NCBI RefSeq assembly: GCF_006345805.1
Contig: NC_043013.1
Span: 8,742,001 to 8,806,000, forward strand
Length of the DNA: 64,000 bases
Direction of reading: 5' to 3'
DNA from: Octopus sinensis
Lineage: Eukaryota
Below, in pieces: positions 1 to 64,000 of this stretch. The notes beneath the pieces are model-generated. The model was not told where the DNA came from and made no database searches. It saw only the letters and a program-made list of their open reading frames with translations. Position 1 is the stretch's first letter; the number at the start of each line of letters is the position of its first letter. The translations under genes and the position numbers were made by a program.

Positions 1-153
1 TTTAGACATTCACTAGTACAACACTAAGTACAAAACCAAATATGTGGCACCCTAGGTATAACACCAACATGAACTTCCAACCGGTTGTCTCTTGAGGTCT
101 TTGGGTGAGACTTGGAGTTGGCTTGTGCAAATGTAAAGCAAAAGTCAAACATA

Positions 154-201
<48 letters not shown>

Positions 202-226
202 TAATAACAATAATAACAATAATAAC

Positions 227-269
<43 letters not shown>

Positions 270-1138
270 TATCTGGGGAGAGTAATTTTCTTTTTGTGCT
301 TTATAATTTAACACACACACCGGTAAAATTTCCACTTATTTCTTATTTTTATTGTAGATAGATGTATGAGTGTGTGTGGGTGGGTGTATGTATATATGTG
401 TATATGCACGTATGTAAGCATATGGATATGAAAATAAACAGATCAACATACAGACGGATAGGTACATAGGTTATAAGAACAGACAAGCACACATACGCAA
501 ATGAAGACTGACACACATGACCATATATACACACACACTTTTCTTCACACAGGGACACATATGGAAACACATGTCCACACATATGGAGATGCACATCCAT
601 ACATAGAAAGATGGTACGTAGTTGCAAAACACACACACACACACACACACACTCAGACATGCACACACGAGGAGACAGAGGTACATACATATACAAACAC
701 ATGCACATACATACAGATTCACGCATATACATACATATGCATACACACACATGCAAGCATGCATAGGTACACACACACACACACTGATCCACACACATTC
801 GCACACACAAACAAAAGGGAATGCAGTGTAAATAACGGACAGAGTCAAGACTCTTGAAAAGGTTGCAAGACGCAACGAAAATTATAGGAAAAAAAAAATG
901 AGAAATAAGTGGAAATTTTACTGGTTAGTGTGTTACATTATAAGGCACAAAAAGAGAATGACTCTCCCCAAATACAACAGAATATGCTTCAACACACCAA
1001 CTCACATAAAGAATCTTGTAAACCAAATCCAAAAACGAAAATTAATAATAATAATAATGATGCTGATGATGGTTTCTTTTATTGACCACAAGACATGGAG
1101 TACAATATCAAATGATGAGTTTCAGCACACAAAAACAA

Positions 1139-1185
<47 letters not shown>

Positions 1186-1439
1186 GATCCCTGGCTTACC
1201 ATCCCTGCAAGAAGTGCAAAAGATTGTCTTAACTGGTACATCACACGTATTGAGAAGAGCATTGTCGCTGTGAGAACTATTACTACCCATGTAGTAATAG
1301 ATTTTTAACTTAAAAAAAAAAAATGAACGGACTATTGAGTTAAGTTTAATGGCCTACCAATGTATACTATGAGTTTCTTTGCCCTAGGAATCGGGAAGAC
1401 ACTCGGCAAGAAATGGAAGCAAATTTGAAAGAAAAAGAT
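1186..1439 (+). mobile_element. 3' end of R4/Dong-like (RLE-type) non-LTR retrotransposon
   Basis: Encodes IPGLPSLQEVQKIVLTGTSHVLRRALSL*, a typical C-terminus of RLE-type LINEs, followed by a short 3' UTR; (TAA)n on both sides. Confidence 0.65.
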
Positions 1440-2129
1440 AATAATAATAATAATAGTAATAGTAATAATAATAATAATAATAATCACCATCATCTGGAAG
1501 GTTCTTGACATCTAAGGCTGCTTGTTGTAATCTGATGGTAGGAGTTTTTTCCAACAGTCTAATTTGTTGTGTGTTTGTATGTATATGAAATAATAATAAT
1601 AATGATGATGATGGTGATGATGGTCACTCCCATTGATTTATTGATTTTGAGGCATGAATATTTAAAGGAAAATATAAAAGGGAAACGGGACTAAAAATAA
1701 AAGAAGCTGTGTTTATTTGCGATGGATGTGTGAATGTAATTTGAGTCCCGGGGTATGGATTTTGATCTTGCCACAAATTGGACAAACGTGTGTGTTGATT
1801 GCAGGATATAATTCTTATATATTGTTCTCTTACTTCAACTGAAATTGTTTAGATGCATCATGACACCTTTTATGCCATTCACACTGATCTAGGCAATAAC
1901 TTTCCCAAGATGTTTAAATTAATCCTTTCATATTATAAGCACAAGACCTGAGATTTTGGTGTATTTCCTTGGCCCTGGTGCTCAACAGGTACTTATTTTA
2001 TCGACCCGGAAAGGATGGAAGGCTGAGTCCACCTTGGTGGAATTTGAACTCAGAGCATGATGACAGATAAAATGCTGCTAAGCAATTTGCCTGGCATGCT
2101 AGTGATTCTGCCAACTCACTACCTTAATG

Positions 2130-2180
<51 letters not shown>

Positions 2181-2181
<1 letters not shown>

Positions 2182-2625
2182 ACACAGATAGAGAAATTAA
2201 GGCCAACAAACCAGATATAGTTATCAGAGATCATGAAGAAAAAAATGCTTTCTAATTGATGTATCAATACCGGCTGATGACAACGTGTCTCTAAAAGAAA
2301 TGGAGAAACTTTCAAAATACAAAGACCTGGAAATAGAGGTAACCAGAATGTGGAATCTAAAAACAGAAACAATTCCTATCATAGTAGGTGCATTAGGCAT
2401 GATAAAAAAATATTCAGACAAATACATAACAAAAACACCAGGACTTACAAACACATATAACATACAGAAAATTGCACTACTAGGCACTGCACACATCCTA
2501 CGCAAAACACTTTCCATACAGTAACCATCAGAGCATCACAACAAATCACAGCACATACCCAAGGCACACAGAGCTGCGCTCGGTAGTGAAATGAAAGCAC
2601 GCTATGAAAATAAAACTACTGAATG

Positions 2626-2627
<2 letters not shown>
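2181..2627 (+). mobile_element. 5'-truncated R4/Dong-like non-LTR retrotransposon (restriction-like endonuclease domain)
   Basis: NKPDIVIRDHEE-(1-bp frameshift)-CFLIDVSIPADDNVSLKEMEKLSKYKDL...IPIIVGALG...IQKIALLGTAHILRKTL is a PD-(D/E)xK RLE domain; flanked by (TAA)n at both ends. Confidence 0.85.
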
Positions 2628-2689
<62 letters not shown>

Positions 2690-2871
2690 TAATAATAATA
2701 ACATTATCAATAACAACAACAACAATCATGATGATGATTGATGAATTGGGTTTTTTATTTAGGTACAAGACAAGCAATTTTGAAGGGAGAGGCTAACCCC
2801 AGTACTTGACTGGTACTTTATTTAATTGATGTTGGCAAGATTTGAAATCAGAGTGTAATGGGTTGTAACAC

Positions 2872-2906
<35 letters not shown>

Positions 2907-3309
2907 TTCACTATGAAAATGTGTCAGTATTATGGATTCCAGTCAGAAATAAAATTAGTTGTAGTAAAAACCATAAATATCAAAAATTTGTAGAAAGCAA
3001 TCATGTGACCTCTCTGGAACACAATTCTTACTGTCAAAGAATGGATGTTATTTTTAAAGAGCAACAGCTTGAAAAAGGTAAAGAAAAAAATTGTCCCTTA
3101 ATAAAGACATCGTTTTCAGTAGATGTCATTAAAGAATTGGAAATAGAGATGTCCCATAATGTGGTGATTGAAAGCATAATTAATTCCTATAATAACAGGT
3201 CTGATTAGAATTGTTAATTAAAATGAAGAGAGAGAGAGACATATAACCAAAGATCACAAAACAAGACTGTCTGCATATATATATGTATGTATGCCTGTCT
3301 GTGTGTGTG

Positions 3310-3385
<76 letters not shown>

Positions 3386-3439
3386 GTATATATATATATA
3401 TATATATAATATATATATATATATGTATGTATGTATGCC

Positions 3440-3473
<34 letters not shown>

Positions 3474-3502
3474 GTATGTATGTATGCCTCTGTGTGTGTG
3501 TG

Positions 3503-3546
<44 letters not shown>

Positions 3547-6065
3547 TATATACACACATATACACACACATGCATATATAATACTTGAATCAAAATCTTA
3601 CTTATTTTTGTGTCTGTGCCTACATACATGTGTGTTTGCTTCTGAGTGTATATTCGTACACACACACACACACAAGCACATACACACTCATACATTATTG
3701 TTAAAAACTTGATTGGAAATTCATATGAACTGTTAACTACCGAAAAAAATGGCAGCCATACTTGTTAATACGCATTGTTAATATATATATATATATGATC
3801 TGTTATGGAAATATCTGAATTCAACTATTACCTCAGCAAAATAAAAAAAAAGAAAAAGAAAAGCAAAACTAATTTTCTTTTTTTTTTTTGTTAAACTTTA
3901 AACAGTTCTCGAAAGAAAACTCTTTCCTCTCCTCTTCTTTTCCTTAATCCCTGTTTTATGATTAATAATATGATGCTGAGATTCTAATGAGGAGACCATC
4001 TATCATAACTAACAGGAATACAGACACCGAGTGGTAAATATTGTATATTATCTCTGAACTGAGCAAGTGTCTACGACGGCCAACCTTAAGTTACTTGATG
4101 AGCCATGGCCCTGAGAGAAATTTTGCATGGTGGAACTATACACCTCTCAAGTTCCTTTTGCCCACTCTCAAAAAAAAAGGCTTCAAGGGATTTCTTTTTC
4201 ATTTCCTGTTTTTTTTTTTGTTTTGTTTTTTTGACAGGGGCAGGATATTCATGGCCTCTATTTGGCTCTACAGGAAAGCCCCAGACCAATGCATCAACTG
4301 AAGCCTACTCTAACAGGCCTTACTGATAAGTGGGCATCTATCATTGTTAAGGGGAACATATGTATTAATGTGTTAGCTGAACTGGATTTATTAAACATTG
4401 ATGTTGGATGAACACATGCTATCATCTGAACAAATGTTTTGTTTATATGTTTACACAAGTAAGAGACCTTATGTGGACCTGTTGAAGGAATAGAATGAAC
4501 ATGTTGGGGGCAGACATGCCTATATCTGCTCCCTAAACATTGTATTATTGCTGAAATACATGACACCTGAATTGCATGTTTGAGTTGCAGTTGCTGGCAC
4601 AGTGATGCATCAGTTTTAACATTTGACCCTCAGAAGAGGAGGGGTCAGTAAAAAAAAAAAGCGAAAAAAAACCCAAACTTACTGTCTTTAATTTGGTTTT
4701 TGTGCTTATCCTCACCAATGGTCGTGAATGTCGAGGAATGACCGAAAGCCTATAATCGCAAATAACAAGCAGCCAAAGTGGGGTTCCTCTGAAGGCTCTC
4801 AGAATCACCATTACTCATCAGAGTGTATAGCTCAGAGATAAGGAATGCTCTCCAGGTCAAGCAGCTGCTCTCCTGCATTGAGAAATCACAGCTCTGCATC
4901 TATGGCTGTTATTAAACATGCTTTTATCTGCCTACTGAGCATGTCCTCTCCTGCATTGAGGGTCACAGCCCTGCTGTTAAAGTCACATGATTAGAATGTC
5001 ACAAGGAAGGATTGCAAGACAAATTCTTCAAGCAGAGCCAACTGGCAGAAAATGTAAGGGTTGATCAAGAATAAGATGGTTTGCTTACATCCATGGTCTC
5101 ATTTGGTCATACTCGGAAATCCAGTCAGAATGTGTAATGACGGTTGCTTCTGATTGGACTGTACGGAGGAGGTGTCTGAGGATTCTACTCCCACTATCCC
5201 ACCCAGGAATACTGGGCAGAGGAACTGGATGAATGGATACGTACATATCTTAAAAGTGAACTCAGTGAACGTATATCACTGATAGGTAAATATGTAATTT
5301 GTAAGGCGAATGTATATATATATCATCTTTGAGGAAACATGTCCAGTTATAAAAGGATACACGCCATTACATGTAAACACATATCACATGCTAACTATAT
5401 CATTATATTACTATCATGCTAACCATATAGAAAATTTCTTGTAATAATGATTGTTATTAATTAACTATTAAAAAAAAAAAATGAAAGACTCTGAAACAAA
5501 ACAATGGTTGATTTTCATTAGATAAATCTCCATGATTCTACAAGATTAGATAAGTCAACAGAATAAAGATTAATGCATAATAGCACCGTGATTAATCTTT
5601 ATCTTTGATACACCTTACTGGAATGCTTATGATTGTAAATGAAATTAAAATGACAAAAAAATGAAAATAAAAAAAATTAAAAAATTGTAATTCTGAAACA
5701 AATGCTGGATGTTAAATACAGTGTTTTGTTTACGATATTTTCAGCACCGCAAGAGAACGGACAAAACTGTAGCCTTATATAGTCAAAACAAAAGACAAAA
5801 AAAAAAAATGGTTAAAAAAATTGAAGAATATGTATTTATGCATAGATCTATAGATATGTGTGTGTATATGTATTTATGTGTGTGTGTATATACATATATG
5901 CATATATATATATATACATATGCATGCATATAAATATACATATACACATGCACACATGTGAAATACAAAGATACATGCATATATACATATGTATATACAC
6001 ACATGCATACACATATAATACAAAGATATATATGCATATATATGATGTATATACATTATATACAT

Positions 6066-6118
<53 letters not shown>

Positions 6119-6865
6119 GTACATACATACATAAACACACACATACACACATGCAAGCAAAAGAGACAGAATAAAAATCTTTGAAATTTAATCCCATAAT
6201 TGTCACCAATTGTTCCATGTCATGTTCAAGAGAAAGATATTGCCGTCTTTTCTTTCTCATGTAATTTGGCTCTTAGAAAATTGCACAAATAATATTCCTT
6301 ATATCAAAGAAATAAGAGCTATACTTCATAATATTTTCAACATTTTAATTTCATTTTATTTTCTGTTTTTGTTAAATTTAGTTGAACGATAATATAATAT
6401 AACAATGTTTGAAAATATATAAATATATAAAAAAAAAAAAAAATTCCATCAAGCAACACAAAAAAATAATAAATAAATGTAAAAATTTGAAAAAAATTAA
6501 GAAGAACAAAAAAAAAAAAAAAGAAAGTTCTGGAATTAAATCTATCTGTTGTAGTGAAATGGTGACCACAAAACTTTGCCAGTAGCTAGTTTACTAATAT
6601 GTAGCCGACCTGAAGATATTTAGAAGTCCGTATAACCTCTCACTGTTCAACATGTGAGGACTTGCTTAGACGTTGAGAATTTTTCCACAAGCTCACTTAT
6701 TTTGATTGTTCAAAAGAGAATTTACAATGTATATTAATGTACATAATTCTGTCATTATGTTGTTCTGTTGAAATATAAATATTAAAAACTGTATTTTCTT
6801 CTATCTATTTTGTCTGGTTTTCAGTTTTCTTTGAAATATTTAATATGCTTTCATATATATATATA

Positions 6866-7260
6866 TCTTTATATATAAAAGAGAGGTTGTGTGCTGTCTG
6901 TCTCCTACGATTTAGATTCCTAACTACTCCCACATTTTGCGGTGCAGTTTAACCAAAACCGGGTATCTTATAGTCGTGATTCATATCGAGCCCTTCTAGG
7001 TATTAGTGCGCGTCTACGATGAGTCTACGATTTAAAAAAAAATTTACCATCAATTTTTCCCATTTTTAATGCATTTTTGGCATATATAAGGGAAGTAACT
7101 CTCTAAAAATTTATTATTAAATCTCAGAAGGTAAAAAGCTACAATAACACCCCCACTTTGTGGTTAGCCATATTGAGATAGCTATTATACTTTACATCTC
7201 TAAAAATGCTTATATAGTTATTTCCCTTACAAATCCGAGCAACGCCGGGCGATACTGCTA

Positions 7261-7261
<1 letters not shown>
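6866..7261 (+). mobile_element. Non-autonomous Helitron (family H1)
   Basis: A|TCTTTATATATAAAA start; 3' GC-rich segment GAGCAACGCCGGGC followed by CTAG|T; inserted at an AT dinucleotide; second copy at 34322-34630. Confidence 0.8.
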
Positions 7262-7296
<35 letters not shown>

Positions 7297-7301
<5 letters not shown>

Positions 7302-7590
7302 CCAGTGGTTAGGGCAGCGGACTCGCGGTCGTAGGATTGCGGTTCTGATTCCCAAACCGGGCGTTTTGAGTGTTTATTGAGCGAAAACACCTATAGCTCC
7401 ACAAGGCTCTGGCAGGGGGTGGTGGCGATCCCTGCTGTACTCTTTCGCCACAACTTTCTCTCACTCTTTCTTCTGTTGGCCTGCTCACTTAGCCAGCTGG
7501 GTGGTGTCATTTGAAGGTTAAAACAATGCGAAGCACATTGTGACCAGCGATGTGTAGCAACATCTGGTAGCCAAGTCGGTCATGGTGATA
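7297..7590 (+). mobile_element. tRNA(Arg)-like-headed SINE (octopus OR-type), tail variant 1
   Basis: A-box TGGCCCAGTGG and B-box-like GGTTCTGATTCC; head and centre shared with the SINE at 26778-27168 but with a different 3' tail; tail-only copy at ~59885-60010. Confidence 0.7.
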
Positions 7591-8309
7591 TATATATTTA
7601 CTCTTTTACTTGTTTCAGTCATTTGACTGTGGCCATGCTGGAGCACTTGCCCAATGTGCCACACAGTGGGAATGAACCTGGAACTATGTGGTTGGTAAGC
7701 AAGCTACTTACCACACAGCCACTCCTGCGCATATATATATGTGTGTGTGTGTGTATATAAGTACAGGTGTAGATGTGTCATTAAGGAAGCTTGCTTCTCA
7801 ACCTTGTCTCAGATTTGGTCCCATTGCATGGCACTTTGAGCAAGTGTCTTGTATTCTAATCCTAGGCTGATCAAAGTCTTTTGAGTGAATTTGGTAAAGA
7901 GAAACTGAAAGAAGCCTATAGTATATGTGTGTATGTATGTATATTTACAACCCTGGCTGACCAAGGCCTTTTCTCTTCAGTTGTAGAAAGGTTATGTACC
8001 ACTGAGTTTGAAGAGTCACCTGTATCACTAAGAACTTTATAAGTGTGAAACCAATGGTCACTCCTTGAACAGCTACAACCAATAACCTTTTAAGTGTGTG
8101 TATATATATATAATTAAGATTCAGCTGAGGCACCAACTGTCCAGCATCATCCACACAGCTCAAAATAAGGTGAACAAGAGCACTCAGTGCAAACCCCCTA
8201 CCAAGGCAACATCAACATCCTCTCAACGATTAACTGGAGATGGTTTTTAAAATGAGAATATCTGAAATAAACTCGTCTTCTCTTACAAATGAGAATACTA
8301 AAAATGAAC

Positions 8310-8537
8310 TTGACCACTCTCAAAAATTAAGTAAAAAAAACAGAAAAATAATCCAGAATTCTTGTCTGGTACTGGATCGATCCCAAAATCTAATCAGTTC
8401 ATGCCAGTCATGAGGCCAAACATCCCTGAAAGTTTCATCTAAATCCATCTTGTGGTTCTTGAGATATCTTGTCCATGGACAAACAAACAAACACGACTGA
8501 AAACAATACCTCTGCATTTGCTAAGGCGGAGGTAATA
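8310..8537 (-). mobile_element. Possible Helentron-associated (HINE-like) element fragment
   Basis: Ends in the hairpin-like ACCTCTGC...AAGGCGGAGGTAATAA next to (ACAA)n, resembling HINE termini; recognised from memory of the motif only. Confidence 0.35.
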
Positions 8538-8542
8538 AAAAT

Positions 8543-8894
8543 CAAATAAGTAACAAGGCTGTCCAGGTATCAGTGCATTACAGCCACTTCAGGTGGCTCC
8601 ATTTAATCAAACAATGCAAGCATTACTCCATTATAATTTTTAACAAACATTTCTTCATAACTAGAGAATAAAAGAATTACATGTTTGCTGTTATTATTGT
8701 AGAAGGATGAACTTAGGGAGTACATAATTATAATTATAATGGAGTATCCTATATGTTGAAAACCTAAATGGTCTTATGCATCCAAAGTAGGTGGTGTATT
8801 TCAAATGGATGTAATGCTTGCATGGTTTCATTAAATGGGGCTGCCTGAAAGGGCCGTAATGCACTGATACCTGGACAGCCTTGTTACTTATTTG
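8543..8894. mobile_element. Foldback MITE with ~65-bp terminal inverted repeats
   Basis: CAAATAAGTAACAAGGCTGTCCAGGTATCAGTGCATTAC... at the left end is reverse-complementary to ...GTAATGCACTGATACCTGGACAGCCTTGTTACTTATTTG at the right end. Confidence 0.75.
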
Positions 8895-8909
8895 CTTTAT
8901 ATATATATA

Positions 8910-9349
8910 CTAGCAGCATAGCCCGGCATTGCCCGGGTATGTAAGAGCCCCTAGTAGGCAACGACTAATCCCAATCTAGTCCTTTCCCTCTAGGGAACGA
9001 AGGCGCATGTGTAGGTTGCAATGTCTTCCCTTCACTCGAATACTTCTGTGTATACGATGTTCCTAGCTGTCCCTTTGGGCGATAAAAAGGTCAAGTTGTG
9101 TCCCCTAGACAGAAAATGTGTTGCATATAAAAAGCTTAGATTCTCGACCCCATGTCGAATTTATCGATTTTTTTCAGAACTGGGGGAACTTTTCAAAATT
9201 TTCGCTGCGGTAGTTTTGAATTATGACATTGGGCTATGTGTGTGTCAAGTTTCATCAGAATCGGTTGAAAGCCGTGGTCAGGGTGAGGGTACAACCTGAC
9301 AGACACACAGACACACAGACAGACAAACTGCCGTTTATATATAGAGAGA
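8910..9349 (-). mobile_element. Non-autonomous Helitron (family H2)
   Basis: Minus strand starts A|TCTCTCTATATATAAA with a (TCTG/TG)n tract and ends CCCGGGCAATGCCGGGC-TATGCTG-CTAG|T. Confidence 0.8.
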
Positions 9350-9525
9350 TTTATAGATAATACATCAAGAATAACTATTGTTTCTTTCAAAAGAGACAAA
9401 GAGTTAATAGGACTGCAAAAAAGAAGTGCTCAAATAAATGAGGCAATGATAGTTAAACATTGGTCATAGAACAAACATTAAAGTGAGTTAACGACTTTAT
9501 ATGCAGTATCAAACCTCCAACATAC

Positions 9526-9950
9526 ATCATCATCATCATCATCGTTTAACGTCCGCTTTCCATGCTAGCATGGGTTGGACGGTTCAACTGGGGTCTGGGA
9601 AGCCAGAAGGCTGCACCAGGCCCAGTCTGATCTGGCAGTGTTTCTACAGCTGGATGCCCTTCCTAATGCCAACCACCCCATGAGTGTAGTGGGTGCTTTT
9701 TATGTGCCACCAGCATGGAGGCCAGGCGAGACTGGCACGGCCACGATCGGATGGTGTTTGTTACGTGCCACCAGCACGGAGGCCAGGCGAGACTGGCACG
9801 GCCACGATCAGATGGTGTTTGTTATGTGCCACCAGCATGGAGGCCAGTCGATGCGGTACTGGCTACGGCCACGTTCGGATGGTTTTCTTATGTGCCACCG
9901 GCAATTACAAATTCCATTGATGTTGATCGATTTCGATTTGATTCTTTGAT
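9526..9950 (-). mobile_element. RTE LINE 3'-end copy with 61-bp internal tandem repeat
   Basis: (CAT)n then CGTTTAACGTCCGC, matching the 3' tail of the RTEs at 12993-16910 and 35293-37290; 61-bp units start at 9701, 9762 and 9823. Other short RTE 3' copies at ~16985-17125, 18368-18616, 19030-19270, 34652-34820, 40378-40900, 46966-47152, 49607-49795, 54290-54505, 60100-60400 and 61483-61632. Confidence 0.85.
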
Positions 9951-9971
9951 TTTTGATTTATATAAATAAAT

Positions 9972-10122
9972 ATTACCAGATGGAATAAACTGCCTGCATC
10001 AGTTGTTGACTGCCATGACACTGCATCCTTTAAGGCCCTCATGCTTTCTGAAATCCGCCGAAACTACACCTGATTATATATACACTTTAGATGAGTTGTA
10101 GTGCACCTGAGCACTGTACACA

Positions 10123-10172
<50 letters not shown>
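9972..10172 (+). mobile_element. CR1/L2-type LINE 3' end with (ATT)n tail
   Basis: Translates TRWNKLPASVVDCHDTASFKAL (the WN.LP..VV......FK C-terminal motif); same family on the minus strand at ~31790-31905. Confidence 0.65.
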
Positions 10173-10176
<4 letters not shown>

Positions 10177-10932
10177 AGAAAACGAGATAACAAAGGGAAA
10201 ACTATGAGTCCACTGTATCTTATAGCAGAAACAGGTGTAAGCCAATGAAGTGTATAACAATCGTTTCTTCCTTTGTCATCTCAATTTGTTATTACCACTC
10301 TATAATTGTTTGATACTTTGTTCTGAAACATGCATATATTGAGTTCTACACCAGGTTATTTGTCTCGTAATACCTAAGTGAAACGTGTATGTGTGTGTGT
10401 GTGTGTGTTTTCAGGCCTTGAATTAACACGAATAGTTGTGAGTGTCACTGTCATACAAGCAGTGTCGTTCATTTATTCTCTTCTATGGCAATATGTGTGG
10501 AGGCCATGGGGAAATATATAGTAAGAAGCTTGCTTCCCAACCACAAGGCTTTGGTCGGCCCAAGGCTATAGTAGAAGACACTTGCCCAAGTTGCCATCCA
10601 GTGGGACTGAACCCGGAACCATGTGGTTGGTAAGCAAGCTACTTACCACACAGCCACTCCTGCGCCTATATGCATGTATACAAAATGGCTGACAGTTAGT
10701 AAGGAGAGACACACAAATAAGAAAGAAGAAAACAAAGGACCACTGATGCAGTCACAGGAGTGTGACCAAAGGAACTCTGGCCAAAATAAGATTAAGTTTA
10801 ATGTAAAAATAAATAACACTGAAGCAAAGTAACACCAAATATATAGTGTGTGTGTTTTTATTGGCTAAACTGGCAAAATGACCATTCCGAAATACAACAA
10901 TATCTGTTTCAACACACGATTTCACATAAAAA

Positions 10933-10967
<35 letters not shown>

Positions 10968-11474
10968 TTATATATATATATATGTTAGTGTTTGTTTTTA
11001 TGTCAAAATATAACAGAAGCAATTTTATATTAAACTGAAGGATTACCCAATACTTCTTTTTGCAGAGTATCAATTTAAAAAAAAGAAGACTTTTCCAAGA
11101 AGAATAGTGAGATTGACTTTGAAGCTTTGACCTGAAAGTCATCTGTCTCATAATGGTTAGCAGGCTAAAACTTCGAAGTCACTGTTATCTATCTTCTTGT
11201 AAAAGGACAATGCATATATATATACATATATATAAACAATACATACATACATTTTTATATATATATATATATGTGTGTGTGGTTAGATCGTAGGTGATCT
11301 ATTTCTAGCATATTGGATGTCCACTTAGTGGTCATTCCCTTCTTATAAGCATCATGTAATACAATTTTTCTGGTTTTTCAAATTTTTCTATATGCTAGGC
11401 CACTGGTTTTAAATTGATGTTAATTAAATTAATATTCAATTTATCATCCTCATTATTTAAATTTTATATATATA

Positions 11475-11894
11475 GGCGCAGGAGTGGCTGTGTGGTAAGT
11501 AGCTTGCTAACCAACCACATGGTTCCGGCTTCAGTCCCACTGTGTGGCATCTTGGGCAAGTGTCTTCTGTTATAGCCTCAGGCCGACCAATACCTTTTGA
11601 GTGGATTTGGTAGACGGAAACTGAAAGAAGCCTGTCGTATATATGTATATATATATATATATATGTGTGTGTATGTGTGTGTGTCTGTGTTTGTCCCCCT
11701 AGCATTGCTTGACAACCGATGCTGGTGTGTTTACGTCCCCATCACTTAGCGGTTCGGCAAAAAAGACCAATAGAATAAGTACTGGGCTTACAAAGAATAA
11801 GTCCCGGGGTCGAGTTGCTCGATTAAAGGCGGTGCTCCAGCATGGCCGCAGTCAAATGACTGAAACATGTAAAAGAGTAAAAGAGTAAAAGAGT
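11475..11894 (+). mobile_element. Full-length tRNA-derived SINE (family A, ~400 bp)
   Basis: GGCGCAGGAGTGGCTGTGTGG head, CCTTGGGCAAG core, central (TA)/(TG)n tract and (AAAAGAGT)n tail. Other copies at ~37580-38017(-), 39870-40340(-), 41127-41503(+), 45944-46339(+), 46739-47327(-), 48597-48980(+), 51240-51660(+) and 61630-61925(+). Confidence 0.85.
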
Positions 11895-12881
11895 ATATAT
11901 ATAACACGAGATGCAGCACAGAGTTTGTCAGTGAACAGGTCGCGGTCTTAAAGCGATGAAAATATTTTGACAAATTAAACTTAAATGTTGAAGTGAATCG
12001 AACGGCTTTTGTGTGTTTCTTAAATGGCTTATAAACACCTTCCACGCTGCAATTGTTTTCGTTTCAGCACACGATCTCAGATCAAATACTTGCTATGCGA
12101 GTACATCTCCGTAATAGTATATATAATATATATATATATATAATATATATATATATATGTGGTATGTATGTATATATATATATATATATATGTATGTATA
12201 ATGTATATATATGTAAAGGAGTAGGGATTTGGAATCTGGGAAGATACCTGATATAATCCAGATTGGCTAACTACATTGAATGACTGGGAACATATAGATT
12301 GTTTCTTAAAACAATTACATGGTGCTGCACTCAATTGGGAAATCTTGAGTTTGTTTCATTGAATTTCATACAGCACAGAGTGTATAATATATTCAAGATG
12401 CCATAAAGAGGAATGGATTTTTTTTTTTTGTGGATTGTGACTAAATATGATTAAGATTTCAACTTACTTTACTCGTCTCAATCAATACTACATTTCTAAT
12501 ATTCAAAAAAGTATAAAACTTTATTGCTATGGCCTGGTCTGAAAACCCAAATTAAATCAATATTTGTTTATTTCCTCTGTATTCATCCATTTTCCCTTTT
12601 ATTTCCTCTTTCTTTCGATTTCTTTTAAACCTGTCTGTTTATCTTACGTGGTATCAATTTATCCTCATAATGAGCGCTCAGTGAGATAAATGCATCCTGG
12701 TCTAATTAAGGTTTTTTTTTTTCCACTACAGGGTATATAAAATAATCTATCCCCTTGGTCTCTTTGACTGAACCGCTAGGTCATGGAGATGTAACCACAC
12801 CAACACTGGTTGTCAAGTGGTGGTAGGGAACAAACAAAAACATAAAAATAACTCATATATATATATATGTGTATATACATA

Positions 12882-12923
<42 letters not shown>

Positions 12924-12992
12924 GTTCGTCATCGTTTAACGTCCGCTTATATATATATATGTATGTATATGTATATATATATATATATATAT

Positions 12993-15900
12993 ATCATCAT
13001 CGTCGTTTAACGTCCGTTCTCCATGCTAGCATGGGTTGGACGGTTCGACCGGGGTTCTGGGAAGCCAGAAGGCTGCACCAGGCTCCAGTCTAATTTGGCA
13101 ATGTTTCTACAGCTGGATGCCCTTCCTAACGCCAACCACTCCGTGAGTGTAGTGGGTGCTTTTTACGTGCCACCTGCACAGGTGCCAGGCGGGGCTGGCA
13201 ACGGCCACGGTCAGATTGGTGTATTTTATGTGCCACCGGCACGGAAGCCAGTCGAGGCGGTGCTGGCATCGGCCACGAGTCGGATAGTGCTTTTTACGTA
13301 CCACCAGACCAGGGATCCTGGCTGGTTCAATTCGATTTCGATTTCGCTTGCCCCAACATGTCTTCACAAGCAAAGGGGGTTGGCAAGGGTGCCTGTCGTA
13401 CGGTCGCATTGGAGTATTTTACGTGCCACGGCCACGAGTCGGATAGTGCTTTTTACGTACCACCAGACCAGGGATCCTGGCTGGTTCAATTCGATTTCGA
13501 TTTCGCTTGCCCCAACATGTCTTCACAAGCAAAGGGGGTTGGCATGGGTGCCTGTCGTACGGTCGCATTGGAGTATTTTACGTGCCACGGCCCCGAGTCG
13601 GATAGTGCTTTTTACGTACCACCAGGCCAGGGATCCTGGCTGGTTCAATTCGGTTTCGATTTCGATTTCGATTTCGCTTGCCCCAACATGTCTTCGCAAG
13701 CATGGGGGGTTGGGATGGGTGTCTGTCGTCGGATGAGGTTCTATATCGACTTCGCTTGCCTCAACCGGTCTTTGTGTCCAAGGGAGGAAAGGCATTCATA
13801 AGTGGGCTGGGCTCACTTGTCCTGCCTGGTTTCTCACGTACAGAATATTTCCAAAGGTCTCGGTCTCTGGTCATTTCCTCAGTGAGGCCTAAAGTTCGAA
13901 GGTCGTGCTTCACCACCTCGTCCAGGTTTTCCTGGGTCTACCTCTTCCACGGGTTCCCTCAACTGCTAGGGATTGGCACTTTCTCACACACCTATCTTCA
14001 TCCATTCTCGCCACATGACCATACCAGCGCAATCGTCTCTCTTGCACACACAACTGATGCTTCTTAGGTACAACATTTCTCTCAAGGTGCTAACGCTCTG
14101 TCGAGTATGTACACTGACATTACACATCCATCGGAGCATACTGGCTTCATTCCTCACGAGCTTACGCATGTCCTCAGCAGTCACAGCCCATGTTTCGCTG
14201 CCATGTAGCATGGCTGTTCGTACACACGCATCATACAGTCTGCCTTTTACTCTGAGCGAGAGGCCTTTAGTCACCAGCAGAGGTAAGAGCTCCCTAAACT
14301 TTGCCCAGGCTATTCTTATTCTAGCAGTTACACTTTCAGCGCACCCACCCCCACTACTGACTTGGTCACCTAGATAACGGAAGCTATCAACTACTTCTAG
14401 TTTTTCCCCCTGGAAAGTGAAGGAAGTTGTTTTCTGCAGATTTTCGGAGGTTAATGCTCCCGAGCATCTGCCACATACAAAAACTATCTTCCCAGTTAGC
14501 CTACCTTTGACATTGCTGCACCTCTTATGTGTCCATAGCTTACACTGGGTACATCTTATAGAGTTTCTACCCACACCTTTTCTACAGATCGAGCAGGGCC
14601 ATCTTCCTGAAGATATTTGTGGATTGTCTACCTTTCTACTTATTAGTACTTTGGTTTTAGCTAGGTTGACTCTAAGGCCCCTTGATTCTAAACCCTCCTT
14701 CCACACCTGGAACTTCTCCTCCAGTTCTGATAGTGACTCAGCAATAAGAGCAAGGTCGTCAGCGTAGAGGAGCTCCCAGGGACAGCCTGTCTTGAATTCC
14801 TCCGTAATTGCCTGGAGTACTATGATAAATAGGAGGGGGCTGAGTACTGAACCCTGGTGGACCCCAACCTCTACTTTGAATTCTTCTGTGTACATGTTGC
14901 CAACCCTAACCTTACTTACGGCATCTCTGTACATGGCTTGCACAGTCCTCACCAGCCATTCATATCCCTAGTTTCCTCATTGACCACCAGATAAGGGATC
15001 GGGGGACCCTATCAAAAGCTTTCTCCATGTCAACGAAAGCCAGGTACAGGGGCTTATCTTTGGCTAGGTATTTCTCCTGCAGCTGCCTTACCAGGAATAT
15101 AGCATCAGTGGTACTTTTTCCTGGCACGAACCCAAACTGCATCTCATCTAAACTAACTCTCTCTCTAATTAGTTGGGCTATGACCCTCTCCGTAACCTTC
15201 ATTACTTGATCCAACAGCTTGATACCTCTGTAATTATTTGTATCTAGGGCATCACCTTTACCTTTGTAGCAGTTGACTAGTATGCTGCTGCACCAGTCAT
15301 TGGGTATGACTCCTTCGTGTATCACCTGGTTGACTATACGGGTGACTAGGTTATAGCCGACACTGCCAGATATTTTGAGCATCTCTGCAGTAATTCCTGA
15401 TGGGCCTGGGGCTTTCCCTGTCTTCATGCTTCTAATTGCCTTAGCTACCACGGAACTATCAACTCGGATAGCTGGTCCCTCTGTAGGGTCAACATTCGGC
15501 AGACTCTCTTTATCCCATTCATTTTCCTCATTCAGTAACCTTTCATAGTGGCGTCTCCAAGCTTCTCTCTTTGCATCCTCATTTAGCGCAAGTGAACCAT
15601 CCTCCATGCGAACACATTTCTCTCCTACCACATCACGATTCTCTCTCACACACTGTCTTGCAACACGAAATACCTCAAGTCTTTCATCCTCACGGCGCAG
15701 GACATTGGCAAATTTTCTCTTATCTGCTTCCCCTCTGGCTAGATAGACCTGTCTCCTAGCTTCCTTCTGGCAGTCTGATACCCTTCCCTGCTACCACCGT
15801 TCTTCCAGGCCTTCCAAGCCTGTTTCTTTTGTCTAATAGCCTGTCAACAATATTGTTCCACCACCACGTTATTTTGGGTCTTAAGGGGACTTTGCACCAG

Positions 15901-16910
15901 CCACAGATCTGGTCAGTGGCTTTCAGCAGGTTGTCCCTCAGAAACGTCCAGTTGTCTTCTACCCCATGTGTAGCTATACCCCCTTCCACTTCGTCAAAGG
16001 CTTCAAGTAACATATCTCTAAATCTCTGTCCATTCGCAGAGGCTTTAAGCTTCCAGACCCTTCTTCTCCATGTTGGTCGTCTTCTAGTCGCCCTCTTAGT
16101 CCTGATCCTAAAGTCACTAATACCAGTCTATGTTGTGGGGTGCATTCTTCGCCTGGGAAGGTTTTGGCATTTTTAAGCAGCCATCTTTCCCTTTTTCTGG
16201 CAAGGATGTAGTCGATTTGGCTAGTATGCCGGCCCGATCGGTAGGTGACCAGGTGGCTTGTTGGTTTCCTGAAGTTAGTGTTGCAGACCATAAGACTATT
16301 CGCATCGCAGAACTCCAGCAGCCTGGTTCCCTCCTCGTTGCGGGAACCATAACCGTAGCCTCCATGTACGCCATGGAAGCCCCCAGCATGTCGTCCAACA
16401 TGCCCATTGAAATCACCAGCCACAAAGAGAAGGTCCTGTCGTTCGTCGATGAGGTGGTCTGCAGTAGGGTGTCATAGAAACTGTCTTTCTGTCCATCGGG
16501 TAGCCCTGGCTGAGGGGCATAGGCCGATATAATGGTTGCTAATCTATTATGAAGCACTATTCTAATCTTAAGTATTCTGTCACTTACTCTGATTACCTCA
16601 ATTACTCTATCTATCCATTTCTCAGCGATAATTATACCCACGCCACCAACCCCATCAGTGTTCCCTGCCCAGAAAATCTTGTACCTGTGTCCCTTGCCTG
16701 TGAGGACCCTAGCAGATCCTCCCTCCACCTTATTTCTTGCGTACAACATACATCAACACGTCTCCGTTCAAGCATCTCGACTATCTCGCCAGACCTACCT
16801 TTCAAGTGCCAACGTTGAGGGTGCCTACCCTGAGGGTGTGGGAGGTGTGGGCCTCTGAGACCCTGGGATGAGGGGCCGCAGTGTTCTGTACCTGAAAAGA
16901 AAGCTTGCAT
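12993..16910 (-). mobile_element. Near full-length RTE-clade LINE (APE endonuclease + reverse transcriptase), frameshifted
   Basis: Consecutive minus-strand ORFs give the APE motifs TLNVGT, QE, GDFNGHVG, QIDYIL and HRL, and the RT motifs DMEKAFDRVP, GVHQGSVLSPLLF and YADDL. The ORF ends at ~13813, followed by a ~800-bp 3' UTR and a (GAT)n tail. Broken by multiple 1-bp indels. Confidence 0.95.
13271..13740. repeat. 159-bp tandem repeat (~3 copies) within the RTE 3' UTR
   Basis: Unit starts at 13271, 13430 and 13589; the same unit recurs at 60466 and 60625 in the opposite orientation. Confidence 0.9.
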
Positions 16911-17122
16911 TTGCCAGATATCATACTGAGACTCTAGACTACACCCTGCATAAATTTCAAAGTTTTTGCGCTATATGATCACAATCATCATCATCATTGT
17001 TTAGCATCTGCTTTCCATGCTAGCATGGGTTGGACGGTTCAACTGGGGTCTGGGAAGCCAGAAGGCTGCACCAGGCCCACTCTGATCTGGCAATGTTTCT
17101 ATGGCTGGATGCCCTTCCTAAC

Positions 17123-17164
<42 letters not shown>

Positions 17165-17331
17165 TAAATATATATATATATATACATATACATATATTTT
17201 ATAATTAAGGGCTTATACTTCAATAAGGGTTTATACTTCAACCGTAAAGGTTTTTTTTAATATACTGCCACGCGTTCTGATGGAATCCTTTTCTGTAGAG
17301 AAAGGGACTTCATCCTATATTGTTAGTAGTA

Positions 17332-17362
<31 letters not shown>

Positions 17363-17834
17363 CATATTAATACATATATATTAATAATAAGGGTAAAAAA
17401 TTGATATTAATTTGATTAATATGAATTTAAACCAGTGGCCTAGCATATTGAAAAAATCTGAAAATTCAGAAAAATTATATTACATACATATAAGAGGGAT
17501 GACCACTAAGTGGACATCCAATATGCTAGAGGTAGACCCCATATGGTCTGACCACTAAGAAAAGATTGTCCTCAAGAAAATTCAGCAAAACGCCAGAACG
17601 TAAGCGAGCAAGACCAATGGAAAGATACAAAATATAATGATTAGTCACATACCAGGTTTCATTGTTACCATTTACATACTTACATACATAAATGTATGCA
17701 TGTTCTCTTTCGTGTGGACGTCCCATGTATAGCTCTGCAAATTATATTTTCTATGACAGTCGCACTGATGAATTGCGGACAATATATATATATATATATA
17801 TGTATATATCATATATATATATTATATATATATA

Positions 17835-17883
<49 letters not shown>

Positions 17884-17948
17884 ATATATAAAATATATAT
17901 ATACATATATATATAATATATATACACACACACACACACACACATATT

Positions 17949-18845
17949 TATAAAACCAAGAAAGAGAGAACAAATTTCAAAGGTCAGTGTTCATATACAC
18001 AAGATACAATATAAAAATTTATAAATATATAAAAATATGAAAAAAAATATATAAATGTACTTGCGAGGTTGTATGTCCGTATTAAAATCAATGAGGATGT
18101 TAAAATATGTGGATGGTGAATGTATAGCAGTAATCCAAATAGATGAGAGAGTTGGTATAAAATGGTTTTGAAAGGTATTTTGAGCAAATGCTCATACCAA
18201 CCTATATCTTCACGAAATGGCTCTCAGACTTTGCACTTTCTCAAGATTCTTTATAAAAATCATTTTATACCAACTCTCTCATCTATTTGGATTATTGCTA
18301 TATATTCACCATCCGCATATTTTAATATCCACATTGATTTTAATACGGACATACAACCTCGCAAGTACATCATCATCATCGTTTAACGTCCGCTTTCCAT
18401 GCTAGCATGGGTTGGACGGTTCAACTGGGGTCTGGGAAGCCAGAAGGCTGCACCAGGCTCCAGTCAGATCTGGCAGTGTTTCTACAGCTGGATGCCCTTC
18501 CTAATGCCAACCATTCCATGAGTGTAGTGGGTGTTTTTTATGTGCCACCGACACAGGTGTCAGATGAGGGTGGCGAACGGCCACGCTCGGATGGTGTTTT
18601 TTATGTGCCACCGACATTTATGTATATTTATATATATTTATATATTTATACATTTATGTATATTTATATATATTTATATATTTATACATTTATGTATATT
18701 TATATATATTTATATATTTATAAAAGTTTATATTGTATCTTGTGTATATGAATACATCTATGTATACTGTGGAGTTTCCAATGCTTTGAAATATATTGAG
18801 TGAATATGAACACTGACCATTGAAATTTGTTCTTGCTAGGTTTTA
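17949..18845. mobile_element. Foldback element interrupted by an RTE 3'-end insertion
   Basis: Arm 18056-18168 is reverse-complementary to 18257-18370; the outer arm 17949-18055 resumes after the RTE tail (18368-18616); ACAT occurs at both insertion junctions. Confidence 0.65.
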
Positions 18846-18942
18846 TATTCCTGAGGCTCTATTAGAATGCTAATTAGTTGTGCTGTACAAGGGGATAATT
18901 ATCCCATTAAAATCTTCATTATATACATATATATATGTATAT

Positions 18943-18994
<52 letters not shown>

Positions 18995-19349
18995 GACGGA
19001 AGATGGAATATACCTAACAATCTCCTGTGCAGGTGGCACGTAAAAGCACCATTTGGGCATGGCCGTTGTCAGTACCACCAAACTGGCCCTCGTGCCAGTG
19101 GCACGTAAAAGCACCCACTACACTCTCAGAGTGGTTGGCATTAGGAAGGGCATCCAGCTGTAGAAACTCTGCCAGATCAGATTGGAATCTGATTCACCAG
19201 ACCTCAGTCAAATCGTCCAACCCATGCTAGCATGGAAAGCGGACGTTAAATGATGATGATAATGATGATGATGAATCACCATGAAAGTGACTGTGCTTTT
19301 CCAGTAAGCTACCAAGTGTAAACTATTCATTTTATTATCCATTATATAT

Positions 19350-19393
<44 letters not shown>

Positions 19394-19654
19394 GTATACA
19401 TCGTGAAGGTGCATGGCTTAGTGGTGAAGGTGTTCCCAGATCGGGTGTTGTGTTGTGTTCTTGAGCAAAACACTTCATTTCACATTGCTCTGCAATCATT
19501 TCGTCATCTGACATGTGGCACCTGTTGTACCTGTACAGGTGATGTCAATTTCATGGTGGGAGTGAGCTTATGTGTACACAAACATTTGATCACTATAAAC
19601 AAATCATCTGCCGAACCCTCATACATTGTCTAACGATGCGAGAGTCCATCCATA

Positions 19655-19735
<81 letters not shown>

Positions 19736-19806
19736 GTATATATATATATAATATTATTGGTGAATTGAAGAAATGGAGCTGAACGAAGATTGAACAGAAA
19801 TCGTTT

Positions 19807-19899
19807 TATTTCATTCTACACGTGTTTCGAAAGGCACAATTTACCAAAATCCGATTGAATAATGAGACCATATTGTGTCTTTCTCTTCAGGAAGAAATA
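19807..19899 (-). ncRNA. Type I hammerhead ribozyme (PLE pseudo-LTR), left arm
   Basis: Stem I UAUUUCUUC/GAA(U)GAAAUA, intact CUGAAGA core, 12-bp stem II GAAAGACACAAU/AUUGUGCCUUUC (1 mismatch), GAAA, palindromic stem III ACACGUGU and GUA cleavage triplet. Confidence 0.85.
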
Positions 19900-20499
19900 G
19901 GAAATCCGTTGGAAAAAACAAAAACAGAACAGAGGCGGAGCAAAACAAATCGAACTAGGCTCCTAAGAGCCCATGGCAAAACTGTTTATCAGTGTATGTT
20001 GAGAACCGGTGGCTGAAGACTTAACGGGTCAGGCAGCGGTCAATCATGTGGGTGAGGGTGTGTAGATGTTCTTTGTGACCGAGAATAAAGTTCTGACTAT
20101 TTAAGGAATATTGGATGTTTTATAAGGGGCGAGAAAAAATCTACTTAGAGACATGTGTGTGTATACTGTTCTATATATGTGTGTGCTGGCGTAGGGGTAG
20201 AAAACATTTTTTGTGTACGTGTGTGCGTTTGATCGCTCGGCTGTCAGTGGCTAAACCGCTCTCCACAATGGCTACTGCAGTAAGAACCGTTGGGTGGCAG
20301 AAAAAAATATATATTATGTTTTATGTGTGTGTGTGTTCGTCTGAGCCTGCCTTGTCAAGGTAACCCCCCGTTGTCAAAAAACCAAGCCCCGTTTATCTTA
20401 CAGGGGTAATTCCCCTTGCAGTGGTTAATCGTAAATATCTTAAAGGCTATTTCAGAATTTGTTACCAAGGGCTATGGGTGCCGGTATTATTTATAAACG

Positions 20500-20934
20500 C
20501 TATTTAAAAGCCAGATAAGTGTAACGCCGCCAATGGGGGCATCGAAAAGCCGACTGTAAAAGTCCGTTTACCATCCGGCCTCTGGCAAACAAAATATGGA
20601 AGAGTTCGGAGACACAAAGGTTGCACTGCCTTCTGCCCCTATCAAATGGGAGGGCCACCGACAAAATTGACCATTCCAGCCTGTAGCTTGAGTTCGTATC
20701 CTTCAGTCGCCATATTAGCTTGCTGAGTCCCGTGGTCTGGCGCTTGTTCATGTCCCGAAAAGTTGCGTAATGGTGGGAGACTCGCAAAGCCAATCTTGAC
20801 GATGAGGCCCCTACATAAGTGAAGACATCTGAGTCCGTGTAAACCTTGCATTGGTAGACGGCGTTTTTGATCTTGGAGTTCGCCGACGTGAATCTTATTC
20901 TGCTAGGATTAGTTTCTGAAATTAGAACTGCGTT
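20500..20934 (-). pseudogene. GIY-YIG endonuclease domain of the Penelope-like element (open, 5'-truncated, 144 aa)
   Basis: KNAVYQCKV...TYVGASS.RL.LRVSHH...TTGLSKLIWRLKD...LEWSIL...CNLC..E..HIL...CPH...LAFK*; the mirror copy from 20958 (+) has 1-bp deletions. Confidence 0.8.
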
Positions 20935-21982
20935 CTCGGAACGAATATAGTGACAGGAACGCAGTTCTAATTTCAGAAACTAATCCTAGCAGAATAAGAT
21001 TCACGTCGGCGAACTCCAAGATCAAAAACGCCGTCTACCAATGCAAGGTTTACACGGACTCAGATGTCTTCACTTATGTAGGGGCCTCATCGTCAAGATT
21101 GGCTTTCGAGTCTCCAACCATTACGCAACTTTTCGGGACATGAACAAGCGCCAGACACGGGACTCAGCAAGCTAATATGGCGACTGAAGGATACGAACTC
21201 AAGCTACAGGCTGGAATGGTCAATTTTGTCGGTGGCCCTCCCATTTGATAGGGGCAGAAGGCAGTGCAACCTTTGTGTCTCCGAACTCTTCCATATTTTG
21301 TTTGCCAGAGGCCGGATGGTAAACGGACTTTTACAGTCGGCTTTTCGATGCCCCCATTGGCGGCGTTACACTTATCTGGCTTTTAAATAGCGTTTATAAA
21401 TAATACCGGCACCCATAGCCCTTGGTAACAATTCTGAAATAGCCTTTAAGATATTTACGATTAACCACTGCAAGGGGAATTACCCCTGTAAGATAAACGG
21501 GGCTTGGTTTTTTGACACGGGGGGTTACCTTGACAAGGCAGGCTCAGAACGACACACACACATAAAACATATATATATTTTTTTCTGCCACCCACGGTTC
21601 TTACTGCAGTAGCCATTGTGGAGAGCGGTTTAGCCACTGACAGCCGAGCGATCAAACGCACACACGTACACAAAAATGTTTTCTACCCCTACGCCAGCAC
21701 ACACATATATAGAACAGTATACACACACATGTCTCTAAGTAGATTTTTCTCGCCCCTTATAAAACATCCAAATTCCTTAAATAGTCAGAACTTTATTCTC
21801 GGTCACAAAGAACATCTACACACCCTCACCCACATGATTGACCGCTGCCTGACCCGTTAAAGTCTTCAGCCACCGGTTCTCAACATACACTGATAAACAG
21901 TTTTGCCATGGGCTCTTAGGAGCCTAGTTCGATTTGTTTTGCTCCGCCTCTGTTCTGTTTTTGTTTTTTCCAACGGATTTCC

Positions 21983-22074
21983 TATTCTTCCTGAAGAGAA
22001 AGACACAATATGGTCTCATTATTCAATCGGATTTTGGTAAATTGTGCCTTTCGAAACACGTGTAGAATGAAATA
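21983..22074 (+). ncRNA. Type I hammerhead ribozyme, right-arm copy
   Basis: CTGAAGA 21991-21997, stem II 21998-22009/22041-22052, GAAA 22053-22056, predicted cleavage after A22064; stem I 5' strand is one U shorter than in the left copy. Confidence 0.8.
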
Positions 22075-22458
22075 AAACGATTTCTGTTCAATCTTCGTTC
22101 AGCTCCATTTCTTCAATTCACCAATAATATTTTAATTTCAATTATCCGCACCAACGCACGGTTGCAACACCTTATGGTTGTACCTCCAACCGTGCTGTTT
22201 TCTGCTGTGATTTTTGCTACCAAGGTATCGGTTAAACTTTTGATTAATCTGCTACAAGATTATTCATCTTTCTATTTCACATAATATATATTATATATAT
22301 ATATATATATATACATACATACATACATACATATATATATATACATACATACATACATACGTATATATATATATATATACACATACATACATACATACAT
22401 ACATACATACATACATACATACATACATACATACATACATACATACATACATACATAC

Positions 22459-23402
22459 CTCAAAGATGTACCTTGTTCTGGCCCATCCAGTTGAGTTCAA
22501 TGAAGAGCTATTAAACAAACTTTTGCATGAAAATTCTTGTCAAGCAACAAGGGAACTGGCAGAGAAAATGGAATGCTCTCACACTGCTATAGAGAATCAT
22601 CTTCACTTGATGGGAAAGGTTCAGAAGTATGGAGCATGGGTTCCGCATACTTTAAGTGACAACAACAAAAATCAACGAGCCACAATCTCTGCTGGTTTTC
22701 TTGCTCGTCACCGCTCAACTCATGGACACAAGCAACGATGTCTTTACTGAATCATTACTGGCAATGAAAAATGGTGCCTGTACATCAATATGAAACAGCG
22801 TAAGGAATGGCTTAGCCCCGGTAAACAAGCGACAACGCACGTGAAACAAGATCTTCATCCACATAAAACGTTGCTGTGCGTATGGTGGGACTGGGAAGGG
22901 ATTATCCATTACGAATTGCTTGAACGGAACCAAACGGTCAATGAGGAACTCTATCTTCAACAGATGGAACAACTCAGCATGGCTATTCAAGAGAAAAGAC
23001 CTAATTGGCAGCATGGTGTTCTGCTGCATGACAATGCCCAGGCTCTTATCGCCAATATGACCAAGGAAGCCATTCAGATGCATGGCTGGGAAGTGCTGCC
23101 ACACCCACCATACTCTCCTGATTAGGCACCAACGGATTTCCACCTCTTTCGATCTCTTTCAAATGCTATGCATGTAATTTCATTCAATACTGATGCAGAA
23201 TTGAGAGCTGGGTTGGATCGATTTTTCGAGTTGAAATCAGGTGATTTCTACCACTGAGGTATTGAAAATCTTGTTGACCATTGGGAAGAAGTCGTAAACA
23301 AGGGTGAATACATTATTGATTAATTAGCTGTTATTTTTTATTAAATCTTTAAAAAAAATTAAATTTTAAAAAAACGGCAGGAACTTAGTTGCCAACCCAA
23401 TA
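22459..23402 (+). mobile_element. 5'-truncated mariner (DD34D) transposon relic
   Basis: WVPHTL, IITGNEKW, LCVWWD, LLHDNA and HPPYSPD*APTDFHLF motifs with in-frame stops; right TIR CGGCAGGAACTTAGTTGCCAACCCAA|TA. Confidence 0.92.
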
Positions 23403-24510
23403 TATATACAATGGGCATCTTTTGGTTTCCGCCAACCATATCCCTTCACAAGGCATTGGTCAGCCCAAGGCTACAGCAGAAGACTCTTACCCAAGGTGCC
23501 ATGCAGTGGGACTGAACCCGGAATCATGAGGTTGGGAAGTAAATTTCTTACCACACAGCCATAAGCATGCATTCAGATATACATATCTAAATAAATGGAT
23601 GCCTTTGATTCCAAGGACGAGCATCCCAGTCGTTTGATCAATCGAACTACCCCCTTATAGAATTGTAGTGGGGTCAAATTGTTCGACTAAATCCTTCAAG
23701 ATTATATACCCAGCATGGCCACAGTCAAATGACTGAAACAAGCAAAAGATAAAAAGATATGCTTATTCGTGTGTATATGTTTGTATATACGTATGCGTGT
23801 GTGTGTGTGTGTGTCTATATGTAGAGAGAACGTTTACACACCTTTACCTCAGCACATGTATGTATAAAAGTTAAATCAATCAATATAGCTGTTGATAACA
23901 AGTAAACTAGATTTGTGTGTAAATGGAGGTGGAAAAACACGATTGTAGAGAGCAAGGAGAGGAGGAGACGAAGGAGAGGAGGAGATGAAGGAGTGGAGGA
24001 GACGAAGGAGGAGGGGAGGGTATGAAGAGATGCAAGAGGGGAGTGGTATTAGGTGGTGTAATGAGAAACTACAACACGCCAAACCTGACTTCAATCGCCG
24101 ACGTCGGGATACATTAGAAGTATTTACAGCTCTATTTATTACATCTGCATAATTGTGTATATTGATTGACTAAAATTTGTGTGTGTATGTGTGTGTGTGT
24201 GTGTGTGTGGATGAATGGTATCTAATGACATGGTGACAGTTTGTTTGAATTAATATTGATTTCTTTTTCTTTTTTTTTTTTTGCAACAGAGGCACAAGGC
24301 CGTATACGTTTGCGAGAAGGAAAACAGTCGATTATTTCCCACGTCACTACCTTTGACTGTCACTTATTTTATCGATCCTCAATTCTGAATTGATGAAAGG
24401 TATAGAAAGAAGAACATCGAACTTAGAAACCTGGAGGGATGAAGTAGTAAAACAAAAATAATACGATGCATCAATATATACACCAAAGTTTTGTTTGGCG
24501 CTCTCTAGAT

Positions 24511-24729
24511 CAGTGGTTTTCAACCAGGGTTTCACGGAACCTTAGGGTTCCGCCAGTATAGTCCAAGGGTTCCGCAAGAAGTTACAAAACTGCTAAAATC
24601 GGCAGTAATTTTTAAATCTCCTGTGCAGACATGTGTGCATAAGACTATTAAATTATTGCACAGGTGTTCCTCGAGCCAGTGGAATGTTTCCTTGGGATTC
24701 CGCTCCAGCAAAAAGTTTGAAAAGCACTG
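24511..24729. mobile_element. hAT (Charlie-type) MITE
   Basis: TIRs CAGTGGTTTTCAA / TTGAAAAGCACTG; exact 8-bp TSD CTCTAGAT (24503-24510 and 24730-24737) matching the Charlie NTCTAGAN target. Confidence 0.92.
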
Positions 24730-24881
24730 CTCTAGATCCTGCTAATAACAGTTCTAAGTTTCTATCCAAAGATTCGTTAAGCGTCGGACAAAATACCTTG
24801 CGGTGTTTAATTTAAGCTCTATATGTTCGGATTTTTAATCCAGTCAGGATCAGCTTTGCCTTCAAGTGATAAAATAAAGCA

Positions 24882-25307
24882 GGGATCTTTTCGGTTTGAC
24901 CGGCAGTTTTTTAAATAATTTTCACGTAACTAAACACTTTTAAACTTCATATACTGGTAGAATGTGTTTATAAAACATCTTTTTCTCTTGGATTTATTGA
25001 GAAAATTCTATAGTTTGTAAGGTATTTGTTGTTATTTTTTCCTCAATTTCTGCAATTTCAGCCAATCAATGACGTCTATTGAGGTGAAAACATTCTGTGC
25101 CGTATGAATATGTCCCTCGTTTAAGAAACAGGATTGGGTTTATTTACATTTCTGAAGAAAAAAAGATACCCTTCCCTCCCCACCCCTAACTAACCCTAAC
25201 CCTAAAACAGATTGAAATGCAATAGATCGATACTAGGGTCATAATTATGGGTGACAATTTCATATGACACCGCTAGAAAAAACTACCGGTCAAACTGAAA
25301 AGATCCC
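24882..25307. mobile_element. MITE with GGGATCTTTTC TIRs
   Basis: GGGATCTTTTCGGTTTGACCGGCAGTTTT / AAAACTACCGGTCAAACTGAAAAGATCCC; superfamily not assigned. Confidence 0.75.
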
Positions 25308-25730
25308 AGACCGGTTTCATGTAAGACAATTTTCCCGGTGCATAATTTAATTATTCTTTCCCACTCTAGGCACAAGACCCGAAATTTTAGGGGAGGGTTG
25401 TTTATTTAACCCGCCGACCTTTTCCTTTTTTTCCTTTGTTTTCCGTTCCTTCGTCTTTTTCGCCTTGACCGGCTACACTAACACGGTCCTATTCAATTTC
25501 AGCTTCTTTACACCTTTTCTCGAACACTGTTTGAGGCAGGCACTTTTTCTCCAGATGGATCTTTCTTATCAGGTGGTAGTTAAAATGATTTACCAACCTC
25601 GACCGGAAAGTCCTAAAGATCCAAGAGCAAGTCCTGCGGGCCATGTCAACTTAACTGTTTGGGCAGTCCAGCTTCTGTTGTTATTGACAGTTACTCCGAA
25701 GTCTCTAGCAGTGTTAAATATACATACATA

Positions 25731-25999
25731 GGATCTTTTCCTTTCGAACGGCAGTTTTCAACACAATTTCTAGTTAACAAAACACTTTAAAACTTCGTAT
25801 ACTGGTAGAATGTGTCAAAATAAAACAATTTTTTTCTCTTGGCTTTCTTGAGAAAATTGTAAAACTACGTTAAACTTACAAATTACAATTTTCTCAAGAA
25901 AGCCAAGAGAAAAAAATGTTTTACTTTGACACATTCTACCAGTATACGAAGTTAACTAGAAATTGTGTTGAAAACTGTCATTCAAAAGGAAAAGATCCC
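25731..25999. mobile_element. Fully palindromic derivative of the same MITE family
   Basis: Both halves resemble the left end of 24882-25307 in inverted orientation; inserted in a (TACA)n tract. Confidence 0.75.
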
Positions 26000-26044
26000 A
26001 TACATACATACATACATACATACATACATACATACATACATACA

Positions 26045-27700
26045 TACAGGGTACAATGGGTAAGTTGTGACCATTTTATATTTTTTTAACTTCGTGCATG
26101 TGCATTGATTTTTTTTTATTTTATCAACTACACAGTATAGTAGGGTCAGTTGGGAACCGTCTGTGAGAAAGACAGCACCATGACGCAATTCACTCTGTCA
26201 GAAATTTGGAAATGACATGCTGTACTGCTTGGAATTTGCACTTGAAACTCTAATACGAATATTTCAGCGTGTTTGAGTGTCAATTTGAGGACAATGCAGA
26301 GGATTCGGAAAGAGTTGGATGAGTCTAGTGGAAAGTACGGCAGCTTGAAAGACTCACTCTGACCGTTCTGATAAGAAAAAAAAAAACTCCTCAATTTGTT
26401 GATGAGATCCAGGCCATGATTGACAACAATCCCTCCAAGTCAATCAGGTCCATCGTCAGGGACATGGGAGTGTCTGAGTTTGTTATAAGGCAGTTAGTGC
26501 ATGAAGGCATTCGGTATTCCTCATACAAGATGAGAAAGGGCCAATTTTTATCCCAAGCCATCAAGGACAAGAGGAAAGACCATGCTACGATGCTTTTGAA
26601 CAAATTCAAGCATCCCTTTCAGCTGAACATGCTTTAGTTTTTCTCAGGTGAGAAAAATTTCTGCCAGGATCAGATGGTGAACGCACAGAACAACTCTTGG
26701 CTTGCCGTGTCCCCAAAACATGTACTCAGAGTGATGAACATCAAACATCCAGTCAACATCATGGTATTTGCGGTGATGGAGGCGCAATGGTCCAGTGGTT
26801 AGTGCAGCGTTCTCGCGGTCGTAGGATCGCCGTTTCGATTCCCAGACCGGGCATTGTGAGTGTTTATTGAGCGAAAACACCTAAAAGTTCCACGAGGCTC
26901 CGGCAGGGATGGTGGTGTGGTGATCCCTGCTGTACTCTTTCACCACAACTTTCTCTCACTCTTACTCCCTGTTTCTGTTGTACCTGTATTTCAAAGGGTC
27001 AGCCTTGTCACTCTCTGTGTCACGCTGAATATCCCCGAGAACTACGTTAAGGGTACACGTGTCTGTGGAGTGCTCAGCCACTTACACGTTAATTTCACGA
27101 GCAGGCTGTTCCGTTGATTCAGATCAACCGGGACCCTCGTCGTCATAACCGACGGAGTGCTTCCATCCATTTGCGGTGATCACTGGTGATGGCGACGTTA
27201 TGCCTCCATTCATCTTCCCATACAGCCTCAGACTCAGTACAGAGCCCTACATCAAGTGCCTGGAGGAGGTATTGCTGCCCTGGGTCAAGAGGGTGGCTGT
27301 TGGACGACCCTATCTCTGGCAACAGGACTCTGCACCATGCCACACAAGCAGGAGAATCCAGTTTTGACTGTCAGGCTATTTCTGAGATCACATCACCCCT
27401 AACATTTGGCTGCCTATCATTCCAGACTGTAACCCCCATGATTATTATGTGTGGATGCAGTAGAGCAAGAGACCAACAAAACTCCTTGTAACCAAAGATG
27501 AACTGAAGGCAAGGATTATGGCAGCATTCACCAACTTAAACAAGGAGACCATCCAGAAGAGTTGCAGGAGATTCCGAAGTTGTATGAAGGCCGTGGTTGA
27601 AGCCAATGACGATTTTATTGAATAAATTTACTCTTTAATGTTTCAAGATATTTTTATGAAATTTTGGTAAATATATCTGTTAAAATGAGATGTCTGTAAT
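26045..27700 (+). mobile_element. Degenerate Tc1/mariner-superfamily DD37D (maT-like) transposon
   Basis: TACAGGG left end; HTH-like NPSKSIRSIVRDMGVSEFVIRQLVH; FSGEK; WQQDSAPCH followed by exactly 37 codons to NPHDYYVW; internal stops; right TIR not found. Confidence 0.8.
26778..27168 (+). mobile_element. tRNA(Arg)-like-headed SINE (OR-type, tail variant 2) nested in the DD37D transposase
   Basis: GGAGGCGCAATGG head with A/B boxes; exact 12-bp TSD ATTTGCGGTGAT at 26766-26777 and 27169-27180; the transposase frame resumes after it. Confidence 0.9.
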
Positions 27701-28220
27701 TTTCATTATATATATACACACACACACACACGCACACACACACACACACACATACACACACACACATATATATGTATATATGCTTGCGAGTGGCAAGCAA
27801 ACCTCTTCCTACACAGCCTATGCCTAAAGAAGCAAATTAGCCTTTTTTTTTGCATAATCGTATGAATTCCAGCGTAAAGATCACAAGTTCGAAAATAATT
27901 TTTGAAAATACAAAAAAAAAAAAAAAATTGATGAGGTATTGTATAGGACGGATTAAAACCTATAGAGGCACAGAAGCGCTTAAAAGATTGTGGTACCCAA
28001 AATTCAGAGTTTCTCCCATAACAGCCACGTAACACCCGAGTGTTGCCCTGGCTGATCGACTTTGACATTCATCAATCCATCACATCTGGATCGATGAAAA
28101 ATAAGATGCAGTCATGTACTAGAATCGATTGGTATCCACTATCATCTCTTTCCCTTACAAATCCATGGCTTTGTATCCGTATACGTCAAAAAAAAAAAAT
28201 TACGTTTGTATTTGTTTATC

Positions 28221-28234
28221 GTTACCATAACAAC
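28221..28234. promoter_or_regulatory. RFX X-box upstream of MDH1B
   Basis: GTTACCATAACAAC fits the X-box consensus GTHNYY-AT-RRNAAC exactly and ends 14 bp before the ATG at 28249. Confidence 0.7.
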
Positions 28235-28248
28235 CAGCTGGCGCACTC

Positions 28249-28270
28249 ATGGCGAAATTTGTGATCGCAG
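28249..28270 (+). CDS. MDH1B: MDH1B coding exon 1 (MAKFVIA-G)
   Basis: ATGGCGAAATTTGTGATCGCAG|gtaaaa; MAKFVIAG is the recognisable MDH1B N-terminus; phase 1. Confidence 0.88.
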
Positions 28271-28599
28271 GTAAAACTTAGTGGATTACATTTCCTTTCT
28301 CAGCTCTTTCTTATTCTTTCTTTTTTATCACTAAACACAAATACGTTTATTTTCTGGTTAAATATAACATTACCATTAGATAATTGTCGTTTGCAATTAT
28401 TTTGTCATGCTATGTGGCATCCGTTTTCGAATGTAACCACATAGTCGTCTCCTGTTGCCTTTTCCAAGTCAGCGGGAAAGCTGATATTTTTAAGACTGCG
28501 GGGGAAAATAGTATCCTACGTTATACATAAACATTAGCAACGTAAAAGCTACAACCCGAGATCTAAACAGAGACTGGGTTTACTATGTGTATGTGTGTG

Positions 28600-29280
<681 letters not shown>

Positions 29281-29517
29281 CATATTTAGAAAGGTGAGCT
29301 TGCCAGAATCGTTAGCACCGAACAAAGTTCTCAGCGGCATTTCGTCTGTCTTTACGTTCCGAGTTCAAATTCCGCCAAGGTCGACTCGGCCTTTCATCCT
29401 TTCGGAGTCGTGCACTGAGAGTCGGAGTGATCCTAAAATTTCAGACCTCGTGTCTTATAGCAGAACGGTGTACACACGTGCACACGCACGCTCACACACA
29501 CACACACACAGAGTCTC

Positions 29518-29650
29518 ACACGAGGGGGGTGCTGAAAAGTTTCTGGCTTCGGGTAAAAGAAAATACAGGAGAATCGGTTAATTTTGATTTTATTATTATG
29601 ATTCACGCGCTTATTGCAGCGGTTCTTCAGTTTTTCTAAGCTCTGCTGAA
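29518..29650 (-). mobile_element. Mariner 3'-end remnant
   Basis: TIR-like CACGAGGGGGGTGCTGAAAAGTTTCTGGCT; the minus strand reads LEKLKNRCNKRV, similar to a mariner C-terminus. Confidence 0.5.
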
Positions 29651-29833
29651 CAACTCGGAAGGTTGGGCCTCCAGCCAGTCCCTTCGCGACACCCTTAAAA
29701 TCAGGAACTTTTCCAAAGGACACGGGAACTGTGTCAAGGCCGACAGGAAGCGTTGATGCTTCCTAGGGCTAAATAGCGGTGGTGTGTGATTCCCTTCCTG
29801 GGACTGTCACATTAAGTTGACAGTATACAACTA

Positions 29834-29951
<118 letters not shown>

Positions 29952-30020
29952 TGATAAAACGGTAAGATAACAAAAGAAAGAAAGAGACCTCAATATTATG
30001 TAAACAGAGGAATTTATCTA

Positions 30021-30203
30021 TACAATAATATGTTACATTACTCGATAGTCAAGATAAAACTCCGAGTTTCAGATGCCGAAGTAGAAATCCACAACACTAT
30101 CTCTTAGCCAGATAACCGAAGAGATGGTGTTGTGCATTTCCACTTCGGCATCTGAAACTCGGAGTTTTATCTTGACTATCGAGAAATGTAACATATTATT
30201 GTA
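30021..30203. repeat. 84-bp-arm inverted repeat containing a degenerate hammerhead motif (PLE pLTR-like)
   Basis: Arms 30021-30104 and 30120-30203 with ~5 mismatches and a 15-nt loop; hammerhead-like fold at 30110-30172. Confidence 0.8.
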
Positions 30204-30213
30204 TATATATATA

Positions 30214-30422
30214 TATTTAAAACATTACGTTATATAATTAGGGTTCAGTAAAAAAAAATTACTTTACCACACACCGAACTTTTAGAAATAGCATCCCCAA
30301 AATTTTAGCTATTTCCTCTACTATAAGAAAAGTCTCTTTTGTCTGCTATTTCTAAAAGTTCGGTGTGTGGTGAAGTAAATTTTTTTACTGAATCCTAATT
30401 ATATAACGTAATGCTTTAAATA
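30214..30422. mobile_element. Foldback MITE (~78-bp TIRs)
   Basis: TATTTAAAACATTACGTTATATAATTAGG...CACACCGAACTTTAGAAATAGCA is mirrored at 30342-30422. Confidence 0.75.
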
Positions 30423-30547
30423 TACCGTAAATGGTCTTTTTTACATACTGAACACTACTTGGTAAAATTATTAATTAATAATTAATTAATTTTACCCTTT
30501 TATTATTGACTATATTATATATATATATATTTTCATAAAGCTTACCG

Positions 30548-30613
<66 letters not shown>

Positions 30614-30735
30614 ACGGTAAGCTTTATGAAAATAGACGAAGGCAGGTTTACGGAAATAAACAAAAGACGAAGGCAGGTGGAATACAAACAAACAATTGTA
30701 TTAGTATGGCGCTCAGGAAATATAAATGAGATAAG

Positions 30736-30773
30736 TCTTTAACGTTTCGAGCCTACGCTCTTCAACAGAAAGA
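30736..30773 (-). ncRNA. Minimal hammerhead-like motif (A6U core variant)
   Basis: Minus strand: UCUUU-CUGUUGA-A-GAGC(guag)GCUC-GAAA-CGUU-AAAGA; stem I 5 bp, stem II 4 bp, palindromic stem III AACGUU. Confidence 0.5.
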
Positions 30774-32016
30774 TACACAGAGAAAAAAAACACAGAAAGA
30801 AGGAGAGAAAAAATATGCGTGCAAAAGCTGGCGAATCAACATGGCGATCTGATTTCGGCCAGAAGTCAAAGATCAAACATGAAACGCAAGAGCGATATAT
30901 ATATATATTATATATTATATATATATATATATATCTTACCTTAGGTTTCCCGTTCATAAAGGGTTTAGCTTTACGGTGCATGTTAGTATGAGTATATATG
31001 CATAGCTGTTTGTGTGTGTGTATTTAACATTCAGTTTAGCTTCCCTAATAGTATTGACAGTACTGTATGTAGAATAGTATATAATAACAAAGGGTCCAAC
31101 GAGTGTTAAACACAAATTCATGCTTCAAGTGAATCTTATAGAAAGCCATAATTCTTATCAAAGGGTGAATCTACTTGTTATTTCTACATTTTAACTGCCC
31201 TAGTATTTGTCACGTAACTACGTTAATCACGGGTATTAATGAGAGGAAGCTATGCACCTCTTTACATCCGTTCCCGAGTACAACTATCTTCTGTCGTCCG
31301 TGATATACACAGGGACGGATTAAGACCCACAGAGGTACCGAAGCGCTTAAAAGATTGTGGTACCCACCACATGTATATAGTTCAAAATATAAGCAACGAT
31401 AAACCATAAAAAAATTTTTTTTTCATTTTTCGATATGAAACAAAATTAACAGAAAAATGAAAAATAGTGTTTATTTTTTTCTATACTTCCACTTTATTTA
31501 TATTTAAAGTGTTTTAAAAACTTTTTTTAATTGCTAAGACTGTGATCAGGTCCTCAAAATTAATCTTATGTAACACATCTGCTTCTATACAGTGGAGATA
31601 AGGCATCCCAAATACTATTTTAGCTCGTTTAAAGTTATTTCTTTTGTGCCGTCAACTATTTACCATTCTTGTGGTGTCCCTACCATTCCTATGGTGTCTC
31701 CGATATATATATATGAGGCCTAGTCGTATTTCTGTTTTTAACAGCTTTTATGGCTCTTCAACGATGTTAATTATTGCTTCGGTTATAATAATAATAATAA
31801 TAATTGTGTACAGTGCTCAGGTGCACTACAACTCATCTAAAGTGTATATATAATCAGGTGTAGTTTCGACGGATTTCGGGAAGCATGAGGGCCTTAAAGG
31901 ACGTTTGTGTATTCAAACAATTACGATGTAATTGTTTCAATTAGTCTCAGATCAAGTCAGCTACTCGACAAGGGCAACTCAGAAATGTGTGTGTGCGCGC
32001 ATATCTGCCTGCCTGC

Positions 32017-32110
<94 letters not shown>

Positions 32111-32143
32111 GTCCATCTATCCATCTATCTATCTATCTATCTG

Positions 32144-32214
<71 letters not shown>

Positions 32215-32255
32215 GTCCATCTATCTGCTATCTGTTCATCTATCTGCCTCTCTCT

Positions 32256-32316
<61 letters not shown>

Positions 32317-33535
32317 ATCTATATTATACACACGCACTCAAGTACACATACAAAATGCCCTCCCTACATTAAAACCACATTATCTTAAATCATACTTCGA
32401 AAAACTGTTTTTAGATAATTATGTGAAAGGAATAATAGGAAAGAAAAGAAAAGAAAAAACCTTCAGTTTTATTTGTTTATTTATTTATTTATTTATTTAT
32501 CTTAGTTACAACTAATAGTTTGCGAAATAACTAAGAGTTTTGTTGTGTCAGGGGAGAGTCATACTGCCTTATATTTTGATGAAATCTTTTGACAACGTTT
32601 GTGAAGACATGAAAAATTAATATTGCGAATTTCTTAAGAGCAGGAACAGGTTGACAAGAGTTGTTTCCCTTTAATTGCTTTTCCTACAAAATTATGCAAA
32701 GAATAAGTTTTAAATATATTAAAACGAATATCAGGAATATATTATTAATATTATTATTATTAAGCGTGTTATTTTCCCTCATAATTCTGAATTTCTCTTT
32801 TTTTTTTTTTTCTTAATTTTCCCGACTTGATTGACGTAAAGAAATTTAATTTTGTCTCCACAAACCAAACACATCTAAAGAAAGTTGAAGAATTGTTAGA
32901 ACGAAGCCAAAAATTAATATTGCGAATCTCTTAAGAGCAGGAACAGGTTGACAAGAGTTGTTTCCCTTTAATTGCTTTTCCTACAAAATTATGCAAAGAA
33001 TAGTTTTTAAGTATAGTAAGGCCTCGATATACGAGTTAATTTGTACTCGGAAACCGCTCCTAAAACAAAAACTCGTAAAGCAGAGCAATAATTTTCCATA
33101 GCAGCAATGTTATAAACCGTAATTCGTTCCCAGAAAAATATTTTCTCTATAAAATATATAATACTCGTCAATAAATGGCAATAAGCCCCAAGTTTTGTCA
33201 GTGAACAAACAGGTCGTGGTTTTCAAGACGAAGAAAATATTTTGACACAAATGAAAATTAAATTAACGGTTTTTGTGTGTTCTTGGATGGCTTACAAATA
33301 TCTTCCATGCTGCAATTGTTTTTTTGTTTTAGCACACGATCTCAGATCAAGTCACTTGCTATACAACTCGGTACCAGTGATGTCACAACTCATTTCTACA
33401 GCTGAGTGAACTGGAACAATATGAAATAAAGTGTTTTGTTTAAGAACACAATAAGCAGCTCGGTCTGGGAATCGAAATCACCACCTCATGATTGTGAGCC
33501 CTACGCTCAAACCACTGAGCAATGTAATTTGTAAC

Positions 33536-34063
33536 TATTGGGTTGTCTGGAAAGTTCGTGCCGATTTTTAAAGGAAAGAAAAAGGTTAATAAATACTTGG
33601 CATTACCTTTTTAATCTACCGAATATGAACTATTTTGTTGCACAATTCGTCCCCATCTTTCCTTTAACTTGAAAATACCCTCTTCCCAGAATTGAGGTGT
33701 TTTCCTGGCAAAGAATTCATCAAGGTATCTTTTTGCAGAGACCTGAATAAGTGGAAATGCGAAGAAGCAATATCTGGTGAATATGGAGGGTGGGGTAACA
33801 CATCCCAGCCGAGCTGCAGCAATTTTTGTTTGGTTCCCAAAGCATCAAGTGCCGAAAATGAACTTTTTTATCTTCCATTTTAAAGGGTTACAGAATAAAC
33901 ACAGATTATAGGAACATAAACCTTCTTCCACGAAAAGATAGCTCTAAACTGTGCTCTAAATGGAGGTGTAGTCAAATCCTATTTTATGGACTCAACCATG
34001 TTCTAAAATAAGTCGAAAGATAAGCTACTACAAATCAGCACGAACTTTCCAGACAACCCAATA
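33536..34063. mobile_element. Internally deleted mariner (MITE-like), 528 bp
   Basis: ~30-bp TIRs TATTGGGTTGTCTGGAAAGTTCGTGC(C/T)GATTT with TA ends; the minus strand retains EEGIFKLKERWGRIVQQN; ends 135 bp upstream of MDH1B exon 2. Confidence 0.88.
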
Positions 34064-34198
34064 TAATATTCTCTGTATGCACCATATTCCCTTTAATATT
34101 TCTTATTCATAATAATATGTGTTTATCTTAAATGGAATGCTGAACAGTTCTCACAATTGTTCATAACATTTTTTTCTTTTCGTCTCTTTTTCTCAAAG

Positions 34199-34311
34199 GA
34201 ATGCAAGACTGCCCTTACTATGTCCGAGCAGAGCTGCTTGGGGACAAACTCGCACGTAATCTTCCAGATTTCAAAATTCACAAAATTGTGAAAACAACTG
34301 CAGAATGGCCG
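34199..34311 (+). CDS. MDH1B: MDH1B coding exon 2
   Basis: Polypyrimidine tract and aag|; encodes (G)[37 protein letters not shown]; |gttagt donor; 113 nt, phase 1 to 0. Confidence 0.92.
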
Positions 34312-34321
34312 GTTAGTTATA

Positions 34322-34630
34322 TCTTTATATATAAAACTGAAGTTGTGTGTGTGAGTGTCTGTCTACTCCGATTTAGATTCCTATCTACTCCCACATTTTG
34401 CGGTGCAGTTTAACCAAAAGCAGGTATCTTATAGTCGTGATTCATATCGAGCCCTTCTGGGTATTAGCACGCGTCTATGATGAGTCTACGATTTGAAAAA
34501 AAATTTACCATCATTTTTTCGTTTTTTTAATGCATTTTAACTCGGTTTTATATAAGGGAAGTAACTCTCTAAAAATGCTTGTATAGTTATTTCCCTTACA
34601 AACCCGAGCAACGCCAGGCGATACTGCTAG
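34322..34630 (+). mobile_element. Non-autonomous Helitron (family H1)
   Basis: A|TCTTTATATATAAAA ... GAGCAACGCCAGGCGATACTG-CTAG|T; homologous to 6866-7261. Confidence 0.8.
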
Positions 34631-35022
34631 TTTCTTATACATATATAAATATCATCATCATCATCATCATCGTTTAAACGTCCGCTTTCCATGGGTTGGA
34701 TGATTTTGACTGAGGGCTGGCGAACCCGATGGCTGCACCAGGCTCCAATCTTGATCTGGCAGAGTTTCTACAGCTGGATGCCCTTCCTAATGCCAACTAC
34801 TCCGAGAGTGTAGTGGGTGTTTCCCTTTTTGTTTTATATATGTATGTATGCATGTGTGTGTGTGGGGGCATACAGATAACTATATATATATATATATATA
34901 TATTATACCCACAAGGGGCTAAACATAGAGGGTACCGACATGACCAGACAAAGGAATTATGTTGATCACATCGACGCCAGTACATAACTGGTATTTCTTC
35001 AGTCGCCCCACCCTATCTATTG

Positions 35023-35056
<34 letters not shown>

Positions 35057-35292
35057 GTATTTGTGTATGTGTTTGTCCCCTAGCCATTAATTGACAACCG
35101 ATGTCGGTGTGTTTATGTCCCCATAACTTTGCGGTTTGGCAAATGAAACCAATAGAATAAGTACTTGGCTTACAAAGAATAAGTCCTGGGGTCGACTAAA
35201 GGCAGTGCTCCAGCATGGCCACAGTCAAAATGACTGAAACAAGTAAATGAACATATATATATATATATATTATATTATATATATATATATAT

Positions 35293-37290
35293 ATGACTGG
35301 TGTAGCAGCATAATAGTCAACTGCTACAAAGATAAAGGTGACGCCCTAGATACAAATAACTACAGAGGTATCAAGCTGTTGGATCAGGTAATGAAGGTTA
35401 CGGAGAGGGTCATAGCCCAACTAATTAGAGAGAGAGTTAGTTTAGATGAGATGCAGTTTGGGTTTGTGCCAGGGAAAAGTACTACTGATGCTATATTCCT
35501 GGTAAGGCAGCTGCAGGAGAAATACCTACCAGCCAAGATAAGCCCCTGTACCTGGCTTTTGTTGACATGGAGAAAGCCTTCGACAGGGTCCCCCGATCCC
35601 TTATCTGGTGGGCAATGAGGAAACCAGGGATAGATGAATGGCTAGTGAGAGCTGTGCGGGCCATGTATAGGGACGCTGCTAGTAGGGTGAGGGTTGGAAA
35701 CGAGTACAGTGAAGAATTCCGGGTAGAGTAGGTAGGGGTCCACCAAGGCTCAGTACTCAGCCCCCTCCTATTTATCATAGTCCTCCAGGCAAAACGGTGG
35801 AATTCAAGACAGGATGCCCTTGGGAGCTCCTCTATGCTGATGACCTTGCTCTAATTGCTGAGTCGCTATCAGAACTGGAGGAGAAGTTTCAGGTGTGGAA
35901 ACAAGGATTAGAATCGAAGGGCCTCAGAGTCAATCTAGCTAAAACCAAAGTCGCAATCAGTAGGAAGGTAGACAAATCACAAACGCCTTCAGGTAGATGG
36001 CCCTGCTCGATCTGTAGAAAGGGTGTAGGTAGAAACTCTATAAGATGCACCAAGTGTAAGCTATGGACACATAAGAGGTGCAGCAATGTCAAAGAAGGCT
36101 AACTAGGAAGATGGTTTTTGTATGTCGCAGATGCTCAGGAACAATAAACACTAAAAGCTCTGAGACCAACTTCCGTCACTTTCCAGGGAGAAAAACTAGA
36201 AATAGTTGATAGTTTCCGTTACCTAGGTGACCAAGTCAGCAGCGGGGGGCGGGGTGTGCTGAAAGTGTAACTGCTAGAGTAAGAATAGCTTGGGCAAAGT
36301 TCAGAGAGCTCTTACCTCTGCTGGTGACAAAAGGCCTCTCGCACAGAGTGAAAGGCAGACTGTATGATGCGTGTGTACGAACAGCCATGCTACATGGCAG
36401 TGAAACATGGGCCGTGACTGCTGAGGATATGCGTAAGCTCGCAAGAAATGAAGCCAGTATGCTCCGATGGATGTGTAATGTCAGTACTCATACTCGGCAG
36501 AGTGTAAGTACCTTGAGAGAAAAGCTGGACCTAAGAAGCATCAGTTGTGGTGTCCAAGAGAGACGTTTGCGCTGGTATGGTCATGTGGCGAGAATGGATG
36601 AAGATAGTTGTGTGAAAAAGTGCCACACCCTAGCGGTTGAGGGAACCTGTGGAAGAGGCAGACCCAGGAAAACCTGGGACGAGGTGGTGAAGCACGACCT
36701 TCGAACTTTAGGTCCCACTGAGGAAATGACTAGAGACCGAGACCTCTGGAAGTGTGCTGTGCGCGAGAAGACCCGGCAGGACAAGTGAGTCCATAACCCG
36801 TGGCCTTCTACATGGGATGGAGCCAGCCTACGTATGCATACCTTCCCTTCTTGGGACACAAAACTCTACTTGTGAAGACCGTTGAGGCAAGTGAGGATCA
36901 GAATCGAAATCGATCAATGGAAATTGCAGATGTGTTACCAGTGCCGGTGGCATGTAAGAGAACCTTCCGTTTCGCGACCGTTGCCAGCACCGCCCCGTTT
37001 CGTGTCCATTGCCAGCCTCGCCTGGCCCTCGTGCCGGTGACACATAGAAAGCACCATCCGTTCGTGGCCGTTTGCCAGCTCTGTCTGGCACCTGTGCGGG
37101 TGGCACATAAAAAGCACCCACTACACTCACGGAGTGGTTGGCGTTAGGAAGGGCATCCAGCCGTAGAAACACTGCCAGATTTCACTGGGCCTGATGAAGC
37201 CTTCTGGCTTCACAGACCCCAGTAGAACCGTCCAACCCATGCTAGCATGGAAAACAGACGCTAAACGATGATGATGATGATGATGATGAT
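35293..37290 (+). mobile_element. 5'-truncated RTE LINE in MDH1B intron 2
   Basis: RT region (NYRGIKLL, AFDRVP, YADDL) through the C-terminus GRGRPRKTW...RQDK* at 36788, then 3' UTR and (GAT)n tail; inside a (TA)n tract; several 1-bp indels. Confidence 0.93.
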
Positions 37291-37794
37291 ATATATATAT
37301 ATATATGTTCATTTACTTGTTTCAGTCATATATTTATGACATATATATATATATATATATAATCATCATCATTCTAATATTCCCTTTTCCATGCTCACAT
37401 GGCTTGCATGAAATTTATGCTGAGGCAGATTGTTTGCATCTGTATGCCCTTCCTGTCACATTTGGAGCATGACAGTTGCTGCTTTTCTACTCTTGTTGAT
37501 CATCGTGTGCATCTCAGGTGCTGTCTTAGGGGCAATGTTTTCTTTAAGCAGGGCACCTGCTCATGTACCCTCTCTTCTTACTCTCTTTTACTTGTTTCAG
37601 TCATTTGACTGTGGCCATGCTGAAAAACCGCCTTTAGTCGAGCAAATCGACCCCAGGAATTATTCTTTGTAAGCCTAGTACTTGTTCTATCTGTCTCTTT
37701 TGCTGAACCACTAAGTTATGGGGATATAAACACACTAGCATCAGTTGTCAAGCGATGTTGGGGGGACAAACACAGACACAAACATACACGCACG

Positions 37795-37825
<31 letters not shown>

Positions 37826-38213
37826 ACACACACACACATATATATATACATATATACGACAGACTTCTTTCATTTTCCTTCTACTAAATCCACTCACAAG
37901 GCATTGGTCGGCCCGGGGCTATAGCAGAAGACACTTGCCCAAGATGCCACGCAGTGGGACTGAACCCGGAACCATGTGGTTGGTTAGCAAGCTACTTACC
38001 ACACAGCCACTCCTGTGTCTATTATGTGCATGCATATTTTATGCCTAATGTACAAAAGATAATAATTGTGTGTACACAAACATTTTTCCTAGAGGAAATT
38101 GAATTTCTGCAATAGTTAATGGCTATGATATAATAGTTAATACCTATGCTTTATCAATGTTTCAATTCAGTTTTATGTTGGTTTTAATTTTTGTTTAACT
38201 TTGTGTGATTCAG

Positions 38214-39309
38214 GAATGGCTTTGTGAAATATGTGAGGCAAATGGTTGGAAGCATGACCAATCACCAATAATTTGGAGAGAATTGGTTGATCGAGGTGGA
38301 AAAGTGTTTTAATTGGTGGATCGAATGAATTTGAAGAATATGCATACGGCTACTATATGGCGTTACTATTGATTTGGACGGCAAAAGTATGAAAATCATT
38401 GCTTATGAAAATCAAACCACTAAAATCGAACTTGATGAAGAAGAAAAAGAAAGGATAAGAAACGAAAAATTCATTAAAGTGTGCATAACAAATGCTAGTA
38501 GCCCAGTTTGTTTCAGTTTGGTCGACAGTTTACTCTCAGGGAAAATATTTGGTGAAGAGAAAATTTCATTGTGTCTTCTGGACTGCGATCCAGCACAGAC
38601 AGCTGAATTGCAATACATCGCTGAAAATATACAAAACATGGCTTATGGACTTCTGTATTTGAATGTCTTTGTTACATCTGACTGTGAAAAAGCTTTTAAA
38701 GGAAGTAGAATTATTATCTTTTTGGATGAGGTAGAAAGGAAAGAAGAGAAAAAGTACACATCGGTGGACGGAAAGAAACGCTGTTCTTTTGGGTTTTATG
38801 GGACAACTCTGTTGAAAGTTGCCAAAAGTGACACGTTGCTATTAGTTGCAGGAAATAATTACATGTGTTTAATATTAGCATATTAAATGAGATTGTTTCT
38901 CACATTTCATCCAGAAATATTATTGGTGTTTCAAAAGTAATTGAAAACCAGGCCAAATCTGTTTTAGCTGAAAAACTGCCAGCAAGCAGCTGCTCCATTG
39001 ATAACGTTGTTATATTGGGAAGTATCAGCAATGATTATTTGATAGAATTGGACAAGACTTTAGTTAGAGAGTTTGATTGTGCAGTTGTTGGTCCAGCTAC
39101 ATTCTCTCAGCCATTAAATGATATTTTCATCAACAAGCTGGCTCAAGAAGGAGTATGTAAATGAAGTCAGTTCAAGAAAACACGTCAATGAAATGAATTT
39201 ACAACACCCTACCTACCATCTCATTGGTCATGCCATAACAACAACATTAAATTACTGGTGGAATGGTTTTCATCAAATGCCATATTCTCTGCGACTCTTA
39301 TATCCGATG
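38214..39309 (+). CDS. MDH1B: MDH1B exon 3, in-line copy (9 small indels relative to the intact copy as assembled)
   Basis: cag|GAATGG acceptor and GATG|gtaagc donor; 1096 nt versus 1099 nt for the inverted copy; indels fall in homopolymer or dinucleotide runs, so this may be assembly error or pseudogenisation. Confidence 0.85.
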
Positions 39310-39784
39310 GTAAGCAAAATTCTTCCGTATTTAATCTTAATTCATTTCGGTTACAGTCAGCGTTAAATTCTTTAGAAACGAAAGTTCCAGTTTAGTTCTT
39401 TAGAGAGCATTTTTTTTTAACAGCTAGTCATGAAATTTATGACGACAACGAAATCATCATCATCATCATCATCACCATCATCATCAGCATCATTATCCAG
39501 TCACTGCCTGGAATCAAACCCGGAATCTCGGGGTTAGTAGCCTGCACTCTTAACCACTATGCCATATGCCCGTGAGCAACTATGGAGTAAATTTTAGGGC
39601 TTATAACTCTAATATTCTCCTATCCTTCCTAATTACCGGTTCCCATATGCTGTTCATTTCTGCACTCGATCTGCTAACGAGGTTGTTGTGTCCTAGCATT
39701 TGTGCTGCTTCTTTTGGTTTCCAGATTTTCCAGTACACTTAATTGAAAATGAGTACCAAAAATACTAGTTTCCATGTGTGTGTC

Positions 39785-39816
<32 letters not shown>

Positions 39817-40122
39817 TATGTGTGTGTATTTGCACAAGTGTGTGTGTATTTGTATATGTTCTTTCTTTTGTTCTTTTATTTGTTTCAGTCATTTGACTGT
39901 GGCCATGCTGGAGCATCACCTTTAGTGAAACAAATCGACCCCGGGACTTATTCTTTGTAAGTCAAGTCCAGCACTCATTCTATCGGTCTCTTTTGCTGAA
40001 CTGCTAATTTACGAGGGTGTAGACACACCAACATTGGTTGTTAAGCGATGGTGGAGAGACAAACACAGATACACAAATACACAGACACACACACACACAC
40101 ATGCACACACACACACACACAT

Positions 40123-40161
<39 letters not shown>

Positions 40162-40335
40162 ACAAAGTACACACATACATACGACAGACTTCTTTCAGTT
40201 TCTGTCTACCAAATCCACCCACCAGGTTTTGATTGGCCTGAGGCTATAGTAGAAGACACTTGCCCAAGGTGCCATGCAGTGGGACTGAACCTGGAGTCAT
40301 GAGATTGGGAAGCAAGCTTCTTTCCACACAGCACT

Positions 40336-40378
<43 letters not shown>

Positions 40379-41644
40379 CATCATCATCATCGTTTAATGT
40401 CCGCCCTCCATGCTGGCATGGGTTGGACGGTTTGAGTGAGGACTGGTGAGGCAGAGGCTGCACCAGACTCCAATCTGATCTGGCAAAATTTCTACAGCTG
40501 GATGCCCTTCCTAATGCCAACCACTCTGAGAGTGTAGTGGGTGCTTTTACGTACCACTGGCACAAGGGCCAGTCAGGCAGTTCTGGCAACAACTATGCTC
40601 AAAAGGTGTTTTTGCATGCTACTTGCATGGGAGCCAGTCCAGTGGCACTGGCAACGACCACGCTCAATTGTCGTTTTCCACGTGCCACCGGCACATGTGC
40701 CGATAAAGCGCCGCTGGCAACAGTCATGCTCGAATGGTGCGTTTCACATGTTTCCAGCACAGGAGCCAATCCGAGGCCCTGACAACGATCATGCTCAGAT
40801 GTACTTTTAACATTCCACTGGCATGAGGGCCAATCAGGCTCTACTATCATTGGCCACGTCAGCGATTTTGCTTTGTTTTGTTTACACTTACCTCAATAGG
40901 TTTTCGCAAGCAAAGTTCATTGTCCAATATATATATAGTTGCAAAAACGAATAGAAATGGCTTTTCTGAAAAATTTTCCACTTCGATAATTAGATGTTTG
41001 TGATAAAAATAACCTTTTGTAAACATCTAATTATTGAAGTGGAAAAATGATCAGAAAAGCAATTTCTATTCATTTTTTCAAATATATAATACTGTACCTT
41101 TCTTGTTCTACTACTACACACACATAGGCACAGGAGTGGCTGTGTGGTAAGTAGCTTGCCACATGGTTCCAGGTTCATTCCCACTGCGTGGCACCTTGGA
41201 CAAGTGTGTTCTACTATAGCCTCGGGCCAACCAAAGCCTTGTGAGTGGACTTGGTAGACAGAAACTGAAAGAAATCCGTTGTATATATATATGTGTGTAT
41301 ATGTTTGTGTGTCTGTGTTTGTCCCCCCAACATCGCTTGACAACCAATGGTGGTGTGTTTACATCCCAGTAACTTATTGGTTCTGCAAAAGAGACCGATA
41401 GAATAAGTACTAGGCTTACAAAGAATAAGTCCTGTGGTCGATTTGCTCGACTAAAAGCGGTGCTCCAGCATGGCCACAGTCAAATGACTGAAACAAGTAA
41501 AGAGAAACACACAAATATACAATATACAGCATGGAGCATGGACATTAAATGATGATATATATATATATATCTGTCTGTCTATCTATCTATATATCTATCC
41601 AGCTATCTATCTATCGATCGATCAATAGATAGGTAGATAGATAA

Positions 41645-42110
41645 CTTTCTTTATTGGCCACACAGGGCGGAACACAGAGGGGACAAATACAAATGTAGAG
41701 CTTTTCTTTTTGAAAATGAAAAAGAAAAAAGGAAAAAAACAGAAAAAAAAGTAAAATTCTGATCAAAAGGGTCGGGGAAAAAAAAAGGGCAATCAAAAGA
41801 GATTGTGTATCACAAAAGAAATTTTTAAAATGTAAGAAGCAAGATTAGGTTTATCCATGGAAAGAAAAGCCTATGGAAAAGGCCACAGTAACCTCAGGGA
41901 GGGAGGGAATAAACACATGAGAGCAAAGTGCTCTCTCTCTGTTTTTGATTTACAAGATTATGCTCAAAGTGGTTTTGTCACTTGCACGCACCATCTTTGC
42001 TACATTCACCCACCTTTTTTCGAAACTTTCACGAGACAAAACCTGCCTCTCCATTCTCATCTTCCTTTTCAAGTGGTACCTGAAAAAGTTGATGAGTGAT
42101 ACTCTAGACC
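41645..42110 (-). mobile_element. L1/Tx1-like LINE 3' remnant
   Basis: Minus strand reads INFFRYHLKRKMRMERQVLSRESFEKRW, resembling Tx1/L1 ORF2 C-termini. Confidence 0.4.
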
Positions 42111-42417
42111 TCATAACCTGACTCTAGACTTCCTAACCTGCATTTAAAAGCTCATATCATTATTTGGTTACCACATGATATCCTACATCGGGGTATATTC
42201 TAGGGCTGAATGCACATGTGGAATTCTGCTCTACATTAGATTGACACAAGGATAATATAACATGGGGTTGGAGGATAATAAGCTTTAACTGTAGATCACA
42301 ACATTTATTTCTTCCTTGCATGAAAGCTTTAAGTTGCTTTGTTTATATTCCAACCACTGACATAGCATTCTTGATGAAAACAAAGCTGTTTAGAAATACT
42401 TTCTTTTCTATTACCAG

Positions 42418-42548
42418 GTTGGTATGGTGTTCCAGAAGGCATCGCTTTTTCATTCCCAGTAGCATTTTATCTACCATTAGCATATTCTGTCATTGAAAAT
42501 CTGAGTATATCTGAAAAATGCAGAGAAGATATGGATTTAATAATCGAA
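42418..42548 (+). CDS. MDH1B: MDH1B coding exon 4
   Basis: ccag| ... |gtaagt; (G)WYGVPEGIAFSFPV... matches the MDH-family YGVP.G..FSFPV motif; 131 nt, phase 1 to 0. Confidence 0.9.
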
Positions 42549-43029
42549 GTAAGTATCTTGGATTTTTTTTTCTCTATTTTGGTTTTTAATCTCTAAACAT
42601 TTAAATCCTTTTGTTACCAACCCGGCTGAAACCGGCTCTGGCTCTGACTACAAATGTCTTGTTTTCATAAGTTTTAAATTAAAATCTTCCACCAAACCTT
42701 AGTCACAATTTATGTTCCTAACACTAGCTTAATGATAACTAAGTTATTTTACTCAATTCTTTGTTATATTTAAAGTAATTGAAAGAAACAAAAATCATCT
42801 TAAAATAAATGCAGTAACGAAAGGGTTGAATCCTTTTGCAACCATATCAATTATGAAATTCGCTATCCATGATAGATTTAGGAAAACAATCTATCTCTAG
42901 GTTATTAAGATGGTGTTTGGAATATACCAAAAATGTTCTTTGATAAAATTATGCCAAAAAGGTTATACACTTGCCCAAGATGCCACGCAGTGGGACTGAA
43001 CCTGGAACCATGTATAAACAGTTTGAAAT

Positions 43030-44150
43030 GCCAACCACTTTACAGCGTGTACTGGATGCTGTTGTAAGGGGAGATCACTCTGTAGAGCACAAGACTTGAA
43101 CTGACCGGGTTACAGTGGAGGATCCCTTTCAGCTGAATGAAGATACAGTTGAGAAGTGGCTTTGAGCTAGATGAGAGTTTGAAGTATGAAAAAGGAACCA
43201 GAACTAAAGAGGTTTCTTTGGGTGTGGTCATCAGCATATAGCAGTTCCCACAGGTATTTGCTCTTAAATTCTTCCATTGTTGCCTGGATAATTGTGATGA
43301 ATAGAAAAGGCAACTGTGAACCAAATCCTGATGAACTCCTGTCTGTACTCTAAACTCATCATTGTACTCATAGCTAAACTCTCACCTTACTAACAGCATC
43401 TCTGTACATGTCTTTTATGGTTCTCACAAGCCATTCTTCCACTAACTAGCTCTCTCAACAAGTAGCATGCAAAAACACCTTTTGAGCATAGTTGTTGCCA
43501 GAACTGCCTGACTGGCCCTTGTGCCAGTGGTACATAAAAGCACCCACTACACTCTCAGAGTGGTTGGCATTAGGAAGGGCATCTAGCTGTAGAAACTCTG
43601 CCAGATCAGATTGGAGTCTGGTGCAGCCTCTGCCTCACCAGTCCTCAGTCAAACCGTCCAACCCATGCCAGCATGGAGGGCGGACGTTAAATGATGATGA
43701 TGATGATGTATATATATATGGAGTGCTGTGTGGAAAGAAGCTTGCTTCCCAATCTCATGATTCCAGGTTCAGTCCCACTGCATGGCACCTTGGGCAAACC
43801 ACAAGACCACAAAGTGAGAAATCCTGAAGACAGCTTAGTACAACAGCTTACTTTTAGCTTAGTACTTCTCCTGCACACTAGTCTCATTCATAGCACTTTC
43901 GTCCCCGGCACAAAATCAAACCACATCTCATCTACTCTCTCTCTTTCTTTCTCCAATTAATTGAGCTATGACTCTTTCCATAGCTTTCTCGACCTAGTCC
44001 AGCTGTTTGATGCCTCTGTAGTTACTTCAATCTGTGGCAGACCCTTTACTTTTGTAGCAGTTGTCTTCGATGCTGTTTAACCAGTCATTCGGTATGACAT
44101 CTTCCTGTATAACCTCATTCACTATACTAATAACTAGGGTTTATCCTGTT
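43030..44150 (-). mobile_element. Old degenerate RTE LINE fragment
   Basis: Minus strand reads IPNDW...NYRGIK...MERVIAQLI and LFITIIQATMEEF...WELLYADD; split by the 43459-43797 insertion. Confidence 0.75.
43459..43797. repeat. 339-bp inverted copy of 40260-40625
   Basis: Reverse complement of the locus-specific RTE-tail/(TA)n/SINE junction; CAA occurs at both ends. Confidence 0.85.
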
Positions 44151-44436
44151 CCTCCACACCCACACTCACACACACACACACACACACACACACATCATCC
44201 TCAACATCCATATCATGATCATCATTATCATCATCATCATTATCATCATCATTGTCATCATTTAAATGGTGGTGGTAGTGGTGGTGGTGGTGGTGGTAGT
44301 GGTGGTGATGATGTGTATGTGTGTGTGTCTATGTATTTATGAAGCAGAAGTCTTCTTTCTTCATGCATCATTTTACATATGAAACCTTCATTTTGGTCAC
44401 TGGTGTACATTAATTAATATGTTATATTTTTGACAG

Positions 44437-44611
44437 AACTTGGTAAAAGATAGAGCCTTGTTTGTAGTCAAGGATGGAAAATTGATCTCAAAAGTTGTGT
44501 CTGTTGAATCATTACCAGAATCAGAAGATACTGATTACTCAGCGTTTATGAGTTCCAGAACACCGTCCAGTCAAAGAAGTGACGTCTTAAGCTTTCTCTT
44601 GGAAGAAATGG
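44437..44611 (+). CDS. MDH1B: MDH1B coding exon 5
   Basis: ttttgacag|AAC...ATGG|gtaagg; open NLVKDRALF...FLLEEM; 175 nt, phase 0 to 1, compatible with both neighbours. Confidence 0.8.
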
Positions 44612-44918
44612 GTAAGGCAAAAAAAGAAAAAATATCGAGGCTTACTAGTTTTGCTATCAAATTACACAAAGGTGGTGAGCTGGCAGAGTCGTTACCAAGC
44701 TGGGGGAAATGCTAAGTGACCTTAGTTCTGAGTTCGAATGCCATTAAGGTCGACTTTGCATTTTATCTTTTGGGGCTCAATAAAATAAGTACCAGTTGAG
44801 TACTGGGGCTGATGTAATCACCTTACCCCTCCCTCAAAATTGCTGGCCTTGTGCCAACATCTGAAACTGTTATTAAATTACTTGAAAGCAGTGAGATGGC
44901 AGAATTAGTATCACACTA

Positions 44919-45320
44919 AGGCGGCGAGCTGGCAGAAACGTTAGCACACTGGGCGAAATGCTTAGCAGTATTTCGTCTGCCACTACGTTCTGAGTTCAAA
45001 TTCTGCCGAGGTCGACTTTGCCTTTAATCCTTTCAGGGTCGATAAACTAAGTACCAGTTATGCACTGGGGTTGATATAATCGACTTAGTCCGTTTGTCTG
45101 TCCTTGCTTGTCCTCTCTGTGTTTATCCCCTTGTGGACAGTAAAGAAATAGGTATTTCATCTGTCTTTACATTCTGTGTTCAAATTCTGCTGAGGTCGAC
45201 TTTACCTTTTATCCTTTCAGGGTTAATAAATTAACTACCAGTTGCGTACTGCGGTCGATCTAATCGACTGGCCCCCTCCCCCCAAATTTCTGGCCTTGTG
45301 CCTAGAGTAGAAAAGAATAT
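44919..45320 (+). mobile_element. SINE family B with duplicated 184-bp body
   Basis: GGCGGCGAGCTGGCAGAAACGTTAG head; the body GTATTTC(G/A)TCTG starts at ~44968 and ~45152. Other family-B copies at ~1960-2125(-), 29291-29405, 61183-61410 and 62370-62520(-). Confidence 0.75.
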
Positions 45321-45892
45321 TTACCAAGAGAGAAAACCCTCATATGGTTAACTGGTGCACAAAGGCACGTCATATCTATCACCAGTGGCAGACAATCAAC
45401 ACTACTTCCACTGCTCAGACCATCACATCATATGATTTTGGCCTGATTGGGCTTTTTCAATATAACCATATGGATGTTTTGTCTCTCGGTAAATATTGCA
45501 GTATTTAATTGTTTTAATGCAAATTTCACTTTTAAGTAGTGAATATTTTACCTTTGGTTCTTAATATTACCTCTGTCACTCTATTTTCTAATAAGCCCAC
45601 TGGCCTTTAGCAACATCAGTGCCAGTTATGGCTCTGTATTTCTATGTATATTGCTAGCATGGCAGTTACTGCTATTTCCAGCTATTTGGTGTCCATCACT
45701 GAAATGGCCAAATGAGGCTGAAATCACGTGATCTGGTAGTCCAAGCAGTAGAAGTAGTAGTGATTGTCTACTGCTGGCGATAACTATGATGTGCTTCTAT
45801 GCACCATATAAGCATATGAGAGTTTTCTCCCTTGGTAAATATTACAGCATTTGTGTTCTAATGCAACGCCCTCTTTTAAGTGGTGAATATTT

Positions 45893-45942
<50 letters not shown>

Positions 45943-47368
45943 AGGTGCAGGAGTGGCTGTGTGGTAAGTAGCTTGCTTACCAACCACATGGTTCCGGGTT
46001 CAGTCCCACAGCGTGGCACCTTGGGCAAGTGTATTCTACTATAGCCTCGGGCTGACCAAAGCCTTGTGAGTGGATTTGGTGGACGGAAACTGAAAGAAAC
46101 CCGTCGTATATATGTATATGTATATATATATGTGTGTGTGTGTGTTTGTGTGTCTGTGTTTGTTCCCCCGTATCTTATGGTGTGTTTACGGCCCCCGTAT
46201 CTTAGCGGTTCGGCAAAAAAGACCAATAGAATAAGTTTTAGGCTTACTAGGAATAAATCCTGGGGTTGATTTGCTCAACTAAGGGCAGTGCTCCAGCATG
46301 GCCGCAGTCAAATGACTGAAACAAGTAAAAGAGTAAAGAGAGAATATGAATTATACAATAGCTGAAGTGTACATTATTATAATATCCATCAATACCAATC
46401 TTACCAGTTGGTTTTGCACCAGAGATTCAAAAGAGTGTTAGGTAACAATCCAATCATGTAACCCTACACTCTTCATAGCTACATACAATTTATATCTGGA
46501 TATTTCTACTTTTCTATTCAGTGTTTACTTCACTAAAGCACCTCTTTTGTTTTTAATGAAATACAGAGCTAGTCAAAGTGCCATGTCAGAGAATTGCCTT
46601 TGATGTTCATGTTTGGTTTGCATGCTAGCAGGAGTTAGAGGGTAGGAGTGAAGTACAGAGATGTAGATGTGGTGGTGTGGTGGTGGTGGTGGTAGGTGGT
46701 GGGTGGAGAATCATTCAGGAGATTAATTGATTACTCTTTTACTCTTTTACTTGTTTCAGTCATTTGACTGCGGCCATGCTGGAGCACCACCTTTAGTCGA
46801 GGAAATCGACCCCGGGACTTATTCTTTGTAAGCCCAGTACTTATTCTATCGGTCTCTTTTGCTGAACCGCTAAGTGACGGGGACGTAAACACACCAGCAT
46901 CGGTTGTCAAGCAATGCTAGGGGGACAAACACAAACACACACACATACACGTATATATATATATATCATCATCATCATCATCATCATTTAGCGTCCGTTT
47001 TCCATGCTAGCATGGGTTGGACGGTTCAACTGGGGTCTGGGGAGCCCGAAGGCTGCACCAGGCCAGTCAGATCTGACAGTGTTTCTACAGCTGGATGCCC
47101 TTCCTAACGCCAACCACTCCGAGAGTGTAGTGGGTGATTTTATGTGCCACCGACACATATACATATATACGACAGGCTTCTTTCAGTTTCCGTCTACCAA
47201 ATCCACTCACAAGGCATTGGTCAGCCCGGGGCTATAGTAGAACACACTTGCCCAAGATGCCATGCAGTGGGGCTGAACCCGGAACCATGTGGTGGATAGC
47301 AAGCTACTTACCACACAGCCACTCCTGATTGATTGCTTTTTATATATATATTTTTTTTTCTAATTCAG

Positions 47369-47592
47369 TTGAAGAACAAGAAGCACTGGAGAGGAGACAT
47401 ACGAAAATGTCCGCATCCTCAATGCCCCGTGGGAGCCTAGACAGTGAGCACGACTTGGAGCTTGAAAATCTAGACGCTATAATGCCTGAAGAAGAGGTGG
47501 AAGAGGAAATTTCAGAAACTGCATTAAATACTGAAGATATTGAGATAGAAGATAATAATAATAATCCACCAGCAGAAGAAACTGAACAATAA
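47369..47592 (+). CDS. MDH1B: MDH1B terminal coding exon 6 (copy 1)
   Basis: T-rich tract and ttcag|TT completing GTT (Val); acidic tail ...PPAEETEQ*; total CDS with the intact exon 3 is 1764 nt = 587 aa + stop. Confidence 0.78.
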
Positions 47593-47716
47593 TTAGTTTA
47601 TAATCTAAACTAAAATATTTTATTATTGAAAAAGATCAAAATATTTCTAGTTTTTATATTTCATTTTGATTATGATTTTTTTCTTCTTATTTCTTGTGGT
47701 GCTGGAGATAATGGGT

Positions 47717-48313
47717 AAGGCGGCAAGCTGGCAGAAACGTTAGCACGCTGGGTGAAATGCATAGCCGTATTTCGTCTGCCGTTACGTTCTGAGTTCAAAT
47801 TCCACCGAGGTCGACTTTGCCTTTCATCCTTTCGAGGTCGATAAATAAAGTACCAGTTTCGCACTGGGGTTGATGTAATCGACTTAATCCATTTGTCTGT
47901 CTTTGTTTGTCCTCTCTGTGTTTAGCCCCTTGTGGGTAATAAAGAAATAGGTATTTCGTCTGCCGTTACGTTCTGAGTTCAAATTCCACCGAGGTCGACT
48001 TTGCCTTTCATCCTTTTAAGGTCGATAAATAAAGTACCAGTTTCGCACTGGGGCTGATGTAATCAACTTAATCCCTTTGTCTGCCTTTGTTTGTCCTCTC
48101 TGTGTTTAGCCCCTTGTGGGTAATAAAGAAATAGGTATTTCGTCTGCCGTTACGTTCTGAGTTCAAATTCCACCGAGGTTGACTTTGCCTTTCATCCTTT
48201 CGAGGTTGATAAATAAAGTACCAGTTTTGCACTGGGGTTGATGTAATCGACTTAATCCCTTTGTCTGTCTTTGTTTGTCCCCTCTATGTTTAGCCCCTTG
48301 TGGGTAGTAAAGA
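47717..48313 (+). repeat. SINE family B concatemer: one head + three 184-bp bodies
   Basis: GTATTTCGTCTGCCGTTACG at 47767, 47951 and 48135; duplicated at 50359-50955. Confidence 0.9.
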
Positions 48314-48559
48314 AATATATATTATATTTTGCAGCATACAATCTAAATTTTTCAAGCCAAAATTTACAGCCAAAAATGAGGTACGAGGGACGTTCAATAA
48401 GTAATCCCCCTGACCCACTTGCAGTTGGAAGGGCATCCAGCTGTAGAAACTCTGCCAGATCAGATTGGAGTCTGGTGCAGCCTCTGCCTCACCAGTCCTC
48501 AGTCAAACCGACCAACCCATGCCAGCATGGAGGGCGGACGTTAAACGATGATGATGATG

Positions 48560-48603
<44 letters not shown>

Positions 48604-50010
48604 AGTGCTGTATGGAAAGGAGCTTGCTTCCCAACCTAATGATTCCAGGTTCATTCCCACTGCATGGCACCTTGGGCAAGTGTCTTCTTCTATAGCCTCA
48701 GGTCAATCAAAACCTTGTGAGTGGATTTGGTAGGCAGAAACTGAAAGAAGTCTGTCATATGTATGTGTGTGTGTGTGTGTGTGTGTTTGTGTGTCTGTGT
48801 TTGTTCCCCCGTATCTTATGGTGTGTTTACGGCCCCCGTATCTTAGCGGTTCGGCAAAAAAGACCAATAGAATAAGTTTTAGGCTTACTAGGAATAAATC
48901 CTGGGGTTGATTTGCTCAACTAAGGGCAGTGCTCCAGCATGGCCGCAGTCAAATGACTGAAACAAGTAAAAGAGTAAAGAGAGAATATGAATTATACAAT
49001 AGCTGAAGTGTACATTATTATAATATCCATCAATACCAATCTTACCAGTTGGTTTTGCACCAGAGATTCAAAAGAGTGTTAGGTAACAATCCAATCATGT
49101 AACCCTACACTCTTCATAGCTACATACAATTTATATCTGGATATTTCTACTTTTCTATTCAGTGTTTACTTCACTAAAGCACCTCTTTTGTTTTTAATGA
49201 AATACAGAGCTAGTCAAAGTGCCATGTCAGAGAATTGCCTTTGATGTTCATGTTTGGTTTGCATGCTAGCAGGAGTTAGAGGGTAGGAGTGAAGTACAGA
49301 GATGTAGATGTGGTGGTGGTGGTGGTGGTGGTAGGTGGTGGGTGGAGAATCATTCAGGAGATTAATTGATTACTCTTTTACTCTTTTACTTGTTTCAGTC
49401 ATTTGACTGCGGCCATGCTGGAGCACCACCTTTAGTCGAGGAAATCGACCCCGGGACTAATTCTTTGTAAGCCCAGTACTTATTCTATCGGTCTCTTTTG
49501 CTGAACCGCTAAGTGACGGGGACGTAAACACACCAGCATCGGTTGTCAAGCAATGCTAGGGGGACAAACACAAACACACACACATACACGTATATATATA
49601 TATATATCATCATCATCATCATCATCATTTAGCGTCCGTTTTCCATGCTAGCATGGGTTGGACGGTTCAACTGGGGTCTGGGGAGCCCGAAGGCTGCACC
49701 AGGCCAGTCAGATCTGACAGTGTTTCTACAGCTGGATGCCCTTCCTAACGCCAACCACTCCGAGAGTGTAGTGGGTGATTTTATGTGCCACCGACACATA
49801 TACATATATACGACAGGCTTCTTTCAGTTTCCGTCTACCAAATCCACTCACAAGGCATTGGTCAGCCCGGGGCTATAGTAGAACACACTTGCCCAAGATG
49901 CCATGCAGTGGGGCTGAACCCGGAACCATGTGGTTGGATAGCAAGCTACTTACCACACAGCCACTCCTGATTGATTGCTTTTTATATATATATTTTTTTT
50001 TCTAATTCAG

Positions 50011-50234
50011 TTGAAGAACAAGAAGCACTGGAGAGGAGACATACGAAAATGTCCGCATCCTCAATGCCCCGTGGGAGCCTAGACAGTGAGCACGACTTGG
50101 AGCTTGAAAATCTAGACGCTATAATGCCTGAAGAAGAGGTGGAAGAGGAAATTTCAGAAACTGCATTAAATACTGAAGATATTGAGATAGAAGATAATAA
50201 TAATAATCCACCAGCAGAAGAAACTGAACAATAA
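50011..50234 (+). CDS. MDH1B: MDH1B terminal exon 6 (copy 2, identical)
   Basis: Same acceptor and same coding sequence as 47369-47592. Confidence 0.75.
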
Positions 50235-51200
50235 TTAGTTTATAATCTAAACTAAAATATTTTATTATTGAAAAAGATCAAAATATTTCTAGTTTTTATA
50301 TTTCATTTTGATTATGATTTTTTTCTTCTTATTTCTTGTGGTGCTGGAGATAATGGGTAAGGCGGCAAGCTGGCAGAAACGTTAGCACGCTGGGTGAAAT
50401 GCATAGCCGTATTTCGTCTGCCGTTACGTTCTGAGTTCAAATTCCACCGAGGTCGACTTTGCCTTTCATCCTTTCGAGGTCGATAAATAAAGTACCAGTT
50501 TCGCACTGGGGTTGATGTAATCGACTTAATCCATTTGTCTGTCTTTGTTTGTCCTCTCTGTGTTTAGCCCCTTGTGGGTAATAAAGAAATAGGTATTTCG
50601 TCTGCCGTTACGTTCTGAGTTCAAATTCCACCGAGGTCGACTTTGCCTTTCATCCTTTTAAGGTCGATAAATAAAGTACCAGTTTCGCACTGGGGCTGAT
50701 GTAATCAACTTAATCCCTTTGTCTGCCTTTGTTTGTCCTCTCTGTGTTTAGCCCCTTGTGGGTAATAAAGAAATAGGTATTTCGTCTGCCGTTACGTTCT
50801 GAGTTCAAATTCCACCGAGGTTGACTTTGCCTTTCATCCTTTCGAGGTTGATAAATAAAGTACCAGTTTTGCACTGGGGTTGATGTAATCGACTTAATCC
50901 CTTTGTCTGTCTTTGTTTGTCCCCTCTATGTTTAGCCCCTTGTGGGTAGTAAGAAATATATATTATATTTTGCAGCATACAATCTAAATTTTTCAAGCCA
51001 AAATTTACAGCCAAAAATGAGGTACGAGGGACGTTCAATAAGTAATCCCCCTGACCCACTTGCAGTTGGAAGGGCATCCAGCTGTAGAAACTCTGCCAGA
51101 TCAGATTGGAGTCTGGTGCAGCCTCTGCCTCACCAGTCCTCAGTCAAACCGACCAACCCATGCCAGCATGGAGGGCGGACGTTAAACGATGATGATGATG

Positions 51201-51246
<46 letters not shown>

Positions 51247-51402
51247 AGTGCTGTATGGAAAGGAGCTTGCTTCCCAACCTAATGATTCCAGGTTCATTCC
51301 CACTGCATGGCACCTTGGGCAAGTGTCTTCTTCTATAGCCTCAGGTCAATCAAAACCTTGTGAGTGGATTTGGTAGGCAGAAACTGAAAGAAGTCTGTCA
51401 TA

Positions 51403-51445
<43 letters not shown>

Positions 51446-52034
51446 ATGTGTGTGTGTCGGTGTATTTGTGTGTCTGTGTTTGTCTCTCCACCATCGCTTA
51501 ACAACCAATGTTGGTGTGTCTACACCCTCGTAAATTAGCAGTTCAGCAAAAGAGACCGATAGAATGAGTGCTGGACTTGACTTACAAAGAATAAGTCCCG
51601 GGGTCGATTTGTTTCACTAAAGGTGATGCTCCAGCATGGCCACAGTCAAATGACTGAAACAAATAAAACAACAAAAGAAAGAACATATACAAATACACAC
51701 ACACTTGTGCAAATACATACACACACACACACACATAGACACACACACACACACACTCATGGAAACTAGTATTTTTGGTACTCATTTTCAATTAAGTGGA
51801 AAATCTGGAAACCAAAAGAAGCAGCACAAATGCTAGGACACAAGAAGCTCCTAAGCAGATCGAGTGCAGATATGAACAGCATATGGGAACCGGTATTAAG
51901 GAAGGATAGGAGAATATTAGAGTTATAAGCCCTAAAATTTACTCCATAGTTGCTCATGGGCATATGGCATAGTGGTTAAGAGTGCAGGCTACTAACCCCG
52001 AGATTCCGGGTTTGATTCCAGGCAGTGACTGGAT

Positions 52035-52239
52035 AATGATGATGATGATGATGGTGATGGTGATGATGATGATGATGATGGTGATGATGGTGATAGTGAT
52101 GATGGTGATGATGATGATGGTGATGGTGATGATGATGGTGGTGATGATGATGATGATGGTGGTGATGATGATGGTGATGGTGATGTGGATGATGATGATG
52201 ATGATAGTGGTAGTGGCAGTGGCGGCGGTGATGGTGATA

Positions 52240-52304
<65 letters not shown>

Positions 52305-52361
52305 GATGGTAATAGTGGTGGTGGCGGCGGCGGTGATGGTGATGATGATGATGATGATGAT
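52035..52361. repeat. Expanded interrupted (GAT/GGT/GGC)n tract
   Basis: ~325 bp here versus ~45 bp of (ATC)n at the homologous position ~39453-39495. Confidence 0.9.
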
Positions 52362-52504
52362 TTCGTTGTCGTCATAAATTTCATGACTAGCTGTTCAAGA
52401 AAAATGCTCTCTAAAGAACTAAACTGGAACTTTCGCTTCTAAAGAATTTAACGCTGACTGCAACCGAAATGAATTAAGATTAAATACGGAAGAATTTTGC
52501 TTAC

Positions 52505-53603
52505 CATCGGATATAAGAGTCGCAGAGAATATGGCATTTGATGATAAACCATTCCACCAGTAATTTAATGTTGTTGTTATGGCATGACCAATGAGATGGT
52601 AGGTAGGGTGCCGTAAATTCATTTCATTGACGTGTTTTCTTGAACTGACTTCATTTACATACTCCTTCTTGAGCCAGCTTTGTTGATGAAAAATATCATT
52701 TAATGGCTGAGAGAATGTAGCTGGACCAACAACTGCACAATCAAACTCTCTAACTAAAGTCTTGTCCAATTCTATCAAATAATCATTGCTGATACTTCCC
52801 AATATAACAACGTTATCAATGGAGCAGCTGCTTGCTGGCAGTTTTTCAGCTAAAACAGATTTGGCCTGGTTTTCAATTACTTTTGAAACACCAATAATAT
52901 TTCTGGATGAAATGTGAGAAACAATCTCATTTAATATGCTCATATTTAAACACATGTAATTATTTCCTGCAACTAATAGCAACGTGTCACTTTTGGCAAC
53001 TTTCAACAGAGTTGTCCCATAAAACCCAAAAAGAACAGCGTTTCTTTCCGTCCACCGATGTACTTTTTCCTCTTCTTTCCTTTCTACCTCATCCAAAAAG
53101 ATAATAATTCTACTTCCTTTAAAAGCTTTTTCACAGTCAGATGTAACAAAGACATTCAAATACAGAAGTCCATAAGCCATGTTTTGTATATTTTCAGCGA
53201 TGTATTGCAATTCAGCTGTCTGTGCTGGATCGCAGTCCAGAAGACACAATGAAATTTTCTCTTCACCAAATATTTTCCCTGAGAGTAAACTGTCGACCAA
53301 ACTGAAACAAACTGGGCTACTAGCATTTGTTATGCACACTTTAATGAATTTTTCGTTTCTTATCCTTTCTCTTTCTTCTTCATCAAGTTCGATTTTAGTG
53401 GTTTGATTTTCATAAGCAATGACTTTCATACTTTTGCCGTCCAAATCAATAGTAACGCCATAGTAGCCGTATGCATATTCTTCAAATTCATTCGATCCAC
53501 CAATTAAAACACCTTTTCCACCTCGATCAACCAATTCTCTCCAAATTATTGGTGATTGTTCATGCTTCCAACCATTTGCCTCACATATTTCACAAAGCCA
53601 TTC
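52505..53603 (-). CDS. MDH1B: MDH1B exon 3, inverted frame-intact copy (1099 nt)
   Basis: Part of the 397-aa ORF 52419-53612: [43 protein letters not shown]...[11 protein letters not shown]...ISDG; acceptor and donor retained; no other MDH1B exon found on the minus strand in this window. Confidence 0.9.
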
Positions 53604-54889
53604 CTGAATCACACAAAGTTAAGCAAAAATTAAAACTAACATAAAATTGAATTGAAACATTGATAAAGCATAGGTATTAACTATTATATCATAGCCATTA
53701 ACTATTGCAGAAATTCAATTTCCTCTAGGAAAAATGTTTGTGTACACACAATTATAATCTTTTGAGCAATACGTATAAAATATGCATGCACACGAGCAAG
53801 TGCACAGCTTAAAGGAAACAGTGCACCTAAGATTGCACTGAGCTGCACACCATCATCGAGTGTAGAGACGCAGCAACTGTCATATATATATCTTTTCCCT
53901 TTTGAATCTTTTACTTGTTTCAGTCATCAGACTGCGGCCATGCTGGGGCAGCGCTTTGAAGAATTTTAGTTGAATGAATCGATCCTAGTCTTTATTATTT
54001 TCATTTTAAGCCAGGTACTTATTTCATTGGTCTCCTTTTGCTGAACTGCTAAGATATGGGGACATAGACACCAACACTGGCTGTCAGGTGATGGTGGGGG
54101 CAAACATAGACTCAAAGACATGCACACATGCACACACACACACACACACATATACTCATACAGAGGCAAGGACTGAGACCATTTGGCATTATGCTGTGCT
54201 TTGGGTGTTGGGCTTTTGTCATTATGCCAAGCTTGAGAAGAAGACCCACCAAGCCAAGTAAAACCACAGGCGTGGTAGATACTGGTGTCACACAAACTGC
54301 ACCAGTGTCAGTAGAACGTATAAAGCACCCATTACACTCTTAGAGTGGTTGGCATTAGGAAGGGCATCCAGCCATAGAAACCATGCCAAAACAGACTGGA
54401 GTCTGGTGTAGCCTTCCATCTTACTAGCTCTGGTTGAACCGTCCAGCCCATTCCAGCATGGATAATGGATGTTAAATGATGATGGTGATGATGATGATGA
54501 TGATATGCTAAGACTCCCTTCGGTCATGACTGACCATGGGATTGCACCTAGAAAGTTACCCTCTGAGGCACAAGTCTGCGCAAGGTTGTTTATGGAAAAC
54601 CAGCAGTCGCTCATGCATACCGGCCTCCCCTCTGCATGCCACCAGTGTTATCCAAAGGAAAGGCAAAGGCCGATACAGCTTGGCATCAGTGACATTGTAA
54701 ATCATTTCTACAGTTGAGTGAACTGGAGCAACATGAAATAAAGTGTCTTGCTCAAGAACACAACATGCAGCCCGGTCCAGGATTCAAACTCACAACCTCA
54801 CAATCGTAAGATCAACGCTCTAACCACTGAACCATATGCATTCACAGATGATAATGATAATGATGATGATGATATATATATATATATAG

Positions 54890-56832
54890 TTGTGTGCAAA
54901 AGTGCTACACCCTAGCAGTGGAGGGAACCTGTGGAAGAGGTAGACCCAGGAAAACCTGGGACGAGGTGGTGAAGCACGACCTTCGAACTTTAGGTCTCAC
55001 TAAGGAAATGTCTAGAGACCGAGACCTATGGAAGTATGCTGTGCATGAGAAGACCCGGCAAGACTAGTCAGGCCATAACCCGTGGCCCCGACCTGGGACG
55101 TAGTCAGTCCTGTGCATACCTTCCTTCTTGTGACACTTATGAAGACCTGTTGAGGCAAGTGAAAATCAAATCTAATCAAATCAAAACAAATCAAAATAGA
55201 TGAACATCAGTGGAATTGTATTCTTTGTGGTACCAGTGCCGGTGGCACACAAGAAAACCACCCAAACGTGGCCGTAACCAGTACCGCATCGACTGGCCTC
55301 CGTGCTGTGGGCACAACAAACACCATCCGATCGTGGCCGTTCGCCAGCCTCATCTGGCACCTGTGCCGGTGGCACATAAAGACACCATCCGAAGACCCGG
55401 CGACGTAGTCAGTCCACCTATGCATACCTTCCCTCTTATGACACTTGTGAAGACCTGTTGAGGCAAGTGTGGGACACTTGTGAAGACCTGTTGAGGCAGA
55501 GGCAAGTGTGTGACACTTGTGGAGACCTGTTGAGGCAAGTGTGTGACCCTTGTGAAGACCTGTTGAGGCAAGTGAAAATCAAATCAAACCAAATCAAAAT
55601 AGATGAATATCAATGGAATTTGTATCTTTGTGGTTCCAGTACCGGTGGCACACAAGAAAACCATCCGAGCGTGGCCGTAGCTGGTACCGCATCGACTGGC
55701 CTCCGTGCTGTGGGCACAACAAACACCATCTGATCGTGGCCGTTCGCCAGCCTCACCTGGCACCTGTGTCGGTGGCACATAAAAACACCATCCAAAGACC
55801 CGGTGACGTAGTCAGTCCACCTGTGCATACCTTCCCTCTTACGACACTTGTGAAGACCTGTTGAGGCAGAGGCAAGTGTGTGACACTTTGTGAAGACCTG
55901 TTGAGGCAGAGGCAAGTGTGTAACACTTGTGGAGACCTGTTGAGGCAAGTGTGTGACACGCGTGACACTTGTGAAGACCTGTTGAGGCAAGTGAAAATCA
56001 AACCAAATCAAAATAGATGAACATCAATGGAATTTGTATCTTTGTGGTTCCAGTACCGGTGGCACACAAGAAAACCATCCGATCATGGCCGTTCGCCAGC
56101 CACATCTGGCACCTGTGTCGGTGGCACATAAAGACACCATCCGAAGACCCGGCGACGTAGACAGTCCACCTGTGCATACCTTCCTTCTTGTGACACTTGT
56201 GAAGACCTGTTGAGGCAAGTGAAAATCAAATCAAATCAAATCAAATCAAGTCAAAACAAATCAAAATAGATGAACATAAATGGAATTTGTATCTTTGTGG
56301 TACCAGTGCCGGTGGCACACAAGAAAATCATCCGAACGTGGCCGTAGCCAGTACCGCATAGACTGGCCTCCGTGCTTTGGGGACGTAACAAACACCATCC
56401 GATCGTGGCCGTCCGCCAGCCTCATCTGGCACCTGTGTCGGTGGCACATAAAAACACCATCCGAGCGTGGCCGTCTGCCAGCCTCGTCTGGCACCTGCCA
56501 GCCTCATCTGGCACCTGTGTCGGTGGCACATAAAAACACCATCCGAGCGTGGCCGTCTGCCAGCCTCGTCTGGCACCTGTGTCGGTGGCACATAAAAACA
56601 CCATCCGAGCGTGGCCGTTCGCCAGCCTCGTCTGGCACCTGTGTCGGTGGCACATAAAATCACCCACTACACTCTCGGAGTGGTTGGCGTTAGGAAGGGC
56701 ATCCAGCTGTAGAAACACTGCCAGATCTGACTGGCCTGGTGCAGCCTTCGGGCTCCCCAGACCCCAGTTGAACCGTCCAACCCATGCTAGCATGGAAAGC
56801 GGACGCTAAATGATGATGATGATGATGATGAT
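54890..56832 (+). mobile_element. RTE LINE 3' end with a 3' UTR amplified into nested tandem modules
   Basis: Begins with the ORF end (EGTCGRGRPRKTWDEVVKHDL); ~310-405-bp modules restart near 55090, 55401, 55805 and 56155, each with variable numbers of ~30-bp GACACTTGTGAAGACCTGTTGAGGCA units; ~61-bp units near 56400-56650; (GAT)n tail. Confidence 0.88.
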
Positions 56833-57085
56833 ATAAATATGTGTTTGTTTGTGTGTACTCCCCAAATTGCATGCATAAAATTTATGCAAACTACAAGAAC
56901 TATAGACCCACCCGGCATCCCGATTGACGACATCCCACCCAAAAAACCCCCCCAACCCCACCGTTCCCCCAGCACCCCCGATTAACTTTCCTCCTAAGAC
57001 TATTCACAGATTGTATATGTACACTTGTATATATGTATTGTATATATGGATAGAAATGAATGGGTGTAAGTAGGAATATACGCAT

Positions 57086-57225
57086 GTGTGTGAGTGCGTG
57101 TATATGTATGTGTATATGTGTATGTACATGTGTATGTGTGTATGCGTGGGTTTTTTTTATACACTTATATATATGTATATATATATGAGTATGTGTGTAT
57201 GTGTGTGGTTTTTTATATACTTATA

Positions 57226-57274
<49 letters not shown>

Positions 57275-57443
57275 GTATGTGTATATGTATATGTATGTAT
57301 ATGTGTATGTATGTGTATGTGTATGTATGTATATGTATGTATATATGTGTATATATATGTGTGTATGTATGTGTGTGTATATATGTATGTGTATATATAT
57401 ATGTGTAGATATATATATATATATGTGTGTATATATATATATG

Positions 57444-57487
<44 letters not shown>

Positions 57488-58400
57488 GTATGTGTATATG
57501 TATATGTATGTATATGTGTATGTATGTGTATGTGTATGTATGTATATGTATGTATATATGTGTATATATATGTGTGTATGTATGTGTGTGTATATATGTA
57601 TGTGTATATATATATGTGTAGATATATATATATATATGTGTGTATATATATATATGTATATATATATATATGTGTATGCTCGTGTGTTTAAGTATATGTA
57701 AGTATGTAAAGTTGTGTGTATGTGCATGTATATATGTATATATACATATGTGTAGATAGGTATATGCATGTATGCTTATATGTATGTTTCCGTCTGTACA
57801 AAGGGTAACTGCATGTGTATATATATCTATTATTTATTATTCATTATTTATTACATGAGTATGCGTTTGTATGCATGTATGTATTTATGTATATAAGGAG
57901 GCGCGTGAGTGTGTGTATGTGTATGCATTCGTATAGACATATGTATACATTTATGCATGTATGTGCTTGTGTGTATGTATGTGTGTATATGTATGTATAT
58001 ATGCACACATGTATATATATATGTATATATATATATATATATGTATGTGTATATATATATATATGTGTGTATGAGTATGTGTATATATATGCGTGTAAAA
58101 ATGTGTGTGTAAATGTATGTATATATGTGTGTGTATGTATGTGTGTGTATATGTGTATGTGTGTATATATGTATGTGTATATGGATATATATATATATAT
58201 ATATATATGTGTATGTATGTGTGTGTATGTATATATATATATATATATATATGTACGCTTGTGTGTTTATGTATATGTAGGTATGTAGAGTTATGTGTGT
58301 ATGTATTTATGTACATATACATATGTGTAAATAGGTATATATGGGTATGTTTATATGTATGTATCCGTATGTATAATGGGTAACTGCAAGTATATATATA

Positions 58401-58452
<52 letters not shown>

Positions 58453-58640
58453 TTGAGTATGCATGTATGTATATATGTATATGCCTGTATGCATGTATGT
58501 ATTTATGAACATAAGGAGGCGCGTGTGTGTGTGGATGTGCATGCATATGTATAGATATGTGTATACATTAATGCATGTATGTACTTATGTGTATATATAG
58601 ATGTGCGTGTGTGTGTGTGTGTATGTGTACGCATATGTAT

Positions 58641-58674
<34 letters not shown>

Positions 58675-58681
58675 GTGTGTG

Positions 58682-58712
<31 letters not shown>

Positions 58713-59374
58713 ATGTGTATATATGTATGAATGTATATGTGTATGTATATGTACATGTATATGTATGTATATATATATATGTATATGTGTATGTATATGT
58801 ATGTATGTGTATGTATGTGTATATGTGTATATATATATTAATTAGTGTATATGTAGGGACTAGTCTTATGTGAGTGTTTTGAGGTATGTATGTGTATGCG
58901 TGTATGTGAATATACATGAATGTATGCGTGTGCGTATGTGTATGTGTGTACGTCTGAGTGTGTGGGCGTGAGTGAGTGAGTGCTTGCGTTTGTATAAGTA
59001 AGTAGATAGATAAACGGAATCTTAAGCTCATCCCTTGAGACCGGCTGACCTCGGCCAAGATAAAAATAAAAATAAAAATAAAGATATAAACAAATGTAGT
59101 AATAATAAAATTAAAATAAGAGAATAAAAATGTGTGTGTATGTGTGTGCATGTATATGCATTTGTATAGGTGCGTGTGAGTATACATATGTGTATGTATA
59201 TGTATGTATATGTGTATCTGTGTGTACGTTCATGGGTATGTGTATGTATATGTATATATATGTATGTATATATATGTATATGTATGTGTATGTATGTGTA
59301 TATATATATGTATGTATATGTGGGTATGTATGTATATGTACAGATATATGTGAATATGTGGGTGTATATATGTG

Positions 59375-59416
<42 letters not shown>

Positions 59417-59420
59417 GATA
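57086..59420. repeat. 2.3-kb compound (TG)/(TA)/(TATG)n low-complexity block
   Basis: Visible composition; ~213-bp internal tandem duplication (57261/57474) and a diverged ~575-bp repeat (57801/58378). Confidence 0.9.
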
Positions 59421-59827
59421 TGTACAAGTGAGAGTCTCCTTACTTACCTAAAACTCTATTTTTCTATTTATTTTTTTATTCTTTTATTTTATTTTATTTA
59501 TTCTTTTATCTACTTTACCACCGATTCCTTTGACCACTCCCCTAATAATGACAGTTTTGCGCCATGCCTACCCCCAAAAAAGTCCCCCACCACCACCCAT
59601 TTAAACCTGCCTAAATGTATAAATGCCAAAACAACTCTTGTCTACTAGCTTCCTGATGATTTCTTTTGAATGAAACAGTTCTAGTCCTGTAGAAGCTCCT
59701 TCTATATAATAAATTAATTTACTCTGCTATGTATTGAGTACCTTATTTACTGTGGTTAACCCCGACTCAACCCGGGACCTACATATATATATATATATAT
59801 CTATATATATATTAATATGTGTGTGTT

Positions 59828-59883
<56 letters not shown>

Positions 59884-60465
59884 TATTGGCCTGCTTGCTT
59901 AGCCAGCGGGGTGGCGTCACTTGAAGGCTAAAACCATGCGAAGCGCATTGTGACCAGCGATGTGTAGCAAAATCTGATAGCCTGGTCAGTCACGGTGATC
60001 ACGGTGATATATTAATATGGTTAGTCCACAAAACTCAGTAAGGAGCACAGAACCAGTTTTCCAGTTTGTCTGGTCTGCAACATCCAAAAGTGGTCAATGC
60101 CAGAGCTCTCTGGTTGGCTCCCATGCTGGTGGCATGTAAAAAGCACCATCCAACATGGTCGATGCCAGGTCCACCTGACTGGCTCCTGACATGCTGGTGG
60201 CATGTAAAAAACATCCACTCACTCTCAGAGTGATTGGCATTAGGAAGGACATCAGCTGTAGAAACATTGCAAAATCAGATCGGAGCCTGGTGCAGCCAAT
60301 GGCTTCCCAGACATCAGTCAAACCATCTAACCCATGCCAGCATGGAAAACAGACGTTAAACGATGATGATGATGATGACGATGATGATGATGATGATATA
60401 TTCCTTACTGGATTACTCAATTTTGCCAGCTGAGTGGACTGGGGCAACGTGAAATAAAGTGATTT

Positions 60466-61063
60466 GTAAAATACTCCAATGCGACCGTACGACAGGCACC
60501 CATGCCAACCCCCTTTGCTTGTGAAGACATGTTGGGGCAAGCGAAATCGAAATCGAATTGAACCAGCCAGGATCCCTGGTCTGGTGGTACGTAAAAAGCA
60601 CTATCCGACTCGTGGCCGTGGCACGTAAAATACTCCAATGCGACCGTACGACAGGCACCCATGCCAACCCCCTTTGCTTGTGAAGACATGTTGGGGCAAG
60701 CGAAATCGAAATCGAATTGAACCAGCCAGGATCCCTGGTCTGGTGGTACGTAAAAAGCACTATCCGACTCGTGGCCGATGCCAGCACCGCCTCGACTGGC
60801 TTCCGTGCCGGTGGCACATAAAATACACCAATCTGACCGTGGCCGTTGCCAGCCTCGCCTGGCATCTGTGCAGGTGGCACGTAAAAAGTACCCACTACAC
60901 TCACGGAGTGGTTGGCGTTAGGAAGGGCATCCAGCTGTAGAAACATTGCCAGATTAGACTGGAGCCTGGTGCAGCCTTCTGGCTTCCCAGAACCCCGGTC
61001 GAACCGTCCAACCCATGCTAGCATGGAGAACGGACGTTAAACGATGATGATGATGATGATGAT
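60466..61063 (+). mobile_element. 5'-truncated RTE 3' UTR copy, same subfamily as 12993-16910
   Basis: Near-identical reverse complement of ~12995-13590 with the same 159-bp repeat; interrupts another repeat (GTGAAATAAAGTGATTTG | TCTCAAAGAATACAATG). Confidence 0.9.
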
Positions 61064-62831
61064 GTCTCAAAGAATACAATGCATTGTCCGATCCATGAAT
61101 GAAAGCCATGAACTCATGATCAGAACTCCAACACCCTAACCACTAAGCCATGCACCTCCACTACACACACACACACATATTATAAGGTGAGCTGGCAGAA
61201 TCATTAGCACGCCAGACAAAATGCATAGCGGTATTTTGTCTGTCTTTATGTTCTGAGTTCAAATTCCACCGAGATCGACTTTGCCTTTCATCCTTTTGGG
61301 GGGTTGACTGAATAAATACCCGTTATGTACTAGGGTTGATGTAATCAACATAATTCCTTTGTCTGGTCATGTCGGTCCCCTCTATGTTTAGACCCCTGTG
61401 GGTAATAAATATATATATATAGTTATCTGTATGCCCCCCCACACACACATATGCATACATACATATATAAAACAAAAAGGGAAGCACCCACTACACTCTC
61501 GGAGTGGTTGGCGTTAGGAAGGGCATCCAGCTGTAGAAACTCTGCCAGATCAAGATTGGAGCCTGGTGCAGCCATCTGGTTCGCCAGCCCTCAGTCAAAA
61601 TCATCCAACCCATGCTAGCATGGAAAGCGGACGACCAAAGCCTTGTGAGTGGATTTGGTAGATGGAAACTGAAAGAAGCCTGTCATATAATTACATTTAT
61701 ATATATGCGTGTGTGTGTTTGTCCCCCCAGCATTGCTTGACAACTGATGCTGGTGTGTTTATGTCCCCATTACTTGGCGGTTCGGCAAAAGAGACCGATA
61801 GAATAAGTACTGGGCTTACGAAAGAATAAGTCCCGGGGTCGATTTGCTCGATTAAAGGCAGTGCTCCAGCATGGCCGCAGTCAAATGACTGAAACAAGTA
61901 AAAGAGTAAAAGAGTAAAAGAGTACCCCTACAAACAGGGTAAATGTATCTATTACTCCATTGATTGGATAAATGGTGAACAACTTTAACCCTCTAGCATT
62001 CAGATTACTTATTTAATACTTATTTATTCACATTTCAGAAAGGTTTAAATTCAGGATATACAAGATCCAAATTTTGAATGAAGTGCAAAAGTTCGTATTA
62101 CCATAACAAATACTTCTGCAGGTTACAGAGAAATTTATAGAGAGTGAAAAAAGGCTTCTTCTAAGCAAACAACTCTATATTTGGTTTTTAAACAGAAATC
62201 TACAAGTCCGTCTACGAGTGCTTGTGAATTGGCGATTGGGTCTACAAGTGATGGTGTGCGCGAGTCAAGTGCGAGTAAAAGTTAATATTAATGCGAATTA
62301 ATATTCGTTTCAAATTTTAGCACAAGGCCAGTAATTTATGATGAGTGATTAAGTCGAATACATCGACCTCAGTACATGACTGGTACTTATTTTATCGACC
62401 CTGAAAGGAATAAAAGGCAAAGTCGACCTTGGCGAAATTTGAACTCAGAACGTAAAAACGAACGAAATGCCGCTAAGCATTTCGTCCGGCGTGCTAACGA
62501 TTTTGTTAGCTCGCCCGCCTTTAAATATACGCCGGATAAAATCATTAACAGTATTTCGTCTGTCTTTATGTTCCAAGTTCAGATTCCACCGAGGATGACT
62601 TTGCTTTTCATCCCTTCGGGGTCGCTAAAATAAGTACCAGTTGAGTACTGGAGTCAGTGTAATAGACTTAACTACTCCATCGAAATGCTGGCCTTGTACG
62701 AAAATCTGAAACCAAAATTTATATATTTAAACGCGGCAAGCAGGTAAAATCGTTATGGCGCCGGGGAAAATGCTTAGCGACGTTTCTTCCGACTTTGCGT
62801 TCTGAGTTCAAAGACCGTCGGGGTCGGCTTT

Positions 62832-62931
62832 NNNNNNNNNNNNNNNNNNNNNNNNNNNNNNNNNNNNNNNNNNNNNNNNNNNNNNNNNNNNNNNNNNNNN
62901 NNNNNNNNNNNNNNNNNNNNNNNNNNNNNNN
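62832..62931. other. Assembly gap (100 N)
   Basis: Run of N. Confidence 1.
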
Positions 62932-64000
62932 CAGTCAGAGTAGAGCACAATAGTCCAGGAAAACTTTACAGTCCTCATTATCTGTGAGACGAGGGCGCTT
63001 TGCATCTGAACCAAAGAAGTTCACATTGATTGTTCCCCCAAATATTGGAGCCGAGAAAATGGAGTGCAATGAACCAAAGCAAGTGACAGCGTTCCGAGAT
63101 TGACTCGACGTAATGTTGACGGTGAAGGGGAGTTCACTTACACTCGCTGCTGCTGTGTGTGACGGAGGTAGAAGCGAACCAGGCTGGTCGTTGTTGCTAC
63201 TACCATAATACCCTTCTAATTCTTAACACCTTTCAACATAATCTGGGTGTAATTTTCATTCCATCAGCACAAGTGGGGTTACCATGTTTCTTACAAGATT
63301 ATAAACACCAAGGTGGAGCAAGTTTAAGAGAGGAGAAGGAGTAGAAAGGAGTAAAGTATGAGAGAAAAGGGTCGGAGCAGCAGGAGTTTGCTGTTATAAA
63401 GGAGTAAGATGACCTTTTGTATTTTAGAAGAGAGGATGGAGGTGATCAGGTGGAGCAGGAGAGTTAAAAAAAAGATAGGTGTGATGAGGTGTCAGGGTGA
63501 ACATTGACGGTACGACGTGGGTAGGGTGAGTGGGGAGTAGGGGATATCTTTTAATGCAGAACCACAGAAAAGAAATGGTGATACTGTAAAAAGGAGAAGG
63601 AAGAGTGAGAGAGATGACACGCTGTTGGGTAGGTTGGAGGAGTGGATGGGGGAGAGAAAGAGGAATGCACAGTGTATGGGAAAAGGGAGTGGTGTGGTGG
63701 GTGAGGGGAGATAAATTGGCGGTACGGAAGGGTTGGGGATGGGGCGAGGATTGAGAGTATGGGTGGAGAGAACAGTAATGAAGGATGAAGGGTGGATAAA
63801 TTGTGAAATGATTCTGGGTAGACAAACAGTGGTATGAAAAAAAAACTGGTGTTAGGGAGGTTATGGGTGGTGGTGAGTGTCTTGAAAAGGAGGGAAACTG
63901 GGTGAAGCATCCAGTTGTGCATATCGCCAGTCATCTTGATACCATGTAATCTCCTCCATGTTGTCCAAGATTCTGAGATCAACATTCAGTCTCTTCCATG

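What the first reader, a model, noticed from the sequence alone, without database searches (positions are those of the whole stretch)
51068..53791. Orphan inverted MDH1B exon 3 downstream of the gene: conserved exon, diverged flanks, built-in antisense/dsRNA potential
The copy keeps an open frame and both splice sites but has no partner exons on the minus strand in this window. The exon differs by ~0.5% (6/1099) while the sampled intron flank differs by ~3% (8 substitutions + a 5-bp indel in ~290 bp), with more in the SINE part. That contrast implies selection, gene conversion, or an allelic haplotype placed inverted. It starts ~0.8 kb past the second terminal exon, and I saw no clear AATAAA right after the stop codon. 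Read-through could therefore fold a ~2.5-kb duplex over the gene's main coding exon, a possible self-regulating ADAR/siRNA system. The left junction abuts a mariner-TIR-like stub (TACGAGGGACGTTCAATAAG, ~51022).
Basis: partly seen in the sequence, partly recalled or inferred. Interest (0 to 1): 0.7.

Follow-up and report, generated by a model that had tools for sequence, protein, structure and literature searches.

The report
Inverted partial MDH1B gene copy, octopus
The "orphan" inverted exon is the visible part of a real inverted partial copy of the octopus MDH1B gene, at least 11.6 kb long and shared by two sister species; it is an ordinary segmental-duplication relic, and nothing here shows a regulatory RNA role.

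Summary
The window is Octopus sinensis CM016875.1:8,742,001-8,806,000. The inverted repeat is real: 38025-40517 (+) against 53792-51062 (-).

Three parts of the finding need correcting.
- In this window the + strand exon 3 is the broken copy. It has 7 one-base deletions, 2 two-base insertions and about 5 private substitutions. The inverted copy is intact.
- The inverted copy is not an orphan of 2.7 kb. It runs from 51062 to the assembly gap at 62832, collinear with the 5' half of an intact MDH1B paralogue. It lacks the first coding exon and exons 4-6.
- It is not an assembly artefact. The junction is conserved almost base for base (3 differences in 231 nt) in three loci of the independent O. 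vulgaris assembly, where the copy is annotated as PIF1-like/MDH1B chimeric genes. No second copy lies within 10 kb of O. bimaculoides MDH1B.

Across species the inverted exon differs at 2-4 of 1101 sites, against 1.1-3% in its flanks. Variant blocks are shuffled among copies, which indicates gene conversion; selection on the exon itself is not excluded.

The dsRNA/ADAR idea stays untested. Five AATAAA lie between the stop codon and the arm, and the intact O. sinensis MDH1B copy 160 kb away has no inverted partner within 10 kb downstream.

The parts
34195..34311 (+). Copy A (+ strand MDH1B): first coding exon ([14 protein letters not shown]...)
   Evidence: tblastn of P0002/P0003, 97% identity
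38025..40517 (+). Plus arm of the inverted repeat: 189 nt of intron 2, exon 3 and 1.2 kb of intron 3. It ends inside a repeat element.
   Evidence: Self-BLAST and pairwise alignment
38214..39309 (+). Copy A exon 3. Frame broken by 7 one-base deletions and 2 two-base insertions, plus about 5 private substitutions. Splice sites intact.
   Evidence: no other copy in three species shares these changes
42402..42563 (+). Copy A exon 4 (limits from tblastn)
44434..44610 (+). Copy A exon 5 (limits from tblastn)
45908..51443 (+). Tandem duplication of the terminal-exon unit. Period 2657 nt; units 45908-48564 and 48565-51221, plus a 222-nt third start; 98% identity. It is bounded by the same SINE-like element at 45936, 48602 and 51245. 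The unit is single-copy in O. vulgaris.
47368..47591 (+). Terminal coding exon, copy 1 (includes the stop codon)
   Evidence: tblastn, 98.6% identity
50010..50233 (+). Terminal coding exon, copy 2 (includes the stop codon)
   Evidence: tblastn, 98.6% identity; sequence read
50409..50958 (+). 184-nt x3 SINE-like tandem array carrying five AATAAA hexamers. Its twin is at 47767-48317.
50959..51061 (.). Junction segment between copy A's 3' flank and the inverted copy. It contains the 20-mer at 51023-51042. It is found in every locus that has the inverted copy and in neither locus without one.
51062..53792 (-).
52505..53603 (-). Copy B exon 3, 1099 nt, intact. It lies within ORF 52419-53612, which reads through the donor site into the intron. 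Residues 62-397 of that ORF match a 336-aa protein (P0031) held in public databases.
52032..52361 (.). (GAT)n microsatellite, expanded to 330 nt in the inverted arm against about 30 nt in the plus arm
53793..62831 (-). Continuation of inverted copy B, collinear with the intact paralogue L004.
- 52269-54888 matches L004 14066-11453.
- 59783-60467 matches L004 11410-10728.
- 61063-61633 matches L004 10730-10156.
- 61921-62666 matches L004 8957-7500.
- Insertions lie at 54889-59782 and 60466-61054.
- L004 8957-10156, which holds the first coding exon, is missing; a SINE sits there instead (61633-61917).
   Evidence: the O. vulgaris B copies show the same deletion
62832..62931 (.). 100-N assembly gap. 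It ends the traceable inverted copy. The sequence after it matches none of the related loci.

Best explanation
The feature is the proximal end of copy B, a real DNA-level inverted partial duplicate of the 5' half of MDH1B.

ANATOMY (shown)
- Copy B holds upstream region, intron 2, exon 3 and 1.45 kb of intron 3.
- It has lost the first coding exon and never contained exons 4-6.
- It lies tail-to-tail 0.83 kb downstream of a full-length copy A.

HISTORY (inferred)
- It arose by a complex segmental duplication. The event came after the split from O. bimaculoides (about 34 My) and before the O. sinensis / O. vulgaris split (about 2.5 My).
- That rearrangement divided the ancestral locus. Copy A kept the ancestral upstream flank. 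Copy C kept the ancestral UDPGP-side downstream flank. Copy B lies inverted next to A.
- Later, in O. sinensis only, unequal crossing-over between two SINE-like repeats duplicated the terminal-exon unit.

WHY THE EXON IS CONSERVED (inferred)
- Non-allelic gene conversion with MDH1B copies that are under purifying selection keeps B's exon 3 nearly identical to the functional exon, while its flanks drift.
- Weak selection on a truncated product may add to this.

FUNCTION
- B has no demonstrated function. Its most likely status is a transcribable but non-essential truncated paralogue or pseudogene.
- In this window copy A's exon 3 is the damaged one, either by real decay or by residual long-read consensus errors.
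For: IDENTITY OF THE WINDOW
- Window 42419-62831 matches L003 at 100%, which fixes the O. sinensis coordinates.

ARMS AND READING FRAMES
-.

EXTENT OF COPY B
- It is collinear with the intact paralogue L004 from 15065 back to 7500. The 1.2 kb holding the first coding exon is missing.
- The O. vulgaris B copies carry the same deletion and stay collinear with the window up to the gap.

THE JUNCTION IS REAL
- 231 nt across the junction differ at only 3 sites, all species-specific, in L001, L002 and L007.
- That assembly was built de novo from ONT and 10x reads (PMC10700109).

LOCI WITHOUT AN INVERTED COPY
- L004 and L006, the UDPGP-side loci, have no inverted copy and no junction 20-mer.
- O. bimaculoides L008 shows one exon 3 and no inverted copy within 10 kb either side of the gene.

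ANCESTRAL FLANKS
- Copy A's upstream region is collinear with the O. bimaculoides upstream region.
- Copy C's downstream region is collinear with the O. bimaculoides downstream region.

CONSERVATION OF THE EXON
- All exon 3 copies are 99.5-99.9% identical without indels, except W+ and one O. vulgaris B copy.
- B against B across species: 2-4 differences per 1101 nt, against 1.1-3% in the flanks.
- Orthologous dS is 0.013, which predicts about 14 neutral differences. Poisson P(<=4) is about 0.002 (my calculation).

GENE CONVERSION
- Exon sites 181 and 340 show all four allele combinations.
- Two linked variant blocks at -171..-162 and -72/-71 are distributed independently of copy type and of species.

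TANDEM DUPLICATION
- It is bounded by the same SINE-like element and is single-copy in O. vulgaris.
Against: - Gene conversion within a genome cannot by itself explain identity between species. The data fit purifying selection on B's own exon equally well (dN/dS 0.13-0.26, but from only 3-4 substitutions).
- If arm-to-arm conversion were frequent, W+ should not carry about 15 private changes. Only one variant, exon position 87, is shared exclusively by the two arms, and its alignment is ambiguous.
- Divergence rises sharply right at the 5' exon edge (10-11 differences per 190 nt). That pattern looks more like exon-limited constraint than like a conversion tract.
- Both species' public annotations call a protein on B. 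The O. vulgaris pipeline used RNA-seq and Iso-Seq among other inputs, so B may be expressed.
- The second junction of the rearrangement was not seen, so the A/B/C history is inferred.
Confidence: 0.68

Rival explanations
1. Copy B is an expressed, truncated MDH1B paralogue under purifying selection of its own. Transcription would start upstream, near the PIF1-like fragment. It would splice into exon 3, because exon 2 is deleted, and end by reading into intron 3. The product would be about 340-610 aa.
For: - The ORF is intact in 4 of 5 B copies across two species.
- Exon divergence is 0.2-0.4% against 1.1-3% in the flanks, and dN/dS is no higher than in the canonical gene.
- Both splice sites are kept.
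- Gene models exist in both annotations: P0031 in O. sinensis; P0001, P0006 and P0032 in O. vulgaris.
Against: - One B copy (L001-) has a frameshift, which its gene model skips with an artificial intron.
- The product would end in the middle of the Ldh_1_C domain, which spans residues 369-451 while exon 3 ends near residue 404.
- The exon-3 ORF alone hits no Pfam family.
- Variants are shared with A and C copies, which points to conversion.
- No read-assembled (Logan) octopus contig encoding this product is on record. That is weak evidence, because none is on record for the canonical gene either.
- The substitution counts are too small for a dN/dS test.
Confidence: 0.17
2. The convergent A-B arrangement is a dsRNA or antisense module. 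Read-through of A past its poly(A) sites, or B transcripts running into A's 3' end, would pair with exon 3. The duplex would feed ADAR editing or endo-siRNA production that tunes MDH1B.
For: - The arms are 98% complementary over 1.46 kb, with perfect runs of 301, 251 and 196 nt.
- The arrangement has been kept in two species for at least 2.5 My.
- On the minus strand, the first AATAAA after B's exon is at 50266-50261, 28 nt from A's stop codon. A B transcript would therefore probably overlap A's 3' end.
- Coleoid cephalopods edit RNA extensively (general knowledge).
Against: - No expression data of any kind were available.
- Five AATAAA lie between A's stop codon and the arm.
- In this window A's exon 3 is not coding-competent.
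- The intact O. sinensis copy C has no inverted partner within 10 kb downstream.
- In the O. vulgaris canonical copies the shared arm has shrunk to 1.64 kb through an intron-3 deletion.
- Persistence for 2.5 My needs no selection.
Confidence: 0.07
3. Assembly artefact: an allelic haplotype or a chimeric read was placed in inverted orientation.
For: - The region is multi-copy, repeat-rich and close to a 100-N gap.
- The O. sinensis assembly shows single-base deletions in exon 3 of two copies, W+ and L009.
- It also holds a suspicious 2.4-kb perfect palindrome elsewhere in the window.
Against: - The exact junction is present, with 3 species-specific substitutions, in three loci of an independent ONT-based assembly of another species.
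- The B copies share their own derived features: loss of exon 2 and the junction segment.
- B's flanks differ from A's by 2-9%, more than allelic divergence would give.
Confidence: 0.03
4. A Helitron captured MDH1B exon 3, which would explain the PIF1-like/MDH1B chimeric gene models.
For: In O. vulgaris the exon is annotated in one gene with a PIF1 2B-domain fragment (Pfam PF21530, E = 4e-13).
Against: - The PIF1-like fragment lies upstream of exon 2 in full-length units too: about 8 kb upstream in L004, 12-13 kb in L001, and also in L006 and L009. It is therefore simply part of the duplicated unit.
- B is collinear with more than 11 kb of introns and upstream DNA, not with a captured exon.
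- There is no PIF1-like sequence in the window.
Confidence: 0.02

Closest known systems
Inverted segmental duplications or palindromes with arm-to-arm gene conversion (for example the human Y-chromosome ampliconic palindromes; from my own knowledge)
   Same: - Two reverse-complementary arms contain a gene segment.
- Identity in the coding part is much higher than neutral drift predicts.
- Variants are shared in mosaic fashion among copies, as conversion produces.
   Different: - The arms are very asymmetric: a full gene against a truncated 5' half.
- The spacer is 10.5 kb and holds exons 4-6 and a tandem duplication.
- The high identity is confined to the exon plus about 170 nt.
- In this window one arm has escaped homogenisation, or is mis-assembled.
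DUP-TRP/INV-DUP and fold-back type complex rearrangements (replication template switching; from my own knowledge of human genomic-disorder loci)
   Same: - Direct, inverted and direct copies (A+, B-, C+) lie on one chromosome.
- The inverted piece begins inside the gene and runs backwards.
- The junction lies in or next to repeat elements.
- The ancestral flanks are split between the two direct copies.
   Different: - Only one junction was seen.
- B and C share an upstream block, with the PIF1-like fragment, that is absent upstream of A and absent within 10 kb upstream of O. bimaculoides MDH1B. More than one event is therefore needed.
- A/B and C lie 0.16 Mb apart in O. sinensis and 2.1 Mb apart in O. 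vulgaris.
Hairpin-RNA and pseudogene-derived endo-siRNA loci (Drosophila hpRNA loci, mouse oocyte pseudogene/gene duplexes) and inverted-repeat ADAR substrates (from my own knowledge)
   Same: An inverted duplicate of a coding exon lies close to its parent gene. It has long perfect complementary runs that would form dsRNA if both were co-transcribed.
   Different: - No transcript, small-RNA or editing evidence exists here.
- Poly(A) signals lie between the gene and the arm.
- The arms are 12-15 kb apart in the primary transcript.
Unprocessed (duplicated) pseudogene or truncated gene duplicate
   Same: - Intron flanks are retained and exons are missing at both ends.
- The ORF ends by reading into the intron.
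- One O. vulgaris copy has a frameshift.
   Different: The exon is not decaying at the neutral rate. Its ORF is intact in 4 of 5 copies, and both species' annotations call it a protein-coding gene.

Membership tests
DNA-level inverted segmental duplication | Two reverse-complementary arms with identity far above chance, and including non-coding flanks | tested here: met
   38025-40517 against 53792-51062, 98% and 91% identity. Introns, SINEs and microsatellites are included.
DNA-level inverted segmental duplication | The junction is reproducible in independent sequence data | tested here: met
   The same junction occurs in O. vulgaris L001, L002 and L007, with 228 of 231 nt invariant. That assembly was built de novo from ONT reads.
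Processed pseudogene / retrocopy | Intronless copy with a poly(A) tail and target-site duplications | tested here: not met
   The copy keeps intron 2 and intron 3 sequence and both splice sites.
Palindrome kept uniform by gene conversion | Variants shared among copies in patterns that fit no single tree (four-gamete violation, mosaic haplotype blocks) | tested here: met
   Exon sites 181 and 340 show all four combinations. The blocks at -171..-162 and -72/-71 are shuffled across copy types and species.
Palindrome kept uniform by gene conversion | The two arms of one locus are more alike than either is to copies elsewhere | tested here: not met
   W+ against W-: 10 substitutions and 8 indels in the exon. 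W- against O. vulgaris copies: 1-5 substitutions.
Helitron gene capture | The captured fragment and the Rep/PIF1-like helicase lie inside one element bounded by Helitron termini | tested here: not met
   The PIF1-like fragment also precedes full-length copies. Copy B is more than 11 kb of collinear genomic DNA. The termini themselves were not searched for.
mariner/Tc1 element (the 'TIR stub') | A terminal inverted repeat with a partner in inverted orientation, or multiple genomic copies of the end | tested here: not met
   With up to 3 mismatches in the window, and exact matching in the loci then fetched, the 20-mer is found only at the junction copies. It never appears as an inverted partner. 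No transposon library was available, so family identity remains untested.
hpRNA / endo-siRNA or ADAR-substrate locus | Long near-perfect complementarity between the two arms | tested here: met
   Perfect runs of 301, 251 and 196 nt; 1814 nt lie in runs of 40 nt or more.
hpRNA / endo-siRNA or ADAR-substrate locus | Both arms are present in one transcript or in overlapping antisense transcripts, with small RNAs or clustered A-to-I sites | not testable with these tools
   No RNA data were available. Sequence shows only five AATAAA hexamers between the stop codon and the arm.
MDH1B (protein family) | Full-length homology to MDH1B proteins, including the Ldh_1_C domain | tested here: not met
   The B exon is 99-100% identical to O. 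vulgaris MDH1B over residues about 38-404. It stops inside the Ldh_1_C domain, which spans residues 369-451, and it lacks exons 1-2 and 4-6.
Assembly artefact (haplotype placed inverted) | The junction is absent from independent assemblies, and the copies differ only at allelic level | tested here: not met
   The junction is conserved in O. vulgaris. Copy B has its own derived deletion and insertions.

The most novel reading that the evidence does not exclude
The tail-to-tail pair of a full MDH1B copy and an inverted exon-3 copy has been retained since before the O. sinensis / O. vulgaris split. It might be kept for one of two reasons. It could produce exon-3 dsRNA or antisense RNA that feeds ADAR or small-RNA pathways and tunes MDH1B. 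Or the inverted exon could serve as a conversion donor that protects the gene's largest exon. In this window the 'backup' is intact while the main copy is damaged.
Probability: 0.07. Interest if true: 0.6.

Novelty: new member of a known kind. Interest (0 to 1): 0.27.

Why it matters
Mostly as a correction and a caution. The locus is a multi-copy, partly inverted segmental duplication that misleads gene annotation. It yields PIF1-like/MDH1B chimeras, a 336-aa single-exon 'gene' and split partial proteins. It also misleads any reading of the + strand copy as 'the gene'.

It is a compact, datable case (between about 34 and 2.5 My) of a complex inverted duplication in a cephalopod genome. The same exon can be compared in A, B and C copies of two species, which suits a study of non-allelic gene conversion against selection.

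If RNA data showed co-transcription of the arms, the locus would become a tractable natural dsRNA substrate in an animal known for heavy RNA editing. Nothing here shows that.

Tried and rejected
- Pfam on the 370-aa exon-3 ORF: no family.
- tblastn of the PIF1-like N-terminus of P0032 against the window: nothing. The partner exon annotated in O. vulgaris is not in the window. The 1.07 kb after the gap matches none of the related loci.
- Helitron capture: rejected, because the PIF1 fragment also precedes full-length copies.
- Mariner TIR: the 20-mer is junction-specific and has no inverted partner.
- tRNA scan of 45-55 kb, to type the SINE-like repeats: no hits.
- Look-up of O. bimaculoides isoform X2 (P0003): not on record. 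Isoform X1 (P0033) worked.
- A 10-sequence MAFFT alignment of the distal flanks was unreliable, because the O. vulgaris canonical copies lack 2.5 kb of intron 3 and the microsatellites differ. Pairwise binned counts replaced it.
- Literature search for MDH1B and octopus: one unrelated preprint.
- The original O. sinensis assembly paper was not found in the held library. Its polishing method is therefore not documented here.
- An assembly-wide quality problem as the cause of the W+ indels: not supported for the rest of the gene. There are only 6 private short indels in about 5-6 kb downstream of exon 3. The excess is confined to exon 3 and remains unexplained.


Full report
WHERE THE WINDOW COMES FROM

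The 397-aa minus-strand ORF is 99-100% identical to 'putative malate dehydrogenase 1B' of Octopus vulgaris. Residues 62-397 of it are, letter for letter, a 336-aa protein (P0031) held in public databases. That protein is encoded once, on O. sinensis GCA_006345805.1 CM016875.1. Locus L003 matches window 42419-62831 at 100%. This places the window at CM016875.1:8,742,001-8,806,000, forward strand.

CHECKING THE OBSERVATION

Self-comparison confirms the inverted repeat. Positions 38025-39480 pair with 53792-52334 at 97.9%, and 39453-40517 pair with 52076-51062 at 91.4%. The exon is 1099 nt. It lies at 38214-39309 on the + strand and at 53603-52505 on the - strand, with identical acceptor and donor contexts.

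All of them are changes in the + strand copy. Seven are single-base deletions, mostly in short homopolymers. Two are two-base insertions (TA, CA). The net length change is -3. As a result the + strand exon has no long ORF; its longest is 170 aa. The inverted copy reads through completely. So the 'conserved orphan' is the intact copy, and the exon in the + strand gene is the broken one.

The arm begins 829 nt after the stop codon at 50231-50233. Five AATAAA hexamers lie in between, all inside a 184-nt x3 SINE-like array.

GENE STRUCTURE IN THE WINDOW

tblastn places MDH1B exons on the + strand at these positions:
- 34195-34311
- 38214-39311
- 42402-42563
- 44434-44610
- 47368-47589, and again at 50010-50231

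The last two are terminal exons inside a 2657-nt tandem duplication (45908-48800 against 48565-51443, 98% identity). Each unit starts with the same SINE-like element, at 45936 and 48602. The third copy of that element, at 51245, already belongs to the inverted arm. O. vulgaris has a single unit followed directly by the inverted arm. I infer that unequal crossing-over between the two direct SINE copies duplicated the unit in the O. sinensis lineage. That event also duplicated the junction (48382-48427 and 51023-51068).

THE INVERTED COPY IS MUCH LONGER THAN 2.7 KB

O. sinensis has a second, intact MDH1B about 160 kb away. This is P0028 = XP_036366224.1, locus L004, at 8.955-8.967 Mb on the + strand, with a UDPGP gene downstream. 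Against L004, the window's minus strand is collinear as follows:

| Window (minus strand) | L004 |
|---|---|
| 51068-51482 | 15065-14663 |
| 52269-54888 | 14066-11453 |
| 59783-60467 | 11410-10728 |
| 61063-61633 | 10730-10156 |
| 61921-62282 | 8957-8596 |
| 62299-62666 | 7867-7500 |

- The O. vulgaris B copies stay collinear with the window as far as 62831, at the 100-N gap.
- Insertions lie at 54889-59782 (AT-rich and microsatellite arrays) and at 60466-61054. The latter is a 589-nt element that also occurs, 99% identical, at 12993-13581.
- L004 8957-10156, which contains the first coding exon (10001-10111), is missing. A SINE sits there instead (61633-61917).

The object is therefore an inverted copy of at least 11.6 kb of the 5' half of the gene, which I call copy B. 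It lacks the first coding exon and everything beyond 1.45 kb of intron 3. After the gap, the last 1.07 kb of the window matches none of the related loci.

NOT AN ARTEFACT, AND SHARED WITH O. VULGARIS

The O. vulgaris assembly GCA_951406725.2 was built de novo from ONT and 10x reads (NextDenovo, Hypo, purge_dups, Omni-C; PMC10700109). It carries the same arrangement at three places on OX597830.1: L005/L007 at 67.17 Mb, L002 at 79.78 Mb and L001 at 79.84 Mb.

An alignment of 231 nt across the junction shows 228 invariant columns. The three differences are species-specific. It never appears as an inverted partner.

The O. vulgaris B copies share the loss of the first coding exon. They are annotated as 'PIF1-like/MDH1B' genes (P0001, P0006, P0032). 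These models join a PIF1 2B-domain fragment (PF21530, E = 4e-13), about 15-17 kb upstream, to exon 3, and end by reading into intron 3.

The PIF1-like fragment is not special to B. It also lies upstream of exon 2 in the full-length copies L004, L001, L006 and L009, about 8 kb upstream in L004 and 12-13 kb in L001. It is part of the duplicated unit, not a Helitron that captured the exon. No PIF1-like sequence is in the window. For B it would lie beyond the gap.

HISTORY (INFERRED)

- O. bimaculoides has one MDH1B with UDPGP downstream. It shows one exon 3, 93.1% identical with no indels, and no inverted copy within 10 kb either side of the gene.
- The window's copy A and O. vulgaris L007 keep the ancestral upstream flank. 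Window 1438-33366 is collinear with L008 649-14024, apart from large insertions.
- L004 and L006, which I call copy C, keep the ancestral downstream flank.
- B and C share more than 15 kb of upstream sequence, including the PIF1 fragment.
- On the O. sinensis chromosome the order is: upstream flank, A(+), B(-), then about 140 kb, then C(+), then UDPGP.

This direct-inverted-direct layout resembles complex template-switch rearrangements of the DUP-TRP/INV-DUP or fold-back type. I saw only one junction, however, and more than one event is needed.

The published dates are about 34 My for the split from O. bimaculoides and about 2.5 My for O. sinensis against O. vulgaris. They bracket the origin of B, with one caveat: only 10 kb on either side of the O. 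bimaculoides gene was examined.

WHY THE EXON IS SO WELL CONSERVED

Across ten copies, exon 3 differs at 1-6 sites and has no indels. The exceptions are W+ and one O. vulgaris B copy, which has a 1-nt insertion.

| Comparison | Exon 3 | Flanks |
|---|---|---|
| B against B across species | 2-4 of 1101 (0.2-0.4%) | about 1.1% at -900..-190; 1.8-3.5% in intron 3; 5-6% in the 190 nt just upstream |
| Orthologous C copies | dS 0.013, dN 0.0034, dN/dS 0.26 | same ratio as against O. bimaculoides (dS 0.19, dN/dS 0.25) |

At 1.3% neutral divergence, about 14 differences are expected in a neutral exon. Poisson P(<=4) is about 0.002 (my calculation). So B's exon has not evolved neutrally.

Two mechanisms fit: conversion by constrained copies, and selection on B itself.

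Evidence for conversion:
- Exon sites 181 and 340 show all four allele combinations.
- Two linked variant blocks upstream (-171..-162, five sites; and -72/-71) are distributed independently of each other, of copy type and of species.

Evidence against conversion as the whole story:
- The sharp rise of divergence at the exon edge.
- Between-species identity, which conversion within a genome cannot create.
- The failure of W+ to be homogenised.

B-specific substitutions number only 3-4, so dN/dS has no power.

THE DAMAGED + STRAND EXON

W+ has about 5 private substitutions in exon 3, four of them amino-acid changes: E15D, R78K, M221I and R331Q. That is about 0.5%, the same rate as its private substitutions in about 5-6 kb of downstream intron and exon alignment (31 there). 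This looks like neutral decay.

Its 9 short indels in 1.1 kb contrast with 6 in those 5-6 kb. About 1 would be expected, so P < 1e-4 (my calculation). An indel-to-substitution ratio above 1 is unusual for real evolution.

A further O. sinensis copy, on the unplaced scaffold VCDQ01003340.1 (L009), also has two private single-base deletions in exon 3. It is annotated as two partial proteins. Residual long-read consensus errors in a multi-copy segment are a serious alternative to true pseudogenisation. Only reads can decide. The orthologous O. vulgaris copy A (P0029) is intact.

THE dsRNA IDEA

Complementarity is ample if both arms were ever in one RNA, or in overlapping antisense RNAs. Perfect runs reach 301, 251 and 196 nt. 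On the minus strand, the first AATAAA after B's exon lies at 50266-50261, next to A's stop codon. A B transcript would therefore probably overlap A's 3' end.

No expression, editing or small-RNA evidence was obtainable. Five poly(A) hexamers precede the arm. The intact O. sinensis gene (C) has no inverted partner within 10 kb downstream. I keep this reading at low probability.

VERDICT

This is a real, evolutionarily shared, inverted partial gene duplicate inside a cluster of MDH1B segmental duplications. Both species' annotations already call it a gene. It is a new member of a well-known kind. The regulatory interpretation is unsupported and untested.

Noticed in passing
window 19747-22134: A near-perfect 2.4-kb palindrome, centred near 20946 with a 21-nt loop and sub-arms up to 276 nt at 100%. 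It sits in a 9.4-kb stretch (12875-22323) that is absent from the orthologous O. vulgaris locus L007. It is either a real foldback element or a fold-back artefact of long-read assembly.
   Followed up: partly
window 38214-39309: The + strand exon 3 has about 8 times more private short indels per kb than the rest of the same gene copy, yet the same private substitution rate. No other copy shares any of these changes. Unexplained: either consensus errors or real decay.
   Followed up: partly
window 45908-51443: The terminal-exon unit is tandemly duplicated (period 2657 nt, 98% identity) and bounded by the same SINE-like element. O. vulgaris has one unit. The pattern fits unequal crossing-over.
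   Followed up: yes
window 47767-48317 and 50409-50958: 184-nt x3 arrays of a SINE-like unit lie directly after each terminal exon. Each array carries five AATAAA hexamers. ARAGORN finds no tRNA-like gene there.
   Followed up: partly
window 13984-16749 (-) and 35293-36793 (+): ORFs of a non-LTR retrotransposon (RVT_1 and PHD). A 1.5-kb fragment of the same family (90% identity) lies inside MDH1B intron 2 of copy A, in both O. sinensis and O. vulgaris.
   Followed up: partly
window 12993-13581 and 60466-61054: A 589-nt element, 99% identical, in inverted orientation, with an internal 159-nt tandem repeat. One copy is inserted in intron 2 of the inverted gene copy. It looks recently mobile.
   Followed up: no
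window 52032-52361 vs 39456-39486: The (GAT)n microsatellite has expanded to about 330 nt in the inverted arm, against about 30 nt in the plus arm.
   Followed up: no
window 62832-64000: A 100-N gap. The 1.07 kb after it matches none of the related MDH1B loci of either species, so the scaffold join interrupts the inverted copy.
   Followed up: partly
L009 (O. sinensis unplaced scaffold VCDQ01003340.1) 12708-13806: A further MDH1B copy of the C type, with the PIF1-like fragment upstream. Exon 3 has two private single-base deletions, and the copy is annotated as two partial proteins (XP_036354557.1, XP_029654234.2). It may be a haplotig of the 8.955-Mb locus.
   Followed up: partly
L001 and L002 (O. 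vulgaris OX597830.1, 79.78-79.88 Mb): Two more full A+B-type units lie within about 190 kb of the chromosome end, 95-98% identical to the 67.17-Mb unit. L001's full copy has the C-type upstream region (PIF1 fragment) and a 1.5-kb tandem array in 4 copies. These are either further duplications or uncollapsed haplotigs.
   Followed up: no
window 40374-40625 and 43459-43710: Two copies of the repeat element in which the inverted arm ends. They lie in inverted orientation inside copy A (97% identity, 2.8 kb apart) and bracket exon 4.
   Followed up: no
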